Position numbers and translations under genes: made by a program. Shown here piece by piece: positions 1-64,000 of a stretch of 64,000 bases of DNA (positions within the stretch are counted from its first letter, which is position 1; the number at the start of each line of letters is the position of its first letter). The notes under the pieces are model-generated. The model was given only the letters and a program-made list of their open reading frames with translations. It was not told where the DNA came from and did no database searches. Source of the DNA: a virus; IMG/VR virus record IMGVR_UViG_3300036939_000034, positions 6,324 to 70,323 of that record. The stretch is one strand, 5' to 3'.

Positions 1-27
1 GAGACTGAGTTATGGCAAAACTGTGAA

Positions 28-252
28 CTACATATCAAAAAAAATTGAGTAGGTTTTGCCGGACTGCTCCCACTCTTTGTTAATGCGAACGAGAATCCAT
101 TTAACGTAATGAGGTGTTCTATATTCCCAGTTCTTTACCGTCCTAGGATCACGTTCAAACAATCCAGCGATCGCACTGCGGAGTTTTGCGCATTCTCTGG
201 ATTGCTCGGAACTGTCAGCAGACCACTTGTTTATAAATTCGTTGAGCGTCAT
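28..252 (-). CDS. Small HTH-like DNA-binding protein
   Basis: IAGLFERDPRTVKNWE resembles an HTH; AGAGG RBS upstream. Confidence 0.5.
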   Translation of the reverse strand: MTLNEFINKWSADSSEQSRECAKLRSAIAGLFERDPRTVKNWEYRTPHYVKWILVRINKEWEQSGKTYSIFFDM

Positions 253-400
253 GATTAAAATGCCTCTTCTGTAGGTAGCTTCTACGGACGGGGTACGCCT
301 TTGGGCGTGGTAGCCGCAAGCCTTCCTAAAACTTTGCGGCTATCTCCCTTGAGTACCTTTATGTAGGATTATACACTTCTGGTGCGGTACTGTATCGCTC

Positions 401-964
401 GTGAGAGAATTGATTAAAAACTCACGAGGAAGAATGACTCAAGACAAGCCGCTAACAAGTCTCAAGCTTCGCCGGTTCACCGTTTCGCTACCTCAGCAAG
501 ACTACGATCGCCTCACCGCACTATGCCTGCGAAACACTGTTTCACGCTCCAGCATGGGCTGGCTGATATTGCATCAATGGTTGGATGAAAACGATCAAGA
601 CTTGCGTGAATACTATATGCAAGTGTCTTATGGGCAGGATGGCAGAGACATTGCAGAGATAGAACACGAAATCTTAGGACAGTACAAAAGACTAGCGAAA
701 TCAGGGGCGGCCGACTTAGAAGGCGAAGACATCACAAGGCTAACTCTCTCTATCCCGTCGTGGGATAACCGCCGACTCATTGGTCATGCCTCGCGCCATA
801 AAGTTTCTAAGTCCGAGATGTGGAGACGAGCTGTGCTTCCCTGGCTAAGATCGCAGGATGATGCGATCGCAAGATTCTGGGAGAATGCTTGCAAGTGGTT
901 AGACAAGCCCCTTGAACAGACAAAAACCTTGCTCATTAATGACTTTGATGAGCAAGGCAGATAA
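401..964 (+). CDS. Protein with two ribbon-helix-helix-like repeats (probable start ATG 434)
   Basis: Internal duplication RRFTVSLPQQDYDRL..VSRS / TRLTLSIPSWDNRRL..VSKS, RHH-like pattern. Confidence 0.5.
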   Translation: MRELIKNSRGRMTQDKPLTSLKLRRFTVSLPQQDYDRLTALCLRNTVSRSSMGWLILHQWLDENDQDLREYYMQVSYGQDGRDIAEIEHEILGQYKRLAKSGAADLEGEDITRLTLSIPSWDNRRLIGHASRHKVSKSEMWRRAVLPWLRSQDDAIARFWENACKWLDKPLEQTKTLLINDFDEQGR

Positions 965-1067
965 CGGGTAATACAAATCGATTCGTTCGTTGATTAAAGC
1001 TCCCCCTTTCGCGACTGACAAATTTTGTCAGTCAGCATCAGCTTTACTAAAAAGCGATCGCACCAAC

Positions 1068-1100
1068 CAAGCCCCTGGGGTCAATCCCTAGGGGTTTTTT
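1068..1100 (+). terminator. Rho-independent terminator
   Basis: CCCCTGGGG-loop-CCCTAGGGG followed by a T-run. Confidence 0.65.
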
Positions 1101-1399
1101 GCTGACGATTATTCACTTCAGAAGAAAGCGGGATAAACAAGAGAGTTCCTATTTCTTGAAGTGCGCGTTTTTCGCAGTTCCAACTATCAAGTTGACTTCG
1201 ATTTTTATTGGTGTTTTAATCTCAAAAAGAAAGGCGATCGCATCCACAACTCATGACAGACCCTAAACATAAAGAATTCATGTTCCAAGTTTATTCCGCC
1301 GCATGGAAAGGAGGTTACGCAACAATTACAGTGAACTGTTAGTAACCCAGCATTTGTAGCGCTTATTTACTGGTAAAATAAAAAGGCGATCGCAAATTA

Positions 1400-2401
1400 T
1401 TGGAGAAGTGCGATCGCATTTTATTATTCATCTCAACAGGAAGAATGGTAGCACAAATGAACGGAATTGAAGTTGTTATCAAATTTGAGAGACTAGTTGT
1501 TGATTCGCGACTAATCGCACAAAGGCTTGACATTCAGCATAAAAACTTTTTGGTAAACATAGAGCAGTACGAAGAAGAGGCTGTTGTAGAAGGGTTTTTA
1601 CCACTCGCGTTTGAAACGCGCCTGGTAAAACGCCCACAGGGAGGGAGTTACGAGGAGCGATGGGCTTGGCTGGATGAAGAGTGGGCTAACTATGCGATGA
1701 CCCTTTCTCGCAATACGCCAGAAGTCAGAGCGGCTAAACGAGGATTAATTAAAGCTTTCTCTACTGCAAAGCAAAAACTGGCACAAAAGCAACCGCAGGT
1801 CGAATTATTGGTTCAGCAACCAGAACCGCTCAACGCAGACATCGAACAACTAGCGGACGAGGTGGTCAAGATTATTTTTGAAATGATTTGGAAATCTGCG
1901 GACTGCATAACCAACGTCAAAGTAAAAACCGCCAGAGAACAGAAGAAACTAAAGAAGGAGTTCGAGAAGGGGATCGACCGCAATTTTCTGTTCTCGATAG
2001 CGACGGAAGCTATTGGCGACGTAGGTCACAACGCCGAACACCAGCACAAGGAAGTTATCAAACAGATTCGGTTGAGAGTCGCTCCCTACAAAGAGTACTT
2101 CGTCTCCAAGCTTCTGGAATGGCAGGAATTGCAAGCGCTTTCGCAACCCACACAGCCGCTACTGCCGCCCACCGTCGTCGTCCTTCGACCCAAGGATGTT
2201 CGCAAAAAGATTGAAGAGTTCCTCGATAGGTTGCAGAGCATGACCCCGGAAGAACAACGGGCTTTGTTCCTCACCGTCCCTAATCTTACTCAGAAAGAGA
2301 AAAGCTCAGGTCGCTTCAGTAGCCGGATAATTGCCAGATACCTTGAGCTGGCACCCGGACAAGATCGGCTGGTGGCGGCGATCATGAGCGAAAGGAATTG
2401 A
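1400..2401 (+). CDS. Rha-family phage regulatory protein with an extra C-terminal domain (true start probably downstream, e.g. ATG 1445 or 1457)
   Basis: VVDSRLIAQRLDIQHKN...MTLSRNTPEVRAAK is a Rha-like N-domain; the C-terminus is shared with ORF 18206. Confidence 0.75.
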   Translation: MEKCDRILLFISTGRMVAQMNGIEVVIKFERLVVDSRLIAQRLDIQHKNFLVNIEQYEEEAVVEGFLPLAFETRLVKRPQGGSYEERWAWLDEEWANYAMTLSRNTPEVRAAKRGLIKAFSTAKQKLAQKQPQVELLVQQPEPLNADIEQLADEVVKIIFEMIWKSADCITNVKVKTAREQKKLKKEFEKGIDRNFLFSIATEAIGDVGHNAEHQHKEVIKQIRLRVAPYKEYFVSKLLEWQELQALSQPTQPLLPPTVVVLRPKDVRKKIEEFLDRLQSMTPEEQRALFLTVPNLTQKEKSSGRFSSRIIARYLELAPGQDRLVAAIMSERN

Positions 2402-2618
2402 TAAACAAGGGCTTGAGAGTGCGGAACAAAACACCTGGAAGACCCCGCTTCCAGCCATCCGTATAATCGAGACAACCTTCTGGAGGAATCAATGACAAAC
2501 AAAGAACATCGGTTTTTCCATTACGACCTTGACACAGGCAAATCAACCCCTGTTGAGCCTGTAAGGGTGGGCAACGTCGAATTTCTAGTACCTGTTCAAA
2601 TTAAAGAGGATTCAGACG

Positions 2619-2966
2619 ATGAAAACGACACAGATCGAAACGACTCAGGTGAAGCTGACCAACAACGGCGAGACTCCTGACTTTACCGTTGTAGCCGTAG
2701 AGCTTTTGGTTGACTCCGTTACTCCCGACTGCCTCAAGGAACTCAAGAACACCGACTTATTGAGCCTTGTTGATACAACAAAAGGGGTAGTTATCGACAA
2801 CGCTAGACCAACCTGGCTTGCGGGCTTCCTAGCCCACGAATTCCATGCAACAGCCTGGGTTGCCGTTAATGACCCTCGACTAGGCGCAGTTGTAATCGAG
2901 TCTCATTCCCCATCACGTCAGGTTTCTCAGGTTCTCGACTGGAAATCTGAACTATACATCTGTTAG
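2619..2966 (+). CDS. csx3: Csx3/Crn3-family cyclic oligoadenylate ring nuclease
   Basis: GVVI..xPxWL..FLAHEFHATAWVAVNDPRLGAVVIESH matches the Csx3 signature (H..H, DPR, SH). Confidence 0.85.
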   Translation: MKTTQIETTQVKLTNNGETPDFTVVAVELLVDSVTPDCLKELKNTDLLSLVDTTKGVVIDNARPTWLAGFLAHEFHATAWVAVNDPRLGAVVIESHSPSRQVSQVLDWKSELYIC

Positions 2967-2984
2967 GTTAATTCCCAAGTATTC

Positions 2985-3302
2985 ATGTCAACCCCCCCAG
3001 CCGCAAAGCTGGGGGTTTATTACGTCAACTTTCTTGAGATCCAAAAGCATCGCTCAATGACCTGCACCCACAACTGGCAACCCCTCTACACCAAACCAAC
3101 TGCGCGAAGTTTTCTGGAAATCTGGGATTCCCTCAACTTGAGCAGTTGGCAGCAGTGCGATGCCTGCCAGCAACTTGGACGCATCCAAGCGAGCGGTAAG
3201 GTGAGGCTTGAGCCAGCGAAGTCGCGAGATCGACGGCTGGCTGATGTCCAAAAATGGAATGACACCATTCGGGTGTACCGCCAAAACCTAGAACGCCTGT
3301 GA
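2985..3302 (+). CDS. Hypothetical protein, possibly Zn-binding (probable start ATG 3057)
   Basis: CTH...CDAC motif. Confidence 0.45.
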   Translation: MSTPPAAKLGVYYVNFLEIQKHRSMTCTHNWQPLYTKPTARSFLEIWDSLNLSSWQQCDACQQLGRIQASGKVRLEPAKSRDRRLADVQKWNDTIRVYRQNLERL

Positions 3303-3902
3303 ATGACTGGCATTGCCTCCCCCCAGCACTACTGCTCGACACTGCCCGTCTGGGTCTAGCGGAGCGTCTACGGCATATTTACCACCTAACACAGCACTGC
3401 CTGGTTCGGGTGATGCGCCTGGGTACAGAAAGCGAAGTTCATCCTTAGCAAACTGGCAGTGTTTTATGAGGTATCGGCAATGTCGCTTGACGTAACTTTC
3501 CTTGCCTACAGTTTCGGCTTTTAGCGCTGGAAATGTCCCTGCTTCAAACACAGCACAAATATCTTCTATATCCCATATTATTTCCTTTAAATAACCAAGA
3601 AAGTCTTCCTCAGAAAGCCTCCTTTTCCTCTCCAACTCAGCCTGTTCTTTCTGTTGACGCCGACGCTCTAGATAAGCTTTCTGCTTCTGTGTTAGCGGGC
3701 GCTTATCTGGGCAGACAGAAGGGTCATATAAGTAGCAATCATAGTCCGGTGTCCGAATCACACCGACAGGCTCCCCCGGTCTTTTGCCTAACTGGGAGAG
3801 CTGCTTTCTGGTTTTGAGGTGTTCGGGAGGTTCGTTTTCACCGAACCCCCACCAGCTGTACTCCTGCATAAAAGCTTGGCTAAGAGCGATCGCAAAAACC
3901 AC
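3288..3902 (-). CDS. Hypothetical phage protein
   Basis: Long ORF in a minus-strand operon with 3938 and 4288. Confidence 0.55.
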   Translation of the reverse strand: MVFAIALSQAFMQEYSWWGFGENEPPEHLKTRKQLSQLGKRPGEPVGVIRTPDYDCYLYDPSVCPDKRPLTQKQKAYLERRRQQKEQAELERKRRLSEEDFLGYLKEIIWDIEDICAVFEAGTFPALKAETVGKESYVKRHCRYLIKHCQFAKDELRFLYPGASPEPGSAVLGGKYAVDAPLDPDGQCRAVVLGGGNASHSQAF

Positions 3903-3937
3903 TTACACCTTAGAGCAGGATAAGCGATCACGTAACT

Positions 3938-4291
3938 TCAGTTGGGTAAAACCCAGTATTTACCCGTCTGGCTATAGGTCGCTTGGTTGTCGAACATCAC
4001 GTAAGGAGCTACAGACAAAACCGTCAAGCTCTGTACGTCCCAACCCTTAAGGGTCTTCTCGCACAACCAAACCCTCTGCCCTTGTTTGAGCTTGTAACCC
4101 GCTACTTGGACAGCTCCTTGAGGAGGCTGGGGCTTTTGGGTTTTCTTCCTTCTGGTCTGACTGGCTTTGAAGGCACCAGCTTTCTTAGGATCGACACTTC
4201 CAGTACCAGAACACAAGAAACAAAATCCAGAATCCAGTGAACTGTGCTTTTGGATGTATTGAGTACCTTTACATTTTGGGCAAGTAATCAT
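3938..4291 (-). CDS. Zn-finger (CxxCxGxG) protein
   Basis: CPKCKG...CFLCSGTG; coupled to the upstream ORF through ATGA overlap. Confidence 0.6.
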   Translation of the reverse strand: MITCPKCKGTQYIQKHSSLDSGFCFLCSGTGSVDPKKAGAFKASQTRRKKTQKPQPPQGAVQVAGYKLKQGQRVWLCEKTLKGWDVQSLTVLSVAPYVMFDNQATYSQTGKYWVLPN

Positions 4292-4572
4292 ACGCTCTCC
4301 TCTTCAACCTTCATCAGCTCCTCTAGCGTCACCTCTCTCCCAGCCCAGACGGAAACAATGCGCTGGAGCTTAATCACATGAACAAAAATCCCACGATCAA
4401 GACGCCCGTCTAGCGCTAGGCGCAGAGTGTTCCGCCCCACCTCGTTCGGCGTCCCCCGCAGCTGTTCATAGACAGAATTAACCGATCGCGCCTCACCCCC
4501 CTCCTTGGGCCAGTACTCACTGATATCCAGGCGAACTCGCATTGACCTTCTCCCTTCCTTGACTGCTAACAC
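4288..4572 (-). CDS. Cro/CI-like HTH regulator
   Basis: VGRNTLRLALDG...VTLEELM pattern; divergent from 4766. Confidence 0.55.
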   Translation of the reverse strand: MLAVKEGRRSMRVRLDISEYWPKEGGEARSVNSVYEQLRGTPNEVGRNTLRLALDGRLDRGIFVHVIKLQRIVSVWAGREVTLEELMKVEEESV

Positions 4573-4765
4573 ATTGTCTCTCCAATTCCTGACACATCAG
4601 CATATTGATAGTCAAAATACTAACACTTGACAGTTGAAAGTCAACTTGCAATGATAGAGAAGTTAGCCCACGCAACGGGCAAACACTAGGGAACTAGAGC
4701 TGCAAACTCCTTACCCAGGTAACACAGCTCTAGCCCTTCCCCTATACACAAGAGGTAATTCAATC

Positions 4766-4948
4766 ATGGCTCAGGACAGACCAAAAGGCGCAATTGATCG
4801 CCAAATCGAGGAAAGCTTAGGGCGATACCAGCAGCTAATTGAGGACAGGCAGCAGATTAGCAACCAAGTGCAACAGTCGGTAGACGAATCCAGGCAAATC
4901 ACTGAACTCCTGAAACAGTCAACAGACGAATCAAAGGGGACACGCTAA
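4766..4948 (+). CDS. Small coiled-coil hypothetical protein
   Basis: GAGG RBS; TAATG coupling to the next ORF. Confidence 0.5.
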   Translation: MAQDRPKGAIDRQIEESLGRYQQLIEDRQQISNQVQQSVDESRQITELLKQSTDESKGTR

Positions 4949-5193
4949 TGCAATACGACATCCCAACAGACATCGCCCAGTCGGACAGGTTAAGAGCAGC
5001 ACTGCAACGGCAGAACCAAGCTGCCGAGTGCGATAAGAAAGACCAGTCACCCCCACCCGGTTGTGGACGCAGGCAGGCAGCAGGCATAGCCCTCCAGTTA
5101 CATTTGCTGGAACGCGCAGAAACAAGTCCATTCGTTAAGGCGAGATTGAAGGAAGCGATCGCCTCTCTAGGAGAAATCCTCACACTCAACTAA
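4948..5193 (+). CDS. Hypothetical protein
   Basis: Translationally coupled to 4766 ORF. Confidence 0.5.
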   Translation: MQYDIPTDIAQSDRLRAALQRQNQAAECDKKDQSPPPGCGRRQAAGIALQLHLLERAETSPFVKARLKEAIASLGEILTLN

Positions 5194-5291
5194 CAAACAA
5201 CCCAGACCTCAGCTTCAGATGACTACCATCTAAGGCTGAGGTCTAAAAATTTGGTTCACAGATATTTCGACTCAAGCTTAAGGAGAAACCG

Positions 5292-6176
5292 ATGTTTCAG
5301 AAAGCCACCAAAGAGAACGTCTACCTCAAAATCGCCCTCGTTGGCAGTCCTGGCGCAGGTAAGACTTACTCTGCTCTTGCCATAGCGGCTCAGTTCACAG
5401 ACAAGATTGCCGTTATTGATACAGAGCGCGGCAGCTCCCGACTGTACGCCGACCAGTTCAGCTTCGATATGTGCGAACTGACAAACCACCAGCCAATCAA
5501 ATATGTAGAGGCAATCAATGCCGCAATCGGCGCTGGATACCAAGCCATCATCATCGATAGCCTCTCTCACGCCTGGTTCGCTGAACTGGAGATGATTCAG
5601 GGGAAAAACACGTTCACGGCATGGGCGAAAGTCCGACCACAAGAGCGGACGCTGATTGAAACCATCATTTCTGCCAAGGCTCACGTTATCGTAACCATGA
5701 GGGAGAAGACCGAGTGGGACACCTCCCAAACTGACGAGTACGGGAAAATGAAGCCCGTGAAGGTCGGCATGAAAGCTGTCCAGTCATCAGGTATTGAGTA
5801 CGAGTTCGACATCGTGGGACGGCTCAATCAAGAGCACGTCCTAGCAATCACCAAAACGAGATGCCCTGCGATCGCTAACCATGCATTCATTCATCCTGGT
5901 CGGCAGCTAGCAACTGAATTAAAGGTGTGGCTAGGGCTGGAAAAACCAGCTCAAGCACCCAGCTTAATTCCCACCCTTCCAGATATCACCCCATCTGAAG
6001 CTAATGAGCGGATTATGAGGGAGCTTAAGCGCATCGGTTGGTCAACATCTGATGCTCAGATGTACTTGAAAAAGGTGTATAACAAAAGCTCTCGATCGCT
6101 GCTGGATGACGACCAGTTACTAAGCTTCCTGACTCATTTGCAGAGCCTTCCCAGCCACACAGGCTCAATAAACTAA
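5292..6176 (+). CDS. AAA_24 / Sak4-like phage recombination ATPase
   Basis: Walker A GSPGAGKT, IDTE, IIDSLSHAW, EYEFD; AAGGAG RBS. Confidence 0.85.
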   Translation: MFQKATKENVYLKIALVGSPGAGKTYSALAIAAQFTDKIAVIDTERGSSRLYADQFSFDMCELTNHQPIKYVEAINAAIGAGYQAIIIDSLSHAWFAELEMIQGKNTFTAWAKVRPQERTLIETIISAKAHVIVTMREKTEWDTSQTDEYGKMKPVKVGMKAVQSSGIEYEFDIVGRLNQEHVLAITKTRCPAIANHAFIHPGRQLATELKVWLGLEKPAQAPSLIPTLPDITPSEANERIMRELKRIGWSTSDAQMYLKKVYNKSSRSLLDDDQLLSFLTHLQSLPSHTGSIN

Positions 6177-6199
6177 CCGAGGCTTTCATCCCTAAACGA

Positions 6200-6235
6200 A
6201 TAACCCCCAGCCAGAAGCTAGGGGGTTTATTTTTG
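6200..6235. terminator. Terminator between convergent genes
   Basis: AACCCCCAGC-loop-GCTAGGGGGTT flanked by A/T runs. Confidence 0.65.
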
Positions 6236-6258
6236 CTAATCTTCACGGGAAGGCTGAT

Positions 6259-7095
6259 CTACAGAGGGAGAGGAAACTCCTGAATCCTTAAGTCCTCCGG
6301 AAACTCATCAATGTCCCCACCCTTGCTATTGGAAAGGTGGAAGTGCGGGAAATGGTCAGGATAGTCTGATTCTGAAAAGACGGGCTTACTACCCAGTTGC
6401 TTCACGAACACGGCCGGTCCATTCGCTGCACTTCGGCACTGACGGACGAGCGATCGCATCCAGTCCACCTGACAAGGTCGCGCCCCCTTGCCCGACTCAC
6501 CACCAATAATTGCCCAGCTCAAATGGTTGACGTAATCACCCAAGCAGACTTCTTCTAGTAGTGGCTCACAGGAGACAAATAACACAAAGGTAGGTATTTG
6601 AGTCAGGTACGGCAAGCGCTCATTCACTACTCGCTGGTTCTCCACTGTGCAGCCCATCCAGAAGTTACTAGGCAGCAAATCCCGCCCACGAGCATTTAGC
6701 CAGTCAGCGCAGGCTTGCAGCATAATATCGGGGCGCTTGGTGAGGAACTGGAATATCAACTTCGAGTTGAACGCCGCATCAAACATCTCGAAGTGCCAAT
6801 CACGAGGCACCCAATCACCAAAAATATCGGTCATGCTGCCGACAAATACCCTCTTCGTCTCCCTAACCCTCGTCCACCGAGCTAACTCTTTGCGGTCTAA
6901 TTCCAGCTTCGGAGCTTCCCCAGCGTATTTGAGGTGTGAGGCAAAGCTGAAGTAACTATTGTTGTTGATTGCTTCGGCGTAACAGTTGGCACAGCCTTCA
7001 GAAATCTTCTGGCACCAGTGCCCGCCTAGTGTGCCATCTTCCTTAAGGACGCGGACGGGGTTAGAAGTAGCCTTGATCCATTGAATTTTACTCAA
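6259..7095 (-). CDS. Phage Gp37/Gp68 (DUF5131) radical-SAM-like protein
   Basis: MSKIQW, CQKISEGCANCYAE, FVGSMTDIF, FLTKRP, SCEPLL, WAIIGGESG, FVKQLG. Confidence 0.9.
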   Translation of the reverse strand: MSKIQWIKATSNPVRVLKEDGTLGGHWCQKISEGCANCYAEAINNNSYFSFASHLKYAGEAPKLELDRKELARWTRVRETKRVFVGSMTDIFGDWVPRDWHFEMFDAAFNSKLIFQFLTKRPDIMLQACADWLNARGRDLLPSNFWMGCTVENQRVVNERLPYLTQIPTFVLFVSCEPLLEEVCLGDYVNHLSWAIIGGESGKGARPCQVDWMRSLVRQCRSAANGPAVFVKQLGSKPVFSESDYPDHFPHFHLSNSKGGDIDEFPEDLRIQEFPLPL

Positions 7096-7412
7096 AACGA
7101 CACCTCCGTATTTCGTTTTTGCTGCAATATCGCCTCTGCAAATAGAACCCCGCTCAAGAAGTCTCTTAGTTGAAAACCCAGCAATTCAAGGTAGGCTTTC
7201 TTGCTATTGGATAGCTGGAAGATAATTCTGTAAACACAGTCTTCCTCAGGGTTTTCGCCCTGAAAAGTACCAACATCGACAGCGGAACAGCTGATGATCA
7301 GGTTATGAGCAATTGCTTTCTCTATCAGCTCAGGAATTGAATCACATAACTTAAGTCCTGGTAGGTCTTCTTCTAACTTGGTAGAACCAGGAAACTGAAC
7401 AATCTTGCCCAT
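7092..7412 (-). CDS. Hypothetical protein
   Basis: GAGG RBS; overlaps the start of the DUF5131 gene. Confidence 0.55.
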   Translation of the reverse strand: MGKIVQFPGSTKLEEDLPGLKLCDSIPELIEKAIAHNLIISCSAVDVGTFQGENPEEDCVYRIIFQLSNSKKAYLELLGFQLRDFLSGVLFAEAILQQKRNTEVSF

Positions 7413-7530
7413 TACAATACCTCTACTTTCGTGACTGAATTGGGGAAACTTCGGGCAGTGACTACCCGAAGTTAGGTTGATGAGTATGAGTGGAGTCTCG
7501 TGGTTGAGGAAGCGATCGCACTTGTAGAAA

Positions 7531-7878
7531 TTAATCGCTCAAGAAGTCGCTAATCTCACCATCAAGAGAAACGACTTTCTCTTTAAGGTCTTCGTCCAGT
7601 TCCTCACTCCCCAAGCCAATCAAGATGTCCTGGGCTTTTTCTAGGTAACCTACAGCCTGACGAAGACTACGTTTCAGGCTAGAAACATTCTCCTCCAAAC
7701 GCTTTAGCCGATACTCGGTGGAGCGCTCCTCAACTGCCTTCAAGATACAATCAACAATCTCGCCGATCTCAGCGTAATTGTCGCGCGAAAGTGGCGAATT
7801 CGCCGTAACCTCGAAGTAGTTAGCAAGCAGGCATTTAGCGCGTTCTTCTGTTGAGCGATAGCTGTTGTATGGGTTCAT
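7531..7878 (-). CDS. Coiled-coil hypothetical protein
   Basis: ORF in a minus-strand operon. Confidence 0.55.
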   Translation of the reverse strand: MNPYNSYRSTEERAKCLLANYFEVTANSPLSRDNYAEIGEIVDCILKAVEERSTEYRLKRLEENVSSLKRSLRQAVGYLEKAQDILIGLGSEELDEDLKEKVVSLDGEISDFLSD

Positions 7879-8070
7879 AGTTAATACGGTAATAGCTCGT
7901 CGTGAAGGCGATTAAGCGCACTTTTTGCATAGTGCTGGAGATCTGCCAAATCCCTCAGCAACTCTGCGTCTTCTTCTGGATCTAACTCCTAGAATTGAAC
8001 AACATTTTCAATCCGTTACTCAATAAGAGTCAGCTGGTTTCGCAGTTCCAACAGCTCGATAATTCGAGGG

Positions 8071-8610
8071 CTATCTATTGTTACCACAGGAGCCTCCGAC
8101 TGCGTCTTGAACAGCCTTGGCGTGATAGCAGCTGCGCCCGTACCGCCCTGCTTTACAACTACATCGGCTGTAGTTGGGGGAGTGCATCAGTAGGTAAGGG
8201 TTACCCGTTTCCCCAATGACCTGCCAAACAGAGTGGAAACCTTTGGTATCTAGGAGGGTAACTGCCTGAACTTGGCGACTACCCTTTCCATCTGCGCGAA
8301 TCGCGCATATGGACTGTTCCTCGATGTACTGATCTAGTTCCGCCTGCGCCTCAACCTGGATCGCTTCGCCCTTGATCTCCTCAACCAGCTGGCGGAAGTA
8401 GTCTTTTCCCAAGCTGTAAAGAGCATAGGGGGTAACTACAACCACCGTCTCATCCCAGGCTTGTAGCCCCTTGATTTGGCCAGGGGTAATCTCTGCGCCA
8501 AACACCTTGAACATTATTTGGCTGATAATCTCGTTCTCTCGATCTGTAGTGGGTATCATTGATTTACCTCTTTTGGGGAAGAAGCGATCGCTCAGGAGTT
8601 TGTCAGGCAT
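8071..8610 (-). CDS. SWIM zinc-finger protein (probable start ATG 8559)
   Basis: CSCKAGRYGRSCYHAKAV = CxC..CxH SWIM motif. Confidence 0.7.
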   Translation of the reverse strand: MPDKLLSDRFFPKRGKSMIPTTDRENEIISQIMFKVFGAEITPGQIKGLQAWDETVVVVTPYALYSLGKDYFRQLVEEIKGEAIQVEAQAELDQYIEEQSICAIRADGKGSRQVQAVTLLDTKGFHSVWQVIGETGNPYLLMHSPNYSRCSCKAGRYGRSCYHAKAVQDAVGGSCGNNR

Positions 8611-8640
8611 CAGGGCGATCGCTTTCTCTGTACTTACTAA

Positions 8641-8690
8641 TGTACACTATTAGCTCGTAGTGTGTAAACCATCAACTAGTAGTGTACAGT
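8641..8690. promoter_or_regulatory. Operator-like inverted repeats between divergent genes
   Basis: TGTACACTA...TAGTGTGTA...TAGTGTACA upstream of an XRE gene. Confidence 0.45.
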
Positions 8691-8730
8691 AAAACTATTA
8701 ATTGACGGTTTACTCTATGGAGGTAACTGT

Positions 8731-8994
8731 GTGCTAGCGGCAAAAATGCGGATTAGACAGATTAGGGAGATTGAAGTTGAAGGACTGGGGCAGCGTATCA
8801 AGCAGGTTCGCTTAAGTTCCAGCAAATCCCTAGAGCAAATATGCAATGAAGTTAAGGTATCGCGGACTTATTGGTACGACATCGAAAAGGAAACCCTTAA
8901 AGGTGCGCTTTCTGTGGAAAAGCTCCGAAAAATTGAAGAAGTGCTAGGTGTAGACTTCGGCGTGAGGCTTGAGGAGGATACGGAAAATGCCTGA
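8731..8994 (+). CDS. XRE-family HTH regulator
   Basis: LGQRIKQVR..SLEQICNEVKVSRTYWYDIE...LRKIEEVLGV. Confidence 0.8.
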   Translation: MLAAKMRIRQIREIEVEGLGQRIKQVRLSSSKSLEQICNEVKVSRTYWYDIEKETLKGALSVEKLRKIEEVLGVDFGVRLEEDTENA

Positions 8995-9631
8995 CTTATC
9001 AGTTTTCAAGGGTGACGACGACGTGGAGATCATCATTGACCAACAGACGGGTGAAAGCTTTTGCTCTGTGTCTGGTTATGCTCGAATGAGCGGACGATCG
9101 CAGCAAGCCATCAGCAAAAGGGTAAAAAAGCTAGACAACCCAACCGTCATTAAAAACGTTCAGATCGATACAGGATATGGCATCAAGCTACACAACCTAA
9201 TCACAGAGGACTTAATAGCGGACTGGATAATTAAGGACAACCCTGCGAAAGCAAAACAGTTGCTTAAAGCAGGGGTTAGAGTTTTCCTCCACAAAACAGC
9301 CGGATATCAAATCACTTCGACGGCTGTTCCTACTCAACTTCAACCTGACCTCACCCAACCCCCAGAACTTCCTCTTGTCATGCCGACAACAGAAGAGATC
9401 TCGCATCTCAAGGAGATTCAGATAACACGTCCGTGGGAAAAAGCGGAGATGGAAGCTTGGGCAAATGGGAACACAACCTCTCATGCCAGCAGCGAGCTGA
9501 ACGGTCACCTAGAAAAATCTGGCTTCGGTCGCGCAAGGGAAGCAGCGCGAGAGTATCGCCGATCACTGGGAAGCTGGCGACGGGCAATGCTTCGGCAAAA
9601 CCCAGCAACCATGCGAAGACTGAAGGGTTGA
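8969..9631 (+). CDS. Phage antirepressor-like DNA-binding protein (probable start ATG 8987)
   Basis: TGESFCSVSGYARMSG..AISKR, AGVRVFLHKTAGY. Confidence 0.55.
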   Translation: MRRIRKMPDLSVFKGDDDVEIIIDQQTGESFCSVSGYARMSGRSQQAISKRVKKLDNPTVIKNVQIDTGYGIKLHNLITEDLIADWIIKDNPAKAKQLLKAGVRVFLHKTAGYQITSTAVPTQLQPDLTQPPELPLVMPTTEEISHLKEIQITRPWEKAEMEAWANGNTTSHASSELNGHLEKSGFGRAREAAREYRRSLGSWRRAMLRQNPATMRRLKG

Positions 9632-9673
9632 GCGTGGACACGATCATCATTAACAAATACTAAACAGGAATAA

Positions 9674-10132
9674 ATGGCTAGAACTAAATTCACTCCTCAC
9701 GAGGAAGATCTGAAAGCTATCAAGCTTTTCCTGAGAACCGTGTCATGGGGTAACGAATGCACCCTATGCACCCTGCTTGATGGCTCTGCCGCCTACTTGT
9801 TAATTCCCAAGCTCTACATACTATGTCCATGCACCTGGGAGAAATATAACGAGTTCAAGGTAGTTATCAAGGAAAGAGCCGCCCTGCATGGCGTGAGAGC
9901 TGGCGTCATCATCACCAATGAGACGGATAAGCAAAATTGTGAGCGAATATGGTGGGATGCTCATCGAAACTCAATCATCGTGCGCTGGCTATCCGTAAAA
10001 AATGAGTTAGACGCCACAGACCTAATGATGCAGCAGCTTGAGGGGATTGACTGGGAAAAATCACTACTGAACGTCATCAACGACGGTGTAGACGCTAAAC
10101 CTGTTTTTGAATGGGAAGGCGATCGCCCTTAG
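9674..10132 (+). CDS. Hypothetical protein
   Basis: ORF with AGGA RBS. Confidence 0.55.
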   Translation: MARTKFTPHEEDLKAIKLFLRTVSWGNECTLCTLLDGSAAYLLIPKLYILCPCTWEKYNEFKVVIKERAALHGVRAGVIITNETDKQNCERIWWDAHRNSIIVRWLSVKNELDATDLMMQQLEGIDWEKSLLNVINDGVDAKPVFEWEGDRP

Positions 10133-10814
10133 AACTTTTTACGGAAAGTTCCGCAAAAATCCACCTCACCATTCAGTCAAGCCTCACTAACATCAAAGCG
10201 ATCGCATTGTGCGAGAAATCAGCCACGAGGCAACGCCCTCACATCGACTGGAGGCGATCGCATTAATCTACCAGAAATACTCAATCCTGATCGCGTACAA
10301 CCTTTTGCCTAAACGTCGAAGCTTGCTCACCTCTCGCATAAGCTATCTGCATCAGACCCCACTCAATTTCGGAAGCGGAAACTCCGCTACTCCCAACAAG
10401 AACCTTAAGGCGCTTGCTGGAAACAAACAACGCTTCTCTAGATCTTTCTGTTAATTGCCAAGCCTTGCAAGTGCTTTTGATTCTTCCGCCAGTTTTTGGC
10501 ATTAGCTATTACCACCCCTCCTCTAGCAACCAGAGTACAGCCAAAAATTGCGCAACAGAGCGATATCCGTGATTTCACGGATGGATGCTCACCACCAATT
10601 CGGCATTCTAGTCAAAAGGTGCCAAGGTTCGGTCGGTGCATGATGGAAGTACAAACGGCAGTCCAAAGAATTTTTTTTGATCGAGGAGCATGGTGGGGGC
10701 GAGTATCTACTCCCTTGTGGAGGGAAACGCTCGGTCCCTATCCTGAACGGCACCTAGCGGTAGAAGCAGTAAGTCTTCTACGATTGAGGGGTAACAATAC
10801 TTTTACACCTCCCA

Positions 10815-11120
10815 ATGGGAGAAATAACACTCACTGAAGCACTGCAAGCGGTAAATAGCTCCCTTCAAGCCCTAACCCTAGTGTTGCAGCGTCTTGAAGA
10901 GGATCGCGCTTGGCTGCCCATCAAGGAAGCAGCTCCCCGACTGAACGTAAGCGATCGCTGGATTCTGGAGCGCATTCGTAAACGGGCGTACAAGCACGGC
11001 GTTCATTTCGTGAATACGTCGGACGGCGATCGCCCCAACTACCTCGTGTCAGTGGCAGCCATCCGCAAGGAACTAGCCAAGTCACCAGAGAAGCGAAGGT
11101 CAGGGATTGTCCCGAAATAG
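10815..11120 (+). CDS. xis: Excisionase-like HTH protein
   Basis: WLPIKEAAPRLNVSDRWI...GVHF; converges on the integrase. Confidence 0.65.
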   Translation: MGEITLTEALQAVNSSLQALTLVLQRLEEDRAWLPIKEAAPRLNVSDRWILERIRKRAYKHGVHFVNTSDGDRPNYLVSVAAIRKELAKSPEKRRSGIVPK

Positions 11121-12182
11121 CCGCTCAAACGCCTCCTCGTGAATCTTCTCAGAAATCCATCGGTGATAAATCTGAGTGTGAATTCCAACGGAATGACCCA
11201 TCTGCTGAGAAGCTAGGGTCAAATCAAGCCCTAAATTAAGGGTTCTTACTGCCCAAGCATGGCGCAGGTCATAGGGACGAAACGGGCAACCCGATCGCTT
11301 GAAGTACTGCTGAACACGGTTCCCGAACTCACTATTACTTCCCGCTGTCACGGCGGGAAGTTCCACCTCCCACAACTCCCACTCTTTCCACCAATCCAAC
11401 GGAAACGGAAAAACCAATCGCGCCCCCGTCTTTCCATCTAATACCCTCAATCCCTTCTCCCCCTGCCTCAACCGCTCCAAATCCAGGTGAAAGACCTCGT
11501 GAGGACGTAAGCCATAAACCGCCAACATCCCGTACACCCACTGCCAAGCAGGGTTAACAAGGTGCGATCGCCACTCCTCAATCACCGAATCCTCTGGCAA
11601 TTCACGCGCTTGAGCCTTAGCGGCTGAATAGCTGCCCCGAAAAGCCTTTAGGTCTACGTCTATCCCCGCAAACTTCGCCAAGGCTCCAAGTGCCATACAG
11701 TAGCGCACTCGTGTGCGGGTGTCGGGAGAAGTGAGTGCGATCGCTTCCAGCACCAGCTCCTTGGTCAGCGCAGCATCCGGGTCAAGGTGGCTAAAAGTCA
11801 GTCGATAGTCCTTCTCGTAAGTCGTCTCAGACTTTGGATTACGTTGCCGCCGGTTGAAGTAATCCGCCTCAAACTCCCTGACCCAATCCGCCACGAGCTT
11901 AGGCTTAACCACCTCAACCTTGAGGTACGGTTCCCAGGAAAACTGCTTCATTGCCAGGGCAGCCCCTAGTGCGATCGCCTCTGCCTTCGCTCGTTTAAAC
12001 CCGGATGGATTGGCATAAATCCCTAGGGCTATTTCCTGCTGGTGCGATCGCTCTACCTTACTCCCTGGCTTCGGTGGGAGAGTCGCCCGTAGGTACAACC
12101 TATTCCCTTTTTGTCGTACTTGGACGCCGATGTTAGCGCTTTTTAGCTGAGTATTAACTTCCCCTAAATAATCCTTTCCCAA
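11100..12182 (-). CDS. int: Tyrosine recombinase/integrase
   Basis: YGLRPHE, KTG, YDLRHAWA, MGHS...Y catalytic residues; cyanobacterial-type N-terminus. Confidence 0.95.
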   Translation of the reverse strand: MGKDYLGEVNTQLKSANIGVQVRQKGNRLYLRATLPPKPGSKVERSHQQEIALGIYANPSGFKRAKAEAIALGAALAMKQFSWEPYLKVEVVKPKLVADWVREFEADYFNRRQRNPKSETTYEKDYRLTFSHLDPDAALTKELVLEAIALTSPDTRTRVRYCMALGALAKFAGIDVDLKAFRGSYSAAKAQARELPEDSVIEEWRSHLVNPAWQWVYGMLAVYGLRPHEVFHLDLERLRQGEKGLRVLDGKTGARLVFPFPLDWWKEWELWEVELPAVTAGSNSEFGNRVQQYFKRSGCPFRPYDLRHAWAVRTLNLGLDLTLASQQMGHSVGIHTQIYHRWISEKIHEEAFERLFRDNP

Positions 12183-12321
12183 GCTTCCCTATTCTTACCC
12201 TTACGCGCCTCTGTAGCATGGGGGATTATATCAGGTATTAAAGTAGCTAAAAAAATACTTTAATCTCCACGTATCTCGCTCACGCGGATTCTCTCTGCCT
12301 TCACTGTTAACTGTGTCCTGC

Positions 12322-12364
12322 TTGTGGTTCCACCACTCGCGGGTTCGAGTCCCGTCGTTCGCCC
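12322..12364 (+). other. attP core: 3' half of tRNA-His(GUG)
   Basis: TTGTGGTTCCACCACTCGCGGGTTCGAGTCCCGTCGTTCGCCC contains the anticodon loop, T-arm and acceptor 3' strand; no 5' half; adjacent to int. Confidence 0.85.
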
Positions 12365-12416
12365 TCATTTCCCGCCTTGGCTATAAGGCTTCCCTAAAAA
12401 CTGTCCTGTACCTAAG

Positions 12417-13073
12417 TTAGCCCCACATCACTAGCTTAGGGGAGCCGTTTCCCAGTTGCTCCCAAAGTTCAACAGAACGGAGTTCGTAGGTGCGTGTGGT
12501 GTCCAGGTGTGGAACTTCACCCTCAAATTCCGCCTGGTACAACACGGCAGCCAAGGGAGAAGCCCCTGCGATCGAAAGCTGTACACGGGTTAAGTCCTTC
12601 TCACCCTGCATGGTCGCCAATTGGTAGATATAGCGATCTACCCCCGCAAAGACAAATTCTTCTTCTTGCCAGCCTCCGCGCACAAGGGCAGAAGCTTCAA
12701 TTAAATTCCGTAGCCGTCGCGCCCCCTTTGGCTCCAGAAGGGGTAAATACTCTTGTGTCATATCACTCACCTGCAACTTTCCCATTGCAATTTGAAGTAA
12801 CTCAGATTCAGAGTATCTCGTAAAAGGAGCCAGGTATTTTAGCCTCCAAAAATTCTTGCCTCCACTGCCTCTCTTGGGGTCACCGGCGGCCAGGAGATAG
12901 TTCAAAGAATGAATATCCAAGACATTATCCTCAGCAGCTTCACAAACGCGGGCAGCAAACGCCACTTTCGTCAGCTTGCTCTCATCTAAGGCTTTTTGAA
13001 TAACCTGCCCTAGTTGCTGCAATCCCTCTTCTGTAAAGGGATAGAGGATTCGTTCGCGTGTACGTGCTGTCAT
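12417..13073 (-). CDS. Putative immunity repressor (HTH-like)
   Basis: Divergent from a small DNA-binding gene, next to int/attP; LGQVIQKAL..LTKVAFAARV. Confidence 0.5.
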   Translation of the reverse strand: MTARTRERILYPFTEEGLQQLGQVIQKALDESKLTKVAFAARVCEAAEDNVLDIHSLNYLLAAGDPKRGSGGKNFWRLKYLAPFTRYSESELLQIAMGKLQVSDMTQEYLPLLEPKGARRLRNLIEASALVRGGWQEEEFVFAGVDRYIYQLATMQGEKDLTRVQLSIAGASPLAAVLYQAEFEGEVPHLDTTRTYELRSVELWEQLGNGSPKLVMWG

Positions 13074-13109
13074 TGATTTTTACCTTTTTGCGCTGTTCCT
13101 ATTTTCGCA

Positions 13110-13180
13110 TCTCCGCCATTTGCAAAGTTTACAAATAGCAAGTATATTAATATATAGCAATTCGCAAAGTTTGCTAAAGG
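13110..13180. promoter_or_regulatory. Putative lysis/lysogeny switch region
   Basis: AT-rich divergent intergenic with repeated GCAAAGTTT. Confidence 0.5.
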
Positions 13181-13187
13181 AAAGAAA

Positions 13188-13430
13188 TTGAGTAGCAACT
13201 ATACAACCGCCCGAGTAGAGCGATCGCTCTACTTCCAATTTGTTGATCGTGTTCGACGGCTAGAGGGAAGCGTTTCCCTATCAGAAGTAATGGCACGGCT
13301 AATAAAGCGTTACATGAGTGAGACTGAACATCTTATCACCCAGGTACAGCAAGAAGCTCTGACTGAAGTGACTCCGTGCTTCGGCAAAGCTCAGCAACAA
13401 TTTGAGAAGCCTCAGAAAGGAGTGGCTTGA
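13188..13430 (+). CDS. Small RHH/Cro-like regulator
   Basis: TTARVERSLY..F....SLSEVMARLIKRY RHH-like pattern. Confidence 0.5.
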   Translation: MSSNYTTARVERSLYFQFVDRVRRLEGSVSLSEVMARLIKRYMSETEHLITQVQQEALTEVTPCFGKAQQQFEKPQKGVA

Positions 13431-13792
13431 TGACAGGCAACTTCATTCCAGATCTGCGCCCACTATCCCTCCCAGAGTGCAAGCACTGCCAAGAATATCT
13501 TGCCCGTTGGCAGGGGGGGGTTGCCCTCCACGCCAAAACAGCAGAGCAACTGGCTCTAGCCAATGCCAGTGGCATCGAAAAAGACCAGGAAATTCAGGCA
13601 TTAAGAATGGGCTTGATAGAGGCTGTAGCTTCCATCCGCGCCCTTGGCGGCAAAGTTGACCCCAAGCTTCGGCAACTAGCTGGAATCCAGGCTGGAAAAG
13701 GAAAAGTTAGCTCTTTGGCACGTCGCCGTCACTCCAAAGCAGTGCTTCGGCAAGACTCAGCAGGTATGGGAGAGCAAGGATGCAAACCCTAA
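13427..13792 (+). CDS. Hypothetical protein
   Basis: Coupled ORF in the early right operon. Confidence 0.5.
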   Translation: MMTGNFIPDLRPLSLPECKHCQEYLARWQGGVALHAKTAEQLALANASGIEKDQEIQALRMGLIEAVASIRALGGKVDPKLRQLAGIQAGKGKVSSLARRRHSKAVLRQDSAGMGEQGCKP

Positions 13793-14103
13793 CACGGAAG
13801 GTTTGGCCATCAAGGCAAAGTCCTAAAAAGCAAGCCGTGTTCAGAGCGCTAGAACACAACGGTTACTTGGTACGCCAAGACTACAGGAACCCTCACATCT
13901 ACGTCGTCTTGGCATCGTCCAAGAACTTCGGCTGCGAGAACTGGAGAACGACTCAGCCCATCGCCTTACTCTCTTTACCTGTAGGCAAGGGGATCTGGAA
14001 GCTGGTTCCCCATACTGACATCAAAGCGTCAGGTACTCCCTTTACCTACCTCAAACGCCTCTTAGAAGCAGTAGGAGGACAAGGTCTTGCCATTCTGGCT
14101 TGA
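13780..14103 (+). CDS. Hypothetical protein
   Basis: Coupled ORF. Confidence 0.5.
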   Translation: MQTLTRKVWPSRQSPKKQAVFRALEHNGYLVRQDYRNPHIYVVLASSKNFGCENWRTTQPIALLSLPVGKGIWKLVPHTDIKASGTPFTYLKRLLEAVGGQGLAILA

Positions 14104-14332
14104 TGAACAGAAAATCAGCCGACTCTATCAGCTGGCTGAACAGGGCGTTTCGAGGAAGGCGATCGCGGAGCGCTTAGGAATTCGTACAAGCACAGTAGGT
14201 GACTACCTTCGTAAGCGCAAGAAGCACATCACCAGCCTTTCTGAAGGGGGAATGCAACCTCCCGAAATCAGCAAACAATTGCGAATCCCTCTCAAGTCTG
14301 TAGAAAGCTATCTCTCTTCAAGGAGAATTTGA
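14087..14332 (+). CDS. Tandem HTH protein
   Basis: GVSRKAIAERLGIRTSTV and EISKQLRIPLKSVESY. Confidence 0.7.
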   Translation: MPFWLDEQKISRLYQLAEQGVSRKAIAERLGIRTSTVGDYLRKRKKHITSLSEGGMQPPEISKQLRIPLKSVESYLSSRRI

Positions 14333-14793
14333 TGCTTATCACCAAAATCAAAGTCCAAAAAATTGGGATTACCATCACCTACACCCAGCCAACCGAGACT
14401 GGAGTCCCCGACACTATCACCGTATTCAGCGAAGAGGACGCACGTCCAGCATTTTACGACGCCCTCAACAGCCTGGTTGATGATGTCGTCAACCTTTGCC
14501 TTCTCGACTTAGAAGGATGGGAGAACGTCGCGGTGAGTGGCGTAACCCTTAAGCACAAGGAAGAGATGGGAGTGGTAATCACTGCTCAGAACAAGGTTGA
14601 GAACGTCAATTCTCCCGTCATCATTAACACCCCCTATTTTATCGCTGACGCAAACCTGACCAAGAAATTGGAAGAGGTTTCTGAGGAGGCAGTGGCTTTC
14701 GTCAGAGGTGCTCGCGCTCAAGCAAGTTTGTTTGACGGAAACGACGGAAAGCTGGATGAAATTGCCAAAGAGTTGGCGGAGGCGATGTCCTGA
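14329..14793 (+). CDS. Conserved phage hypothetical protein
   Basis: AGGAG RBS; C-terminal ARAQASLF motif common in phage early proteins. Confidence 0.6.
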   Translation: MMLITKIKVQKIGITITYTQPTETGVPDTITVFSEEDARPAFYDALNSLVDDVVNLCLLDLEGWENVAVSGVTLKHKEEMGVVITAQNKVENVNSPVIINTPYFIADANLTKKLEEVSEEAVAFVRGARAQASLFDGNDGKLDEIAKELAEAMS

Positions 14794-15087
14794 TGAGCAA
14801 GACACGCCGACGCTGGAAGCATAGACCCGCCAGATTTCCGGATAGCCCAAAACACATTGCCGAACCAAAACCTAGGCTGTGGAATCACAGAGGGAAACTA
14901 AGTGCGCGATTTGCGCACGTACAGGATTCCTTTATGGAGGCAGGGTGATGAGTCGCAGCATCATTTCTCACAAGCTGGTTAAAACTCGCAAGACTCACCA
15001 ATGCTGGGGCTGCACGAAAGAGTTTCCTTCAGGTTTCATGGCACTGATAAAGCTTTTCACCTTAGTCACTGAGATGGAGGAATAGGA

Positions 15088-16284
15088 ATGGAAACCCAAA
15101 ACCATGCTGATTTCGGTGCAATCATTCCAGCCTTTCTCGACGAGTATCCTCTAGACCCTTTTGAATTCAGACTTTTTGCAAGAATTCAACGCCGATCTGG
15201 AAGACGGGAGTGCTTTGAATCACTCCCCAACATGGCTAAAGGTTGTCACATGAGCTTAGGCAAAGCTCGACTAGCTTTTCGAGTTTTAGCTGAGTGCAAA
15301 ATCATCTCAGTACAAAATAGAGCAACAGAGGGAAAGACATACCTCTGCACTATCAATCCGATTGAGTACTGGGTTCCTCAAGAGCAGGTAGAAGCCATCC
15401 GGAAAAGGTTAGCCCCTACCAAATCTGACAAGGGTACTGAATCCGATACCCCTATCAAATCTGATACCCCTACCCCTATCAAATCTGATACCCCTACCCC
15501 TATCAAATCTGATACCACCCCCCTATCAGATTTAGTACCACCCCCCCTATCGGATCTGATACCCGAAGGAATACCTCTTAATGAATCAATCAATGAATCC
15601 CAAGTAATCTTAATCCCCCCTACCCCCCGAGGGGGAAACGAGAGCGAATCAACTTCGGTTGTTGAGATTCCTGGAGAAGAGGTGAACTTACCTCCCTCGA
15701 CTGACTCATACCTTTACTCAGAAGACAGAGAAGAGGGTGGGCAGCAATCAAAAATTGAAGATCAAGAAATTACGGTTCAATCTTCTACTTCGCTGTCAGA
15801 ACAGCCAACTTTGTCAGAAACGATTAAGCCTGATCGTGAGGGCGAATATTCCGCCTCGCCGCTGCGTGATAACAGTGTTTTTGTAGGCAGCGGCAACTTA
15901 GCTCCAGATAGCAAACAAAGACCTTTTGACCAACGTAAGGGGACATGGAAAAGCATTGGGTCTGACCCCTGGATGCAGAGCGGCTCAAATGTTTTGCCTG
16001 AATTCAAGCAGTGGTTATATCAGCGACATCAACGCAAAAACAAAGGTTTGACGTTATCCGATGCCGCGTCAGAGATTCGCAACGATTACGCTAGGGCGTC
16101 CGATCTCTGGTCGGAATACCAAGACGATTTAGCCCGACACCAGCAAGCACATCTGAGGTTGGTTCAGCCAATAGAACACAAAGCACTAGTTAGCAACGAA
16201 TTACCAGTCTCCGCAGAAGTCAGAGAGCAGTTCAGGCAGAAATTACTTAACAAGAAGGTGAATTCATGTATGCCAAAAATTTAG
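15088..16284 (+). CDS. Replication initiator (lambda O-like organisation)
   Basis: N-terminal wHTH-like region, internal iterons, directly upstream of the helicase. Confidence 0.75.
   Translation: METQNHADFGAIIPAFLDEYPLDPFEFRLFARIQRRSGRRECFESLPNMAKGCHMSLGKARLAFRVLAECKIISVQNRATEGKTYLCTINPIEYWVPQEQVEAIRKRLAPTKSDKGTESDTPIKSDTPTPIKSDTPTPIKSDTTPLSDLVPPPLSDLIPEGIPLNESINESQVILIPPTPRGGNESESTSVVEIPGEEVNLPPSTDSYLYSEDREEGGQQSKIEDQEITVQSSTSLSEQPTLSETIKPDREGEYSASPLRDNSVFVGSGNLAPDSKQRPFDQRKGTWKSIGSDPWMQSGSNVLPEFKQWLYQRHQRKNKGLTLSDAASEIRNDYARASDLWSEYQDDLARHQQAHLRLVQPIEHKALVSNELPVSAEVREQFRQKLLNKKVNSCMPKI
15413..15563 (+). repeat. Iterons / probable replication origin
   Basis: About six copies of CCCTATCAAATCTGATACC-like units at about 24-bp spacing inside the initiator gene. 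Confidence 0.75.
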
Positions 16285-17624
16285 TAACGGCTGACTTTGG
16301 CGGCCTCCAGCTAGTCCCACCGCAAAGCATAGAGACAGAAGAAGCTATCCTCGGCGGCATCCTGCTTGACCCTAACGCTATTGCGCGAGTTGCAGACATA
16401 CTTTGTCCTGAAGCGTTCTACATCGGCACTCACAGAGAAATCTATAAAGCCGCCTTAGTTCTTCATGCCGCCGATCGCCCCGTTGACCTAATGATGATTT
16501 CAACATGGCTTTACGACCACGACTTGCTGGAGAGAATCGGGGGTCAGGCAAAGCTAGCCAGCTTGGTAGAGCGCACAGTGTCCGCCGTCAATATCGACCG
16601 ATATGCAGCATTGGTGATGGACAAGTACCTCCGTCGCCAACTAATTCACGCAGGAAATGAAATTGTCCAGCTGGGGTATGAGGTATCCACTGAACTGGAA
16701 GTCGTTCTTGACCAATCAGAGCAAAAAATCTTTAACCTGACGCATTCCGAAGCGACCGCTGTTGACATAGAGCAGCCAATAGACATCCTGATCCGCATCT
16801 ACGACCAACTCGGCAGCCCAAAGCTTAAGGGGAGAGCCACCGGGATTCATGATCTAGACAAACTGATTGGCGGATTAAAACGCAAGAACCTCTATATCGT
16901 CGCTGGTCGCTCAGGGATGGGCAAGACACAGTTTGCGGTAAACCTGGCATCGGAAGCCTTAAAGCAGAAAGCCCCTGTTGTGTTCTTTTCCGCAGAGATG
17001 GACAGAGACTCCCTGATGACCCGGATACTTGCCTGGGAATCGGGCGTAGACGCCAAGAAAATTGAAGAACATAGTTTAGACTCTCCAAACGAGTTTGAGT
17101 GCCTTGCTGAAGCAATTGATAGCCTCTCAGATATCCCTTTGTACTTGGATGATACTTCTGGTTCTGCGTTGACTCCTGCGCGGATTCGTTCTGCTATCCG
17201 CCGTGCCACATCAATTTACGGTAAGCCGGCGCTTGTGGTACTGGACTACCTTCAGTTGCTAGGTGATGAATCAGCAAGTGGTAACCGGGTTGTAGAACTT
17301 GATCGGTTGGCTAATGGTTGTAAGTCAATAGCAAAGGAATTTGATGTTCCTTTTGTTGCTCTGGCTCAGATTAATAGAACAACAGAGAGCCAGTCCAACA
17401 AGCGTCCTGTTATATCCCAACTCAGAGAGTCAGGGGCAATAGAGCAGGCAGCAGATGCGATTTTGATGCTGTATCGAGACGACTATTACAACACGGATAC
17501 TCCTGATCGAGGAATTTGCGAGGTCATTGTTGGCAAGCAACGAGGTGGCCCGACTGGAACCATAAAGACACTGTTTAAGCCAGAAACAAGTCGGTTTCTT
17601 AATTTAGCTAGCAGGGAGTTCTAG
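16266..17624 (+). CDS. dnaB: Replicative DNA helicase
   Basis: PPQSIETEEAILGGIL, GRSGMGKT, FSAEM, DYLQL, LAQINR, LRESGAIEQAAD, KQRGGPTG. Confidence 0.95.
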   Translation: MYAKNLVTADFGGLQLVPPQSIETEEAILGGILLDPNAIARVADILCPEAFYIGTHREIYKAALVLHAADRPVDLMMISTWLYDHDLLERIGGQAKLASLVERTVSAVNIDRYAALVMDKYLRRQLIHAGNEIVQLGYEVSTELEVVLDQSEQKIFNLTHSEATAVDIEQPIDILIRIYDQLGSPKLKGRATGIHDLDKLIGGLKRKNLYIVAGRSGMGKTQFAVNLASEALKQKAPVVFFSAEMDRDSLMTRILAWESGVDAKKIEEHSLDSPNEFECLAEAIDSLSDIPLYLDDTSGSALTPARIRSAIRRATSIYGKPALVVLDYLQLLGDESASGNRVVELDRLANGCKSIAKEFDVPFVALAQINRTTESQSNKRPVISQLRESGAIEQAADAILMLYRDDYYNTDTPDRGICEVIVGKQRGGPTGTIKTLFKPETSRFLNLASREF

Positions 17625-17627
17625 TCA

Positions 17628-18209
17628 ATGACACAGCACTCTGTAAACAAGTTCAAACTTCTCGAAGAAATTCGTCACTTGAACCAAAAAGAACAACAAC
17701 TAGCAGGACAAAAAGCGGCAATTCACCACGATCAAATATGCTTCCTATTCAGTCTGGGGCAGCGCATTCAGCAGCTCTATGAGGCTTGTGAGTATGGCGA
17801 GTACAAGGCGATGCTCACTCGAATTTCATTTAGCTGGGCAGACGCCGATCGCAAGCGCAAGGTTTGGTTGACGTTTGGTAAATACCGTAACGAGCCGTGG
17901 ATTTCCAATTTTGGGAAATCAGCGCTTCAGGAAATGGCTTACGGCAAAAAACCCGATTTAGAGATTATTGAACAGGCGATCGCCTTAGCAAAAAGCGGCG
18001 TAAAAGTTGGCGTTTCCTGGGTCTGGGCTGTGCGGGATAAAAAGCGTTCCTGTGTGCCGTTGGACGCCAATGCGGTCAGGAATTCAGCCATCAGGAAAAC
18101 TCGCTTGTCCGCGAAAGTGCGTCAGCTGGTTCATGCCGTTGTTGATGAAATTGGCGAGGAGGAGTTGTTAAAGGTGCTCCAGAGCGTTCGAGAGGCACGG
18201 AGGGCATGA
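17628..18209 (+). CDS. Hypothetical protein
   Basis: Coupled ORF. Confidence 0.55.
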   Translation: MTQHSVNKFKLLEEIRHLNQKEQQLAGQKAAIHHDQICFLFSLGQRIQQLYEACEYGEYKAMLTRISFSWADADRKRKVWLTFGKYRNEPWISNFGKSALQEMAYGKKPDLEIIEQAIALAKSGVKVGVSWVWAVRDKKRSCVPLDANAVRNSAIRKTRLSAKVRQLVHAVVDEIGEEELLKVLQSVREARRA

Positions 18210-21200
18210 GCAGTCTACTCACTTTGTCCAATCCTCCTGAGGCAACAGACTCCCCCAAGTCCGGCTTATTCGTCAGCTTCGGCTACACCTACAACGAGCT
18301 AGAGAACTGTGGAAAGTGTGTGACTCGTCGCGACTGGAAAGACTCACACGCCCAGAAATTTATCAAAGCCTATCAAAAGGGCTTGCTGATTCGAGCGTTT
18401 GACAAAGACCCCCGCTATAGAGGCGTCCAAACCGGGTGGTTGAAGCTAACAGTTGCACCTTACCAAGAAGCACTTGCAGATATGCCAGAGGGCGATGTTG
18501 CTCTTGAAGGTTTTCCGGAATTGAGCAAGGAAAAATTCCTCTCTCAATTCTTCAAAAAAACTGACTTGCTAAAACCCGTTTGGGTTGTGCGGTTCAACTA
18601 TTCCCCTTTTCCCCTTAAAGACCAATGCCAACAAGTGGACATCTCTTCGCCGGTGGTGGCGGCGACACCGAAGGAGCAGGCAACGCTGGATACGACTCCT
18701 TGTGGGCTATCCAGTACGAGCCAGGAGAAAAGCAGCAATGGGCTGCCGCCATCTACCGCAAGCGATTCCCTAACACACGACTCATTGAGCGGGACATCAC
18801 CCAGCTCACGGACGAGTTTATTCAGTCTCTCCCCGTACCAGACATTCTCATCTGGGGAAGTCCTTGCCCGGATTTCTCCCAGGCTGGAAAACGTGCCGGT
18901 ATTGAAGGCGATCGCGGACGCCTGTTTTTTGAAGGAATCCGATTTCTGCAACTTCTCCAGCCTAAATTTTTCCTATTTGAAAACGTCCAAGGACTGTTCA
19001 GCTCAGGGGAAGGAGAAGACTTCAAGCAAGTCATCCAAGCGTTTGCAGAAGTGGGGTATATGGGGACTTGGCAGCTCAGAAACGGGAGTCGCCATGTCCC
19101 ACAAAACAGACCCAGAGTCTTCTGTCTGGGCGTTCACCGGCGATGTGCGAATTACGTCCCCGAAGCCTTACAAAAAGACGCTGGCTGAATGCTTGGGAGG
19201 TAGTGCACCAATAAACTCAGTTAGCGGTGACCCTGTAGATCAGGCTTACACCCTGCGCCAGTCTTCTTTTAAGCAGGGTACTGGAAACGCCAAGCACCCA
19301 AACACTTTTGTTCGGCTGCCTGCTGCTATTAAGGCTTGCGCCAATGAAGTTGAGTTTACGGATGAAGCCCCTAGCTTGATAGCGGGCAGGTGGCTTGATT
19401 CAACCAATAGCAACCACGCTAGAGGCGGGAAGGGCTTTGCCATCCTTGACACACTACAGTCAGCAAGAGAGGGCAAGCCTCGCATCTATGAATCAGATGC
19501 GTGCTCGCTACTTTCCCCCTCTACGGGTGGCTCAAAGCTAAAGGTTGTCCATCGGGCACCAGGCGGCGATCGCCTTTACACGGAGAACGCACCCACACTA
19601 CGTTCTCTCGCCAACACCAACGGTCACCAAGCTGGCAGCGGCGCAATGAAGGTGCGAGAAATCGACGGGGGAGCTTACATTGAACGCCCCATGACAGCCC
19701 GTGAGTATGAGAACGTGATGGGCTGGGAACCCAATTCCACAGCTATTGGACTAACGGCTGACGGCAGGGAAATCCAGATTAGCGAGACACAGAGAAAGCG
19801 CGTATTGGGAAACGGGATTGTTCCCCAAGAAATCACAGAGATATTGCTCGCCCTTAAGCCATTTATTGAAGATTCCGTATTGAGCGGGCATCAAGAGCAA
19901 ATAGATGAAATTGCCCAGATGGTTCGAGATATCGATCCGGACTGCCCCAACGCTCTGCCAACGATTGAAGCTTCGACCCTTCGACAGGCTCAGGGCAACG
20001 CCCCGCTCAGCTTTAAAAGCGACTTTGGGCAAGTCAAAGAAAAAGCGACTGTTGACGCAGTCGCCGTAAGCATAAACACATCAGGAGAATACACGATGGT
20101 TGCTACAGTTTCGGAGCAATTTGATTTAGAACAAACAATTCAGTCTTACAAGGACAAGCTCAAGCAACTTGACGCTCAAGCTACTACGTTTCCCGCGAAG
20201 TGCGATCGCTCTACCGCTCAAGAGAAGCGGGCCAACACATCTGAACGGAATCGCATTTCTCGCCTTTTGGAAGGTCTGGCTGTTTGTCGCAAATTTCCTC
20301 ACAACACAAAAGTGGTTCACGACTTCAACGGTGAGGGTCTAGTTAAAGCCGTGTTCATCGACCATCGTCAAGTGCCTATGCTTTCGGTTGTATTTGATGG
20401 TTCAGGGTTGGAGGATGTCTCCCCCTATGACGTAAAGGTGGTGAATGGTGTTGAGCAGGGTTCAGACGCCGAAGTTCGACAGACTGAACAGGCAATCTCG
20501 ATTGAGGCAGCTATCGAACGGATAGCAGGAGCAGAGCAACAGACTGCCACCAACGACCAATTAGTTGCCGATGGTCAGGAGTCGGTAAAACGCGATCGCC
20601 CATCACCACCAGTTACGGCTTACCTAAACCCCGATGACATCATCATCGACTGTGGAACACAATCGCGAATGTTTGAGGATGCCCTCAAGATTGAGGACTA
20701 TAAGCGAGATATGGACAACGGCGAGTGGGATCTAAACCGCCTACCCCTACCTGTTGTTTTCCATAACCCAGATGACGGACTTCACTACGCTGGCGACTGC
20801 CACCAACGAGTAATAGCCGCACGAAGGTCGCCCGCTATCGACAAGCTACTTTTCGAGGTTCGCATCGGCTCATTGGCAGAGGCAAGGCTTTTCTCTGCAA
20901 AAGCCAACACTCAGCACGGACTAGGGGCAGACAACTCACCTGCTGGGGTGCGTAAGCGGATTGAAATGTTTCTTGACTCGATCGGGCAGCTGTCACCCGA
21001 ACGCTACCTTGAAGAATTTCTATCAGTCCCAGATCTGACTCGAAAGGAGCGAGGAACAGGGAGATTCAGCTCCCGCACCATTGCTCGTTACCTCCGTCTT
21101 CGCCCTGGTCAGGATCGGCTGGTATCAGCCATCATGCACGAGCGGGAATTATCTGCGCGTTTTGCGCAGATGAATCTAAAGGAAGGCGATCGCGTTGAAG

Positions 21201-22297
21201 TAATTACTGGCGCTCCCGACTGGATCAATGTGGGAGAGTTGGGAACCATCATGCAACTGGATAAAAAGTCAGGAGTTTGGGTGAAGTGGGATGAACGTGA
21301 AGGTGCTCCCGTGCCGATTCTTCCCCAATTCGTCCAGCTAACAGATAAACCTAAGCCTGCGCCTGCGCCAAAACCACCAGCTTCTCAAGGAGTAACAGGG
21401 AGTACGCACGTCGCCAAAACCTTCTCACCACCAACGCCAGAAGACGAGGGGGTTCTGCCGAACGAGGAGGAGCGATCGCCTGATCACGGCTCCCCTGCAA
21501 CACAGCCCGAACACCAGTTCACAACTACTACCCCCCAAGAGTACGCATCGGCGGCAGCCACGATAGAGCGAGAGCAGTTGCCTGCTGTGGTGGAAATTTT
21601 GGTGCGCAATATGCCCAAGCAGAGTGTTGAAGTGGTGGAAGCGATCGCCACTTCGTTCAGCGAAGAGCAAAGGCGGCGTGTCGGCGAGATCTTAGGTTAT
21701 GAAGCCAGGATTCAAGAGCTAGAAGGTCGAATAATGGAGCTAATGGAGCTAGAAACGAAGCTACAGAAGCCTGCTACTCGCACCGACGAATGGTACACAC
21801 CCCCTGAGTACGTCGAGATGGCACGGGAGGTGCTGGGTGGTATCGACCTCGATCCGGCTAGTAATGAGCTGGCACAGTCCTGGATTCAAGCTAAGAAATA
21901 TTTCACAAAGGATGACGAGGGACTGGTTGCCAGCGACTGGTATGCGTGGAATGAAGGCCCCATTACTGTCTGGTGTAATCCTCCCTATGGTCGCGATGTT
22001 TTTGAGTGGCTTACTACTGCGATTCGAGGATATCAGGACGGCGATATCAAGTCTGCAATGCTCTTGCTCAATCGCACGGGTGCCACTTGGTACAAGTCAT
22101 GCATTAAAGAGGTGACCGCTATCTGCGAAGTACACAAACGCATCGCTTTTCTTGATGAGAATGGCGATCGCCAATCATCACCTCGCTACTACAACGACTT
22201 CCTCTATCTGGGCGAAGATGTTGAGAAATTCATTGAGGTGTTTTCAGCAATTGGTGATGTTCGAGTGTTGCAGTCTGAGCAGCGTCGTGCTTCTTAG
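18206..22297 (+). CDS. Polyvalent protein: ASCH-like + C5-MTase C-terminal half (TRD, motifs IX-X) + ParB-like + SH3/KOW-like + Dam-type N6-adenine MTase
   Basis: KCVTRRDW/EGF..WVVRF (ASCH); RPMTAREYENVMGW and RVLGNGIVP (IX, X); GDCHQRVIAA (ParB-like); DEWYTP, IDLDPAS, WCNPPYG (N6 MTase). Confidence 0.85.
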   Translation: MSSLLTLSNPPEATDSPKSGLFVSFGYTYNELENCGKCVTRRDWKDSHAQKFIKAYQKGLLIRAFDKDPRYRGVQTGWLKLTVAPYQEALADMPEGDVALEGFPELSKEKFLSQFFKKTDLLKPVWVVRFNYSPFPLKDQCQQVDISSPVVAATPKEQATLDTTPCGLSSTSQEKSSNGLPPSTASDSLTHDSLSGTSPSSRTSLFSLSPYQTFSSGEVLARISPRLENVPVLKAIADACFLKESDFCNFSSLNFSYLKTSKDCSAQGKEKTSSKSSKRLQKWGIWGLGSSETGVAMSHKTDPESSVWAFTGDVRITSPKPYKKTLAECLGGSAPINSVSGDPVDQAYTLRQSSFKQGTGNAKHPNTFVRLPAAIKACANEVEFTDEAPSLIAGRWLDSTNSNHARGGKGFAILDTLQSAREGKPRIYESDACSLLSPSTGGSKLKVVHRAPGGDRLYTENAPTLRSLANTNGHQAGSGAMKVREIDGGAYIERPMTAREYENVMGWEPNSTAIGLTADGREIQISETQRKRVLGNGIVPQEITEILLALKPFIEDSVLSGHQEQIDEIAQMVRDIDPDCPNALPTIEASTLRQAQGNAPLSFKSDFGQVKEKATVDAVAVSINTSGEYTMVATVSEQFDLEQTIQSYKDKLKQLDAQATTFPAKCDRSTAQEKRANTSERNRISRLLEGLAVCRKFPHNTKVVHDFNGEGLVKAVFIDHRQVPMLSVVFDGSGLEDVSPYDVKVVNGVEQGSDAEVRQTEQAISIEAAIERIAGAEQQTATNDQLVADGQESVKRDRPSPPVTAYLNPDDIIIDCGTQSRMFEDALKIEDYKRDMDNGEWDLNRLPLPVVFHNPDDGLHYAGDCHQRVIAARRSPAIDKLLFEVRIGSLAEARLFSAKANTQHGLGADNSPAGVRKRIEMFLDSIGQLSPERYLEEFLSVPDLTRKERGTGRFSSRTIARYLRLRPGQDRLVSAIMHERELSARFAQMNLKEGDRVEVITGAPDWINVGELGTIMQLDKKSGVWVKWDEREGAPVPILPQFVQLTDKPKPAPAPKPPASQGVTGSTHVAKTFSPPTPEDEGVLPNEEERSPDHGSPATQPEHQFTTTTPQEYASAAATIEREQLPAVVEILVRNMPKQSVEVVEAIATSFSEEQRRRVGEILGYEARIQELEGRIMELMELETKLQKPATRTDEWYTPPEYVEMAREVLGGIDLDPASNELAQSWIQAKKYFTKDDEGLVASDWYAWNEGPITVWCNPPYGRDVFEWLTTAIRGYQDGDIKSAMLLLNRTGATWYKSCIKEVTAICEVHKRIAFLDENGDRQSSPRYYNDFLYLGEDVEKFIEVFSAIGDVRVLQSEQRRAS
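18625..19188 (+). CDS. C5-cytosine methyltransferase N-terminal half (motifs I-VIII), nested out of frame in the 18206 ORF
   Basis: HLFAGGGG (I), GSPCPDFSQAG (IV), FENV (VI), PQNRPRVF (VIII). Confidence 0.9.
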   Translation: MPTSGHLFAGGGGDTEGAGNAGYDSLWAIQYEPGEKQQWAAAIYRKRFPNTRLIERDITQLTDEFIQSLPVPDILIWGSPCPDFSQAGKRAGIEGDRGRLFFEGIRFLQLLQPKFFLFENVQGLFSSGEGEDFKQVIQAFAEVGYMGTWQLRNGSRHVPQNRPRVFCLGVHRRCANYVPEALQKDAG

Positions 22298-22376
22298 CTT
22301 GTCTGGAGGCGATTGCCCCTTCAGAGCAGTTACCATGTATCTAAGGCTTTTTCGCGCAGAGCAAGCAGGAGGCTGA

Positions 22377-22802
22377 GTGCGCCACGCCCAACTTCATTTT
22401 TATCAGCCTTACCACAAGATTACTGAGGGTGTGGTTGCTCCTCAGTCTGAATTTTACGCCAAGATGCCGTTCGAGGGGGGGCGGGTTTGGGTTTGGGGCA
22501 GGCGTCCCGAACCGTCTGATCTGCCACTCCACACCTGTATACAGATTTATAATCCAGCCGTCACAGCCAACCTGTTCAAGATCATTGCGATTAGTGGTCG
22601 CGCAGACATTCACCTGTTGGAGTCATTGACTAATGACCCCAAACAATTCACTTTCTTGAAAGGAAAACCATTAATCAAGCAGGTTTTAAAAGACGGCGAC
22701 GTGCTATCTGTTGGATCTTTCCCGTTCAGTCTGACCTACCGGATAGTAGAAGAAGGTAAGGTCAGGGGTGAGGACGATACCGTGAGCTTCGTTTTCCCCT
22801 AA
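22377..22802 (+). CDS. Degenerate FHA-like domain protein
   Basis: WVWGRR, TFLKGKPL..VLKDGDVLSVG; canonical SxxH and NG residues are absent. Confidence 0.55.
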   Translation: MRHAQLHFYQPYHKITEGVVAPQSEFYAKMPFEGGRVWVWGRRPEPSDLPLHTCIQIYNPAVTANLFKIIAISGRADIHLLESLTNDPKQFTFLKGKPLIKQVLKDGDVLSVGSFPFSLTYRIVEEGKVRGEDDTVSFVFP

Positions 22803-22808
22803 AAAAGC

Positions 22809-23435
22809 ATGAATCGATTACGGATTGACCCCAGCCAATTAGTAATAGCTTTCCTCTGTGCTTGTTTAGTCGCCTTTTTGGTTGTGGAGGCGAAGCGCAT
22901 GGGTAACGCTCAATGGGCGGCACTCGCTGGGCTTGGTGGCTTTTTCGCTCCGTATTTATTCAAATATTTAAAAGAATACTTCGATAACAAAAATAACCAA
23001 ATTAAAGAACAGATTAATGAAAAAAACGAACGCATTAAAAAGATAGAGCAGGAGCTGAGAGAAACCCAATCTTCTGTTGACAGAAGAGTTGACGAAGTTG
23101 AGTCGCTCGCCCACACACTACAGGGTATTGTTCAGGACAACAAGGAAGCAATAACTACCGCAACCGCAGCTCTTGAGCAACTGCGAGGCGAAGCATACAG
23201 CGCCCTTGGGTCAGCCCAAAACGCAATTAAGATTTCTGAGGTTTCGCTAGGCATCGGCAGAGATGCCCAGGACAGCATCAACCACGTACTGAGGAGCGGG
23301 AGCCTGATCCAGATGGCTCAACAAATCACCGAACATGATCTTGAAATTACGATTCTCAAGAGAAAACTGAATTCAGAAGTTCCACGTGAGGAGAAAACAG
23401 CGGACTATGGCGAAAATTCTCCTCATAGAGGATGA
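22809..23435 (+). CDS. Membrane protein (two TM helices) with a coiled coil
   Basis: Two hydrophobic segments followed by a heptad-rich region. Confidence 0.65.
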   Translation: MNRLRIDPSQLVIAFLCACLVAFLVVEAKRMGNAQWAALAGLGGFFAPYLFKYLKEYFDNKNNQIKEQINEKNERIKKIEQELRETQSSVDRRVDEVESLAHTLQGIVQDNKEAITTATAALEQLRGEAYSALGSAQNAIKISEVSLGIGRDAQDSINHVLRSGSLIQMAQQITEHDLEITILKRKLNSEVPREEKTADYGENSPHRG

Positions 23436-23778
23436 CCCCGGTATTCTTTCTAATTTGATTGAACTCCTTGAGATGGAAGAGCATGAAATCTTCTCGGCTA
23501 AGAGTGGAAGCCAAGGCATCGAAATCGCGCAGGAAAGGTTACCGGATCTAATCATGTGTGACCTGATGATTCCAGGCGGGGATGGCTTTGTTGTACTGCG
23601 ATCGCTCCGCAATGATTCAACGACCGCTAGAATCCCATTTATATTCCTCTCTGCTGCTGCCGACAAAAAGAGTCTAGCCCAAGGTCTGAGTCTGGGGGCG
23701 GATGGCTACATCACCAAACCATTTAAGTCTGAACTATTGCTAAATGCGATCGCTCAGGCTTTGATCAAGAAAGTCTGA
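23407..23778 (+). CDS. Single-domain CheY-like response regulator
   Basis: ILLIEDD, PDLIMCDLMIPGGDG, FLSA, YITKPF. Confidence 0.92.
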   Translation: MAKILLIEDDPGILSNLIELLEMEEHEIFSAKSGSQGIEIAQERLPDLIMCDLMIPGGDGFVVLRSLRNDSTTARIPFIFLSAAADKKSLAQGLSLGADGYITKPFKSELLLNAIAQALIKKV

Positions 23779-23791
23779 AGTGTAAAGGATT

Positions 23792-24448
23792 ATGACTCAG
23801 CCTTGGACGAAGGAACAGTGCCGCGATCGCTATGTTCGCGGCTCCAAAATTAGCTTGAAGCAGCTGGCTGTGGAGTCGGGTAACTCTTATAAGAACATCA
23901 ACAACTGGTCACGCTTCGACGAGCCTAAGTGGTCGGTGCAGCGGAAGAGCTTCGAGGCTCAAGTTAGGCTGGAATGTGATAATGAGATAGTCAAGAAGAC
24001 AAGCGATCGCACTAGTGACCTAGCCGTTGAACACCTCAACAGTTATCAATCCGCTCGTTCAGTGGTAGACGCTTACTTCCAGTGGCAGAACCGACGAATA
24101 GAGGAAGTCAAAGAAATCCCAGAACGGTTAGAGGCTGAATTAAAGTCAATTCGAGCAAGTAACATCAACTTCTGGCTGCTGTCGTTGGAAAGGGCAATCA
24201 ACGGGGAACGGTTAGCAGCTGGCTTAGAGTGGGAGAATGTTCCAAAGGCGATCGCCTTCCTGCAAAAGCTTGGTTACGAGATTGTCGATCCAACAATTCC
24301 GCCTGGACAATCCACTAAGTTAGAGGAGTCTGGTCTGTCGGACGAGGCTGTAGAGCTTATTAAGACTAAGTTGTTGGGACTGGATGAGCCGTCTTTGACC
24401 GCAGACAACTTAACAGAAATAAGAGAAAAAGTAGGGGATAATAAGTAA
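23792..24448 (+). CDS. Probable terminase small subunit
   Basis: N-terminal HTH, GLSDEAVELIKTKLLG tail, position upstream of terL. Confidence 0.6.
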   Translation: MTQPWTKEQCRDRYVRGSKISLKQLAVESGNSYKNINNWSRFDEPKWSVQRKSFEAQVRLECDNEIVKKTSDRTSDLAVEHLNSYQSARSVVDAYFQWQNRRIEEVKEIPERLEAELKSIRASNINFWLLSLERAINGERLAAGLEWENVPKAIAFLQKLGYEIVDPTIPPGQSTKLEESGLSDEAVELIKTKLLGLDEPSLTADNLTEIREKVGDNK

Positions 24449-24513
24449 TAGAAATGCCTCTCGCGGATTGAGCAACCCCAGAGGCTCTACACCTTGAACA
24501 AGAAGGTACAGTT

Positions 24514-25293
24514 GTGGACATTTTAACAAAGAACGGAATAGATCCGTTGAAATATGAATTGGGCATCCTATGCCATGCGAAGCATGATTGGATGGAGACG
24601 GGGTACAGCTTAAGGCAAAAGAGGAAAGGTCGAAAGAGTACCAATTGTGTTGAGTGTTCAAGACTAGCGAGTCGTCGCTACAGAGAGCAAAACCCAGAAA
24701 AGGTTAAAGAACACGCAAAGAAAAGCTATCAAGCTCAAATGGCGAAGATAGCTGCTTCCTCTGTAGAATCTCAGGAAGAATACAGGCAAAGAAGACGGCT
24801 TGCCAGCAGCAAATTTTTCTCAAATAACCATGAGTTATGTCTGCAAAGAAATAGAGCATCTAAAGCCAAGCACAAAGAGAAAGTCCTTCGGTATGGCAGG
24901 GAGTATTCCAGAAAGAATTGGAAGATTCAATATCGCAGGCACTGGCAAAGGATAAAGCTTTATACTCAGGAGCGCAAAGCTAAGAAGCTACTCGGGGGCG
25001 AATTCCCTGGTATTCGCACTCTCAGGGAGTGTTTTCAGTATTTTGACAGTTGCTGTGTCTATTGCTCTTGTGAGCTTGACTTCTGTGTGGGTCAAAACAA
25101 GGTGCAATGGGATCATATTGTGCCTGTATCAAAAGGCGGACAAAATAACTTGCACAATTTAGTCCCGTCGTGTAAGTCTTGTAATTCAAGTAAATACTGT
25201 ACAGATTGGATTGCTTGGTACTCGTCTCGTCCGTTCTTTTGTTTAGAGCGATTCATGAAAATCAATAACCATACACAAGGGATTTGGCTTTGA
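24514..25293 (+). CDS. HNH endonuclease
   Basis: CVYC...DHIVPVSKGGQNNLHNLVPSCKSCNSSK. Confidence 0.9.
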   Translation: MDILTKNGIDPLKYELGILCHAKHDWMETGYSLRQKRKGRKSTNCVECSRLASRRYREQNPEKVKEHAKKSYQAQMAKIAASSVESQEEYRQRRRLASSKFFSNNHELCLQRNRASKAKHKEKVLRYGREYSRKNWKIQYRRHWQRIKLYTQERKAKKLLGGEFPGIRTLRECFQYFDSCCVYCSCELDFCVGQNKVQWDHIVPVSKGGQNNLHNLVPSCKSCNSSKYCTDWIAWYSSRPFFCLERFMKINNHTQGIWL

Positions 25294-26726
25294 TGCTTCC
25301 ATCCTCTTTAGAGTTGCCGCCAAAGATGAGGCTCAAGATAATTGAGCGTAGTAGCTCTAAGGGGATTTTATCCAAAGCCTCTCCTTCTGAGGGAATACAA
25401 GAGGGAGATCGACTGTTCCGTCGTCTTCCTCCGTTGCTGATGCCGTACCAGGCTCAATGGTTCTCCGATACCAGTCAAGTAATGGTGTGGGAGAAAAGTC
25501 GGCGGATTGGGGCAACCTGGGCTGATGCAGCTAAATCGGCTTTGCAGGCAGCACGTTCAAATGGTAGCGATACTTATTATCTTGGAACCTCAAAGGAGAT
25601 GACTCTTGACTATATTGAGAGCGTCTCTTACTGGGCAAGGGCTTATCAATTGGCGGCAACCCAGATTGAACAGACTGTTATCAGGGATGAAGACGAAGAT
25701 ATTCTGGTTTTTCGGGTTCGCTTTGCCTCTGGACATAAAGTAGTAGCTCTATCCTCTCGTCCATCCAGCTTGCGGGGGAAGCAGGGGAATGTCGTCGTTG
25801 ATGAGTGCGCGTTTCTTCAGGACTTTAACGAAGTTCGTAAGGCTGCTATGGCTCTAACTATGTGGGGCGGACAAATTAGGTACATTTCAACCCATAACGG
25901 TGTAAGCAATCCTTTTAACAAGTTGTGTGAGGAGATTCGATCTGGGGCGCTTTCGTATAGCTTACATCGGACAACACTATCTGATGCGATCGCAGACGGA
26001 CTCTTCAGGCGAATCTGCTTGATAAATGGCGAACAGTGGACGCTTGAGAATGAATTTGCTTGGTATGCCCAGCTGTATAGAGACTATGGGATTGGTGCTG
26101 ACGAGGAGTTAGGTTGTCAGCCATTAGACGTTAAAGGTGGCGGACTCGTATTCAACAGAACCTGGTTTGAAGTTGTTGACACCCTTCCTCGGTTCTCCAC
26201 CCAAGTTCGTTTCTGGGATATGGCAGCGACTGCCCAAGAATTCAACTCAGACGCTTTCTACACCGCAGGCTTGCACCTGGGTCGCTTCGGTTCCGATTAT
26301 TATGTTGTCCACCTAATCGCCGAGCAAGTAGGACCCGCCGAAGGGGATGACCTGATTGTCACCACAGCCGCTCAAGATGGGCGAATCGTCCCAGTGCGCT
26401 GGGAGTTAGAGGGGGGTAGTGCAGGGCTAAAGGTTGAAGCAAACTTGCGATCGCGTTTGTCTGGCTTTGATGCTCGTGGGGTAAAACCATTGGGTGACAA
26501 ACTGACCCGTGCCAAACCTATTGCAGGAGAAGCCAAGCGCGGTAACGTCAAGTTGCTGCGTGGTATGTGGAATCAGATGTTCTTGGATGCGGTTCACGGT
26601 TTCGATGGAACCAGCCAGCCACTGATTAATGATGTGACCGACGCTTTAAGTGGCGCTTATGGAGAGATTTCCACCGTTCGGAATTACCATGTTAGTGGAA
26701 CGGTGAATCGAGCTAAGTTGAGCTAG
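25284..26726 (+). CDS. terL: Terminase large subunit (Mu gp28-like ATPase + nuclease)
   Basis: LMPYQ, EKSRRIGATW, LRGKQGNVVVDECAF, ISTHNG, RFWDMAA, DVTDALS. Confidence 0.92.
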   Translation: MALMLPSSLELPPKMRLKIIERSSSKGILSKASPSEGIQEGDRLFRRLPPLLMPYQAQWFSDTSQVMVWEKSRRIGATWADAAKSALQAARSNGSDTYYLGTSKEMTLDYIESVSYWARAYQLAATQIEQTVIRDEDEDILVFRVRFASGHKVVALSSRPSSLRGKQGNVVVDECAFLQDFNEVRKAAMALTMWGGQIRYISTHNGVSNPFNKLCEEIRSGALSYSLHRTTLSDAIADGLFRRICLINGEQWTLENEFAWYAQLYRDYGIGADEELGCQPLDVKGGGLVFNRTWFEVVDTLPRFSTQVRFWDMAATAQEFNSDAFYTAGLHLGRFGSDYYVVHLIAEQVGPAEGDDLIVTTAAQDGRIVPVRWELEGGSAGLKVEANLRSRLSGFDARGVKPLGDKLTRAKPIAGEAKRGNVKLLRGMWNQMFLDAVHGFDGTSQPLINDVTDALSGAYGEISTVRNYHVSGTVNRAKLS

Positions 26727-26778
26727 TCAGGACGTATAGCGCCAATGAAGCGACCAATCAAAGAATGGATGCGATCGC

Positions 26779-27513
26779 ATGGATGAACCCGAACTAACAC
26801 AAGCTGATCTGGCAACGAACGCCGAAACATGGAAGCACATCGACCTAGTAATGCAGTTGCTAGCAAACGCCCAGATTGAGTTAATGCGGCGGCAGTTCAC
26901 CCATGATCGCTCTAAGCTTACTACCCCTGAAGTGTCTACTTTTACCGAGTACACCCCTAAGTTGGCAGGGAGTACTTATGGTAGCGAAGAGTACAAGCAG
27001 TTCCTCCAAGGCATGAAGCCCGCGCTTGACCATCACTACAGCAAGAATCGCCATCATCCTGAGTTCCATGCAAAGGGAAGCAGCAAGAAAGTTTCTCAGA
27101 TGTTCGCTCAGATTGAAAAATTGGAGCGATTGATTGGTAGTGGATTGGATGATTCTGTTGTTGAGGTATTAAAAGAGCAAATTAAGTTTTTGCAAGACGA
27201 GATAAAAGTTTCAACGAGCAGGGTGTCAAACATGAACCTGTTCGACCTTCTAGAGATGCTGATCGACTGGTATGCAGCAACCAAGCGACATAATGACGGC
27301 AACATCTATCGCTCTGTTGAAATCAATCGCGATCGCTTTGATATGTCAGATCAGCTGGCACGAATCTTTTTAAACACGATTCCTTGGATTCAAGTCAACG
27401 AATTTGACCGATATCGCAATCAAGCTGACTTGGAATATGAATTATTTCTTAAAACTAATCACATTGACAGAGGGACATTTCTCGCGCAGAGAGACTGGAA
27501 GAAAGATCCATAG
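26779..27513 (+). CDS. DUF5662-like His/Asp-rich protein
   Basis: HDRSKL, HHYSKNRHHPE, DLLEMLIDWYAA. Confidence 0.7.
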   Translation: MDEPELTQADLATNAETWKHIDLVMQLLANAQIELMRRQFTHDRSKLTTPEVSTFTEYTPKLAGSTYGSEEYKQFLQGMKPALDHHYSKNRHHPEFHAKGSSKKVSQMFAQIEKLERLIGSGLDDSVVEVLKEQIKFLQDEIKVSTSRVSNMNLFDLLEMLIDWYAATKRHNDGNIYRSVEINRDRFDMSDQLARIFLNTIPWIQVNEFDRYRNQADLEYELFLKTNHIDRGTFLAQRDWKKDP

Positions 27514-27796
27514 GAGCGATCGCAATGCCCAAGCCTAAAACTGGAGGAAGAATCCACTCAAGCGACATTTCTCGCATAGGGAATGTAGCAGGAGTCAACG
27601 GGTTGGAGATACCTGAACCAACTCCACTAGCAAGCAAGGAAACCTGTGCAGATCGTGCCTCTGCAAAAATGGTTCCTTTCAATATGGACAATCTAGATAG
27701 TTCTAACTACTAAGCGATCGCATTGGAGGTTGGTGGACAAGAGTTGAATGCATAGATAATGTTCCCTATCACCTACCCCCTAAAACCTATTCCTAA

Positions 27797-30700
27797 ATGC
27801 CCTTTGACCTTCAGACCAAACTAGAAATTGTAAGAACTGACCCCAACCTTGTTACCTGGGTCTTCAATGGCGGCCCCGAACCGGAAGACATCTATCTTTA
27901 CCAGCGCTTTGGTGGTGACTTCTTCCGCTACGAAGAGATGCTCATCGATCCACAGGTAGGCGGGAAGTTAGACGAGCGGGTTGGTGCACTGTTGGGACGA
28001 GCGGTTCTAGTTGATGCAGCAAGCGAGGAGAAGGCAGATATAGAGGCAGCCAACCTCGCCAAGAAAATCTTAGACATTCACGACGAAGACCAGAAGCAGG
28101 GGAAAAAGGACAAAAAGAAAAGACCGCTGATTCCCTACGAACAAATTTGCAGCAATTTCCTCAACAGTGGATTATTAATCGGCTTCGCCGTCCAGGCTTT
28201 GGAGTGGGTAGAACGGGATAAGCTAATTCTCCCAAATGTGGAATTTGTTCCCCAGCGACGCTTTACCTTCCGCTACCGGGAACCGGACAACAAAACTATC
28301 AAGGTCTGCACAGATGAAGACCTTGACCCAACCAAGGATATTGTCTTAGTCAGTGGCTACGAACTCAGGCTGCTTACTAAGCGATCGCCCATCGAAGGAG
28401 AACGGTGCCCTCGCAATAGATTCATCTGCTACACCTACGGCAGCATGAAGGGTTTGCCCCAGGGGTTAGGGCTTGGCTACCGTATTCGCAAGTTTTATGA
28501 GATTCGCAAAGAGGTGATTAAGTCAGGGGTGCTAACAGGCGATCGCCTCGGTTCGCCACCCGTTCACGGCACCTACCCCGTTGACCTTAATCCCCAGAAT
28601 ACTGATGACGCCATTGTCTTAGGCGCTTTCAACCGACTGCTCAAAGCCATCAGTCCCAACGCCAACGCCAGCACTACGGACGGATTCAAGATAAACTTCC
28701 TTGAACCCCGTGCGGGCGGGCATCAGATCTTAAAGTGGCTGTACGACACAGCAGCAGTGGAAATCTCTCGTGCTATTTGGGGAGAGGGAAGCTACTCGGA
28801 AAAAACTACAGGAAGCTACGCAGCAGAAACCCAGCAGGCTGAGAACCGTAACGAGAACGTAGTTGACGCCGATTGCAATTCACTGGACGAAGGTCCATGT
28901 GCCCAGTTGTGGCAGTTGATTGGCGAATACAACTGGCCCGATGCCACAAACCCGATAATCCGACGGGAAACCCGGTCAGAAATCAGGCGACTGGAGCAGG
29001 AGCGTCTTGAGGATGAGCAAAGGGAGGCAAAGCGTAATGGCAGAGTGCAGAGCGATCGCACTCTCATCCTAGACATCGGGTTGAATGTTACAAACGATTA
29101 CATTAAAGCCACATACGGTGAAGCCTTCTCTCTTCCTGACGCTGAACCTCCACCAGAAGAGGATACAGCAGAGTTATCAGAATCAGCATCTCGACAAGGC
29201 TCGATGACCGCCGACTTCGGCGCAATCATTGACCGTAAGCTGAAGTGGAACGGTTTAGACATTGGTGTTGAATTTCTCCCCGGTGCTGTTCGTTTCCCTG
29301 GTCGCAAGAACAGCAAGAAGCTTCGTTCGGGCTACGGTCACATCCGAGGATACTTGGGCGCTGATGGCAATGCCCTAGACTGCTACCTCTACCTCGGTTT
29401 AGTTCCCCCCAAGGGTGAAGAACCTCAAGGAAGCGATCGCATCTTTGAGGTTGAGCAAATCTCACCCGAAGACGGCGACTTCAATGAGCACAAGTACATG
29501 ATCGGTTACGACTCGGTAGAAGCTGCTAAAGCTGCCTACCTTACCGAGATGCCGGAGGAGTATTTTGGACGGATTCGGGAAGTTACTGTTGCAGATCTAG
29601 AGCAATACAAGCGTGTGAACTTTGCCGAGTCGGTACTATGGGGCGTGTGGTTCAAGGGACGCAACACCCCAGCCGTTGTGGACGCAAGTGACAGGGGAGA
29701 AGCGATTAAAAAAGCTCGTGCAACCAAGTGCGCTGGGTGGAACCAGGACGTTACCTCCTGTCGCCAGCTCAAAGGCAAATCCTTGGAGCTGGCGAAGAAA
29801 GGAAACTGGGTGAGGGAGCGAGCTAATGGGAGTGAGGAGTGTGGTGCTTTCAAGTACAGACCTCAGCTTAAGCCTGAGCATTCAGAGGGTGACGACAGTT
29901 TTTTTTTAACGAGTGAGGACGCCTACGAGGAGCGCTTCACTGATGCTTTCCACCAAGCCCTCAAGAAAGCGATCGCCTCTATCAAAGATTCCCTAACCCC
30001 CGAACTAAGTTGGGAGTCGCTCTATGCAAAGCTGGATATCACAACTTTAGCCTCAGCCATTGCCGAGGGAAACTCGCTCAGTTTCCTGGTTGGGATGTAC
30101 TCGGAGCGACCCGACCGAGGGGAGGTGGAATTTGCCGACGATCCAACTCGGCTGCCATTCGACAAAGCGATCGCCTACTTCCGCCAAAAGCTCAACATCC
30201 CAACCCAGACCTGGAAAGATATCCAAGGGGCAGAGAATGACTGGGCGTTTGCCGTGGCCGGTGTCACCAGTGCCGAAATGCTCCAGGATTTCCGCGCAGC
30301 AATGGATCGGTATATTGCTGAGGGAACAGGCTTTGCTCAGTTTGCCAAGGAGTTTGATGCGATCGCCCAAAACTACGGCTGGCAGCCAAGGGAAGGAGTA
30401 GCGAGGAGGGCTGATTTGGTTGCCAAAACTAACTTCCGCATGGCTTACGCGGCAGGGCAGTGGCAGCAACGACAAGACCCCGTAGTGAAGCAGCTACGCC
30501 CTGGCTTGATGTGGCGACACCGTGACTCTCCACAGGAACGCCCCCACCATAAAGCGATGGATGGCATGGTGTTTGACGGCAATGATCCGCAATACTCTGG
30601 GCTTGTTGGTTTTTCAGGGTTCGGTTGTCGCTGCCGTACCTTCTCTGTCCCTGCACCAGATGGCGGATTTGATGTGTTAAGCGATCGCTTGCCTTATCAA

Positions 30701-30928
30701 TTTCCCAATGGTGAAATGGGGGAAGTTCCAGCTATTAAGGTTAAAGAGAAAATTTACCCAGTCGCTGACGAGGGATTCTTCTACACCCCTGGTAAATCGC
30801 CCATCTCTGCCCGACCTCACCTATTCCAGCAGATGCTTGAGAGGCAGCAACCCACCTGGCAGAAGTTGATTAGAAAGGTTATTCCTCAAAGGATATTGAG
30901 GGCATTTAAGCCCAAAGGATTTGGCTAA
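27797..30928 (+). CDS. Portal (Mu gp29/DUF935-like) fused to an inorganic-pyrophosphatase-like domain and a MuF head-morphogenesis domain
   Basis: PQGLGLG, GSYAAETQ (portal); YGHIRGYLGADGNALDCY, EHKYMIGY (InPase); AFAVAG, TNFRMAYAAG, RPHH, FGCRC (MuF). Confidence 0.85.
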   Translation: MPFDLQTKLEIVRTDPNLVTWVFNGGPEPEDIYLYQRFGGDFFRYEEMLIDPQVGGKLDERVGALLGRAVLVDAASEEKADIEAANLAKKILDIHDEDQKQGKKDKKKRPLIPYEQICSNFLNSGLLIGFAVQALEWVERDKLILPNVEFVPQRRFTFRYREPDNKTIKVCTDEDLDPTKDIVLVSGYELRLLTKRSPIEGERCPRNRFICYTYGSMKGLPQGLGLGYRIRKFYEIRKEVIKSGVLTGDRLGSPPVHGTYPVDLNPQNTDDAIVLGAFNRLLKAISPNANASTTDGFKINFLEPRAGGHQILKWLYDTAAVEISRAIWGEGSYSEKTTGSYAAETQQAENRNENVVDADCNSLDEGPCAQLWQLIGEYNWPDATNPIIRRETRSEIRRLEQERLEDEQREAKRNGRVQSDRTLILDIGLNVTNDYIKATYGEAFSLPDAEPPPEEDTAELSESASRQGSMTADFGAIIDRKLKWNGLDIGVEFLPGAVRFPGRKNSKKLRSGYGHIRGYLGADGNALDCYLYLGLVPPKGEEPQGSDRIFEVEQISPEDGDFNEHKYMIGYDSVEAAKAAYLTEMPEEYFGRIREVTVADLEQYKRVNFAESVLWGVWFKGRNTPAVVDASDRGEAIKKARATKCAGWNQDVTSCRQLKGKSLELAKKGNWVRERANGSEECGAFKYRPQLKPEHSEGDDSFFLTSEDAYEERFTDAFHQALKKAIASIKDSLTPELSWESLYAKLDITTLASAIAEGNSLSFLVGMYSERPDRGEVEFADDPTRLPFDKAIAYFRQKLNIPTQTWKDIQGAENDWAFAVAGVTSAEMLQDFRAAMDRYIAEGTGFAQFAKEFDAIAQNYGWQPREGVARRADLVAKTNFRMAYAAGQWQQRQDPVVKQLRPGLMWRHRDSPQERPHHKAMDGMVFDGNDPQYSGLVGFSGFGCRCRTFSVPAPDGGFDVLSDRLPYQFPNGEMGEVPAIKVKEKIYPVADEGFFYTPGKSPISARPHLFQQMLERQQPTWQKLIRKVIPQRILRAFKPKGFG

Positions 30929-30930
30929 TT

Positions 30931-32772
30931 ATGTTGACAGAAGAAGCGATCGCATTTGCTGAGTTAGGAAAGCTGGCAAGAGAGTTTAATTTTGCGGAAG
31001 AACAAGCCGTCACTGACCCAGAGGTTTTAGCCTATGTGAACGGAATTGTCCGCTCAATGATTAGTGGTCGAAACCTGTCTGTTGTGGGTGTGACGGTAGA
31101 CGGCGACACCTTCAAGGGTGAGGCGAGAGTTAAGGTGTCACCTCGACTGACAAAACGCTTCGGTTTTGAAATTTCACCAGACTCCAAGTCTTTTGAGGCG
31201 CTCAACGCTGATGATATAGAGAAGTTTGCAGAACCCGTTGAATTTAAAGCGGGTAGCAAAACCCTGAAGTGCAAGGTTGAACAGTGTGGTGGACGCTGTC
31301 TGAAAGGTGGAGAAAAATGCCGCCTCACCATGAAACCTGAGGAGCGGAAGGCTCACGACAAGGCACTTAGGAAGGTGGGAACTGTTGAAACCTCTCTTGC
31401 CAAGAAACGACGGGAGATGAAGGAGGCGAGAGCAAAAGAAGCTGCCACACCTAAAACCGACAAAAAGGCTGGCGTTACCTCGCGAACCAAGGAGAAGAGT
31501 GGCACAGGTAGGGAGGCAAAAGCTGACAAGAAGAAGGAAGAAAAAAAGTCTTTGACGCCAACGGAGCGTAAAGCCAAGGAACTCGAAGACCTCAAGCAAG
31601 AGAAACATGAGTCTCTCGACAAGCTTTGGGAACGCTCCACAAGATTGAGTGGCGATCGCAAGGATGCTTTCGGTGAGGCAGTTGATAAGCACTTGTCTCT
31701 GAAAGCTGAGTCAAAAGACAAGGAGTGGCTCGATACTGTTGAATCTCAAGCCAACAGTATGTGGAATGCGGCAGGTCAAAGCCCTGCTATCCCAGAGACA
31801 GCACGAGAGCGATTTGCTCGGTTTGTTGGGGATGCCGAAACTAGGGAGATTATTTCGGCAAAGCGAGGGGAGATTTCTGATGACACCATTCAGAGAACTT
31901 TTGGAGAGGAAAACCCAGTTAGCCGAGCGTCACTGCAAGCAAGTTCGCAACCTGAAAAAATGGGCGCAACTGGGAAAATTGTTGAGGAGTGGGCTAAGGG
32001 ATTAGGTCAAACGGCGTGGAATAAAGCAACCCCAGCTCAAAAAGCTGAAATCTTGGAACGGCTGGGTGTTGACGGAATTAAAGACTTGGGGATTGAGTTT
32101 AAGGCTCAAAAAAAAACTGACAACAGTCCCCCATTTAAGAAAGAACACATAACTTTTCCCGAAAAGATACAAAAAGACCTGTTCCTTCGCAGTACCGACA
32201 AAGCCGCCGATCACTTGGTCAAAGATTACGGATTTCCCAGCAAGGAGATAGCTAAAAAAGCGATTAATGGAACAATGTCTTATACATCTAGCAAATATTC
32301 TAGTATCAAGTCGGCCGATAGAGGAGACAACTCCGACAAGAGCGCCAAAGAAGCTGCGGAGGGAGTTAATGAATATTTAAAAAGGATGCCTCGGTATGAC
32401 GGGGAAGTTCACAGGGGAATGTACTTTTTAAATGAAAACTTTAACGAAAATGCTATTGAAGCTAGTTTGGCTAAAGGAACGGATTCAATCACTAGTTTCA
32501 CGACTAACAAGAAAATAGCGGAAAAGTTTTCTACTGGCAACAATGGGATAAGCAGGAGAGACGTTGAAGTTTTTATAACTGTCCAAAATAAGACAGGTGT
32601 TTCAATCAAGTCTATTTCTCTTAAGCCAAACGAGGACGAGGTGACGGTTCCAAAAGGGGTTCGTTATCAAATTGTTGGCAAGAGTAAAACAATTAAGGAT
32701 GTAGATGATATATTTGCTGGCGATGAGCCAAGGAAAGTGACGAGGATTGAATACAGGTTAGAGGAGTTGTGA
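30931..32772 (+). CDS. Putative virion-packaged effector with a C-terminal ADP-ribosyltransferase
   Basis: HRGM / SITSFTT / NEDEV = R-S-E ART triad; N-terminus shared with 32991. Confidence 0.8.
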   Translation: MLTEEAIAFAELGKLAREFNFAEEQAVTDPEVLAYVNGIVRSMISGRNLSVVGVTVDGDTFKGEARVKVSPRLTKRFGFEISPDSKSFEALNADDIEKFAEPVEFKAGSKTLKCKVEQCGGRCLKGGEKCRLTMKPEERKAHDKALRKVGTVETSLAKKRREMKEARAKEAATPKTDKKAGVTSRTKEKSGTGREAKADKKKEEKKSLTPTERKAKELEDLKQEKHESLDKLWERSTRLSGDRKDAFGEAVDKHLSLKAESKDKEWLDTVESQANSMWNAAGQSPAIPETARERFARFVGDAETREIISAKRGEISDDTIQRTFGEENPVSRASLQASSQPEKMGATGKIVEEWAKGLGQTAWNKATPAQKAEILERLGVDGIKDLGIEFKAQKKTDNSPPFKKEHITFPEKIQKDLFLRSTDKAADHLVKDYGFPSKEIAKKAINGTMSYTSSKYSSIKSADRGDNSDKSAKEAAEGVNEYLKRMPRYDGEVHRGMYFLNENFNENAIEASLAKGTDSITSFTTNKKIAEKFSTGNNGISRRDVEVFITVQNKTGVSIKSISLKPNEDEVTVPKGVRYQIVGKSKTIKDVDDIFAGDEPRKVTRIEYRLEEL

Positions 32773-32972
32773 AAAAATTAACTACTGAACAGATAAATGA
32801 GAGGGTTGATCGCTTGACTGAGTTGATTAATAAAGAGGACAGGACTCAAGAAGAGGATCAACTCATAGAAAAATTACAGATAGAGCTTAGTCGGCATATG
32901 CAATTACCCGATGAATTGACGGTGTTCAGGGAGCGATTTGGCTCCACGGACTCAAGCAAACCTTTCGGTTGA
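32769..32972 (+). CDS. Small protein coupled to the ART gene (candidate immunity protein)
   Basis: GTGA overlap, GAGGAG RBS. Confidence 0.55.
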   Translation: MKKLTTEQINERVDRLTELINKEDRTQEEDQLIEKLQIELSRHMQLPDELTVFRERFGSTDSSKPFG

Positions 32973-32990
32973 AGCGAGGTTTATGCCTTT

Positions 32991-34442
32991 ATGTTGACTC
33001 AGGAGGCGATCGCATTTTCAGCGTTGGGGCGGTTATGGCGAGGGATTGCGGTAAGTTTTGCCGAGGTTGTCACTGACGCTAACACCCTAAGCCTTATTCA
33101 GTCTGGACTGCAACAGGGGCTGGGCAGGCGGATTACCAAGATTTTAGGTGTCACAAAAGACGTGAAAGGAACCTTTGAAGGGGAGTTTCAGCAGTACGTC
33201 AGCCCTCGCCTTACCAAGCGATTCAGCTTTATCTTTGGTGAGGAGCAGGTTAGCTTCAAGCCGCTTAACCTTGGGGACATTCAGAAGTTTAGCGAAGGTG
33301 CTAGTGATACTCCAGAGTTCGCCCGTCAGTCAAAAAGTGGCAGAGCAGGGACTTCCCTAAATTGCAAAATTGAACAGTGTGGGGGGCGATGCTTGCGAGG
33401 AGGAGAATCCTGTCGCCTAACGCCTACAGAAAGCCAGAGAAAGCTGTGGAGTCAAGCAAGTGGGAAGAACTTAGCGACCAAACCCGAAACCTCTCTTGCC
33501 AAAAAGCGACGGGAGGCGAAGGAGGAGCGTATTGCGATCGCTCGTGAGAAAGAGGCTCGTGAAAAGGCTCAAAAGAAGGCTGGCAAGAAAACAACTAATT
33601 CAGCAACACCTCTCAAGGACAAGATACAAGAGAAGCAAAATCAAGTTAGGCGCAAATATGAGTCAAGACTTGATAAAAACAAGGCTGACTACGACCAAAA
33701 GAAGCAGGCTTTGATTGAGGCATCGAAGGACAGCGAACCTGCCAGAAAAGTGGTTAATGCGGCAGAGAAGAAGTATTATGATTTGCTAAAAAAAAGAGAA
33801 AAGGAGCTGAATGATATCGCCCCTTCACTCACTTTTGACGAAGTCAAAAAAAGTTACAAACCTCCACAGCCTCAAACGAAACACGGAATGCCTCAGAGCG
33901 AGGATATGTGGAGCGTTGAATACAATGGAATGAGGTTTCATTCTAGTAGTGAGTTTAATAAAAATAGTGACGCAATCAGTTTAATTCAGCAGGTAGCAAC
34001 AAACGAACCATTACCTAGGTCGTTTACAAAACACACTAAAGATGTTTATTTCTCACAAGGAAAGAATAAGTATGACTCTTACTGGGAAAAAGAATACAAC
34101 TCGACTGGTTTTGTCTCTGCTGCTACCGGAGGGAATGAAGGGGTTGTTTATTACCAAAGTCGTAATGGAGGGAAAGGGGACTATAGTACGCTAACCCATG
34201 AGATGGGGCACAATTTTGCTCAATCAAGATATGGGCAGCCAACGCCTAGCCCAGTGAGTGATTTTTTTGTAGCCACTAAAGAGGGCGATCCGATTTCTAC
34301 CTATGCTAAGAGCAGTCCTGCGGAAGATTTCGCAGAAACAGCCAAGGCTTACTTCTTGGACAAGGAGAAGTTGAAGCAGAAGTGCCCTGAGCGCTACAAG
34401 GTATTTGAAAAGATGTTGAAGGATGAAAGTTATGGCGGATGA
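32991..34442 (+). CDS. Putative virion-packaged effector with a C-terminal zincin metallopeptidase
   Basis: THEMGH plus ISTYAKSSPAEDFAE (lethal-factor-like zincin); N-terminus shared with 30931. Confidence 0.8.
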   Translation: MLTQEAIAFSALGRLWRGIAVSFAEVVTDANTLSLIQSGLQQGLGRRITKILGVTKDVKGTFEGEFQQYVSPRLTKRFSFIFGEEQVSFKPLNLGDIQKFSEGASDTPEFARQSKSGRAGTSLNCKIEQCGGRCLRGGESCRLTPTESQRKLWSQASGKNLATKPETSLAKKRREAKEERIAIAREKEAREKAQKKAGKKTTNSATPLKDKIQEKQNQVRRKYESRLDKNKADYDQKKQALIEASKDSEPARKVVNAAEKKYYDLLKKREKELNDIAPSLTFDEVKKSYKPPQPQTKHGMPQSEDMWSVEYNGMRFHSSSEFNKNSDAISLIQQVATNEPLPRSFTKHTKDVYFSQGKNKYDSYWEKEYNSTGFVSAATGGNEGVVYYQSRNGGKGDYSTLTHEMGHNFAQSRYGQPTPSPVSDFFVATKEGDPISTYAKSSPAEDFAETAKAYFLDKEKLKQKCPERYKVFEKMLKDESYGG

Positions 34443-34638
34443 AACTCAGGAACGCAGGGACGGAGAGACACCAAATGGTGGTGTTTACTCGATAGCTTAC
34501 TGGCAAGACGCAGACGGAAACCCAACCACCAAAGATAAGGCAGTTGCTGCTGAAATAGTTGAATTTGATTCAAGCGACGAGCAGGTGTTCAGGAACTATT
34601 TAACTCTGTCTAAAACCGAGAATGGAAGTTCAAATTGA
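34432..34638 (+). CDS. Small acidic protein coupled to the peptidase gene (candidate immunity protein)
   Basis: Overlaps the upstream stop. Confidence 0.55.
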   Translation: MADETQERRDGETPNGGVYSIAYWQDADGNPTTKDKAVAAEIVEFDSSDEQVFRNYLTLSKTENGSSN

Positions 34639-35053
34639 TTTAACCCAGGTCAACACTGCTTTTACAAACCTTGGAAGCGCCCTAGATGACGCCACTCCAC
34701 TGTTCAACCTAATTGGTCAGGAATTAGAGCTGTCCATTGACGACAGCTTCCGCACAGAAACCGATCCAGATGGCTCCCCGTGGGCATCTCTCGACCCCAG
34801 CTACGTTGCCCAAAAGGTCAAGAGAGGATTCATCCCCAAGATCAACCAACGACGGGGTGACCTGCGGGCGTCAATCAGTTACAAGGCTTATAGCGATCGC
34901 CTTGAGATTGGCGCAAATGTTCCCTACAGCAAAAATGTTCAGGACAAGCGCCCGTTCCTGTATTCTGAGTCGGGAGGATTGGGGCGAAGACGGGAGCTTA
35001 GAATTGAAGAGACTGCCAATCAGTACTTCCAAAGGCTAGTTCAGGGTCTATGA
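34622..35053 (+). CDS. Phage virion morphogenesis protein (Mu gpG / P2 S-like)
   Basis: FRTETDPDGSPWASL, GDLRASI, IGANVPY, RPFL. Confidence 0.85.
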   Translation: MEVQIDLTQVNTAFTNLGSALDDATPLFNLIGQELELSIDDSFRTETDPDGSPWASLDPSYVAQKVKRGFIPKINQRRGDLRASISYKAYSDRLEIGANVPYSKNVQDKRPFLYSESGGLGRRRELRIEETANQYFQRLVQGL

Positions 35054-35262
35054 AGCTTTCTAATTTGTTCGTTCCCCTAGTCATAATCCTTTTAGGGGTT
35101 TTGACCTGGGTGGGTGGTAACTTGCTTGGCGATCGCCAAGGAGGCACCAACATTGCCCTCACATTGATCGGTATTGGAGGGGGACTGGCAAAGCAAGACA
35201 ATAAGTCTGCTGTCACCGGGGGAACAATTGAAACCGTCAACGTTGAAGGCGGCGAGAAATAA
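35050..35262 (+). CDS. Small two-TM membrane protein (holin candidate)
   Basis: Two hydrophobic helices in 70 aa. Confidence 0.4.
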   Translation: MKLSNLFVPLVIILLGVLTWVGGNLLGDRQGGTNIALTLIGIGGGLAKQDNKSAVTGGTIETVNVEGGEK

Positions 35263-35303
35263 AGTGCGCGAATCGCGCATTTGTTGTTTAAGGCGGTTTA
35301 TTT

Positions 35304-35777
35304 ATGCCCTTTGGTCGCTACGCCCCCAACTCCAAAGAATTTGAAGGCGCGCAGATTGTCTACGTCCGAGACTACAATACCGACGGTTCCTTGGTAGGGT
35401 TGGGCGGTGGTGATGGCGACGGTGATGCGAGTGTCAGCAGAGTTTTTGCAGGAGCGATCGCACCCCCTTTAATCCTTGAAGTCGCCAACGAGGAATACCC
35501 CTTCAGGCTTGCGAAGGCAAGACGGATTGAATTTTTCTGCCGTACAGATGATGAGGTTCGTTATGCCTATCAGGAGGGGGGAACCTATCTCCCTAGTATT
35601 GGCTACAGGACCCTGCGTCCAGGCAGCGAAAAGGACTTAAACTTTGGAAACGGGTACTTTGACGGCATTATTTACTTTGCCTCAAGTACCGCAGGCGCTG
35701 TTGTAGAGATAGAGGTGTGGAGTGCCGACACGGTCGATTTACAAACAGACGGGGGAAGCACCGAGTTCAGTCCTTGA
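35304..35777 (+). CDS. Hypothetical virion protein
   Basis: In the late operon. Confidence 0.55.
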   Translation: MPFGRYAPNSKEFEGAQIVYVRDYNTDGSLVGLGGGDGDGDASVSRVFAGAIAPPLILEVANEEYPFRLAKARRIEFFCRTDDEVRYAYQEGGTYLPSIGYRTLRPGSEKDLNFGNGYFDGIIYFASSTAGAVVEIEVWSADTVDLQTDGGSTEFSP

Positions 35778-36129
35778 ATTACGATCAGGTGCTGTGTTGA
35801 GTGGTCATCGCTTAGTTGTTGTGGAATCGAACGGTAATGTAAATTACGCCGACAATCTCGATCTTACGCACCCAGGTCGCGTCCTAGGGCTGACATTGAG
35901 CGCAGCAACCCCAGGGGAATTGGTGTCAGTTCAACGGGCGGGGAGGATAACGGAACCTAGCTGGCAGTGGGAGACATCAAAACCGCTATGGTTGGGGCGG
36001 AATGGGGCATTGACTCAGTCCAGACCTAGGGCAGGTTTTGTGCTGGTTGCAGGGGTTGCGATCGCCCCCAACACTATACTTATGGCTAATATTCAAGCAA
36101 GTCACATTACTTATTTATTCAATGGCTGA
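35722..36129 (+). CDS. Virion structural protein, decoration-like (start uncertain)
   Basis: LSGHRLV..YADN..LGLT..LWLGRNGALTQ pattern of phage structural proteins. Confidence 0.55.
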   Translation: MPTRSIYKQTGEAPSSVLELRSGAVLSGHRLVVVESNGNVNYADNLDLTHPGRVLGLTLSAATPGELVSVQRAGRITEPSWQWETSKPLWLGRNGALTQSRPRAGFVLVAGVAIAPNTILMANIQASHITYLFNG

Positions 36130-36649
36130 TAAATATTTAATTCTCGATAGTTCTGGCGTTGCTTACCGCGAAGTTGAGGGCACCGTCCAGAGCCGTGGCG
36201 CTCAAGACGGCGGCAAAATTCTCGCCCTTGGTACAGACGGAAAAATTGATCAGTCCATCCTCCCTACTGGAGTTGGAGCAGACACTCTTGTTGCTCCAGC
36301 CTCAGAAACCCTAGCGGCGGGGGATTGGTTGAACGCATGGAACGACAACGGAACGATTAAGTTTAGGAAGGCTGATGCCTCTGCTGGTATCGGGAAACGG
36401 GCAACCCACTTTACCCTTGTGGCGGCGACAGCAGGGCAGAACGCCACAGGCTACCCAGTTGGAAGTGGAACCAACTCGGCATTATCTGGGCTGACACCCG
36501 CTTCTAATTATTTCCTCAGCAACACCATCCCTGGGGGAGTTACCGCAAACATCATCACCACCTCTGGGCATTTAAGCCAATTCTTGGGATTTGCCCGTAG
36601 TGCGACCGCCCTTGAATCTCGTCAAGGCTATGTAGTAGTTAGAGCCTGA
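36122..36649 (+). CDS. Virion structural protein
   Basis: ALGTDGKIDQSILP, ASETLAAGD, RKADAS, LSGLTP. Confidence 0.6.
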   Translation: MADKYLILDSSGVAYREVEGTVQSRGAQDGGKILALGTDGKIDQSILPTGVGADTLVAPASETLAAGDWLNAWNDNGTIKFRKADASAGIGKRATHFTLVAATAGQNATGYPVGSGTNSALSGLTPASNYFLSNTIPGGVTANIITTSGHLSQFLGFARSATALESRQGYVVVRA

Positions 36650-37086
36650 TGGTAAGACTTCTTTCCGCAGCTTCCGGCTTCTTTCAGGAGTTTGAGACAG
36701 GGCAGGCTTACTTAAATGCAAACACCGTCAACACCGCCACGCTTACCCCTCTTGTTCAGGGCGATGGCAGTCAAATCGTCATTCCCAACAACGTAGCGAT
36801 CGCCTTTGATATTTTGATCGGTGGCAGGGGCATAGCTGGAGTGAATATTGGCAAAGTCGGCTATTACCAGCTTTCTGGCATCGCCAAAAATATCAGCGGA
36901 GTTGCCTCTGTTGTGATTGGCGTGGGTGGCTTGGTTGGTGGAGTCATCCAGCTTGTGCAGATCGAGGAGGTGACGGCGTGGCAGGCAATTGTTACCACTT
37001 CTGGGACAAACCTAAGTTTTCAAGTTTCCGGCGACACCGGGACAACGGTTCAATGGAAGGCAACGGGGCAGTTACTTTATATCTGA
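36649..37086 (+). CDS. Beta-rich hypothetical structural protein
   Basis: TGATG coupling. Confidence 0.55.
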   Translation: MVRLLSAASGFFQEFETGQAYLNANTVNTATLTPLVQGDGSQIVIPNNVAIAFDILIGGRGIAGVNIGKVGYYQLSGIAKNISGVASVVIGVGGLVGGVIQLVQIEEVTAWQAIVTTSGTNLSFQVSGDTGTTVQWKATGQLLYI

Positions 37087-37087
37087 T

Positions 37088-37324
37088 TTAGTTGCACATC
37101 CACTTCCAAAATTCGACTAGCGGCAATCCATAAGCTAGTGCGATCGCTTCTGCATATTCCGTTGTCAATGAAGTTCTGTTCCCCTCTAACCTACGGATTG
37201 TGTGATAGCTCACGTTGAGCGCGACAGCAAGTCGCTCTCTACTCCAATGCTTCTCTTCTCGCAGGGCAGTTAAACGACTTCCGTAATTTACTTGCAAAAC
37301 TTGCATATCAATCAACGCGAACAT
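37088..37324 (-). CDS. XRE-family HTH regulator
   Basis: RLTALREEKHWSRERLAVALNVSYHTIRRLE. Confidence 0.8.
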   Translation of the reverse strand: MFALIDMQVLQVNYGSRLTALREEKHWSRERLAVALNVSYHTIRRLEGNRTSLTTEYAEAIALAYGLPLVEFWKWMCN

Positions 37325-37367
37325 CTCCTTATTTTAAGAGAGAGAACCACTAATCTGAAAGCTGATA

Positions 37368-38864
37368 GTGCTAGTCAGAAGCGCGATGCAAGATGGTTTG
37401 AAGTGGTTCGAGATATTTAGATCGGGAAAGCGAACCTCGTCCAATGGGGTCACTCGCGATTATTCTCTTTCAGATTTAGATCAGGCTGTCGAAACTTACA
37501 ATCCCGACAACTTCAAAGCTCCCCTGATTGTCAGCTATCCAGCGCATCACACTGGGAGCTACTCAGACAGGGATTTGCACAAGAGTCAGATAGCCTTCGG
37601 CTACCCAGAAAAGCTTAAACGAGTGGGCGATAGGCTCATGGGCGGATTCAAGAAAATCTCCCCAAAAATAGGGGAATGGATTCGCGATGGAGGAATTCTA
37701 GGTTTCAGCGCAAGCTTCTACCTTCCTAACTCTCTCTTCAATCCCTATCCAGGGAATTTGGCACTACGTCACGTTGCGGCTTGCGGGGTGGACCCTCCAG
37801 CCGTCAAGGGGATGAGTTTGCCCGATGACTTTACTGAATTAAATGAACTTGACCCGATTAGGGTTTCTTTTGAGCGGATCTATTCCCTTGAAGAATTTGC
37901 GGATTATGCGGAAGACCAAGACGATACGGTTGAATTTGGTCTAGAGGCAGAAGCCGACGATGAAACGATTGAGAATGCACGAATCGGGGTCAGGGTCTGG
38001 CAGGCTCTGAAGATGGTTGCTGAGCGTTGTCGAAGCAATGTTGCGAGTTTTTCTCCTGACAGCTCCTTTATGGCAATGGGGGACGGTTCTACTCCTATTG
38101 CTTCCTTATTTAAAGACTTCTACCAAAGAAGTCGCGATCGCTTCATCGAAGAGAAAGGCGTAGAGGAAGCCGATAAGATTTACCCCACCTACGTCCTCGA
38201 TCAGCTTGCCGTGGTAACTTCCCAGCCTTCCCCCAGTTTCGCGACTTGGGAGGATGTTTCGCGCCTGCAATCCCAGATCGACCGCTTGAGCTTTCAACTT
38301 CGCTCTGGCGAGGGTGAGGAAGGAGGGAGTGAGGACAATCTGGGGGAATTTTTGAACGATTACAGCGAGGAGGAAGAGGAATCTATGGGAGTCGATGAAG
38401 CAGAATTTGAGGAGATGAAAGAACGCCAAGGCGACCTAGAGACAAAGGTAAGACTACTGACGCTTGAAAACCAACGCTTAACCCAAGAGCGGGAAAATGA
38501 TCGAGTCACTGCTTTTTGTGAACAACTGGTGCGCGATCGCAAACTACTCCCCACACAGAAAGATCGGGAAGTTCGCTTCATCCTTTCTTTGGATAACAAC
38601 AACACTGCCGACTACGGCGAAGAAGGAGAGCTTACTCCTCGTGTCGCCTACATGAATAAGCTGTCTGGCGGACGGGAACTCTGGTCAAACAAGCAAATGC
38701 CGATTGGGCCTGAAGATGCCCCAGCTTTTACCGAAAAAGCTCCCAATGGTTTCGATGCCAGAAGCACTGCCCAGAATCGGCAAATCCAAGCTTACGCCAA
38801 GGAACACAACCTTGAATTCACTGAAGCCTTGGATGCCCTTATTGAATCGGGAGCGTTGAGATAA
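37368..38864 (+). CDS. Prohead protease/scaffold (Mu I-like)
   Basis: EIFRSG, APLIV, SASFYLP, LRHVAACGVDPPAVKGM; acidic coiled-coil C-terminus. Confidence 0.85.
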   Translation: MLVRSAMQDGLKWFEIFRSGKRTSSNGVTRDYSLSDLDQAVETYNPDNFKAPLIVSYPAHHTGSYSDRDLHKSQIAFGYPEKLKRVGDRLMGGFKKISPKIGEWIRDGGILGFSASFYLPNSLFNPYPGNLALRHVAACGVDPPAVKGMSLPDDFTELNELDPIRVSFERIYSLEEFADYAEDQDDTVEFGLEAEADDETIENARIGVRVWQALKMVAERCRSNVASFSPDSSFMAMGDGSTPIASLFKDFYQRSRDRFIEEKGVEEADKIYPTYVLDQLAVVTSQPSPSFATWEDVSRLQSQIDRLSFQLRSGEGEEGGSEDNLGEFLNDYSEEEEESMGVDEAEFEEMKERQGDLETKVRLLTLENQRLTQERENDRVTAFCEQLVRDRKLLPTQKDREVRFILSLDNNNTADYGEEGELTPRVAYMNKLSGGRELWSNKQMPIGPEDAPAFTEKAPNGFDARSTAQNRQIQAYAKEHNLEFTEALDALIESGALR

Positions 38865-39214
38865 TGGCAATTAAACAATCAGTTGTAAACCTCAATATTG
38901 TTGCTGCGAGTGCGATCACAAAGAAGCGTTTTATCAGTCGCACCGGGGCACAGGCTACAGCCGGTCAAAACACTATCGGCGTCTGTGACTACACGGTTGC
39001 TCCTGGGGAAACTGCGCTCTGCGATCACCTAGGCGTAACGATGGTGGAGGTAGGGGCGGCTATTCCTGCCAACGCCACTGAGCGACGATTACAAACCGAC
39101 GCCGATGGGAAAGCGGTTCCCTTTACGACGGGGCCAGCTGTTGCTCTATTACTGCCCAGTGAATCAGCAAATGCAGCAGGGCAACTCATCAGCGTAATTT
39201 TGATACCGAACTAG
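38864..39214 (+). CDS. Capsid cement/decoration protein (DUF2190-like)
   Basis: VEVGAAI, DADGKAV, AAGQLISV; between protease and capsid genes. Confidence 0.75.
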   Translation: MAIKQSVVNLNIVAASAITKKRFISRTGAQATAGQNTIGVCDYTVAPGETALCDHLGVTMVEVGAAIPANATERRLQTDADGKAVPFTTGPAVALLLPSESANAAGQLISVILIPN

Positions 39215-39219
39215 GGGGG

Positions 39220-40224
39220 TTGATGGTAGTAGAGTTTGCCCATGAGGGGATGAACAGGCTGGAGGTTAAGGCTGGGTACAATATGGTACTCAGTACTTAT
39301 GCCACTGGCTACACCAACGCTGAATTTAAAGGGCGCTATCTTTCCCCGTTTGCAGAAGTTCCAGCCCGTTCTGGAAGCGTCATTCAGTTTGATGATTCAG
39401 CTTTCGATCCTGCCGAAGACGATCGCGCCGATGGCGGACCGTTTAACGAAATTCAAGACGGCTACGAAGGGCACCCCTTCAGCCTGAGGAACAAAGGACT
39501 TGCCTACAAGGTTCCTCTCGAGCATGAGGAGGAAGCGGCAACTGCCAACATTAACTTAGGGAAGCGGGCTAGTAATTCATTGATGCGTCGCTCTGCTCTC
39601 AATATCGAGCTGGAGCAAGCCCGAATGGCTCGGAATCCCGCCAACTACAACGGGTTGGTAACCGCTCTCTCTGGTGGCAGCCAGTTCAACGACCAGGGTT
39701 CACGACCTGACCAAGCTATTGAAACTGCCAAGCTTGCGATCGTATCCCGTACCGGACATAAACCAAACGTGATTCTTGGCGGCGAACAAGTAGTGAGCGC
39801 TCTAAGAACTCATCCGTTAGTCCGCGCCAACTTCCAACCCACCTCATCAATGGCAATTAACGATGAGATGCTGGCTCAATATTTTAATGTGTCTCGCTTT
39901 GTCTCTGCTGAAGCAGTCTGGCGAAACAAAGCAACGGGAGCTAAAGGATTCATCTGGGGAAAAGACTTGATCCTTGCCTACGTCAACCCCAAAGCTTTTG
40001 AGGGTGATGCAGACGGACGAATCCCTTACACCGTCAATAACGACATTGATCGCATGACTGAACCCAGCAAATTTTACACCTATGTATTGAAAGGGGTTCC
40101 CAAAGTTTCCAATGCCTTCTGGTGGGAAATGAACGACTCTTGGTATTACAAGATTCGTTTTGAACGTGACCATCATGTAACGGGAATGGATTCTGGCTAT
40201 TTAATCCAAAATGCGATCGCGTAA
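39220..40224 (+). CDS. Major capsid protein
   Basis: ATGYTNAEF, FIWGKDLILAYV, GYLIQNAIA; size and position. Confidence 0.85.
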   Translation: MMVVEFAHEGMNRLEVKAGYNMVLSTYATGYTNAEFKGRYLSPFAEVPARSGSVIQFDDSAFDPAEDDRADGGPFNEIQDGYEGHPFSLRNKGLAYKVPLEHEEEAATANINLGKRASNSLMRRSALNIELEQARMARNPANYNGLVTALSGGSQFNDQGSRPDQAIETAKLAIVSRTGHKPNVILGGEQVVSALRTHPLVRANFQPTSSMAINDEMLAQYFNVSRFVSAEAVWRNKATGAKGFIWGKDLILAYVNPKAFEGDADGRIPYTVNNDIDRMTEPSKFYTYVLKGVPKVSNAFWWEMNDSWYYKIRFERDHHVTGMDSGYLIQNAIA

Positions 40225-40275
40225 GCGCTGCCACCAAAGCAGATCGCGTAGTTTGCGTTTTTAGAAGAGGACAAA

Positions 40276-40680
40276 ATGCCGAAATATTCAGTAATTGAAT
40301 CAGTTAACCACAACCTCAAGGACTACGCCCCAGGCGACACCTTAGAGCTTGAGGAAAGCCAAGCCAAGCCACTGCTAGAGCTGGGGAAAATCAAGGAGCC
40401 GTTTGGGTCAAGAGAATCCACGCTCCCCCCCACGCAGCCCGTAGGAGGAGGAGTCAGCCCAACACCTGAAGCTGATTTGCTTCAGAACCCAATATCCCGT
40501 GCCGAGCGCGAAGCTCAATTAAGGGAACTATTTGCAACTCAAGGCTGGAAAGGCATCCAACCGATTGCCCAAGAACACGGCATTCCGAAGCCGCCTAAAG
40601 GGTGGGATGAATGCATTCCGCTCATCTTAGAGAAAGAGTTTCCGCCTAACAATGAACCTCCCTTGACTATCACTCAATGA
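40276..40680 (+). CDS. Head-associated hypothetical protein
   Basis: HNLKDYAPGDTLEL..AKPLLELG, typical of genes following the capsid gene. Confidence 0.55.
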   Translation: MPKYSVIESVNHNLKDYAPGDTLELEESQAKPLLELGKIKEPFGSRESTLPPTQPVGGGVSPTPEADLLQNPISRAEREAQLRELFATQGWKGIQPIAQEHGIPKPPKGWDECIPLILEKEFPPNNEPPLTITQ

Positions 40681-41126
40681 ACTATGTCACTCCCTCGGAA
40701 ATGAAGTCTCTCTATAACGAAGAGACTTTAATTCAGGCTACTAACTACAATGACCCAAATACTGAGGCGATTAACGAGCCTCAGTTAGAGAGTGCCTGTG
40801 AGATGGGGAGTGCGATCGCAGACAGTTACCTCTCCTTGCTTCCCTTAGATCCAGCGCAGTTCAACGATCGCTTCAAGACGATGCTCAAAGTTCACTGTGC
40901 TCGCCTTGCTCTCGACTCCTTGGACGGTGCCAGTGCCGATCCACAGATTCGAGAACACGCTAAGGAGGCGCTGGAATGGCTCAAGGCGCTAACAAAGTTA
41001 GGGAAGGAAGAATTAAGAAATTTGGCAACCAATACCGACGAAACACCTGATGAGCTGCCTGTCGGTCTTTCTGTCCCTTCAGTTGGGTTTGTGGAAGAGG
41101 GGCGGCGCTGGGAGCTTAGTTTCTGA
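40677..41126 (+). CDS. Head-tail connector (Mu gp36/DUF1320-like)
   Basis: MNYVT, ADSYL, ALEWLKAL. Confidence 0.7.
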   Translation: MNYVTPSEMKSLYNEETLIQATNYNDPNTEAINEPQLESACEMGSAIADSYLSLLPLDPAQFNDRFKTMLKVHCARLALDSLDGASADPQIREHAKEALEWLKALTKLGKEELRNLATNTDETPDELPVGLSVPSVGFVEEGRRWELSF

Positions 41127-41815
41127 TGGAGTTTCAAACATTCGTTGCTCAATTACGTCGCTTTAACCCTCAACTCACTTCGACTCAAGCGAGGACAGTT
41201 TGGGAGGCGTTCCTTCCCTTCCCCCTCCAAGAAGCGATTGAGGAACAGATTGCTGTATTGAAAGCGCGATCGCTTAACCTAAACGGCGACCCTTACGGCA
41301 GCGAATCACGCACCCGTTCTCAGGCTCAACACTGGGTAGCCTACCAGGGTTCAAGTTATCCCGATGGGGGTAACACTCCATTCCCAGGGGAAGATTTTAG
41401 TCAACTTAGGGAACTGGAGTTTCAGCACTTTGTTGAGGTTGAAGACCTACGGCGAGATTGGGAACGGGCACTGCTACTGCACGAGCTAATTAAAGGACTG
41501 CTGGCGGGGTTCCGTCCGTGCCAAATCAAGGGAGTACGTGGGGCGCTGAGGTTGATGAGTGATGGGTTAATTAGTGCGCGTAGCGAGAACGAAACGGTGT
41601 ATCGCTACAAGGCAACGTACCAAATTAGCTGCATTTGGAAGCCTGCGGACATTCCCCGATTAATTAGGGTTGACCCAGACGCCGGAGACACGTTCATTCC
41701 TGAAGGGCTTGAGGTGGGGGTATTCCGATCGCCTGTCGAGGAAGTAGGGGAACTTTCCAGTCCAAAGTTTGCTGAGTTAAGAGTAGGGGAGGAAAATGGC
41801 ACTATTAGTCAATAA
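41126..41815 (+). CDS. Probable tail completion/terminator protein
   Basis: LLAGFRP motif, position before the sheath gene. Confidence 0.5.
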   Translation: MEFQTFVAQLRRFNPQLTSTQARTVWEAFLPFPLQEAIEEQIAVLKARSLNLNGDPYGSESRTRSQAQHWVAYQGSSYPDGGNTPFPGEDFSQLRELEFQHFVEVEDLRRDWERALLLHELIKGLLAGFRPCQIKGVRGALRLMSDGLISARSENETVYRYKATYQISCIWKPADIPRLIRVDPDAGDTFIPEGLEVGVFRSPVEEVGELSSPKFAELRVGEENGTISQ

Positions 41816-43310
41816 AGGTACGCCCGGATATGAGTTATTCGTTGACTCCGCCGGCCCGCAAATTCCAGTTGTCGCGGTCTACTCCCGTTGCTATCTGTTG
41901 GTTACGGCAACAGCGACTCTTGTTGACCCACTGGATTTTGCTGCCGTGGGTTCTATGGATGACTTTGTCAATTTATTTGGCTCATCCGAAGCCCTTATCC
42001 TTAATAGCGTTGAGAACTATTTAGAGAATTTCGATCAGGGGCTGTATGTGGCGCGAATTGTACCAGCGGCGATCGCAACCGTCACGATTGGCACCCTAAC
42101 CGCAGGCGCAACCTACACAATAACCATCAATGGAACCGCTATTCCCTTCGTACTTGACGCTACGCCAACAATGGCAGAAGCGGTTCTTGCCGCCATAACG
42201 GCTATCAACAACACCGAGGCAACTAACCTCGCCGTTGAAGCCGAGGCGAACCTGAACATGGACGGCACCCCCAATTACACCACTGGTGTGTTTCGCCTAC
42301 GCTCCAAAAATGGGCAAACCTTCACCGCCACTGGTAGCACCAATGTGACCGTGGGGGCTGTCACCACCCCTGCTACGCCTCAATACTGGGATTGGGTTGC
42401 TGCTTTTAAGGAAATTGCCAGACGATACGATGATGAAGCCTTGGGATTCCTCTGCGCCCCCCAGGCGTTTTACAACACGCTCAACCAGTTTGAGCGCACC
42501 CAAATTGGCAACAGCATGGCGGAACACGCCCGCACACTCCGTTGGGTCGCTTTAATTGACCCCCATAAACCCAGTGTCATCGATCACCCGCGCAAAGCCA
42601 AAGTTGACGCCGCAGGCTATGTTGCGCCACAAGGTCACGCCTATTACTCCTATCCCTATTTCATCGATCGAGACTCTGATTTTGTTGCACCTTCAACGGC
42701 GATCGCATCCGTGGGACTGAAGCGTTACTTTGAACAAGGTATCCAAGAGCCTCCCTGCGGGCCTCGCTGTGTCCTTAACGGAATTTCGGGTGTGGCGTAC
42801 AAGCTCGACAAAGCCCAAAAGATTGACCTGGCTGAAGCTAGGGTCAACATCAATATTTTTGAGCGGGGGCGGGGGGCGATGCCCTACGACGACTTGACCC
42901 GCTCGACTAATTCCGCATTTGAAGCAATTAACGGGGTTGTAATTCTCAACAGCTTTGTGGAAACAGCGGAAAGAACTTTTCGAGCGTCTGACCTCGTCCA
43001 CACCTCGGTAGATAGTCGCGGGAAGTTCTACCTCCAGGTTCAGTTACTGCTCACTGGAGTTTGTCAGCTCTTTTATGCTGCTGGTTGCCTGTATGGTATC
43101 CGCCCAGGGGATGCTTACCAGGTGGAATGCACAGCCGATATGCAAAACCCCACCAACTTGGAGCAACGCATCGTCCAAGCGCGGGTGTTCATAATCCCGG
43201 TGCCAACTGCTAGGAGGTTGCGGATCTATATTTATCGCGTAGCGATTGACCAGATGAATCAAGCGATCGCCATTGTCGGCGGAAGCACAAGAACACTTGC
43301 AGCCGCTTAA
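41796..43310 (+). CDS. Tail sheath protein
   Basis: TPG N-terminus, FVNLFG, YYSYPY, VAPS, YQVEC, PVPTARRL. Confidence 0.88.
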   Translation: MALLVNKGTPGYELFVDSAGPQIPVVAVYSRCYLLVTATATLVDPLDFAAVGSMDDFVNLFGSSEALILNSVENYLENFDQGLYVARIVPAAIATVTIGTLTAGATYTITINGTAIPFVLDATPTMAEAVLAAITAINNTEATNLAVEAEANLNMDGTPNYTTGVFRLRSKNGQTFTATGSTNVTVGAVTTPATPQYWDWVAAFKEIARRYDDEALGFLCAPQAFYNTLNQFERTQIGNSMAEHARTLRWVALIDPHKPSVIDHPRKAKVDAAGYVAPQGHAYYSYPYFIDRDSDFVAPSTAIASVGLKRYFEQGIQEPPCGPRCVLNGISGVAYKLDKAQKIDLAEARVNINIFERGRGAMPYDDLTRSTNSAFEAINGVVILNSFVETAERTFRASDLVHTSVDSRGKFYLQVQLLLTGVCQLFYAAGCLYGIRPGDAYQVECTADMQNPTNLEQRIVQARVFIIPVPTARRLRIYIYRVAIDQMNQAIAIVGGSTRTLAAA

Positions 43311-43322
43311 AGGAGGATAGCG

Positions 43323-43760
43323 ATGCCGACTAGTTACGATGCTGCGTCTGAATCAGAGTTTAGTGTTGCCCTGGGTGGGGACTTCGGGCAGTACTTCTTC
43401 ACCAAGTTTTCTGGTGGAGAGCGATCGCGTGATTCATCGAAGTACCCCTTGCCTGACCGAAACCAGATGACCTCAATCGTGGGCATGAGAAGTTATGGGG
43501 ATATCACCCTAGAGGTGGAATACGTTCCCGAAGTTCACGACGACCTAGACGCCAAGCTTTCCCGGTGGTGTGGGGAGAACTTACTCGTGCAAGTGACTCC
43601 TCTGAAACGCTGTAACATCAATCTGGAGCAGCGCGGAAGAATCCGAGTCTACACGGGTTGCAAGCCCAAGTCTGAAAAGCCGTCAGACGTTGATCGGGCT
43701 GGCAATCGTCCGTCCACCTACAGAATTGATTTCACCGTGCAGGACATGGAATATGCCTAA
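43323..43760 (+). CDS. Tail tube protein
   Basis: FTKFSGG, YGDITL, YTGC; follows the sheath gene. Confidence 0.75.
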   Translation: MPTSYDAASESEFSVALGGDFGQYFFTKFSGGERSRDSSKYPLPDRNQMTSIVGMRSYGDITLEVEYVPEVHDDLDAKLSRWCGENLLVQVTPLKRCNINLEQRGRIRVYTGCKPKSEKPSDVDRAGNRPSTYRIDFTVQDMEYA

Positions 43761-44400
43761 GGTCGAGCTGCTGCCTGAGAACTCTAATTCCGCTACTCCC
43801 TCATCTGACAACGGAACTCCACCTGAGCAAGGTTTAGTCACCTTTGAATTCGATCTAGAAGACGGCGGAACAGCTTCTTTTAGAATGCCCTTGGTGCAGG
43901 ACTTGATTGATATCGGGATTGCAACAGACAGGGAAGAGAACAACAAAATCGCTCGCACATTGAGTGAACTTTGCCTGCTCAACTGGAACGGCTCAAGGAC
44001 TATTCCTGAACAGATTGACGGTGCTGACGACAGTGAGCGCCTGTTGATCTTCCTAGAGCTTCTCGCTCCCCTCGTAGAGGTGTTCGACCCAGGCAAGGAA
44101 AAGCCCTACATAGAACACGCCGATCGCTCACGGGAAATAATCCTTGCAAACGGACACTCTTTCACACTGCGACGGCTAACAGTTAAAGAAAACCTTGTCC
44201 TAGAAGACGGCAAAATTGCCAGCACAGAACGCGCTTGTCGAATCGCCTCCAGTGCCTGTATTAGATGGTGGAAGGAACGCCCAATGATGCCTGGGGATTT
44301 GTACAGCCTGACGCTTGAAGACTACGGGAAGGTGTTCCAAACCCTCCGCTCCTTTCGTTACAAGCCAGCGGGTAAGGCTAGACGAAGAATCGTTTCTTGA
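43753..44400 (+). CDS. Tail assembly chaperone
   Basis: Position between tube and tape measure; start ATG 43753. Confidence 0.6.
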   Translation: MPKVELLPENSNSATPSSDNGTPPEQGLVTFEFDLEDGGTASFRMPLVQDLIDIGIATDREENNKIARTLSELCLLNWNGSRTIPEQIDGADDSERLLIFLELLAPLVEVFDPGKEKPYIEHADRSREIILANGHSFTLRRLTVKENLVLEDGKIASTERACRIASSACIRWWKERPMMPGDLYSLTLEDYGKVFQTLRSFRYKPAGKARRRIVS

Positions 44401-44545
44401 AGCTGTCTACTGCATCAACGGCAACAGCTTTCAAGGATGGCAAGGATACGAGGAGATGAATTGCGATCGCTTCCTCCAGATGGTCGAAATTCACAACCGA
44501 GCAGTAAAGCGTCAACAACAGGAAATAGAGAGAGGTAATAGGTGA
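44354..44545 (+). CDS. Probable frameshift extension of the tail chaperone (+1 frame)
   Basis: Overlapping +1 ORF without a good start; TCC TTT CGT at 44350-44358. Confidence 0.5.
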   Translation, partial: FVTSQRVRLDEESFLEAVYCINGNSFQGWQGYEEMNCDRFLQMVEIHNRAVKRQQQEIERGNR

Positions 44546-45339
44546 ACAACAAGGAAATCCAAGAACACCTGATCCGATTAAGGCTTCTTGACCCAAAAGC
44601 CGATGGGGCGTGGGGGGCACAAAGCAAGCTGGCTCTATCAGTTTTTCAGAAGCTTGCTGGCTTGACTGTAGACGGTGTGGCTTCTCCTCCTACATTGAAG
44701 GCGTTAGAAGAGTTTCCTTCTCCTCAATTGAAGCTTGGAAACGATTTTGCCTCTCGCGTCATTCGCTACATGGTGAGCAAAAACTACTGGGTGCCAGTAG
44801 GGGAGGGGGCTTACACAATTGTCTACGTGGAGGGTTGTGAGCCGAACGGAGTAGTCAACGCCGACGAGCCTAACGAGTGGAACGATCGCAGAATCGTAAT
44901 TGAAATCGAAGAACTCGTCCCCCGAATCGTCGGCAACTGGCAAGCGACCACAGAACCAGGCACCTACTACACGGAAAATCCACTCAATCCTAGGGGATGT
45001 GCTCGTATCGCATTTGGACAGTACCAAGCCTGGATTCAGGGCTATCACGGACGGAGTCAATATCCAGCATTGGAGCAAGCAGCCCCCGTCAAGATTTTCA
45101 GGGATGGGAATGCCGACTATACCCGTACCGGGGATTACTTCGAGGAAGGGGTATTTGGAATCAACCAACACCACGGGTGGAATTGCCCGTTGGTGGAGGA
45201 AAATAGCGCTGGTTGCCTCGTGGGGCAATCAATTGCTGGACATCAAGACTTCATCAAGTTACTGAGGGGCGATCGCCGTTACCGGGCGAATCCCGGATAT
45301 CTGTACTACACCGCCATCCTCGACGGCTCAAAACTCTAA
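44542..45339 (+). CDS. Peptidoglycan-binding domain + putative endolysin
   Basis: ADGAWGAQS..FQKLAGLTVDGV (PG-binding); ATTEPG, GINQHHG, SAGCLV. Confidence 0.8.
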   Translation: MNNKEIQEHLIRLRLLDPKADGAWGAQSKLALSVFQKLAGLTVDGVASPPTLKALEEFPSPQLKLGNDFASRVIRYMVSKNYWVPVGEGAYTIVYVEGCEPNGVVNADEPNEWNDRRIVIEIEELVPRIVGNWQATTEPGTYYTENPLNPRGCARIAFGQYQAWIQGYHGRSQYPALEQAAPVKIFRDGNADYTRTGDYFEEGVFGINQHHGWNCPLVEENSAGCLVGQSIAGHQDFIKLLRGDRRYRANPGYLYYTAILDGSKL

Positions 45340-48113
45340 TGGCGGTTGTTGACCTTGTTGTAAAACTGCGCGATCAAGCGACTGCTGGCATCAGAGGCAT
45401 CGGCGGCGCTTTGTCTGGCTTGGGGAACTCTGCTGCTGGGGCAGCAACCCAAACCCAAGGACTAGCCGGAGCGCTAACCCAGGGAATCCTGCAAGCTAAC
45501 GCGATTCAGTTTGCGATCGGCAAGGCAACTCAGGCGATTGGCTTCATGAATTCAAAGTTTGATGAGGCTAAAAACTTGCAGCTTGCCAACGTTACGGCTG
45601 CAACTACCTTCAGTAGCCTGACGGGGCAAAGCTACGAAGAGGCGGCTAAGTTCATTGAAAATCTCAACAACCGCCTAGCCAAAAGCGCCGCGACACTACC
45701 CGGTGCCACGCAGGATTACAAGAACTTAGCGATCGCCATCCAAGATAATGTCCTAGAAGCCTTTAAAGACCCCGCAGGCAAGCTCAATCAAAAGGGCTTT
45801 GAAGATACCATTGCATCTATCTCCGAGTCGTTTGGTGCCCTGTCCGCAGCGTCAAACGTTGACACTGGAAACACTACCCTAGGCTTGTCTAAAGCTCTGG
45901 GAGGTGCATCTACAGGGGAACTGCGGCAGATTCAATTCTTCGAGCAAAATGCGGTCATCCTGAACGAAATAGATAAGCGCCTGCAAGCGTTGGGTAAATC
46001 CGCCCTGAAGGACTTGGATATAAAAGACCGGGTGAAGTTAATTGAAGAAGTTGGCAAAAAATTCATCACCGAGGACTTCAAGAAAAACGCGGGACAAACA
46101 GCTGACGCCCTACTGCAAAGCTTCCAGTCCACACTATTCGACCCCAGCACAGGTGTATTCGGAGTGATGCGCGACCTCGACGTGAATACAGAGGGAGTGC
46201 AGAGTGCGTTCAGCTCATTCAATGAAGTCTTAAACCAAGTTATCGGGCCTCAGGGAGCCTTCACTTTATTAGGTGAGGTTCTTCAAGCGGCTGGGATAAA
46301 TTTGCCTGACCCGATGGCGGTGCTTAAGAGTGGGTTAGACATCGTTATCGGAGGATTAAAGCAAATCAATGCCGGACTTGCGGGGGCAAGAGATTTATTC
46401 AAGGGTGGGGCTGGCATTGGAGATTTTGACTTGAGGTTCTTAGCTGACGCCACAGCAAAATTCATTTTTTCAATTGGTACTGGGTTTGAAGGGATGCTGC
46501 GAAACGCAGGGAGCCAATCAGCTACTCTATTCAATTCAGGAGTAAGTATACTGTCTGAATCTTTGGCAGATCCTCTAGTTTTCTATAGGTTAGGCGATAC
46601 GCTAGGTAACGTGCTGGGGAGAGCCTTTGGGGCGTTGTACAACTTCTTGGCACGGGTGGATTACGGTCAATTGCTCATGGGAATTGGTCGAGCCGCGATC
46701 GCACTATTCGTCGGTCTGGCGGGTTTTGCCAATGGGGCAAATGAGGGTGTCTCCGTAGCTATGCAAGACGCTCTTGGGATGATGCTTTCGTCCTTGGGTG
46801 ATAGCCTTAAATATTTAATCCTAAGTTTTACTGACCCCATTGGTGAGCAGTTTAATGCAATGGGAACCTCTCTAGGCAACTCGGCAAATTCGCTGATTAA
46901 TGGGCTGAAAACAACAATAGGGGAAACAGTTAACCAGGCGGGAGCTGCCGCAAGTTCTTTTGGAAAGAGTGTATTAGAAGGAGCTGTTGAACTTGCCTCA
47001 GGTATTGGCAGCGCATTAAGTCAAGGATTCCAAAGTTACCTAGGATATCTTCAGCAACAGATTCCCGTCAGAATAGCGATGGGAACTCTAGCTGTATTAG
47101 GAACGTTAGCCCAAGTCACTGGACGAATCATAGATGCACTCGCGACCAATATAGGGCAAGTTGTAGAAGGATGGAAGAACGAAGCAACGGCTGCCACTAC
47201 GCAGGCTTTTGATCGACTAACTAGCGATCTTTCCAATCTTTACGCGACCTATATAACCCCAGTCTCCAACAGCGCCAACCAGGCAATGAACTCTGCGGGG
47301 GCAAGCATTCAGTCCGCGATTGTGGCGTACAACGGATTTATTGATAGTATGTCTGGGTCTGTTTATCTGGCTCTTGAAGCAGGTGCTGGGTTAGTCTCAG
47401 GGTTTGGGGCATCAATCAACGGATACCTCAACCAGGGATTATCACTCCTTAGAGGGGCGTGGGAGACTTACTCTAGCGGGGTTTCTGTACTAGGTATCGA
47501 AATCTCTGCTCAAATCCAACCCCCCATTGATTCGGCAATTAAGCTAGTCACTGATATCGCTAACGCCATTTCTGGGCTTGTCAATGCCGGAGCAAGAATG
47601 GTTCAAAGTGCCCAGAATGCGGTTAATTCTTTCAACCCAGTTCCCGCTATCCAGTCGAACATTGAATCAGCTGGACAAACAGCAGTAGGGGCAATCAACA
47701 ACTTCTTTAGTGGGGCAAAGTTCTCCGGTCATGTTGCGGGGAATGCGGCAGGGGGCTTTTTGAGCGATTTGGCAGGAGCTGCCAGATCGGAAATGGCTGC
47801 CATGCCGTCAGGAGCAAAACTTCTCGTTGCAAACACAACAGAGCACATAATTCCCCAAGGAATGCTCGGCCCTCTAGTTAGTGCTACCGCTCCATCAGTT
47901 GCACCTCTCCCTAGGGTTAGCGATACCTTACCTAGAGTCGGGGATACGGCTTCCCCTAGGGCTAGCGCTCCCCCTCCTCCTCCTAGGGGTGGCGGAAGCA
48001 TCTTTCACTTGCACTTCCCTAACGCAGGCGGCGACCCACAAGCGATCGCAGATGCGGTGATGGGAGCAATTCAGCAAAGCTTTGAGACAGAATTGAGCAA
48101 CCAACTCTCTTAA
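45339..48113 (+). CDS. Tail tape measure protein
   Basis: Long Ala/Gly-rich helical ORF; TAATG coupling at 45339. Confidence 0.85.
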   Translation: MAVVDLVVKLRDQATAGIRGIGGALSGLGNSAAGAATQTQGLAGALTQGILQANAIQFAIGKATQAIGFMNSKFDEAKNLQLANVTAATTFSSLTGQSYEEAAKFIENLNNRLAKSAATLPGATQDYKNLAIAIQDNVLEAFKDPAGKLNQKGFEDTIASISESFGALSAASNVDTGNTTLGLSKALGGASTGELRQIQFFEQNAVILNEIDKRLQALGKSALKDLDIKDRVKLIEEVGKKFITEDFKKNAGQTADALLQSFQSTLFDPSTGVFGVMRDLDVNTEGVQSAFSSFNEVLNQVIGPQGAFTLLGEVLQAAGINLPDPMAVLKSGLDIVIGGLKQINAGLAGARDLFKGGAGIGDFDLRFLADATAKFIFSIGTGFEGMLRNAGSQSATLFNSGVSILSESLADPLVFYRLGDTLGNVLGRAFGALYNFLARVDYGQLLMGIGRAAIALFVGLAGFANGANEGVSVAMQDALGMMLSSLGDSLKYLILSFTDPIGEQFNAMGTSLGNSANSLINGLKTTIGETVNQAGAAASSFGKSVLEGAVELASGIGSALSQGFQSYLGYLQQQIPVRIAMGTLAVLGTLAQVTGRIIDALATNIGQVVEGWKNEATAATTQAFDRLTSDLSNLYATYITPVSNSANQAMNSAGASIQSAIVAYNGFIDSMSGSVYLALEAGAGLVSGFGASINGYLNQGLSLLRGAWETYSSGVSVLGIEISAQIQPPIDSAIKLVTDIANAISGLVNAGARMVQSAQNAVNSFNPVPAIQSNIESAGQTAVGAINNFFSGAKFSGHVAGNAAGGFLSDLAGAARSEMAAMPSGAKLLVANTTEHIIPQGMLGPLVSATAPSVAPLPRVSDTLPRVGDTASPRASAPPPPPRGGGSIFHLHFPNAGGDPQAIADAVMGAIQQSFETELSNQLS

Positions 48114-49048
48114 TGGACACCAATAGAACTCCCGCAAAGCCCAACCTCTCAACAGCCCCCCACCCCTACAACAACAGAGCGTGGGCAAAGCTAACTGATA
48201 TCGCCTCTCCCGAAGGGAAGCCAGTGGAGGCGATTTTGCTGGAGTATGAGCCGGAAGGGAAAGAAGAAAAGCTAGCGTGGGGCTTTCTGATCAATCCTCA
48301 ATCCCTCGATTTTGAAAACTCTGCCACCTACGGGGAAGTTGCTCCTCACGCCACAACAGTTACGAGTAGTCAGTACTCACACACCACCGGGCAGACCCTC
48401 ACCACACCGGGGATGCAGTTCGCCCTGTGGTGTCACAAGAAGTCTTGCAAGGTTCTCTTGGATGGACTAAGAAAACTCTTGGAGGCTGACCCGCTCAATA
48501 ACAAGTTTTCTCCCCCTTTACTACGGTTCTCCTGGGGTTCGTTCAATTTGGGACCACTATCGTTGGTGAAATACAGCTACAAAATTACTGCGATCGCAGG
48601 TGGTGAACCAACCGACGTTAGGGACTTGACGCTGACATTCAAGGAGCAGCCGCGCCCCCTAACCAAGGCAGAGCAGGAAAAGAGGGCAAGCGATCGCCTT
48701 AAGCAACAACAAGAAGCAGCAAAGCTCAGGGGGGAGCCAGCTCTAGAGTTGACCGACAGGCAAAAAACTGACGCCCTGACCCTTGCCGAGAAGTACTTGA
48801 AAGACAATGTGGCTCAGTGGTCAGCTGATGTGCAGGCGATCGTTAAAGGGGCTGACTTAAAGAAAAGCCTCGTGATTGACACCAAAACCGGAAACGTAAC
48901 CCTGAACGGAAAGGAGAATAAGGCGATCGGCGTTATCCTGCAATACGTTGGCAATGACGCGATAGCGGGGGCAAAGTGTACTATTCCGGTAAAACAGGGG
49001 GGTAAGGCTCCCGATATTCCTGCCTCGAAAAAAGATCAGATGATGTAG
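48113..49048 (+). CDS. Tube-initiator / baseplate-associated protein
   Basis: FLINPQSL, PPLLRFSWG, LTFKE; follows the tape measure gene. Confidence 0.65.
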   Translation: MDTNRTPAKPNLSTAPHPYNNRAWAKLTDIASPEGKPVEAILLEYEPEGKEEKLAWGFLINPQSLDFENSATYGEVAPHATTVTSSQYSHTTGQTLTTPGMQFALWCHKKSCKVLLDGLRKLLEADPLNNKFSPPLLRFSWGSFNLGPLSLVKYSYKITAIAGGEPTDVRDLTLTFKEQPRPLTKAEQEKRASDRLKQQQEAAKLRGEPALELTDRQKTDALTLAEKYLKDNVAQWSADVQAIVKGADLKKSLVIDTKTGNVTLNGKENKAIGVILQYVGNDAIAGAKCTIPVKQGGKAPDIPASKKDQMM

Positions 49049-49094
49049 TTACTTTGTCCCTTCATGTGCGCGAATTGCGCAGATTGTTTATGCC

Positions 49095-49562
49095 ATGCCT
49101 GACAACATCACCATAAAACCCGGAGACGCCCTCAACACGATCGCGGCCCGCGTATTTCCTGGCGAGGACGTGTCACGCTTCACTGAAATACTTGACCAAA
49201 TCAACGACCCCGAAAAGGCAGTGCAAACTTTGTTGGGCGAACTGATAGAAGGGCAATCTTTAACGCTCCCTTCTGTTGAACAGATTGAGAGTTTTGCCGA
49301 ACCCGTATTGCAGGAAGTTGCCAATTCCTTGGGTGGGGCTAAAGGATTCCTGGGGCAACTGGAGGGAACCATCACCGACATCAGCCAGAAACTGCCGCCA
49401 GAGCTTCAAGGCTACTCCAAGGAAGCCCTAAGATTGATTGGTGAGGCTAATGGGGTACTCGGAAAAGTTGAAGGCGTCCTGGGTCAAGCTAAGGAGAAAC
49501 TCAGGGATTACAAGGGACAGGCGACCAATTTGATCGGGTGGCTTCTGTCTGGGAAGTCTTAA
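49095..49562 (+). CDS. LysM/tail-X-like protein
   Basis: IKPGDALNTIAARVF...GQSLTLP. Confidence 0.65.
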   Translation: MPDNITIKPGDALNTIAARVFPGEDVSRFTEILDQINDPEKAVQTLLGELIEGQSLTLPSVEQIESFAEPVLQEVANSLGGAKGFLGQLEGTITDISQKLPPELQGYSKEALRLIGEANGVLGKVEGVLGQAKEKLRDYKGQATNLIGWLLSGKS

Positions 49563-49598
49563 CTAATTGTTTTTGGCAAAGAACGCGATCGCATAAGT

Positions 49599-52496
49599 AT
49601 GCAGTTAACCGCAAAACTCGCCCGTGTCCGCATCGCTGATGATGTGTTTGTCAGTGGTGACGGGATACTCCTCCCGAACATCACCGTTTCCCTAGGGGAA
49701 GATCTGCGCTCTTCGACCTGTAGCTTTAGCCTCAATGACCCAGGCTTACTGATTGGGGCAAAGTACCGGGAAATCAGTGTGAAGGAAGGGGGAATTCAAG
49801 TCCCTTCAGAACTGTTAGACGCCCCAAAGCAAGTAGCGGCGACCACTGGGACGGCGACAACGGGCGCAATTCCTTCCGCTCCACCTCCAGGCGGACTAAC
49901 GAACTACGCGGCCGGCTCTCAAGGGGAAATCGTACTGGGAATAGTCAAAGAATGCTTAAAAAACGGCATCAATGACCCCACCAAAATTGCTTTCATGATT
50001 GCCGTAGCCGAGGGGGAAAGTTCGCTCAACCATAACGCCAAGGGAGCGAGGAACGAAGGGGCGGGTAACTACTACGGTCGCTCCCTCGTGCAAATCACCT
50101 TCGACTACAACTACAAAGAAGCTAGTAAGGTTGTTGGCGTAGATTTGATAGCTAACCCGGACAGGGTCCATGAGCCTGCCATCTCTACAGCCCTCTTAAT
50201 CTGGGGTGTGAAGCGTGGGTGGTGTAGTCGTGGTGGGATCGATAAGTATGTGACCGGTCCTAACTCTGACCTCGCCACTGCCTACCGTGCAATTCAAGGG
50301 GGCGTGTGGGGCGAACGATACCAAACCTTTTTTAACAAGTGGTTCAAGCAAGTTCCGGCACTTATCCAGCAAGCAGGGGGGGCTGCTACCCCACCACCAC
50401 CTCCCCCTCCACCGCCAGCCGATCCAATGAGTACTGCAACACCTGCTGCTGCTACCCCACCAACTACCGAAACTCCTCCCCCTGTTGAGGCTTCCAAAAA
50501 AGGCACTGAAATCATCATTGAGATAGCCGTGGGGTATAGTGCGACGTGGAAAGAAGCGATCGCTTTCCATTTCATCCACACCGAAACCAAGACGAGCTGG
50601 GATGCTGACGGTAAACAGACCACAACGTTCGGGGGGAAATCTATTCGCTGGTTGCTTACGAGGGTGCCAGTAACCCAAAGCTTTGAAAATATCAATTTCA
50701 AGCAGTTTACCGAGATGCAGGTTTCGGGCTTCAATCTGAAACTGGACATGGAGGGTAGCGGTCTTACATTCCAGCACTTAAGTCAGGACGGTCAAACTCC
50801 CTTAGATGTACTCTTCCGAGAATCCAAGCGTCTAGGATTTCGGATAGCAGAAGGGATAGGAAAAAAATCAAACACCTTGATCGTGGAGCCGTTTGCGCGG
50901 CCCAACTTTACCAACCTAATCATTGACGAAGAAATTCTAATTAAGCCCGCAATCTTCACCGACAAAGCAAGAGCCTCGTCATCAAGTGCCCCAGCCGCAA
51001 CCGTCTCCGCTCCCGAAACAGGAACAGGGGAAGCCAAGAGTGCGATCGCTCGTGACACTGGCGATATGTCCTCAACCAAGCCAGAATCCAAAGCAGGAAC
51101 AGGACAAAAGCCCGGTAGTGGTGGAGTAACAGGTGCGACTGCTACCCCTGTCGGAGGGACAGTAAAACCGGACGCGGTGAAGATGGCTGTGCCAACTGCA
51201 ACCACCACAACCACTACTCCACCAACTGCAACCACTGCGATTGCTTCTGGTGCTGCCCCTAGTGCGATCGCAACCACTTCAAAAGCTGGAGCCAGTCAGG
51301 AAAAGAATGCGACAACCAAAGTTGAAGGCCCGGTTAAAATCACCAAGCCGGACGGGACGGTAGTTGAAACCACCATCACAACTGAACAGAAACTTGAACC
51401 CACTCAGGTGACGCGGAAAAAGACCACAAAAACGGATGTAACTAAGACTGAGGCTGCGACTCAAACCACAACCAAGGTGGAAGCAGTAACAATAACAGAG
51501 GGGAAAACCAAGACCGTCACCACCATCACAGAACCCGGCAAACAGCCCGCCACCACTACCAAGGAAGAGAAGAAGGTCAGCGCCCAAGACCAGAAACTTT
51601 TAGAGCAAGCCAAAGCATCTGTAGGCTCGTCAACCGTTGCAGCGACGGGAGCGGGTGCCCCTGCCAACGCTGACCCTGTAACCGGGCTGCCTAACCAGAA
51701 AGCTGGGTTTATCGATCTTAAAGACGGCAGAGCTGAAGCTGAAGTTATTGCTGACGAAAGCCGAAGGGTGAAGGGATACGAAGACAGCTACACCCTGGTG
51801 ATGAATTCAGACACATTGCAGTTAGTGCCCGGTCAGATTGTGGCACTATCCAAGCGACTGTTTCCCGACCCCTTCGCGACAGAGAAGCGAATCGCGACTG
51901 TTGACCACAATTTTCAGGCAGGGACAACAACGATTAACACCTACACGCCACAAGCGCAGCTACCAGCAGGTAGTACCAATGCCGTGGCTGCCGCCTCCCC
52001 GTCGTCCCCAACCCAGCTAGCAACGCCGACATCTGCCCCAGGGAAATTTATTTTCCCTGTTCCCAAGGGAGCAACAACAATAGGTGACGGCTACGGCACA
52101 AGAGCGAATCGCGAACCGGGATACAGGCACAATATCTTAGATATAACCGCACCAAGATCCACGCCAGCGGTGGCCATGGCTGACGGGATTGTAACTGATA
52201 TCGCCCCGAACGCTGGGGGAGCAGGCAATTTGATGACGATCACCCACGGGGGTGGGTATGTCGCTACTTATATGCATGGAGTATCAGGGAAGTTTGCGCT
52301 CGTTCCTGTTGGTGCTCAGGTCAAGCAAGGTCAAGACGTTTTCTTGATTAACTCCACAGGTGGAAGCACTGGCGACCACCTGCACCTCAAGTTCACCTTG
52401 AACGGGTCATACTGTCTTTTGTCCAGGGTAGGAATAGACGTACTTAAACTTGGCTTACCACTAGAGCAGTACAACAAGACGTGCGATAAATACTAG
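49599..52496 (+). CDS. Baseplate hub protein with GH19-like lysozyme and M23 peptidase domains
   Basis: YYGRSLVQITFDYNY (GH19-like); HNILDI, YMH, STGGSTGDHLH (M23); Thr/Pro-rich linkers. Confidence 0.8.
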   Translation: MQLTAKLARVRIADDVFVSGDGILLPNITVSLGEDLRSSTCSFSLNDPGLLIGAKYREISVKEGGIQVPSELLDAPKQVAATTGTATTGAIPSAPPPGGLTNYAAGSQGEIVLGIVKECLKNGINDPTKIAFMIAVAEGESSLNHNAKGARNEGAGNYYGRSLVQITFDYNYKEASKVVGVDLIANPDRVHEPAISTALLIWGVKRGWCSRGGIDKYVTGPNSDLATAYRAIQGGVWGERYQTFFNKWFKQVPALIQQAGGAATPPPPPPPPPADPMSTATPAAATPPTTETPPPVEASKKGTEIIIEIAVGYSATWKEAIAFHFIHTETKTSWDADGKQTTTFGGKSIRWLLTRVPVTQSFENINFKQFTEMQVSGFNLKLDMEGSGLTFQHLSQDGQTPLDVLFRESKRLGFRIAEGIGKKSNTLIVEPFARPNFTNLIIDEEILIKPAIFTDKARASSSSAPAATVSAPETGTGEAKSAIARDTGDMSSTKPESKAGTGQKPGSGGVTGATATPVGGTVKPDAVKMAVPTATTTTTTPPTATTAIASGAAPSAIATTSKAGASQEKNATTKVEGPVKITKPDGTVVETTITTEQKLEPTQVTRKKTTKTDVTKTEAATQTTTKVEAVTITEGKTKTVTTITEPGKQPATTTKEEKKVSAQDQKLLEQAKASVGSSTVAATGAGAPANADPVTGLPNQKAGFIDLKDGRAEAEVIADESRRVKGYEDSYTLVMNSDTLQLVPGQIVALSKRLFPDPFATEKRIATVDHNFQAGTTTINTYTPQAQLPAGSTNAVAAASPSSPTQLATPTSAPGKFIFPVPKGATTIGDGYGTRANREPGYRHNILDITAPRSTPAVAMADGIVTDIAPNAGGAGNLMTITHGGGYVATYMHGVSGKFALVPVGAQVKQGQDVFLINSTGGSTGDHLHLKFTLNGSYCLLSRVGIDVLKLGLPLEQYNKTCDKY

Positions 52497-52504
52497 AAAG
52501 AGTG

Positions 52505-52602
52505 CAAAATACCCCTCATCCGAAGACAAGGGGTATAGATGCGATGATTTGCGAAAAGATGCGTAGTGACGTGATGAGAAGAACTGAGGAGAGACGAGGT
52601 GC
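52505..52602 (-). ncRNA. Putative small RNA unit 3: degenerate 5-nt repeats + hairpin
   Basis: 13 pentamers at 52536-52600 (plus strand GNG-NN, only 4 perfect GAG); hairpin 52509-52536; TAAGAT-N6-GCACCTC upstream. Confidence 0.6.
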
Positions 52603-52611
52603 TTCTTTATC

Positions 52612-52724
52612 TTAAACAAGCCGCTCTTGCTTTTTCTTCAAGAACGGCTTGTTCGTTGTGTTGAGGGGAGGTGAGTTGAGATGAGAAGAGTTGAGCGGAG
52701 TCGAGTCGAGTAGAGCGGAGGTGT
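52612..52724 (-). ncRNA. Putative small RNA unit 2: (CTC-NN)n + hairpin
   Basis: 12 perfect GAG units plus one GTG at 52656-52722; hairpin 52615-52653; TAGAAT-N6-ACACCTC upstream. Confidence 0.7.
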
Positions 52725-52739
52725 ATTCACATTCTACTC

Positions 52740-52850
52740 AAAAGCGATCGCACCCATTGAAGAACGCGATCGCCCGTTGAGATGAGAAGAGGAGAGTAGA
52801 GCGGAGCTGAGACGAGTTGAGAAGAGCGGAGCTGAGAAGAGCAGAGATGT
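52740..52850 (-). ncRNA. Putative small RNA unit 1: (CTC-NN)n + hairpin
   Basis: 14 perfect GAG units at 52777-52848; hairpin 52744-52773 plus U-tract; TAGGAT-N6-ACATCTC upstream. Confidence 0.7.
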
Positions 52851-52859
52851 ACACCCATC

Positions 52860-53366
52860 CTACCGAAAACTCTTCCAATCCTCCAAAAGCTTCTGCTTAT
52901 CCAGCATCTGTTCAGGCGACTTAATTACTTTTTGCCTCAGCATCAGGCTTGATTCTGGACTGAAAACAGTCTCTCGCAAATCAATGTAAGCCATCGATAA
53001 TCCATACTCTACCCGCTGCGAATGAGTTAACTTCTTTGGATTAACGCACTCTACCTTACGCCTATAACTTGCCGTGTCACTCCTCATTCTTTTGCTGTGT
53101 ATACTGTTTGCGTGTTTACTAATCTCAGCATTCAAAAGCCGTCTATATCCTTTGTTGTGTTCGCATACCAAAGATACAGAGTATTCAGCCTCGGCTATTT
53201 TTATAGCTGCTTCTAGAAAATAGCGCTGACGCCCCCTAATATCACACGCTGCAACCTCTACCAGTTCTTCATAAGTGATAAACTCCCCTTCCTTCAAGTC
53301 TCGTAACCGTTGCACTAACTGCTGTGTGATTGGCGATCGCTTATCAGTTTTCATTCTTCGTTCCAC
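52860..53366 (-). CDS. Partner protein of the Cas7-like gene, possible winged helix (probable start ATG 53354)
   Basis: ATGA overlap with the upstream gene; GEFITYEEL...NKGYRRL. Confidence 0.65.
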   Translation of the reverse strand: MERRMKTDKRSPITQQLVQRLRDLKEGEFITYEELVEVAACDIRGRQRYFLEAAIKIAEAEYSVSLVCEHNKGYRRLLNAEISKHANSIHSKRMRSDTASYRRKVECVNPKKLTHSQRVEYGLSMAYIDLRETVFSPESSLMLRQKVIKSPEQMLDKQKLLEDWKSFR

Positions 53367-53953
53367 TCCATTTTTACTACCTTAAAACGTCCAAAATAAC
53401 CGTTGTTTCGAGGTCTGAAACGCCCAATTCCAATCAATCGCCCTGCCTGCTCTAAATGCCTGTTCAATACCTCTTCAGTAATGGTGTCGTCATAAACAAT
53501 AAACTCTGCTACCCCTTGCCATTTGTACAGCACTGGGTAACACTTCATTACCCGCTTACCACTCCCCCTCACTCCATCAGCCGGATAGAATCCCCATTCG
53601 CCAATCCAATCATCTTTTAAGATTGGTGTCCCCTCCAAGGACTGGAGAGGCATCGGCTCTATGCAGAGGATGCCAGCTTCAAAGTGCTTCGTCCAAGTCG
53701 CTTTACCCTTCCCCGGTATTTGTTCCCCCAGGAATTTAGCCGCTTCAGACAGGGCGTTCTTCAGTGCCATATTCGGCACAAAACTTTTCCCGTCCAAGTC
53801 AACGTGTATCCGTTCTTTCCAGGTTCTCTCCTCGTAGGCGTCCGGGAGTTCCTTATTGAGCTTCGGTGTGTTGTGAAACTTTGATTGAGAATAAGGCGTT
53901 AGCCCCTCAAGATGAGCGATCGCAATCTTGGGCATAAAATCTGAGCTTTTCAA
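53351..53953 (-). CDS. Stand-alone Cas7/RAMP-like protein (probable start ATG 53935)
   Basis: LEGLTP first strand, FVPNMALKNALSEAA (like IPGSSLKGALR), Gly-rich loop GIGRFRPRNNGYFGRF. Confidence 0.75.
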   Translation of the reverse strand: MKSSDFMPKIAIAHLEGLTPYSQSKFHNTPKLNKELPDAYEERTWKERIHVDLDGKSFVPNMALKNALSEAAKFLGEQIPGKGKATWTKHFEAGILCIEPMPLQSLEGTPILKDDWIGEWGFYPADGVRGSGKRVMKCYPVLYKWQGVAEFIVYDDTITEEVLNRHLEQAGRLIGIGRFRPRNNGYFGRFKVVKMEWNEE

Positions 53954-54052
53954 TCAACATATACACCATACATAATACAGTGGGGCAGTAAGTAAGGCAG
54001 TAATGCAGTAGTTAATAGGATTGCGCTCCCTTCGGGGAATGCGATCGCTCCT

Positions 54053-54250
54053 TCACTTCAGCTTAATCCAGTACTCAACTTTTCTCCCCGACTCCACAGC
54101 CGCAACCCGACTCAGTACAGCGATCAACTCTTCAATTCTGGTTGACTGATTTTGAGGAGTCGTAACAATCACTTCTGCCCCTGGGACAGACAGGAAAGCA
54201 TCAACATGGACGGTTTCGCCAATACGGTAGAGTCCTGGTTTTTCGGTCAT
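54053..54250 (-). CDS. Small hypothetical protein
   Basis: Short ORF followed by a hairpin. Confidence 0.4.
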   Translation of the reverse strand: MTEKPGLYRIGETVHVDAFLSVPGAEVIVTTPQNQSTRIEELIAVLSRVAAVESGRKVEYWIKLK

Positions 54251-54279
54251 GATCAGGTAAGTTTTTATTTATTCTACTT

Positions 54280-55068
54280 ATGGCTTCCTTCACCACAGCA
54301 CTGGCGGAATTAGTCCGCCTCCTTCCCCAAATCAGAGAACTCTGCACCCGGCAATCACAGATCCAGGAAGCGATCGTCACTCGTAACAATGATCCAACAG
54401 GAATGCGGCGAATTAGGGTCACAAGGGAAGCTCAAGGAGGTCAATCAGAGTCCGACTGGTTCCCATGTGGGCGCTCAACCAGTCACAGTGATGAACCGAT
54501 TCCCCCAGTAGGTACACATTGCTTGGTTGCCCTGGTCAACGGCGACCCGCACAAGCCCTTCTTTTTAAGGACACTGAGTAACCAAACCAACCCCCCGGAC
54601 ACCACTCAGCTAAAGCCCACCCAGGACAACACTACTCGCATTCCAGGGGATGACAAGGAGATTATTGAGGGCGATCGCTTCACAGGCATCCAAGGAGCGC
54701 TCACTCAAGAGATTGGCAAAGACGTGACCATTACGTGCAAGGGTGAAACGTACCGCCTAGACGCTGAATTTGGGGAACTGCTGTTTACTGCCCTCGCCAC
54801 GGGCGTCGGCACGGTAACGGTACAGGCAGCAGATAAAATCCGATTTGAGCAAGGGGGAGCCTATGCCCAGATGGAGAATGGTCAATGGACATTTGGAAAC
54901 GCTGATGGCATGAGGTGGACGTTTGGGGGAGGAGCCTGGAACTGGGATGCCAACGGTGCTGCGATCAGAATTGCGAACGCTTCTGATGTGACGATTTCCG
55001 GCAAAAGCGTGGCAACAGTTGGGGCGGTTGATAATAGGGGAGATACCCTAGTTAACCGAGGATGGTAA
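54280..55068 (+). CDS. Baseplate assembly protein V / spike
   Basis: NDPTGMRRIRV, SDW, PPVG..LV..VNGDPHKP (OB fold). Confidence 0.85.
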   Translation: MASFTTALAELVRLLPQIRELCTRQSQIQEAIVTRNNDPTGMRRIRVTREAQGGQSESDWFPCGRSTSHSDEPIPPVGTHCLVALVNGDPHKPFFLRTLSNQTNPPDTTQLKPTQDNTTRIPGDDKEIIEGDRFTGIQGALTQEIGKDVTITCKGETYRLDAEFGELLFTALATGVGTVTVQAADKIRFEQGGAYAQMENGQWTFGNADGMRWTFGGGAWNWDANGAAIRIANASDVTISGKSVATVGAVDNRGDTLVNRGW

Positions 55069-55072
55069 ATAA

Positions 55073-55488
55073 ATGGATGCCCTAATTTATGACTGCGAAA
55101 TCATTCGCTGTATCCCTTCTGGAGAAATTGAGGAGGGCTTGGATTATTGCAAAGGTTTACTTATGATTTACTTTGCGAAGTACGGGCGGCTTCTGGTCAG
55201 CCGCGCCAATACACACCTAGGGTAACTAGGGGCGGCTACAGCTTAGATGCTCTAGCTAAAGCTAATTTAGAAATCAGTAAATCTGGAAGAGGTGATTTAG
55301 CCCCCAAGCTGTGGCAACGGGGGGAGTATGGGGCGGTGATTGACTATTGTTTGCGTGACGTAATGTTAACTAAGCGATTATTTGAAAAACGTACTCACCT
55401 TGTAGATCCAACCGATGGCTCATCTCTCTGCCTGCGTGAACTAGATGAACCCATACTAGAAGGGGTAAGATTTTTAGACTTTGCTTGA
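55073..55488 (+). pseudogene. Frameshifted/deleted DEDD (RNase H-like) exonuclease
   Basis: MDALIYDCEI in one frame; YDLL..YSLDALAKANL..DYCLRDV in another; middle section missing. Confidence 0.65.
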
Positions 55489-55542
55489 GTTCTGTACTAC
55501 TTAAAAGCGATCGCCCCTTTTTTAGCTAAACCGACAACGTTT

Positions 55543-55710
55543 CCTTTTTTAAAAGTAGTGTTGTAATGGGCGATCGCTCTTTCATGATATCTCAGCTCAA
55601 CTGAATGAGCCTGTGTGAAGGAATGAGGCTTTTAGACCTCGTCTAACATTGTTCAGCTCCTTTTTTAAAAGTAGTGTTGTAGTGGGGCGATTGTTCTTTT
55701 AGGATACCTC
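55543..55710. repeat. Two imperfect direct repeats of about 50 bp
   Basis: CCTTTTTTAAAAGTAGTGTTGTA...GGGCGAT at 55543 and 55659; partial copy at 55921. Confidence 0.7.
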
Positions 55711-55713
55711 GGT

Positions 55714-55920
55714 ATGCGGTCAGAAGACGTGGAACGATTCTCTCGCTGGAAAGACGGATTACCTGCATTGGGACTGAAATCAGAAGAGATAGACTCAACT
55801 AACTGGCGACTGCTAGGAAACGATGGTCACCTGATAGCGATAGTTACCTACGACGCTAGTAAGCCTTTTTGTGATCGCTTTAGCTTTAATCCTCACCAGT
55901 CGCCATTGACTGACAACTAA
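55714..55920 (+). CDS. Small hypothetical protein
   Basis: ORF only. Confidence 0.4.
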   Translation: MRSEDVERFSRWKDGLPALGLKSEEIDSTNWRLLGNDGHLIAIVTYDASKPFCDRFSFNPHQSPLTDN

Positions 55921-55994
55921 CTTTTTTTAAAAGTACAATCACCTACCTCTTGAACTAAAGAGGCAGGCGATCGCTTTTATTTATTTACGATGAC

Positions 55995-56573
55995 TTAACC
56001 AGCTGTTGTAGTCTGCTCTACAGCCTCCTCAAGTTCCGATTGAGTAACGTGACCTACCAGCGCCGAGGCGATTTGGTGGCGCTTCATGTCGGAGGTGTCG
56101 ATACCACGCTTAGTTGCCAGCCATCGCAAGGATTTGACAGGCTGCTTGTGAAGCGATTGCGCCGATGCTTGATGACTTGGCTCGGTACTCTCAGCGCTAT
56201 CTTCCTTATCTTCCTCAATCGTCGAGGATTCCACTTCTAGGGCTGGTTCCTCACTATCAGTCGGTACTGTATCCTCTTTGGGCTGTGGCTCTGGGGTGAT
56301 ATCCTCTCCAGCTCCAATCTGGGCAATTGGGGCACCGCAAAACAACCCACTGACCACCTCCTTATAGGCGTTGAGTTCTTCTGGGCAAACTTCACGAATC
56401 TCGGCGATCGCCTCCGCAACCAATGCCGCCGCAGACTCCATCTTGCTCTCGACTGAGCCAATACGTTGAAGTTGAGCTTGGATGAGGCGCTGCTGCTCTT
56501 GAAGAGCTTCGATCTGGATCTGGATGTCTGCGTAGGAAGACTGAAGATTAGCGGTTAATGTGGCGAGTAGCAT
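55995..56573 (-). CDS. Coiled-coil protein with a possible C-terminal HeH/Rho-N-like domain
   Basis: VKSLRWLATKRGI at the C-terminus. Confidence 0.55.
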   Translation of the reverse strand: MLLATLTANLQSSYADIQIQIEALQEQQRLIQAQLQRIGSVESKMESAAALVAEAIAEIREVCPEELNAYKEVVSGLFCGAPIAQIGAGEDITPEPQPKEDTVPTDSEEPALEVESSTIEEDKEDSAESTEPSHQASAQSLHKQPVKSLRWLATKRGIDTSDMKRHQIASALVGHVTQSELEEAVEQTTTAG

Positions 56574-56611
56574 TTGTTAATTCCTAATGATGTTTACGTG
56601 TCGGGGTGGAA

Positions 56612-56707
56612 TAGGTTGTAGGTTGTAGGGGGTAGGGGGTAGGTTGTAGGTCGTAGGGGAAGATCTCTTCATTAGCTACCACCTATCCCCTACCCCCTAT
56701 CACCTAC
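56612..56707. repeat. Heptamer tandem repeats in inverted arrangement (STRR-like)
   Basis: About six GTAGGKK units followed by about four CCTAYCM units. Confidence 0.65.
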
Positions 56708-57217
56708 TTAGATGTGACGGCTAACGGTCAACCAGATTGATGATTCCCAGATATTCAGCACTGCCCATCCGGTAACAACTGGAGCAATGATGTCTTGATG
56801 CAGGACAGTGGCTAGAGCTTCACCCCAGCTAACGTCAGGAGTTGTAGGAGCGCTTTCGTCGGTGCGCTCAGATACGAATTCCTCGACCGCTTCGTTGGCT
56901 TGAGCTACTGCGATCATGAGAACTGAGTGAAGAGCGACAGCGAACCGAACCAATCCTTGAACAGCTGTGACTGTGTCGTGAGCCAGGGCAGAACCGAAGG
57001 TGCCGAAGAACTCAGCCCAGCTGTCAGCATTGTTCTGCCAGTATGCATAAGAATTGTTGATAAGCCACTCTGTAGCGGTCATGTGGCGGTTAACTTGAAT
57101 CTGAAAAGCAGCTTGAGAAATCATTGTGGTTCCCGTGTAGCGATGGGGTGGTGATGTGGGGCGTGTAGCGTTGCCCTCACATCTATTAGTATGCCTCGCT
57201 AGGTGGAATTTTGTCAA
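56708..57217 (-). CDS. Hypothetical protein (start probably ATG 57124)
   Basis: ORF only. Confidence 0.45.
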   Translation of the reverse strand: MTKFHLARHTNRCEGNATRPTSPPHRYTGTTMISQAAFQIQVNRHMTATEWLINNSYAYWQNNADSWAEFFGTFGSALAHDTVTAVQGLVRFAVALHSVLMIAVAQANEAVEEFVSERTDESAPTTPDVSWGEALATVLHQDIIAPVVTGWAVLNIWESSIWLTVSRHI

Positions 57218-57487
57218 CTACTGCAATGATTTTATTTTCTCAAGTGCCGCAAGCCGTTGTTTAGCAATGTTTTGGCGGGTTGTGCCCCCTCCGAGATACA
57301 GAGAGATTTCCCGATCAGTCCAACAGTGCAGATAGAACCCCTCGACAATGGTGCGCTCTCTAGAGGTCAGATTGTGCTTCGCTTCCTCCCAGTGAGGATA
57401 AGATTGAGCAAACAGGGTTGGGCGATCGCCTCGCTTGTATTTCCGCTTCCGCTTGCGCTCTCTGTCGGCTTCTTTTGATAAGGGCAT
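57218..57487 (-). CDS. Sigma70 region-4-like HTH protein
   Basis: LTSRERTIV..FY...TDREIS..LG..TRQNIAKQRLAALEKIK. Confidence 0.7.
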   Translation of the reverse strand: MPLSKEADRERKRKRKYKRGDRPTLFAQSYPHWEEAKHNLTSRERTIVEGFYLHCWTDREISLYLGGGTTRQNIAKQRLAALEKIKSLQ

Positions 57488-57525
57488 AATAGTTGGTGGA
57501 AAATAGTCAACTTTAGTCTATACCC

Positions 57526-58140
57526 ATGAATGAACCAAGAAGCACAGACGCCATACTAGGCGGCAACTCAAGAAGTTCGTCAGATGCGGTACTAGGGGGT
57601 ATTGAAGGAGCAAGGCAGCGTTGGGCATCTGCAAAGACGCCTGATGAGCGCTGGGCAGCAATTACTGAGCTTCGGAAATACGATCCTGAGGAAGCAAGGC
57701 TTGCAACACAAAAACTGTTCTCAATTTCTTTAAGTTTCCCAGAAATTCAGTCTACAGTCTTAGCTATTGAAAAAGCCCAAAAAGCGCTCCAAGACATTGC
57801 CTCTTCCCCAAAGTTCCAGGCGCAAATAGCCCAAGTCAATGAATCATTTATCCAGGGAGGTGTTGCACTCGCGGAATCGTTCGTGCGCGTTTTAAAAAAT
57901 GTTTCCCTGCCAACAGCATCTTATGTCAACAGCACAGAACTGACTGAAATACGAAGTCCCATAGCAATATTAAAAGAGCAGCATGATGAGTTTATTGCCA
58001 ACTTGCATAACGCCACAACAACAAATAGCCAGCAACAGGATGACATTAAGCCTGATGTTCAGAAAGCCAAGAAACAGAAGTCTCCTTACCTTCAAGGAGT
58101 AGAGAAAATTATTAGCAAAGGGAAGCAAAAGCGTTTTTAG
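57526..58140 (+). CDS. Hypothetical protein
   Basis: DAILGG/DAVLGG N-terminal repeat of the type seen in cyanobacterial proteins. Confidence 0.55.
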   Translation: MNEPRSTDAILGGNSRSSSDAVLGGIEGARQRWASAKTPDERWAAITELRKYDPEEARLATQKLFSISLSFPEIQSTVLAIEKAQKALQDIASSPKFQAQIAQVNESFIQGGVALAESFVRVLKNVSLPTASYVNSTELTEIRSPIAILKEQHDEFIANLHNATTTNSQQQDDIKPDVQKAKKQKSPYLQGVEKIISKGKQKRF

Positions 58141-58178
58141 GGTGACTTATCAAATTAGACTCCAGCCGAGGTAACCAA

Positions 58179-58532
58179 TTGACCAGAACCTGCACAGCCT
58201 TCCCGTGGCGCATTGAGAATGGGACGCTAGCTTTATCCAGTGACATAGACCGGGATGAGCAAGACACAATAGCCACCGTTTTTACCAGAGTCCCCGAACG
58301 TGTGATGCGCCCGTTCTCGGCCGGCACACCCGATTTCACCTTCTCAACGCTCACGACTCCTGATCTGATCGCCAAGAAGCTAGCGATCGCAGTTGAAGAG
58401 CAATGTCCCACAATCGCCAGTTGTGCCGGATTCGGCTCTATTAATGATGGGGGTTTGGCTGTGGTTCAGTTGAATTGGACTGCCAAGACTGAACCAGATA
58501 GAGTGCGATCGCTTCGCATGGGGGTTAGCTGA
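58179..58532 (+). CDS. Baseplate wedge protein (gp25/W-like)
   Basis: FPWRIENG, TRVPERVMRP..GTPD. Confidence 0.75.
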   Translation: MTRTCTAFPWRIENGTLALSSDIDRDEQDTIATVFTRVPERVMRPFSAGTPDFTFSTLTTPDLIAKKLAIAVEEQCPTIASCAGFGSINDGGLAVVQLNWTAKTEPDRVRSLRMGVS

Positions 58533-59779
58533 TGCCTAATCCAGTACGCTTCACCCCGCTGATTGCTCCTCGAATATTTGGCGATCGCGACCTACGTCCC
58601 TACTTCCTGAACATCATTGAGATGAATTCGGGCGGCAAGCTCAACGACCGGGCACCCCACGCCCCAACCGTTGTAATTACCGATGCGTTCGAGTTCTGCC
58701 GCCGTGAGATTGAATATGTTGCGGATAGGATGGCGGACAAGGCTGCCACCATTCATCTACAAACCTGTGGAATTCAGCGAAGTTTGGGCAGAAAAGCTCA
58801 AGTTACCCTAGTCTTTACCCTCAGCACTACGCTGCCTCAGTTCATACTAAGCAAGGGCTATATGGTCACTGGGGGCGGGCTAGAGTTTTTCACCGACGAG
58901 GACGTACTGGTTAACAATGTCTTTCAATTCTCTGTCACTGCCACAGCCAGGGAGGAGGGCACAAAATACAATTGCGCTGCCTACAGCCTGACCAATTTGA
59001 GCCAGACGAGAGCCTATCTAGCTTCTGTGGTTAATCCTGAACCAGCGAGAGGGGGGCTAGACGCAGAGACAGAGGAAGAGGCAAAAGCACGGGGGTTTCA
59101 GACCATCCGCCGTAAGAAAGGCGTTCTCATTAGCGCTGACGACTTTGAGCAGTACGCTCAGGAAATCTTGGGACCGGGGAGTGTAGCGAAGGCGATCGGC
59201 TTGCTGACGCCAGACAAGGCAGCTAAAAAACCAGGGTTCGTGCATATCTTCTGCCTGAATCCAGACGGAACGCAGCTCAATGATGCTCAGGCTCAAGACT
59301 TACAGTCTGAGATGAGTTCACAGCTCCCGGTGTTCTTGCAAAATGTGAACGTAAAAAAGGGAACCCCAATAGCGTCTGGGGTGACGGTTTCAAGCCTTGA
59401 TCTTTATCCCTTGGAAGTCAGCGTTATCGCTACCTTAGTTCCGGGTGACAATCCCGAGACTAGAGCGCAGGCGATTAACCAAGCGTTGATCGATTACCTC
59501 AGTCCTGGGCGCTTACCACTGGGACAAACGATAGTCCTGTACTCCCTAGTGAGCGTGGTGCAAAACTCTGGAGTAGAAGACGTGCAGTCAGTGAGCGCCC
59601 TAGTTGCTCACTACGATGAGGCAACTCAATCCACTTCGGTAGAGAGTTTTTACGGGAATATCCCACTACCAAATGAGTGGACAGTAGGATTCTGCCTAGG
59701 GACATTCATCACCCTGGTTGACCCAGCAAACAACCAGAGTTTTGAATTTCTTTATGGGGACGGTGGCGATTTAGACTAA
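58532..59779 (+). CDS. Baseplate J-like protein
   Basis: ATAREEGTKYN, GGLDAETEEE, ISADDFE, PGFVHI. Confidence 0.9.
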   Translation: MPNPVRFTPLIAPRIFGDRDLRPYFLNIIEMNSGGKLNDRAPHAPTVVITDAFEFCRREIEYVADRMADKAATIHLQTCGIQRSLGRKAQVTLVFTLSTTLPQFILSKGYMVTGGGLEFFTDEDVLVNNVFQFSVTATAREEGTKYNCAAYSLTNLSQTRAYLASVVNPEPARGGLDAETEEEAKARGFQTIRRKKGVLISADDFEQYAQEILGPGSVAKAIGLLTPDKAAKKPGFVHIFCLNPDGTQLNDAQAQDLQSEMSSQLPVFLQNVNVKKGTPIASGVTVSSLDLYPLEVSVIATLVPGDNPETRAQAINQALIDYLSPGRLPLGQTIVLYSLVSVVQNSGVEDVQSVSALVAHYDEATQSTSVESFYGNIPLPNEWTVGFCLGTFITLVDPANNQSFEFLYGDGGDLD

Positions 59780-59786
59780 CTGGACT

Positions 59787-59993
59787 ATGGACACAGTAAT
59801 TGTTCAGACCCTTCACCAGCATGGTTACAACGTTCGCAAGCACCAGCGACTGCCTATCTGGCAGATTTCCGCTAAGGGGCGTTGCTGGACGTTAGTTTTA
59901 CGGGGCGATCGCTTCCTCTCCTCAGAACCCTGGCTGCAACAATGGGTGGATTCCCTTTCGAGTAAGGATTTAAAAGATGAGTGCTTGGAGTGA
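59787..59993 (+). CDS. Small hypothetical protein
   Basis: ORF between J and I genes. Confidence 0.4.
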   Translation: MDTVIVQTLHQHGYNVRKHQRLPIWQISAKGRCWTLVLRGDRFLSSEPWLQQWVDSLSSKDLKDECLE

Positions 59994-60582
59994 GGGACGC
60001 CCTATATTTCTTCGCCTGCCGCTTTATGGATGGCAGGATAATGCGATCGCAGATGCCATCACAGAACCGTATGACCGTAGTCTGATTGAGCTAAAGGAGG
60101 CGATCCTCAACTTTCCTCGTGACTTCATCGATCCTGACACCTGTCGCAGTGATGCCCTCGATTGGCTTGCCCAACTGATGGGATTCACGGGGGATTACTG
60201 GGATACGAACTGGCCCGACTCTATCAAACGGCAATTAATAAAAGACGCGCAGTTTATCTGGAGTTACAAGGGGACTCAGCAGTTACTAGAATATCTCCTC
60301 GCCCTGTTCGCCCTAGATGCTGTCATCTCTATTCCGGGTGCGTGGAGAGTGGGCATAACTGCTATAGGTAACACCATCGGCGGCGACTTACTGACCTACT
60401 CAATCCTAATCAACTCGGCAGGTAAAGCTTTCTATCTCCGCACTAGTGACGAGTGGCGATTGATTGAGCGCCTAAATCGCCTCTTTATGCCGTGCTGGTG
60501 TTCACCTACTACTCTCAACAGCGCCTTTGTGCATTACGATCGGTTTAGAGTGGGCTTGAGCGCCGTGGGAGAACCAATTTGA
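59977..60582 (+). CDS. Tail protein I-like (baseplate wedge)
   Basis: DPDTC..LDWLAQ.MG, KRQLIK, KGT. Confidence 0.85.
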   Translation: MSAWSEGRPIFLRLPLYGWQDNAIADAITEPYDRSLIELKEAILNFPRDFIDPDTCRSDALDWLAQLMGFTGDYWDTNWPDSIKRQLIKDAQFIWSYKGTQQLLEYLLALFALDAVISIPGAWRVGITAIGNTIGGDLLTYSILINSAGKAFYLRTSDEWRLIERLNRLFMPCWCSPTTLNSAFVHYDRFRVGLSAVGEPI

Positions 60583-61802
60583 CGTTAATCGTCGGGACTT
60601 ATAGAGACGCAGGAGGGGTTGCTATATCGAGTGGGGTGCTGAGAGTTCAGTTAGACGCCCCCCTAGTTGATACCTCCACAAATCCCAGCAGCTACGACTT
60701 TGCGATCGCTCGTGACTTCCCGATAGTTAATGGGGCGGCGGGCACAATGACGGGCAATAGCTTCACCCCTGGAGTGAACATTCCGCAGTCACAAAGCAGT
60801 AATATTTCTTACGTATTTACGGTTCTCCAAAGCTTCACAGACTTTTCCTATTACAAGCCGAACGGGGACTATTACGGTCTGAATGACACCCCTCCTGCCA
60901 ACCTAGGGACAGACGGGAATTATTATTCAGGCATCACTCGCACTGTTGACTCAATTCTTTTGCAGCGTAGAACCTCAACGAGGCTGGAGACGGTAGGGCA
61001 ATCGTTCCGCGCAATAGTCCCTAACCTCGCTCAGGTCGATTTTTCCGCATTGCAACCAACGGGTTTTGCTACAGATAGAGGGCCGCAAACAGCGCGACAA
61101 GTCGGGGATTACCTCAAATCCGACCCTCTGTTCTTGCAGTCACTCATCAATATCTTGGTGGTTCAGGGAACATGGGAGGCCTCCATACTCTACAGACGAG
61201 GCAACCTAGTCACCAGCGGAGGCAGTACTTACCAATGCCTCGCTGATTTTTCAATCAACCAACCCCCTGCGGCTACCCCTACCGCTTGGCAATTGTTCGC
61301 AGCAAAGGGGAATCCCGGAGGAACTGGGGGAGACAATACAGCGTTTGGCGCTGGCTGGAACGGCGACTTGAATGCCCCGTCAAAAAACGCGCTTTTTCAG
61401 GAGTTCGCTAACAACCGATCCACAAAGGCGCAGGTCGAGGCTAAAGCTGACAAGGCTTCCCCCGCTTTCACTGGAACACCCACCGCACCCACCCAATCGG
61501 CGGGTGCTGGAGCGGGAGTGGGGACGAATAGAACCGCTTTAGCGACTTGTGAATACGCCGACAGAGCTGATGCCGCACTGATTCAATTTCCGATTAGTGC
61601 AATAGCGATCGCCTCTTCCCCTACGCCCCCAATTCGCACAGCTAGAGCAAATGGACAGGCTTTGAGTCGAACAACGTTTAGCTCGTTGTTTGCGATCATT
61701 GGAACGACGTTCGGCGCAGGGGACGGCACAACCACTTTTAACGTTCCTAACCTAGCCGCACCAGGAACTAACCTTTACTACATCATTGTCACGGGGGTCT
61801 GA
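60579..61802 (+). CDS. Tail fibre protein with a collar domain
   Basis: SPAFTGTPTAPT; ANGQALSRTTFSSLFAIIGTTFGAGDGTTTFNVPNL. Confidence 0.85.
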   Translation: MTLIVGTYRDAGGVAISSGVLRVQLDAPLVDTSTNPSSYDFAIARDFPIVNGAAGTMTGNSFTPGVNIPQSQSSNISYVFTVLQSFTDFSYYKPNGDYYGLNDTPPANLGTDGNYYSGITRTVDSILLQRRTSTRLETVGQSFRAIVPNLAQVDFSALQPTGFATDRGPQTARQVGDYLKSDPLFLQSLINILVVQGTWEASILYRRGNLVTSGGSTYQCLADFSINQPPAATPTAWQLFAAKGNPGGTGGDNTAFGAGWNGDLNAPSKNALFQEFANNRSTKAQVEAKADKASPAFTGTPTAPTQSAGAGAGVGTNRTALATCEYADRADAALIQFPISAIAIASSPTPPIRTARANGQALSRTTFSSLFAIIGTTFGAGDGTTTFNVPNLAAPGTNLYYIIVTGV

Positions 61803-63219
61803 TTTGGCGCTTCCTACCTACAAGCTGAACTCAATTCCAACAGTTGAAGAATTCAACGCCTTTCTACGCCCCAAATTCACAAAGAAAGCAACAGAGGAGG
61901 AATTTCCTGGGTTTCTCCGTCAGATAACGGACGAGCAACTTGCGGACGAGCTACCAAACATCAAGCCTCAGTGGCAAGGGTTTAGGGATGAGCTGCTCGT
62001 TACCGCAGGCTCAGGACTGTCCGTCAACTACAGAGGGGGGCGTGTACTGCTCCCTAACGGAACTATCTTCACTGTCGGGGCAGGAACGCTAGCCCTGGCC
62101 GACAACACAGTCAACCAGATTTTTGTAGATGCAACGGGAGTTGTGAGAGCGGGGGCTGTATTACCTCAGTTTTTCTTTTTGCTGGCTACAGTAACGACAG
62201 TTGCCGGAGCGATTTCGGGACTAGTTGCCGATAACCGCTTACGAGGTTACGAGATACACCCCCCCTGGAGTCGAGTGCGATTTTTTGGGGGGTCGTCCGG
62301 GACAGACAGATCCTCTGTCACGGGAGATCTTCTTAATTTAGGGCAGTACTATTTTCGTAACTGGTCTGTACCAAGTGGCGTGGGGATTACAGTTGATGGA
62401 TTCGCCCGCATCTATTGCACCGGAGACTTAAACATTACAGGCTCGATTACCGTTACGCCTGCGATCCAGGGCGGAGGGGGACGCCAAGTCTGGTTTACCC
62501 CTTCCGGTGCTGCCAACGCCGCCGGCCTTACTCAGTACGCCACAACTGGAGGAGCGGGCGGAGGAGGTATTGGGGCTGGTGGTGGAGGCGCATCGGGAAC
62601 AATGGGCCGCTCCTACAACTATCTACTGCAACCTTACGGCAGTGGTGGGGGTAGCGGCTTCATCACGCAAGGTTCAGGAGCTTTCCCTAACGGTGGTGAT
62701 GGTGGTGGAGGCATTTGGGTTGAAGCGTCGGGAGCTATCACAATAGGTTCCACCGGAATCATTCGCGCTGATGGCGGCAACGCTGCACCCTCAGGCAATG
62801 AGGCCAATGTGGGGATGGTCGGTGCGGGTGGCGGTAGTGGCGGAACCATTATCTTGGTGTCCGCTAGAAGCATCACTGCTTCCCCAGGTGCCCTGCTTTC
62901 TGTCATGGGCGGCAACGGTGGAGATGGCCGCCTCAACGGTACGGCAACAACAAGCGGCTTTGGTGGTAACGGTGGTGGTGGTGGTGGTGGTGGGCAAATC
63001 ATCTTAATTGCCCCCACTGTTAACGTTACCGGCGCAACCCTGAACGTATCGGCGGGTTCTCCAGGAGCGATCGCCTCAGGTATTCAACACGCTGCCCACG
63101 CTCCCCGTGGAGGAGGTAACGGAGGCAGGGGTGGGGCAGGCGCTTCCAACCTTGGAAACGTGGTTGTTCTCGCGGCTGAGTCTGGCAGGATTACGACATT
63201 ATTTGAATTGCCAATTTAG
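61786..63219 (+). CDS. Glycine-rich tail fibre/receptor-binding protein
   Basis: GGGGSGG-type repeats alternating with beta strands. Confidence 0.7.
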   Translation: MSRGSDLALPTYKLNSIPTVEEFNAFLRPKFTKKATEEEFPGFLRQITDEQLADELPNIKPQWQGFRDELLVTAGSGLSVNYRGGRVLLPNGTIFTVGAGTLALADNTVNQIFVDATGVVRAGAVLPQFFFLLATVTTVAGAISGLVADNRLRGYEIHPPWSRVRFFGGSSGTDRSSVTGDLLNLGQYYFRNWSVPSGVGITVDGFARIYCTGDLNITGSITVTPAIQGGGGRQVWFTPSGAANAAGLTQYATTGGAGGGGIGAGGGGASGTMGRSYNYLLQPYGSGGGSGFITQGSGAFPNGGDGGGGIWVEASGAITIGSTGIIRADGGNAAPSGNEANVGMVGAGGGSGGTIILVSARSITASPGALLSVMGGNGGDGRLNGTATTSGFGGNGGGGGGGGQIILIAPTVNVTGATLNVSAGSPGAIASGIQHAAHAPRGGGNGGRGGAGASNLGNVVVLAAESGRITTLFELPI

Positions 63220-63230
63220 GGGGCAGATAG

Positions 63231-63749
63231 GTGGCAAAGGAGCAAGCTAGTTGGTGGGTTGACGAAAACGATCAGGTGGTAGGGGTGGCGTCCGACATTG
63301 GGCTGCCTGCAAACTTCAGGGAAGTGTCAGGGGTAAACTTGCCCCTACCCAACGTCTATTTCAATGGCAGTGAGGTTATAGAAAAACCGCCTCAACCTGC
63401 CGATGATGCCGAGTGGGATGCTACGCTCAAGAGCTGGGTCACTCCCCCAGAACCGTTGCCCCCACCCCCCCAACCGGATTACCTAGCCTTTCGCATGGGG
63501 ATGTTGAGAGATCCGGGATACGATCGCATCACCCTCGCATCTAATGTCCTACGCGTGACCCGCATGGAAACGGCTGTAACGCAAAATCCCCCAGAATTAC
63601 CAATTGTGGCGGCAATGTGGGGGATGCTAATTGACGAACTATCCGAAAAACCTAAGGCGGCAGAAGTGAAAGCTTGGAATGTGATCGCTCACGCCTGCAA
63701 CGTGCCGATTAAGTTTGGGAAAGATGGAAAGATGGTTCTGGCTTCCTGA
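63231..63749 (+). CDS. Tail fibre assembly-like protein
   Basis: KPPQP...WDATLKSWV; follows the fibre genes. Confidence 0.55.
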   Translation: MAKEQASWWVDENDQVVGVASDIGLPANFREVSGVNLPLPNVYFNGSEVIEKPPQPADDAEWDATLKSWVTPPEPLPPPPQPDYLAFRMGMLRDPGYDRITLASNVLRVTRMETAVTQNPPELPIVAAMWGMLIDELSEKPKAAEVKAWNVIAHACNVPIKFGKDGKMVLAS

Positions 63750-64000
63750 CTGGCGATCACTCACACCATCACAGATCATGTGCGCGAATCGCGCATTTCC
63801 TGAGAGAGGGCGATGTTATGGGCGATCGCGTCCTTCCCTGGATATTCGTTAGAGCCTCAATCTTCACTTCTGTAGCTCACTTGGCACTGATGCCTTTCAT
63901 CAGTTGCAGCATCAATTGGCACCCATTTCTCTCCTATCTGGTTGAAATAAATCTTTGCCCCACAGCGATCGCACGGCTTAGAGTCGAAAAGATAAACTAT

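Follow-up and report, generated by a model that had tools for sequence, protein, structure and literature searches.

Judged by its sequence, a 115-residue protein of the temperate, contractile-tailed phage in IMG/VR record IMGVR_UViG_3300036939_000034 is a divergent homologue of the ring nuclease Csx3/Crn3, and probably serves the phage against type III CRISPR as a cyclic tetra-adenylate (cA4) ring nuclease. Crn3 is one of three original cellular ring-nuclease families. Since the phage owns a stand-alone copy of the cell's cA4-destroying enzyme, its Csx3 is a credible anti-CRISPR candidate. Crn3 is not among the phage matches in the passages searched from published ring-nuclease screens, and, as far as these passages show, Crn3 from phages has not yet been reported in the literature searched. 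All coordinates refer to the window, the 64,000-nt stretch that was analysed (positions 6,324 to 70,323 of the record), and are collected in Table 1.

The csx3 gene and its phage setting

The initial annotation had assigned the protein to the Csx3 family from the letters alone, and curated profile models bear this out. Pfam PF09620 Cas_csx3, the sole Pfam match of the protein at E ≤ 10, scores 71 bits (cut-off 21; E 7.6e-20), and the NCBIfam equivalog TIGR02579 'ring nuclease Crn3/Csx3' gives 83.5 bits against 55.4 over model positions 1-83 of 83. The motif quoted at the time, HEFHATAWVAVNDPRLGAVVIESH, is found as stated and spans residues 73-96. Among PDB sequences, phmmer matches only Archaeoglobus fulgidus Csx3 (AfCsx3; five distinct sequences, E 3.5e-17 to 9.4e-16). 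The AF2 model (pLDDT 91.2, pTM 0.85) leads to the same protein: the best ten PDB matches in Foldseek are all AfCsx3, with target-normalised TM scores of 0.76-0.83, rmsd of 1.9-4.1 Å and 36-41% identity. No structure beyond Csx3 and Cat1 matches the fold at E ≤ 0.01, and a structural search of BFVD returned no match at E ≤ 0.001. We regard the gene on these grounds as a bona fide Csx3/Crn3 homologue. Its start codon is backed by the alignment with one of its closest relatives (P0004), which opens at residue 5. With a GC content of 0.494 and GC3 of 0.526, csx3 resembles the phage (0.498). Codon-usage cosine was uninformative because its values follow gene length.

Table 1. Positions of csx3, its signals and the related phage features in the window.
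Feature	Position	Strand	Evidence and remarks
Ribbon-helix-helix (CopG-type) DNA-binding protein	401..964	+	PF01402 RHH_1, E 3.7e-05; opens the same-strand run of csx3
Rha-family phage regulatory protein	1400..2401	+	PF09669 Phage_pRha, E 6.3e-08; PHROG transcriptional regulator / Rha-like / anti-repressor
Shine-Dalgarno-like AAGAGGA	2604..2610	+	8 nt 5' of the csx3 ATG; read from the sequence
csx3/crn3 homologue	2619..2966	+	115 aa; ATG at 2619, stop at 2964-2966; ORF with PF09620, TIGR02579 and AfCsx3 matches, AF2, Foldseek
Terminator-like hairpin, then TTTATT	2994..3015	+	28 nt past the csx3 stop; 8 pairs, 7 of them G-C; consensus scan; forms in the MFE fold and in the centroid fold alike (-18.3 kcal/mol, z -1.8)
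Tyrosine integrase	11100..12182	-	PF00589, E 6.8e-08; phrog_1 integrase, E 4.6e-18; temperate lifestyle
attP core	12322..12365	+	exact copy of the 44 nt at the 3' end of host tRNA-His(GTG)

The record is 70,323 bp long, with a CheckV completeness of 82%, and carries genes for an integrase, Rha, a Sak4-like protein, DnaB, terminase, a Mu-type portal, capsid, sheath and baseplate. Phage hallmark genes flank csx3 on both sides, so that the gene is indeed encoded by the phage. The absence of a nearby cas operon, also remarked on initially, extends to the entire record: no other Cas family exceeds the cut-off in its 84 ORFs or appears in Pfam scans, no CRISPR array is present, and no repeat family in it is array-like. 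Rfam (E ≤ 1) gave three RNA-element matches in positions 1-14000 of the window, all at chance level.

The Rha gene is the same-strand neighbour upstream of csx3, and the Sak4-like gene is also a neighbour. A consensus scan found no promoter-like site on the + strand between 2401 and 2619, and the Rha gene and csx3 would be co-transcribed. The next confident genes 3' of csx3 (3288-4572) lie on the - strand and are convergent with it. The region around csx3 is an accessory one of mixed orientation, which forms the integrase-proximal end after integration. Two related elements with the same neighbouring gene do not carry csx3, so that csx3 is dispensable. Across sequencing runs, the locus was found in one DNA run, which may be the source sample, and in no RNA run.

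Catalytic residues and the cA4-contact loop

AfCsx3 (AF_1864; PDB 3WZG, 3WZH, 3WZI, 6VJG, 6YUD) belongs to the same family by curated HMMs, although it is a cellular protein from a type III CRISPR locus, whereas the phage gene stands without cas genes. Its catalytic and metal-binding residues, given as H57, H60, D69, R71 and H80 (PMC7371418), align to H73, H76, D85, R87 and H96 of the phage protein, and all five are kept. In an alignment of 99 Csx3-size sequences, the phage protein included, these columns hold the same residue in 90, 94, 94, 90 and 96 sequences, respectively. The phage protein differs from AfCsx3 by about 20 extra N-terminal residues, predicted to form two strands, and by a WKSELYI tail that is common to its four closest relatives.

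The ligand loop D60-N61-A62-R63-P64-T65-W66 is atypical for the family. Four of the six cA4-contact positions of AfCsx3 differ: S44 is replaced by D60, G45 by N61, R46 by A62 and I49 by T65, and the S44-G45-R46-G47 stretch reads D-N-A-R. The remark in the initial annotation that the usual GRxPxWL reads NARPTWL here (residues 61-67) agrees with the aligned columns, where G occurs at the G45 position in 95 of 99 sequences and R at the R46 position in 74, with A in four. Asparagine at the G45 position is found in two sequences, the phage protein and one homologue (P0134) from which both histidines of the H57/H60 pair are absent. At the G47 position, R63 is found in the phage protein only, and the I49 column holds I or V in 82 of 99. 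G45 and I49 of AfCsx3 have been termed 'absolutely conserved' (PMC7371418). With four of six contact positions changed, binding of cA4 or specificity for it may differ from that of AfCsx3. Because the cA4-contact loop is non-canonical, we call the protein divergent and hold that it is likely, rather than assured, to be an active cA4 nuclease.

Relatives, other viral copies and the host clade

The four closest Csx3 relatives share 51-56% identity with the phage protein, and the best cluster of relatives includes one sequence named as a Coleofasciculaceae MAG protein. Capture from the host, as proposed initially, is loosely supported: 251 genomes from the host order yielded no closer donor, their best match reaching 53% over residues 40-107. 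An identity no higher than 53% in these genomes argues that the acquisition was not recent and that the gene has been retained. Scanning genome contigs for the closest relatives (P0002, P0004/P0154, P0005) with the phage protein recovered none of them, and with P0154 as query the best match was 53%; a metagenome scan for the same relatives gave six contigs of at most 7 kb each. Cyanobacterial type III-linked Csx3 proteins and Csx3-AAA ATPase fusions of the host order have the same domain but share 41-53% identity with the phage protein over the core only. Their genes are linked to CRISPR, or the domain is part of a fusion with about 200 additional residues, and the loop is the canonical G-R/Q.

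Neither megablast with window positions 1-20000 nor tblastn with the protein matched any of 50,697 GenBank phage records. With an alignment as query, Csx3 was found on 12 further IMG/VR contigs, whereas a scan with the phage protein alone gave no further Csx3. None of these 12 contigs has another Cas family within ±6 kb of Csx3 (180 ORFs), in contrast to 8 of 10 cellular Csx3 loci with Cas neighbours in the same scan (77 neighbourhood ORFs); for 0/13 viral against 8/10 cellular loci, Fisher's exact test gives p = 9e-5. Eleven of the 12 other viral copies are intact, and all 11 keep the H, H, D, R, H set (with E for D in L010) and have the canonical G-R loop. On the tree, the viral copies entail at least four label changes, of which at least two are forced by well-supported branches, suggesting independent acquisitions of Csx3 by viruses. 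One viral contig (L009) carries a Tad2-like anti-defence gene beside Csx3.

For the phage DnaB, all 17 organism names among its best 120 relatives are cyanobacterial, led by Allocoleopsis at 73%, and the genomic loci of DnaB relatives are cyanobacterial in 49 of 49 cases. HIP1 sites number 103 in the phage against 0.78 expected, and together with the DnaB relatives they point to a filamentous cyanobacterium as host. The capsid protein was uninformative as a host marker, with distant matches only (34-36%, in Rhodobacteraceae and Moraxella elements). The attP core is found at 100% over 44 nt in nine host-family genomes and at 98% over 51 nt in G013; in G049 and G013 the matching site is the 3' part of tRNA-His. 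In sequencing run X1, unitigs of 44 nt reach a coverage of 345-419x, whereas the phage stands at about 10x; the loose ends fall at 12322 and 12365.

Cas10 and Csx3 are common in the inferred host clade. Among 41 genomes of the family to which the closest genome belongs, Csx3 is above cut-off in 16 and the Cas10 palm model in 26, although this model is not fully specific, since E. coli and other control genomes (6 of 14) are positive as well. In nine of the 41 genomes, no more than 4.5 kb separates Csx3 from a Cas10 match. G001, an incomplete MAG whose DnaB locus is the closest among the reference genomes, has no Cas10 or Csx3 match. A blastn comparison of window positions 1-20000 with 52 host-family genomes, which is insensitive to spacers, gave no spacer-like match among the five candidates scored per genome, a result that is not evidence of absence. 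A match of 28-36 nt at 19973-20008 was rejected as a spacer and is a dispersed repeat on four contigs of G028.

Proposed function and alternatives

We infer the enzymatic activity, substrate, oligomeric state, expression timing and biological effect of the phage protein from its sequence and setting. By homology to AfCsx3, dimers would stack head-to-tail around cA4 and share an active site, with D85 and R87 contributed from one face and H73, H76, H96 and Mn2+ from the other, and the ring would be cleaved to linear di-adenylates. On infection, a host type III complex would recognise phage RNA and make cA4; phage Csx3 would remove this activator of Csx1-type and other CARF effectors and blunt the immune response, an anti-CRISPR effect by signal destruction like that of AcrIII-1. 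The cooperative mechanism of Csx3 requires high protein levels. Methanosarcina mazei Csx3 partially relieved Csx1-mediated immunity in E. coli, and in the published assay this relief was weaker than that by AcrIII-1 (PMC7371418). The idea of a host-type ring nuclease serving as an anti-CRISPR, put forward in the initial annotation, thus agrees with the homology, the phage setting, the lack of cas genes and a host clade with Cas10 and Csx3, while its element of host capture is the loose part.

The altered loop invites a reading in which the fold is kept and ligand handling is changed: N61-A62-R63 could make the protein a filament-forming sponge that binds cA4 with little turnover, or direct it to cA3, cA6 or a CBASS signal, still in an anti-defence role. 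The deviations at G45, R46 and I49, the unique R63 and the loss of the histidine pair in the other homologue with asparagine are in keeping with this, as are the fibres that inactive AfCsx3 H60A forms with cA4 (PMC7371418) and the description of Csx15 as a good sponge but slow nuclease. A pure sponge, however, would not need the five intact catalytic residues, the loop of AfCsx3 contacts cA4 mostly through main-chain atoms (PMC7371418), and the Csx15 paper itself holds sponging to be poor against the large amounts of cOA made by type III systems; we consider such a protein possible but unlikely. It is very improbable that Csx3 acts as an RNA nuclease, such as a Mn-dependent deadenylase, in phage or host RNA metabolism unrelated to CRISPR. 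Initially, AfCsx3 was taken for an RNA deadenylase, and its crystals were grown with an RNA tetraloop (Yan et al. 2015, via PMC7371418); the altered loop could also disfavour cA4. Yet the family has since been reassigned to cA4 cleavage (PMC7371418), the residues that the phage protein retains belong to the cA4 site, and solo phage Csx3 recurs beside other genes of anti-defence, the Tad2-like gene being one, which fits counter-defence better.

Other alternatives concern when, or whether, the phage uses the gene. Expressed from the prophage, Csx3 might damp the type III autoimmunity that leaky transcripts of the prophage set off, and let a CRISPR-positive host tolerate the lysogen, instead of acting as an early lytic anti-CRISPR. 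The integrase and tRNA-His attP of a temperate phage, the accessory, integrase-proximal position of csx3 with a terminator-like hairpin of its own, and its absence from related elements, as for moron-like accessory genes, are compatible with such a role, and damping of just this kind is described as the role of cellular Crn3. Against this, csx3 lies directly behind a Rha-type regulator gene in the same orientation, and it has no detected promoter of its own. Rha-type regulator genes usually belong to the lytic phase, and we judge a lysogeny-side role improbable. Joining the two ideas, a Csx3 retuned in binding or cutting rate by N61-A62-R63 and expressed from the prophage could act as a phage-owned 'dimmer' of CRISPR signalling, and not as a simple early anti-CRISPR, so that a cyanobacterium with type III CRISPR would tolerate the lysogen; this, too, is conceivable but doubtful. 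We give very little credence to a passenger gene of no use to the phage that arrived together with host DNA and has yet to be lost. The two related elements without csx3 would allow it, but the frame is intact with every catalytic residue, base composition resembles that of the phage, the ribosome-binding site is good, no close donor exists among the 251 genomes, and most other viral copies are intact. We therefore retain a cA4 ring nuclease directed against type III CRISPR as the preferred reading.

This role would be the same as that of the first ring-nuclease anti-CRISPR from a virus, AcrIII-1 (Crn2, DUF1874), which destroys cA4 against type III signalling through an unrelated, metal-independent fold (PMC7371418); the DUF1874 domain is absent from the phage protein, whose only structural matches are Csx3 and Cat1. 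The initial annotation rightly set AcrIII-1 apart as a different family, but its naming of AcrIII-1 as the one established in viruses is out of date. In the published passages, Crn4b is found in 11 of 28,137 phage genomes, Csx20 in four and Csx16 in two, AcrIII-2 is a viral SAVED protein, and Csx15 is rare in IMG/VR. These are different protein families that follow the same pattern as csx3, a cellular cOA-degrading family that occurs as a solo phage gene.

That viruses counter type III immunity by destroying its second messenger is established, though for few protein families so far. The presence of solo Csx3 in a cyanophage and on 12 contigs of uncultivated viruses, in no case next to cas genes, suggests that a further anti-CRISPR family escapes phage collections built from isolates. 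Because type III systems are abundant in filamentous cyanobacteria of biocrust and marine communities, csx3 is relevant to phage-host dynamics there. The eLife paper on Csx3 (PMC7371418) raises the question why a fast, cooperative enzyme serves the cell. Phage Csx3 provides a natural test of how well the cooperative mechanism serves a virus.

Identity, fold and residues of the phage Csx3

The phage csx3 gene encodes a member of the Csx3/Crn3 family. Its product scores 71 bits with the Pfam model PF09620 (Cas_csx3; cut-off 21) and 83.5 bits, over the full model length, with the NCBIfam equivalog TIGR02579 ('CRISPR-associated ring nuclease Crn3/Csx3'; cut-off 55.4). Among proteins of solved structure, sequence search matches only Archaeoglobus fulgidus Csx3 in its five deposited forms (AfCsx3; E 3.5e-17 to 9.4e-16). 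An AlphaFold2 model computed from a 46-sequence alignment (mean pLDDT 91.2, pTM 0.85) likewise has AfCsx3 chains as its ten top PDB fold matches (target-normalised TM 0.76-0.83, rmsd mostly ~2 Å). The initial annotation of a Csx3/Crn3 homologue is thus borne out by HMM search, with both models matched above their cut-offs, and by the AfCsx3 sequence and fold matches. After AfCsx3, the next fold matches (ranks 14-15; PDB 9mue, 9mud) are to the domain of the type III effector Cat1 that binds cyclic tetra-adenylate (cA4), the type III CRISPR second messenger. This likeness agrees with a 2026 preprint that assigns the 'CARF' domain of Cat1 to the Csx3 family instead.

Athukoralage et al. 2020 (PMC7371418) describe H57 and H60 of AfCsx3 as likely Mn2+ ligands, D69, R71 and H80 as required for cA4 cleavage, and I22, S44, G45, R46, I49 and R71 as cA4 contacts. 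In a HMMER alignment, the catalytic set falls on H73, H76, D85, R87 and H96 of the phage protein, and the same residue occupies these columns in 90, 94, 94, 90 and 96 of 99 sequences, respectively. These comprise the query and the 98 of 152 other proteins that are 85-150 aa long, the remaining 54 being fusions and fragments outside that range. The motif quoted in the initial annotation corresponds to residues 73-96, and NARPTWL to residues 61-67. The contact loop reads D60-N61-A62-R63-P64-T65-W66 in the phage protein and S-G-R-G/A-P-I/V-W in the family. Its second column is G in 95/99 sequences and N solely in the query and the homologue P0134; the third is R in 74/99 and A in 4/99; and the fourth is R in the query alone. 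The remark that NARPTWL is unusual therefore holds in this alignment, N61-A62-R63 departing from the family G-R-G/A. The phage Csx3 thus has an intact catalytic machinery and an atypical ligand-binding loop.

Phage context and host

The source record (IMG/VR virus, 70,323 bp, linear, CheckV completeness 82%; the window is its bases 6324-70323) is a temperate contractile-tailed phage, as shown by the gene content that Pfam and PHROGs assign across 73-74 ORFs. Ahead of the window, the preceding 6.4 kb gave no informative match. The Rha gene precedes csx3 on the same strand across a 217-nt gap in which no promoter-like site was detected, and the next confident genes (3288-4572) converge on csx3 from the opposite strand. 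The GC content of csx3 (0.494; GC3 0.526) is like that of the phage (0.498). Consistent with the initial observation that no cas operon lies nearby, the curated NCBIfam Cas models gave no Cas family above cut-off in the 84 ORFs of the whole record, the sole Cas-named match being the HNH domain of an endonuclease (29.8 bits; cut-off 375). Neither a tRNA gene nor a CRISPR-like array was found in the phage DNA, and csx3 has no CRISPR-repeat leader or ribozyme next to it.

Features of the phage window and of viral contig L009
Feature	Coordinates	Strand	Remark
RHH protein	401-964		Pfam/PHROGs
Rha-type regulator	1400-2401		Pfam/PHROGs
AAGAGGA ribosome-binding site	8 nt before ATG	+	
csx3	2619-2966	+	115-codon ORF from ATG
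G+C-rich hairpin, then T-run	2994-3015		starts 28 nt past csx3 stop
Sak4-like annealing protein	5292-6176		Pfam/PHROGs
DUF5131 protein	6259-7095	-	PF07505, E 2e-49; adjoins Sak4-like gene
Tyrosine integrase	11100-12182	-	Pfam/PHROGs
DnaB	16266-17624		Pfam/PHROGs
1363-aa protein	18206-22297	+	last ~180 residues: Dam-type N6-adenine methyltransferase (PF05869, phrog_111)
Stand-alone response-regulator receiver domain	23386-23778	+	PF00072, E 1e-25; between replication and packaging genes
1043-aa fusion, one ORF	27797-30928	+	Mu-type portal, 'InPase' domain (PF18823), Mu F-like minor head domain
HNH endonuclease, large terminase			Pfam/PHROGs
Protease, scaffold, major capsid protein			Pfam/PHROGs
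Sheath, baseplate, fibre genes			Pfam/PHROGs
L009 Tad2-like protein	5513-6109		
L009 solo Csx3 gene	10025-10318		

Several other features of the window deserve mention. The DUF5131 protein weakly resembles 'radical SAM mobile pair protein A' (TIGR04471; 37 bits, cut-off 355). The first ~1150 residues of the 1363-aa protein match one small PHROG, of unknown function, and no other family; this giant protein may act against restriction. The 'InPase' domain is matched too in DarB-like and huge virion proteins. Directly upstream of DnaB, within ORF 15088-16284, a 24-nt unit is repeated five times in tandem (15447-15564; 86% matches); the repeats resemble iterons, so this ORF may be an initiator gene that contains a replication origin.

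A filamentous cyanobacterium, of the kind of Coleofasciculaceae, Symploca or Allocoleopsis, is indicated as host by four independent lines of evidence. Among the best 120 relatives of the phage DnaB, all 17 organism names are cyanobacterial, the top named ones being Allocoleopsis sp. (73%) and Symploca sp. (64-66%), as are all 49 reference-genome loci with a DnaB relative. Nine host-family genomes each contain one site with 100% identity to the segment 12322-12365, which lies 140 nt upstream of the integrase; in a tenth genome the match is 98% over 51 nt. The matched site is the 3' half of a host tRNA-His(GTG), from anticodon loop to acceptor end, so the 44-nt segment, within 12322-12372, is the attP core. 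In run X1, a biocrust metagenome that is the only public run with the phage and possibly its source, the core is covered 345-419x vs ~10x for the phage, and loose ends exit it on both sides. The octamer GCGATCGC, the HIP1 palindrome, a signature of cyanobacterial genomes, occurs 103 times in the whole window vs 0.78 expected; the phage genome is as HIP1-saturated as a host genome. The best-matching Csx3 cluster, P0154 (51% identical), includes one sequence named by NCBI from a Coleofasciculaceae MAG. A 28-36-nt stretch at 19973-20008 matches four contigs of a host-family genome (G028) at 89-97%; it was rejected as a CRISPR spacer, being a short dispersed repeat on those contigs.

To survey the putative host's clade, we took the family to which the genome with the nearest DnaB locus among reference genomes belongs (41 genomes). 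The Cas10/Cmr2 palm model, which is not fully specific as it also matches 6/14 control genomes, scores above cut-off in 26/41 and reaches E <= 0.001 in 31/41, the unpublished genome G040 being among the five extra. Csx3 is above cut-off in 16/41, and nine genomes have both matches on the same contig, within 4.5 kb of each other. Type III loci with Csx3 are therefore common in this family, a statement that applies at clade level: the closest genome, the MAG G001, has no match to either model.

Recurrence in viruses and origin of the phage copy

An alignment-based scan found a Csx3 domain on 12 further IMG/VR viral contigs of 7-272 kb, confirmed in 12/12 with an HMM built from the alignment. No Cas family other than Csx3 was matched by Pfam (E <= 1e-4) at any of these 12 loci among 180 ORFs (70 aa or longer) in the flanking 6 kb on either side. 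The neighbours instead include DNA methylase, M15 peptidase, primase, RecA-like protein, ribonucleotide reductase, tape-measure protein, dUTPase, barstar, terminase, SSB, exonucleases and helicases. As a positive control, the same procedure was applied to the ten cellular loci that most resemble P0154 (77 neighbourhood ORFs, 80 aa or longer) and recovered Cas families in eight (Cmr1-6, Cas10, Csx1, Cas6, Cas1/2, Cas_APE2256, Cas_NE0113); the other two are contigs of only 3.4 and 5.8 kb. With the query included, the comparison is 0/13 viral vs 8/10 cellular loci (Fisher p = 9e-5, for loci that are not phylogenetically independent and ORF length limits that differ slightly, 70 vs 80 aa). Every one of the 11 intact viral copies retains H, H, D (E in contig L010), R and H together with the canonical G-R loop.

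The jumbo-phage contig L009 (272,602 bp) may have an anti-defence neighbourhood, since a Tad2-like anti-Thoeris domain protein is encoded 4 kb from its solo Csx3 gene. In the related contigs L007 (9404-10285) and L012 (9404-10201), Csx3 makes up the last third of a 293-aa protein and follows ~190 N-terminal residues without any family match; in L012 the domain breaks off after the second catalytic histidine.

In a quick and poorly resolved maximum-likelihood tree (126 rows, 105 columns), the viral label changes at least four times, at least two of these forced by well-supported branches, so phages have acquired Csx3 more than once. The query groups weakly (SH-aLRT 80) with its four closest relatives (P0004/P0154, P0002, P0005), which are 51-56% identical over nearly full length and share with it an N-terminal strand region and a C-terminal WKSEL motif. 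The type III-linked Csx3 of the host family is 41-48% identical over a 66-residue core, and the host order, covered by 251 genomes, yields at best 53% identity over residues 40-107, in fusion proteins of roughly 310 aa. The earlier proposal of a captured host-type nuclease is loosely supported, and recent capture from a sampled host is not supported. The gene has diverged yet remains intact. It lies in a variable accessory region: the gene just downstream (3288-3902) has 67-70% identical copies in two related elements, the IMG/VR contig L094 and a prophage-like part of a 130-kb contig in genome G038, and both copies have different neighbours and no Csx3.

Proposed function and relation to known viral ring nucleases

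We consider it probable that the phage protein is a cA4 ring nuclease directed against type III CRISPR. The analysis establishes its homology, fold, residues, phage context, the lack of cas genes, recurrence and the prevalence of the target in the host clade; its activity, substrate, oligomer, timing and effect are inferred. By homology (PMC7371418, PMC8284326), the protein would form dimers that stack head-to-tail around cA4. Neighbouring dimers would share an active site, to which one contributes D85/R87 and the next H73/H76/H96 with Mn2+, and cleavage of the ring there would yield linear di-adenylates. Once the type III system of an infected cell has recognised phage RNA, such cleavage would deprive Csx1 and other cA4-dependent effectors of their activator.

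It is mainly the atypical ligand loop that keeps this functional assignment below certainty; the same loop prompts the alternative of a sponge or an enzyme of changed specificity, which we regard as unlikely. Slightly less probable still is a lysogeny-side damper of autoimmunity, and we give very little weight to either an RNA nuclease unrelated to CRISPR or a passenger gene. The anti-type III interpretation of the initial annotation is partly supported, and the phage Csx3 is a credible anti-CRISPR candidate.

In an HMM screen of 28,114 phage genomes for Crn1-3, Csx15, Csx16 and Csx20, Hoikkala et al. 2025 (PMC12409355) report AcrIII-1/Crn2 in 36, Csx20 in four and Csx16 in two; their text mentions no Crn3 matches. 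Crn4b is described from 11 phage genomes (PMC12830947), a study of viral SAVED proteins names AcrIII-1 as the only viral ring nuclease previously identified (PMC12751052), and a 2026 preprint finds Csx15, though rarely, in IMG/VR. Full-text literature searches gave no report of virus-encoded Csx3/Crn3. In agreement, the phage Csx3 has no tblastn match in 50,697 GenBank phage records and no BFVD structure match at E <= 0.001. Viral Csx3 has so far been seen in uncultivated viral contigs only. The phage protein belongs to a ring-nuclease family already known from cells and is a candidate for a viral role that is likewise known, that of an anti-CRISPR which destroys the signal.

Follow-up and report, generated by a model that had tools for sequence, protein, structure and literature searches.

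A CUC/NN repeat array of a Mu-like cyanophage is probably a VIPR guide RNA with a gapped address in the integrase gene of another mobile element

What is encoded by the pentanucleotide repeat arrays that lie in the tail-gene cluster of this virus, and do the variable dinucleotides of these arrays address anything? The window (the whole stretch of DNA that was analysed, 64,000 nucleotides) comes from an IMG/VR virus record that is linear, 70.3 kb long and estimated to be 82% complete, and it contains Mu-like head and tail genes, an integrase gene and the cyanobacterial GCGATCGC palindrome. On one side of the arrays is a tail gene with GH19 and M23 peptidase domains (49599-52496, + strand), and on the other are two ORFs on the - strand, 168 and 200 aa long, which break up the tail cluster. 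Taken as one joint explanation, it is very likely that the window is from a temperate, Mu-like cyanophage whose tail-gene cluster contains a VIPR module of five - strand genes (vipr, vap and three for vrRNAs). With the same high confidence, we read array 1 as a VIPR guide RNA that has a perfect gapped address in the integrase gene of a rival element and a partial one in the integrase gene of the phage itself.

VIPR (Viral Interference Programmable Repeat) is known from preprints on the SUSP1 type II system (10.64898/2026.04.26.720920 and 10.64898/2026.04.26.720927). In the text of the first of these, a VIPR consists of a minimal RAMP protein (Vipr), an accessory gene (vap) and vrRNAs of ~100 nt, which have 9 to 16 YNNGG repeats and a 3' tail. 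The NN dinucleotides recognise double-stranded DNA under a "1 nt skip rule," with the skips on wobble positions, and the targets lie in competing phages and satellites (10.64898/2026.04.26.720920). The canonical repeat triplet is GGY, with "a related consensus" allowed, and a target is called at an NN match of at least 80%, a level that no self-target passed (same text). As described in a companion structural preprint, one protomer sits on each repeat, grips the GGY triplet and presents the NN, and a third preprint reports that the SUSP1 VIPR silences a satellite recombinase gene, so that the satellite is immobilised. Non-canonical triplets beside Vipr-like folds (GAC, CAC, WGT and TGH) are named in the text of 10.64898/2026.10.21.760802.

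The features of the locus are collected in Table 1. All three units have the layout expected of vrRNA genes, namely tandem pentanucleotide repeats in which the triplet is fixed and the NN hypervariable, and then a structured 3' tail that is conserved; the degenerate unit 3 has ~13 repeats. RNA folding of the - strand gives a 3' hairpin of 12 to 15 bp and a U tract in every unit. The repeat tract of each unit ends in a constant 3' handle, CUC-AU-CUC-AAC, that is also present in related loci, and in close relatives the NN strings differ while the handle is kept. Since the 5' flank and the two final NN are part of the handle and not of the guide, the guide of unit 1 is 12 dinucleotides long (the first 12 NN). 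The -10-like hexamers of units 1 and 2 resemble the promoter consensus and are candidate promoters with predicted transcription starts; a promoter scan of the window did not call either TAGGAT or TAGAAT. Among sequencing runs listed as containing this stretch there is no RNA run, and there is one DNA run that may be its source.

Table 1. Positions of the VIPR-like module, the integrase gene and the gapped match within it (window coordinates)
Feature	Position	Strand	Description
vrRNA unit 1	52740..52862	-	-10-like TAGGAT, 14 CUC/NN repeats (52779-52846), handle, 14-bp hairpin, U tract
vrRNA unit 2	52614..52735	-	-10-like TAGAAT, 12 CUC/NN repeats (52663-52720), 15-bp hairpin tail
vrRNA unit 3	52505..52600	-	degenerate repeats (CUC, CAC, CGC, others; 5-nt spacing), 12-bp hairpin, UUUU
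vap	52860..53366	-	168-aa accessory protein, N-terminal winged-helix-like domain
vipr	53351..53953	-	200-aa Cas7-like RAMP protein, predicted RNA-binding filament subunit
tyrosine integrase	11100..12182	-	360 aa; PF00589, phrog_1; homologue of the proposed true target
self-site in own integrase gene	11779..11813	-	20/24 guide bases; 21/30 over 11776-11819 with handle and flank dinucleotides

An earlier sequence-only reading of this DNA had taken the RNA to be the GAG strand. The dinucleotides that it listed for array 1 are indeed those of the + strand, on which 52777-52848 reads as NNGAG x15, but the RNA itself is on the - strand and reads CUC/NN. The evidence for this is the terminator hairpins, the orientation of the genes, and a base pair in the hairpins of the related locus L068, which is a C-A mismatch on the GAG strand and a G-U pair on the CUC strand. 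SUSP1 likewise has its GGT-NN arrays on the vipr strand, as the window has CTC-NN. The fixed triplet on the vipr strand here is thus CUC and departs from the canonical GGY. The CUC strand has no stop codons in any frame; this is a consequence of its composition and gives no evidence for coding.

The AF2 model of the 200-aa protein (pLDDT 91.1) was compared with the PDB by Foldseek, in which the best matches are type VII Cas7 and Csm3 (E = 1e-7) among 146 matches at E ≤ 1e-3. Alignment with SUSP1 Vipr (ALH47069.1) by hhalign has a probability of 97.3% and an E value of 2e-11, with the G-loop inside the alignment. By tblastn, the similarity to SUSP1 is remote (E = 1e-3, 32% identity across 93 residues), and against GenBank phages there was no match at E ≤ 1e-5, only remote ones at E ~1e-3, SUSP1 among them. 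The protein matches phrog_4652 and has more than 3,600 homologues. The vap ORF overlaps the end of vipr, and jackhmmer found vap homologues directly downstream of vipr, 77 ORFs in a set of 83 loci, one of them the SUSP1 neighbour ALH47068.1. The Vap model (pLDDT 90.6) has an N-terminal winged-helix-like domain, and its Foldseek matches, which are to winged-helix DNA-binding domains, are weak (E ≥ 0.046). Neither vipr nor vap has a Pfam family, and PADLOC and NCBIfam gave nothing meaningful for them. Based on these folds and alignments, we conclude that Vipr is a minimal RAMP protein homologous to the described Viprs and that, as in those systems, it forms a two-gene locus with an adjoining vap.

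The protein features that read the triplet were compared as well. In SUSP1 Vipr, D177 and W178 touch the guanines, according to the text of the companion structural preprint. The Vipr clade of the window has R and F at these positions, and this is the case in GGC-type members too. The G-loop, GRFRPR, is common to the GGC and CUC types of this clade, which indicates that the residues that read the triplet are elsewhere.

Arrays of the same kind are present in other viruses. A periodic-motif scan of IMG/VR returned mostly plain microsatellites and few loci with variable NN; in two that came from the pattern scan, L068 and L080, the variable-NN arrays adjoin vipr/vap homologues. L068 has ~12 tandem CUC/NN vrRNA units of 9 to 25 repeats each after vipr-vap (about 1970-3470, + strand of that locus), and a conserved hairpin-containing segment of ~60 nt spaces the units, giving a CRISPR-like layout. 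In 80 viral loci that belong to one Vipr clade (>50% identity; L136 to L215), the fixed triplet varies and its last base is always a pyrimidine. A crude period-5 detector places arrays with a fixed triplet and a variable dinucleotide on the flanks of vipr in 51 of these 80 related loci. The fixed triplets across the related loci are GGC, CGC, GAC, GTC, GTT and CTC, and CTC arrays on the vipr strand are found in 4 of the 80. The closest relative, L136, has a Vipr that is 87% identical to that of the window; its NN strings are wholly unlike those of the window and its handles are conserved. The vipr-vap pair of L136 is inverted relative to the tail gene, with the result that CUC arrays are on both strands around the pair (3284-3410 and 4596-4740).

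Several further features of the window are recorded here in their own right. A 115-aa phage ORF at 2619-2966 (+) has a Cas_csx3 domain (PF09620, E = 7.6e-20), and its product might act in ring-nuclease-type counter-defence against type III CRISPR. A 24-nt tandem repeat, present five times at 15447-15564 within a 398-aa ORF (15088-16284) just upstream of a DnaB-like helicase gene, may be an iteron-type origin. The 1363-aa ORF at 18206-22297 (+) has a Dam-type N6-adenine methyltransferase domain at its C-terminus. Two adjacent and roughly complementary heptamer arrays (56612-56707; TAGGTTG x6.6, then CTACCAC x4.6) are located between two - strand ORFs of the baseplate region. No Rfam family reached its gathering score anywhere in the window.

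The sequence-only reading had further proposed that the dinucleotides of unit 1, when one base is skipped after each, match the integrase gene of the virus itself. This match is present as claimed: 7 dinucleotides in a row match exactly, as does an eighth farther along, and 21 of 30 bases agree. The peptide at the site is YEKDYRLTFSHLDPD, as had been read, and the skips all fall on third codon positions, 11819 being the first base of codon 122 (12182-11819 = 363 = 121x3). The coordinates required only a small correction; the site is 11776-11819 (-), and an end at 11775 was one base too long in that it took in the last wobble base. Scored over the trimmed guide, the self-match is 83%, and over the whole tract it is 70%. 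All four of the mismatches in the trimmed guide are in its 5' third and are non-synonymous (SHLDP vs NRLNQ), and the own integrase keeps the conserved KDYRLTF codons that the guide matches.

A rough estimate of 1e-2 for the probability of this match by chance was about right. When the order of the array 1 dinucleotides was shuffled and the gap kept at 1, a run of at least 7 occurred in 17 of 3000 trials and a total of at least 21 in 104 of 3000. For the trimmed guide of 12 dinucleotides, 4000 shuffles gave a run of at least 7 in 11 cases and a total of at least 20 in 3. With all three arrays and gaps of 0 to 3 combined, 14 of 600 shuffle sets contained a run of at least 7; the unshuffled alternatives, that is, other gaps and other arrays, reach only runs of 4 to 5 in the window. 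The self-match is therefore moderately unlikely by chance. Integrase homologues are widespread in filamentous cyanobacteria, and the likeliest account of the self-match is homology with the true target, the own gene having escaped its guide.

The true target had been placed, from the letters alone, in the homologous integrase of a competing phage, and a better target among the integrase homologues was in fact found. A genome-contig scan with integrase alignment yielded a Coleofasciculaceae MAG contig (L297) that encodes residues 1 to 245 of an integrase 98% identical to the homologue P0127. The DNA of L297 matches the guide of unit 1 at 12 consecutive dinucleotides, numbers 3 to 14, with 24 of 24 bases and in codon frame. 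When handle positions are counted, the match is 24/26 and 25/30 (83%). The runner-up among the 80 genome loci has 19/26, and the best of 81 further loci (80 metagenome loci and L216) has 20/26. One of the three vrRNAs thus has a target of the kind that defines VIPR, with a 1-nt skip, at least 80% of NN matched and wobble phasing. In genome G001, there is exactly one site at 0 mismatches, the control pattern having none, and a perfect unit 1 site is found in 1 of 52 genomes of the G001 family. G001 does not contain this phage; the only match to it is 149 nt long at 68% identity.

The peptide that had been predicted for the target was correct in its central part. Two proteins among the 120 integrase homologues listed, P0127 and P0147 (YDKDYRLTFNRLNQD), which are 66 to 69% identical to the integrase of the window, fit the predicted residue classes at positions 3 to 14. 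That is 12 consecutive positions at the aligned site, compared with 8 for the window's own protein. The first two classes, [FL][IM], which fail, and the last dinucleotide correspond to constant positions of the RNA handle or flank and not to the guide.

That the competitor is a phage is the part of the prediction that needs correction. L297 and the window have the integrase alone in common, and the neighbours of the L297 integrase are actin-like and RHH genes; the carrier is some mobile element, perhaps similar to a plasmid, and not demonstrably a phage. In L297, a Tn3-type transposase fragment truncates the integrase at about residue 259, so that copy may be dead. The proposed search of virus sequences gave no exact match in IMG/VR to the 10-dinucleotide core of unit 1. 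With the integrase as the sole query, one viral locus was retrieved, and the contig of P0127 was not among the results of the metagenome scan. A 3-mismatch match to unit 1 in genome G275 is antisense within an oxidoreductase gene and looks like chance. Unit 2 had no exact match in IMG/VR with either of two pattern versions, was absent from G001 at up to 3 mismatches, and was not found at up to 2 mismatches in 401 genomes of the G001 order, in which a control pattern matched once. Unit 3 had no exact match in IMG/VR and none in G001.

One alternative is that unit 1 acts on the phage itself, by binding the own integrase gene despite the four mismatches and tuning integration or excision. The self-site has 20 of 24 guide bases, a total that only 3 of 4000 shuffles reached, the four mismatches are confined to the 5' third of the guide, and 83% is nominally above the 80% NN criterion of the preprint when guide positions only are scored. 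However, scoring of the whole tract, as is done in the preprint's pipeline, gives 21/30 (70%), which is below the threshold. In the systems covered by the text of 10.64898/2026.04.26.720920, no self-target reaches 80%, and perturbation of NN pairing abolished silencing. In addition, a perfect non-self target exists in L297, and the four differences are all non-synonymous, as expected for escape from the phage's own guide. We regard autoregulation as distinctly unlikely. Somewhat less remote, though still doubtful, is a joint proposition of three parts, that CUC/NN obeys the GGY skip code, that four positions separate the self and rival integrases, and that the 83% self-match is functional.

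It is highly improbable that the gapped integrase match is a chance product of post hoc searching. The family-wise shuffle rate of 14/600 is not tiny, and many decodings could have been tried. Against this, the match grows to 24/24 at the homologous L297 site, just where the prediction placed it. When the 7-dinucleotide anchor is given, a random extension by 5 dinucleotides is identical to one of the observed homologue tails with a probability of ~1e-5. Furthermore, when 20 CUC-type guides with skips of 0 to 3 were compared with 1.35 Mb of loci, the best runs were 5 to 7, with the sole exception of unit 1 at a skip of 1, which gave 12.

The NN pairs could also be mere spacers with no address, either in an RNA that binds protein or acts as a sponge, comparable to the (GAG-NN)11 site of the TRAP ring, or in DNA iterons or microsatellites. 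GAG-NN is the optimal TRAP site. Although the + strand reads GAG-NN and most periodic-pattern matches in IMG/VR are plain microsatellites, this reading is almost certainly wrong, and a TRAP-type (GAG-NN)n site can be rejected, since the hairpins, the L068 G-U pair and the gene orientation identify the CUC strand as the RNA, the protein that accompanies the arrays is a Cas7-like RAMP and not TRAP (no TrpBP domain was present among 59 ORFs scanned), and a perfect 24-base gapped match in coding sequence is not expected of spacers.

The reading that we prefer is therefore that unit 1 is a VIPR guide aimed at a rival integrase, and its action can be proposed by analogy with SUSP1. Each predicted vrRNA has about 12 to 14 pentanucleotide repeats (fixed CUC, variable NN), a constant handle and a 3' hairpin. 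Vipr protomers would coat it, one per repeat, each gripping the fixed triplet, and the exposed NN pairs would base-pair with double-stranded DNA, every third base of the target being skipped. Such a ribonucleoprotein, formed at this locus as in the published systems, would bind codons KDYRLTFNRLNQ of the tyrosine integrase gene of another Coleofasciculaceae mobile element and repress it. Silencing of the integrase may then hinder the integration or excision of the rival. The own integrase, a 66%-identical homologue with four non-synonymous differences, is matched only in part. A guanine-free CUC/NN repeat that works under the same skip code would mean that the code is independent of the triplet held by the protein.

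The VIPR mechanism is already in print (2026 preprints). The sequence-only reading had supposed that the RNA pairs two bases and skips one, which is the published "1-nt skip rule," and that synonymous changes would not allow escape, which agrees with the published placement of the skipped bases on wobble positions (both in the text of 10.64898/2026.04.26.720920). The non-contiguous code was thus reached independently from raw sequence, and its target prediction held, which validates this way of reading. What is new is modest and consists of a predicted non-canonical CUC/NN VIPR in a cyanophage, its apparent natural target with one-base skips, and a self homologue four mismatches away. CUC/NN may itself already appear in data S4 or Fig. 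S17 of 10.64898/2026.04.26.720920 or in Fig. S10 of 10.64898/2026.10.21.760802; it is not among the triplets that the text of the latter names. Within the preprint texts, natural targets that support the 1-nt skip rule have so far been reported only for GGY-type systems, and the text of 10.64898/2026.10.21.760802 gives neither a natural target nor a skip rule for non-canonical arrays.

The tyrosine integrase target parallels the satellite recombinase of SUSP1, which suggests that recombinases are recurrent targets in conflicts between mobile elements. A perfect site in the rival and a four-mismatch site in the phage itself constitute a natural experiment on mismatch tolerance and on self/non-self distinction. 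If the self-match were functional, VIPR would serve not only as a weapon but also to regulate the lysogeny of the phage itself.

Compared with SUSP1, the locus is alike in that a small RAMP protein is followed by a homologous accessory gene, and in that the same strand encodes RNAs of ~100 nt with 9 to 16 pentanucleotide repeats (three fixed bases and two variable) and a structured 3' tail. In both, one base per codon is skipped, the target is in a competing element and a recombinase gene is aimed at. The differences are that the triplet of the window is CUC rather than GGY, that its tails are simple hairpin terminators rather than a pseudoknot, that its host is a filamentous cyanobacterium and the similarity of its Vipr remote, and that the phage itself has a homologue of the target gene. 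The non-canonical VIPR arrays in the text of 10.64898/2026.10.21.760802 are similar to those of the window in their period of 5, their non-GGY triplets and the Vipr-like folds that adjoin them. With the Cas7 backbone of class 1 CRISPR (Csm3, Cmr4 and type VII Cas7), Vipr shares the RRM, the G-loop and the thumb fold, and by analogy its protomers would also polymerise on a guide RNA, with bases flipped out periodically. In contrast to class 1 CRISPR, the window contains neither a CRISPR array nor adaptation genes nor any other cas gene, and whereas Cas7 has a period of 6 nt on free sequence, VIPR has a period of 5 nt, a fixed triplet and a non-contiguous guide.

What the first reader, a model, noticed from the sequence alone, without database searches (positions are those of the whole stretch)
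52505..53953. Cas7-like protein with three pentamer-coded small RNAs: candidate non-CRISPR RNA-guided system
Seen: a minus-strand cassette interrupting the baseplate operon. It encodes a ~195-aa protein with RAMP/Cas7 hallmarks (first strand LEGLTP, VPNMALKNAL helix, terminal Gly-rich loop GIGRFRPRNNGYFGRF) and a coupled ~164-aa gene. These are followed by three ~120-bp units, each holding 13-14 repeats of a constant trimer (CTC on the gene strand) alternating with a variable dinucleotide. I saw no CRISPR repeats or cas1/cas3/cas5/cas6 genes. Known: Cas7 polymerises along guide RNA with a fixed nucleotide period. Inference: each subunit grips one constant trimer and displays the NN, so the dinucleotides form a discontinuous guide. 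I recall reports of viral Cas7-like systems with trimer/NN guides but cannot verify the relationship here; this CUC-based variant may be undescribed.
Basis: partly seen in the sequence, partly recalled or inferred. Interest (0 to 1): 0.97.

Follow-up and report, generated by a model that had tools for sequence, protein, structure and literature searches.

The report
Cyanophage VIPR system with CUC guides
A cyanobacterial phage carries a small Cas7-like protein, a DNA-binding partner and three guide-RNA genes written in five-base steps: a member of the VIPR systems described in 2026, unusual in that the fixed letters of its guides are CUC where the published ones have GGY.

Summary
Window 52505-53953 (minus strand) carries a 194-aa RAMP/Cas7-fold gene, a translationally coupled 164-aa gene and three pentamer arrays (14, 12 and 13 units). 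The first two are strict CTC+NN; the third is worn to CNC+NN. Each has its own -10-like box and a 3' hairpin.

This is a VIPR system (Vipr + vap + vrRNAs; bioRxiv 10.64898/2026.04.26.720920), so the kind is known. A family profile hits the solved SUSP1 Vipr (E 1e-8; hhalign 97%). The partner gene is homologous to SUSP1 vap1 (hhalign 93%). The gene order is the same.

What differs is the constant trimer: CUC, not GGY. This is a lineage trait. CTC arrays flank vipr in 5 IMG/VR relatives and 2 cyanobacterial genomes (a third is degenerate), all rich in the cyanobacterial HIP1 motif, and they form a clade inside GGC users. Other relatives use GAC, GUC, GUU, CGC or CAC.

I found no CUC handle in the text of the VIPR papers; figures and supplements were not visible. 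This scan has reported VIPR loci with GAC, GUC and CGC handles on other DNA. Expression is untested and no convincing target was found.

Verdict: a new variant of a known kind, of moderate interest.

The parts
53351..53935 (-). vipr: 194-aa RAMP/Cas7-fold protein (an alternative TTG start lies at 53953)
   Evidence: ORF. At least 1792 homologues, none named. Profile hit to PDB 36pp 'SUSP1 Vipr protein', E 1e-8. hhalign to SUSP1 Vipr: prob 97.3, E 2.3e-11, 143 columns. AF2 pLDDT 90.7. Foldseek hits to Cas7/Csm3.
52860..53354 (-). vap1-like accessory gene: 164 aa, winged helix followed by a helical hairpin. Its start overlaps the vipr stop (ATGA).
   Evidence: hhalign of the family alignment A2 to SUSP1 vap1: prob 93.4, E 2.4e-7, 104 columns. 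216 cluster representatives at E<=1e-3. tblastn finds a vap-like gene in 22 of 80 IMG/VR loci. AF2 pLDDT 95. Only weak winged-helix fold matches.
52857..52862 (-). -10-like box TAGGAT, 10 nt before the first unit of vrRNA1; it overlaps the vap stop codon
   Evidence: Read. The spacing is the same at all 3 arrays here and at 3 of 3 arrays in L089.
52777..52846 (-). vrRNA1 guide tract: 14 x CUC+NN
52738..52776 (-). vrRNA1 3' tail: a 14-bp hairpin built from two HIP1 palindromes (GCGATCGC), then UUUU
   Evidence: Fold is -25.9 kcal/mol (z -5.3) on the minus strand against -19.0 on the plus strand.
52731..52736 (-). -10-like box TAGAAT, 10 nt before the first unit of vrRNA2
52651..52720 (-). vrRNA2 guide tract: 12 x CUC+NN, then the conserved end CACAA CGAAC
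   Evidence: The 3' end motif C[TG]CAAC[GA]CAACG is shared by C-type arrays in other loci.
52615..52653 (-). vrRNA2 3' tail hairpin (15 bp)
   Evidence: Fold is -22.7 kcal/mol (z -6.6) on the minus strand against -17.3 on the plus strand.
52609..52614 (-). -10-like box TAAGAT, 10 nt before the first unit of vrRNA3
   Evidence: The box is conserved in the orthologous L001 array.
52534..52598 (-). vrRNA3 guide tract: 13 units, degenerate (CNC+NN; 5 strict CUC)
   Evidence: It is orthologous to the L001 array at 6253-6297: 80% identity, differing by a 10-nt (two-unit) indel.
52505..52536 (-). vrRNA3 3' tail: a 12-bp hairpin plus UUUU, which terminates the cassette
   Evidence: Fold is -21.3 kcal/mol (z -6.0) on the minus strand against -15.5 on the plus strand.

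Best explanation
This is a type II-like VIPR system (Viral Interference Programmable Repeat) carried by a temperate, myovirus-like cyanophage. Three short vrRNAs are each transcribed from the minus strand, from their own -10 box to their own hairpin tail.

By homology with the SUSP1 system, Vipr protomers polymerise along each RNA, one per pentamer. They bury the constant trimer, here CUC rather than GGY, and expose the NN dinucleotides. The exposed NN read double-stranded DNA discontinuously; in SUSP1 one target base is skipped after each pair. The complex sits on the target and silences it. The winged-helix vap1-like protein assists. The expected targets are competing phages, prophages or satellites of the same cyanobacterial host.

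Shown here: the fold and homology of both proteins, the locus architecture, the periodicity, the strand signals, and the clade-wide use of CUC.
Inferred: transcription, RNP assembly on CUC, the skip rule, the silencing outcome and the targets.
For: Protein and partner:
- The Vipr profile hits the solved SUSP1 Vipr at E 1e-8. hhalign gives prob 97.3. The model has a RAMP fold with a thumb and a Gly-rich loop.
- The partner is homologous to SUSP1 vap1, prob 93.4.
- Gene order (vipr, vap, three arrays on the gene strand) is the same as the SUSP1 locus, L082 27500-29061.

Arrays go with the gene:
- By the automatic call, 69 of the 80 IMG/VR loci (70 of 81 with the window) carry period-5 arrays within 2.5 kb of vipr. 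Two of these calls proved spurious on inspection, leaving 68 of 80. Of 22 genome loci, 20 carry arrays.
- The CTC handle recurs in all 5 closest IMG/VR relatives (L001, L002, L003, L005, L006). It also recurs in 2 of 3 cyanobacterial genomes that carry vipr (Allocoleopsis L083, Microcoleus L089); the third, Iningainema L084, has a degenerate xTC array.
- The CTC loci group together on the Vipr tree: SH-aLRT 82 for 7 rows, 94 with L045; 2 changes of label against a shuffled mean of 5.8.

Strand:
- 14 of 15 strict CTC arrays, in 8 loci, lie on the vipr strand.
- A TAnnnT box lies 5-21 nt upstream on the CTC strand in 12 of 15 arrays, against 3 of 15 in the mirrored reading.
- The 3' flank folds better as CTC-strand RNA in 13 of 15 arrays. 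All three window tails do so, by 5.4 to 6.9 kcal/mol.

Guide-like variability:
- The 169 units use all 16 dinucleotides at NN while the trimer stays fixed.
- The closest relative, L001 (87% Vipr identity), has different NN in its first arrays.
- The orthologous third array differs by a whole two-unit indel.

Mechanism in the reference system: paper 1 Results and paper 2 section 5.
Against: - There is no expression data. No RNA run holds this DNA, so the transcripts and their ends are inferred.
- No convincing target was found. The only exact 1-nt-skip match is in a 34% GC contig with no HIP1 sites, and the skipped bases fall on codon position 2 rather than on the wobble position.
- The SUSP1 residues that read GGY are not conserved here. 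D177 aligns to R172, W178 to F173 and R138 to Y133. In SUSP1, the GGY substitutions tested (AGY, GAY, GGA, AAY) abolished silencing (fig. S12 legend). How CUC is held is therefore unknown.
- The third array is degenerate and may be decaying.
- The generic terminator scan did not call the three hairpins, because their U-runs are only 3-4 long.
Confidence: 0.82

Rival explanations
1. The arrays are read from the plus strand as GAG+NN RNAs. These would either be vrRNAs with a purine handle closer to the published G-based forms, or a TRAP-like protein-binding RNA with spaced GAG triplets.
For: GAG contains G, as do the published handles (GGY, NNNGG, YNNNG, NNNNG). One array in L001 (3781-3835) does read GAG+NN on the vipr strand. 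That spaced GAG triplets bind TRAP is recalled knowledge, not a result of any call.
Against: - In 14 of 15 arrays CTC is on the vipr strand, the same arrangement as GGC in GGC-type relatives and as in SUSP1.
- -10-like boxes favour the CTC strand: 12 of 15 against 3 of 15.
- The hairpins lie 3' of the tract only on the CTC strand, as published for vrRNA tails, and they fold better there in 13 of 15 arrays.
- The reversed L001 array has its own hairpin on the CTC-reading side.
Confidence: 0.05
2. The pentamers act as DNA rather than RNA: phased binding sites (iteron- or centromere-like) for the winged-helix 164-aa protein.
For: The partner protein has a winged-helix-like N-terminal domain. A 5-bp period is half a helical turn.
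Against: Two of every five positions are free to vary and use all 16 dinucleotides, which is unlike an operator. The same kind of array follows vipr even where no vap-like gene was detected: vap was found in 22 of 80 loci by tblastn, arrays in 68 of 80. In the homologous SUSP1 system the arrays are transcribed and the RNAs co-purify with Vipr.
Confidence: 0.03
3. The locus is a decaying or idle VIPR. The proteins are intact, but the guides no longer match anything and the system does no work in this phage.
For: Array 3 keeps only 5 of 13 strict handles. No target turned up in any search: the phage's own contig, relatives' loci, IMG/VR, JGI metagenomes, the GTDB genome collection or 401 cyanobacterial genomes.
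Against: - Arrays 1 and 2 have 26 of 26 perfect handles, with intact boxes and tails.
- Both ORFs are intact, and the Vipr sequence keeps the family's 38 invariant columns.
- The database scans were blind to imperfect matches: they required an exact match over 10 units or 11 units. Published natural targets were accepted at 80% NN match or better.
Confidence: 0.08

Closest known systems
Type II VIPR system of Escherichia phage SUSP1 (vipr YP_009199429.1, vap1, four vrRNAs; bioRxiv 10.64898/2026.04.26.720920, 10.64898/2026.04.26.720927 and 10.64898/2026.10.15.759431)
   Same: - Homologous Vipr (hhalign prob 97.3) and homologous vap1 (prob 93.4).
- The same order: vipr, vap, then three arrays on the gene strand.
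- Pentamer units, 12-14 per RNA, which falls within the published 9-16.
- A structured 3' tail.
- Phage-borne, with no CRISPR array found and no cas gene among the ORFs scanned.
   Different: - The constant trimer is CUC, not GGY (GGU in SUSP1).
- The SUSP1 residues that contact G1 and G2 (D177, W178, R138) align to R172, F173 and Y133.
- The tail is a plain hairpin with a U-run, not the SUSP1 pseudoknot tail described in paper 1.
- There is no upstream vrRNA.
- The host is a cyanobacterium and the site is between tail genes.
- No target is known.
GGC-type Vipr loci of the same protein family (for example L013, L050, L077 in IMG/VR; 55-60% identical Vipr)
   Same: The same 185-200-aa protein with an invariant G-loop, GIGRFRPRNNG. 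Arrays lie on the gene strand just before and after vipr. The 3' end consists of two conserved units followed by a hairpin: GGCGAGGCGAGG there, CKCAACKCAACG here.
   Different: The handle is GGC there and CUC here. Residue 133 is F in 34 of 35 distinct GGC-type proteins and Y in 6 of 6 distinct CTC-type proteins. Residue 167 is F in 32 of 35 GGC-type proteins and L in 6 of 6 CTC-type proteins.
Cas7 backbone subunits of class 1 CRISPR effectors (type VII Cas7, Csm3, Cmr4, Cas7-11)
   Same: RRM core, thumb hairpin and glycine-rich loop. Foldseek E 4e-7 to 1e-4, TM about 0.5-0.58. One protomer binds per fixed RNA step.
   Different: Sequence identity is 10-16%. The RNA step is 5 nt, not 6. No CRISPR array was found and no cas gene appeared among the ORFs scanned. 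The guide is gapped rather than contiguous.

Membership tests
VIPR system (type II-like) | A Vipr protein: a stand-alone minimal RAMP homologous to known Viprs | tested here: met
   Profile against PDB 36pp 'SUSP1 Vipr protein', E 1e-8. hhalign prob 97.3, E 2.3e-11 over 143 columns.
VIPR system (type II-like) | RAMP fold with an RRM core, a thumb and a glycine-rich loop | tested here: met
   AF2 pLDDT 90.7. The order of strands and helices fits an RRM. There is a hairpin at 111-136 with a loop, and a low-confidence Gly-rich loop at 169-183. Top Foldseek hits are Cas7, Csm3 and Cmr4.
VIPR system (type II-like) | An adjacent vap accessory gene; in type II, a DNA-binding vap1 | tested here: met
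   A 164-aa gene is translationally coupled to vipr. hhalign to SUSP1 vap1: prob 93.4, E 2.4e-7. The N-terminus is winged-helix-like.
VIPR system (type II-like) | Flanking non-coding arrays of 9-16 pentamer units, with three constant and two hypervariable positions, followed by a structured 3' tail | tested here: met
   The arrays have 14, 12 and 13 units. None is expected by chance. Hairpin tails have z -5.3 to -6.6. NN uses all 16 dinucleotides across the clade.
VIPR system (type II-like) | Constant motif GGY, or one of the alternatives named in print (NNNGG, YNNNG, NNNNG) | tested here: not met
   The handle is CUC in 26 of 26 units of arrays 1 and 2, with no G at any constant position. The alternatives named are from paper 1 Methods. 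Fig. S17 and the data files were not visible.
VIPR system (type II-like) | vrRNAs are expressed and co-purify with Vipr | not testable with these tools
   No RNA run holds this DNA. Only promoter-like and terminator-like signals are available.
VIPR system (type II-like) | NN positions match natural DNA targets under the 1-nt skip rule | tested here: inconclusive
   There was one exact 22-of-22 match (24 of 28 overall), in an unrelated-looking 34% GC phage contig, with the skipped bases on codon position 2. There was nothing in the phage's own contig, in relatives' loci, in metagenomes, in the genome collection or in 401 cyanobacterial genomes. The large scans required exact matches.
VIPR system (type II-like) | Encoded by a virus or provirus, without a CRISPR array or cas genes | tested here: met
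   The contig encodes terminase, portal, capsid, sheath, baseplate and integrase. TRF finds no CRISPR-like array. No Rfam hit. No Cas family appeared among the 35 ORFs scanned; the remaining 19 ORFs of at least 140 aa were not scanned.
CRISPR-Cas class 1 effector (Cas7) | A CRISPR repeat-spacer array and further cas genes (cas5, cas6, a large subunit) | tested here: not met
   No such array and none of these genes among the scanned ORFs. The resemblance is in fold only.

The most novel reading that the evidence does not exclude
The constant trimer of VIPR guides is an evolvable 'dialect', not a fixed GGY. Within one well-conserved Vipr family (about 50-60% identity) lineages have switched to GAC, GUC, GUU, CGC, CAC and, in cyanophages, the all-pyrimidine CUC. 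Matching changes occur at RNA-contact positions:
- F133Y, at the position of the SUSP1 thumb residue R138.
- F167L.
- Loss of R172, at the position of SUSP1 D177, in some GAC and CUC lineages.
On this reading the CUC Vipr and its RNAs form a pair that is orthogonal to GGY systems. That would insulate the phage from decoy or 'solo' vrRNAs of rivals, which paper 3 shows can hijack a Vipr. It would also give engineers mutually blind VIPR channels.
Probability: 0.3. Interest if true: 0.6.

Novelty: new variant of a known kind. Interest (0 to 1): 0.4.

Why it matters
VIPR is a months-old class of RNA-guided DNA binders, proposed as the root of the CRISPR RAMPs. Its published mechanism rests on protein pockets that read two syn-guanines and a pyrimidine.

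A natural, clade-wide CUC handle, held by a Vipr that is otherwise 55-60% identical to GGC users, means that the protein-RNA recognition has been re-specified in nature. That offers a compact comparison set for working out how the handle is read. It also suggests that orthogonal Vipr/vrRNA pairs could be used for multiplexed programmable repression.

The locus further extends VIPR to temperate phages of filamentous soil-crust cyanobacteria, where phage-versus-phage conflict is almost unstudied. If the authors' unseen figures or data already show C-type handles, this locus is simply one more member.

Tried and rejected
Family libraries:
- Pfam gave only sub-threshold noise for all three ORFs.
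- NCBIfam gave nothing for Vipr and only noise for vap.
- PHROGs placed Vipr in phrog_4652, function unknown.
- An Rfam E-value scan of 52000-54600 gave one sub-threshold C/D-box match on the plus strand (20.9 bits against 42), rejected as chance.

RNA evidence: no RNA holder is listed for this DNA. The only run is a DNA run that may be the source sample.

Target searches under the published 1-nt skip rule:
- Own contig, skips of 0 to 3: the best non-self score was 21 of 28, against a shuffled-unit maximum of 20. Only the arrays themselves scored higher.
- Guides of 5 relatives against this contig, and the window's guides against relatives' loci: nothing exceeded the shuffled controls.
- vrRNA1, units 1-11, exact match: 1 hit in IMG/VR (L081), judged probably chance for three reasons. 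The contig has 34% GC and no HIP1 sites, against 49.5% GC and 1.5 HIP1 sites per kb here. The skipped bases fall on codon position 2. Units 12-14 match at only 2 of 6 positions. There were 0 hits in JGI metagenomes, 0 hits with up to 3 mismatches in three vipr-bearing cyanobacterial genomes, and 0 hits with up to 2 mismatches in 401 cyanobacterial genomes.
- vrRNA2: 0 hits in IMG/VR, in the GTDB genome collection and in metagenomes.
- vrRNA3 was not searched in any collection.

Other dead ends:
- The first scan of genome contigs with the single protein found nothing. The alignment query found 22 loci.
- tblastn against named phages found only distant hits (LittleE, Medea1) and not SUSP1.
- The generic promoter and terminator scan called none of the boxes or hairpins described here.
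- Fold searches for vap gave no match better than E 0.025 or Z 7.9.
- The 65-aa ORF upstream of vipr (54053-54250, minus strand) has no counterpart in any held locus, so it is not counted as part of the system.
- Residue 133 = Y is not a sufficient explanation of C-type handles. The C-type loci L059, L076, L089, L094, L098, L100 and the xTC loci L014 and L084 all keep F.

Literature: paper reading closed, when I asked for the supplements of PMC13142463. Fig. S17, tables S2-S3 and data S4, which may list this lineage or C-type handles, were therefore not seen.
Full report
**1. What is there**

On the minus strand, window 53935->53351 encodes a 194-aa protein. An in-frame TTG at 53953 would add six residues, but homologues start at the ATG. 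Its stop overlaps, as ATGA, the start of a 164-aa gene at 53354->52860. Three non-coding units follow.

- Array 1 (52846->52777) is 14 perfect CTC+NN pentamers.
- Array 2 (52720->52661) is 12 perfect pentamers followed by two degenerate units.
- Array 3 (52598->52534) has 13 units, of which only 5 keep CTC. C is kept at position 1 in 11 of 13 units and at position 3 in 11 of 13.

TRF reports period 5. The pattern CTCNN x4 + CTC, with up to one mismatch, occurs 20 times in the window, always at 52576-52846 on the minus strand. It did not occur in any of 100 dinucleotide-preserving shuffles. A period-5 scan of the whole 70,323-bp contig finds only these three arrays and one 33-nt chance-level stretch.

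Each array has the same frame.
- A -10-like box (TAGGAT, TAGAAT, TAAGAT) ends exactly 10 nt before the first unit.
- A hairpin of 12-15 bp follows the tract, with a short U-run. z is -5.3 to -6.6, and each hairpin is 5.4-6.9 kcal/mol more stable as minus-strand RNA than as plus-strand RNA.

**2. Surroundings**

The contig is a virus record with 49.5% GC and 107 copies of the cyanobacterial HIP1 palindrome GCGATCGC, or 1.5 per kb. It encodes an integrase, a Rha-like regulator, a DnaB-like helicase, terminase, portal, protease, major capsid, tail sheath and baseplate proteins. I read it as a temperate, contractile-tailed cyanophage.

The cassette lies between a 965-aa lysin/M23 tail protein and a baseplate assembly protein, both on the plus strand. 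No CRISPR-like array was found and no Rfam family reaches its gathering score. No Cas family appeared among the 35 ORFs scanned against PHROGs. Those are 32 of the 51 ORFs of at least 140 aa plus 3 shorter ones.

**3. The proteins**

The 194-aa protein has no Pfam or NCBIfam family and falls in a PHROG of unknown function. It belongs to a large unnamed family: at least 1792 clusters at E<=1e-3, many 55-62% identical.

- An AlphaFold model from 28 sequences has pLDDT 90.7.
- Its best Foldseek matches are Cas7 of type VII, Csm3, Cmr4 and Cas7-11 (E 4e-7 to 1e-4).
- A family profile hits one solved structure by sequence, 36pp 'SUSP1 Vipr protein' (E 1e-8).
- hhalign against the SUSP1 gene product gives probability 97.3 over 143 columns.

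The 164-aa protein has 216 cluster representatives at E<=1e-3. It is modelled at pLDDT 95 as an N-terminal winged helix followed by long helices; the fold matches are only weak. It is homologous to SUSP1 vap1, with hhalign probability 93.4 over 104 columns. tblastn finds a vap-like gene beside vipr in 22 of 80 IMG/VR loci.

**4. What is known**

Three 2026 preprints describe VIPR systems.
- From paper 1 (10.64898/2026.04.26.720920) I read the outline, the whole Results, Methods sections 18 and 20, and passages found by term search.
- From paper 2 (10.64898/2026.04.26.720927) I read the outline and section 5.
- From paper 3 (10.64898/2026.10.15.759431) I read passages only.

A VIPR system is a vipr gene, a vap gene and vrRNAs. 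Each vrRNA has 9-16 YNNGG repeats and a structured 3' tail. Vipr protomers coat the RNA one per repeat and sequester each GGY. The NN bases pair with double-stranded DNA, skipping one target base per unit. The outcome is transcriptional silencing of rival phages, prophages or satellites.

The SUSP1 locus has the same order as the window: vipr, vap1, then three arrays on the gene strand (L082 27500-29061). The window locus is therefore a VIPR system of the type II kind.

**5. What differs**

The published handle is GGY. The Methods name three alternatives: NNNGG, YNNNG and NNNNG. Here it is CUC, with no G at any constant position.

This is a property of a lineage, not of one locus.
- Of 80 IMG/VR loci holding homologues, 69 were called as having period-5 arrays within 2.5 kb of vipr. 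The dominant handles called were GGC 48, CGC 7, GAC 5, CTC 5, GTC 2, GTT 1 and TCA 1 (which also counts the window as a sixth CTC row).
- On inspection, 2 of the 7 CGC calls (L024, L062) were spurious and 5 were real.
- The five CTC loci (L001, L002, L003, L005, L006) are the window's closest relatives. On the Vipr tree they group with it: SH-aLRT 82 for 7 rows including L014, and 94 when L045 is added. The CTC label needs 2 changes, against a shuffled mean of 5.8.
- All of these loci are HIP1-rich, with 7-16 sites per locus of about 8.5 kb.

As an independent test I scanned one genome per species. Of 22 loci found, three are cyanobacterial. Allocoleopsis (L083) and Microcoleus (L089) carry CTC arrays. 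Iningainema (L084) carries a degenerate xTC array. The non-cyanobacterial loci carry GGC (3), GAC (6), CGC (3), CAC (2), GTC (1), GTT (1) and ATT (1, an archaeon); two have no array.

Position 3 of the handle is nearly always C, as in GGY. Positions 1 and 2 are what vary.

**6. Which strand**

No RNA data exist for this DNA, so the strand is inferred from 15 strict CTC arrays in 8 loci.
- 14 of the 15 lie on the vipr strand.
- 12 of 15 have a TAnnnT box 5-21 nt upstream on the CTC strand, against 3 of 15 in the mirrored reading.
- In 13 of 15 the 3' flank folds better as CTC-strand RNA.

The 10-nt spacing between box and first unit is exact at all three window arrays and at all three arrays of L089. 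C-type arrays in several loci also share a 3' end, C[TG]CAAC[GA]CAACG, just before the hairpin. This parallels the GGCGAGGCGAGG end of GGC-type arrays.

**7. Guide-like behaviour**

The 169 units of those 15 arrays use all 16 dinucleotides at NN. L001, whose Vipr is 87% identical, carries different NN in its first arrays. The window's array 3 is orthologous to an L001 array: 80% identity, with the same box and tail. The two differ by a 10-nt indel, which is exactly two units.

**8. Protein changes that go with the handle (exploratory)**

I mapped the SUSP1 contacts from paper 2 through the alignments.
- D177 and W178, in the G-loop, contact G1 and G2. They align to R172 and F173.
- R138, in the thumb, contacts G2. 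It aligns to residue 133.

Residue 133 is Y in 6 of 6 distinct CTC proteins and F in 34 of 35 distinct GGC proteins. Y also occurs in the CGC users L007, L045, L047, L086 and L088, in the CTC user L083, and in L060, where no array was found. It occurs in no locus with a G-type handle. But the C-type loci L059, L076, L089, L094, L098 and L100, and the xTC loci L014 and L084, keep F. Y133 is therefore specific to C-type handles but not required for them.

Residue 167 is L in all CTC proteins and F in 32 of 35 GGC proteins. R172 is kept in every GGC row. It is replaced in L067, L071, L095, L102, L099, L097 and L101 (GAC users) and in L003, L083 and L089 (CTC users). These are correlations among related sequences, not proof of a recognition code.

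**9. Targets**

Applying the 1-nt skip rule gave nothing convincing.
- There is no self-match beyond chance, and no cross-match between relatives' guides and this contig.
- There is one exact match of vrRNA1 units 1-11 in IMG/VR (L081). That contig has 34% GC and no HIP1 site, the skipped bases fall on codon position 2, and the last three units do not match. I treat it as probably chance.
- All other scans returned nothing. The large scans accept only exact matches, so this absence is weak evidence.

**10. Novelty**

The class is published. The window adds a cyanophage member with a CUC handle.

I found no 'CUC' in paper 1 or paper 3. No paper in the library combines 'vrRNA' with CUC, CTCNN, CGCNN, CKC or TGH, and I found no second description under another name.

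Figures, tables and data files were not visible, and paper reading closed. Earlier notes of this scan report VIPR loci with GAC, GUC and CGC handles on other DNA. One note (e1-5920169) says that C-based repeats are already in print, which I could not verify.

I therefore class this as a new variant of a known kind. It falls to 'new member' if the unseen supplements already show C-type handles.

Noticed in passing
window 52505-53953, compared with L001 (IMGVR_UViG_3300041964_000087) and L105/L006 (IMGVR_UViG_3300037511_000373): In L001 the VIPR cassette sits at the same site as in the window, between the orthologous lysin (65% identity) and the baseplate gene. In the L006/L105 contig it lies just upstream of the orthologous baseplate gene; I did not check for a lysin there. 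In both relatives the cassette points the same way as the tail genes, whereas in the window it is inverted. L001 also has extra arrays in reverse orientation just after the lysin gene. The module therefore appears to be autonomous and invertible.
   Followed up: partly
window 52742-52775; also L003, L083 and L002 tails: The stem of the vrRNA1 tail is made of two copies of the cyanobacterial HIP1 palindrome GCGATCGC. Several relatives' tails also use HIP1 pairs as their stems. The host-type genome signature seems to have been co-opted as the hairpin.
   Followed up: no
window 15447-15564: A 24-nt unit (TACCCCTATCAAATCTGATACCCC) is repeated 5 times inside or beside the 398-aa ORF 15088-16284, just upstream of the DnaB-like helicase gene. 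It looks like replication-origin iterons.
   Followed up: no
window 53954-54052 and 54053-54250 (minus strand): The vipr upstream region holds about 2.5 copies of an 8-nt repeat (TTACTGCC; TRF 53991-54010) and a 65-aa ORF with no counterpart in any related locus. They may be a local regulator or operator for the cassette, or just filler.
   Followed up: partly
L098 (Luteolibacter MAG), L100 (Methylococcaceae MAG), L103 (Nanoarchaeia MAG), L064 and L093: Other handles flank vipr homologues: CAC+NN (arrays of up to 36 units), ATT+NN in an archaeal MAG, and GTT+NN. In the one-genome-per-species scan only 3 of 22 loci use GGC.
   Followed up: partly
window 18206-22297 (+): A 1363-aa ORF has a C-terminal DNA methyltransferase domain (phrog_111) and an unknown N-terminal part. 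It is a large fusion protein in the replication module.
   Followed up: no
L089:1380-1410, 1715-1745, 2995-3025: In the Microcoleus locus each vrRNA is preceded by a nearly identical promoter block, TATGGTGTAAG[CA]TAGA[GA]TT[GT]CA. This suggests duplication of whole vrRNA transcription units.
   Followed up: no
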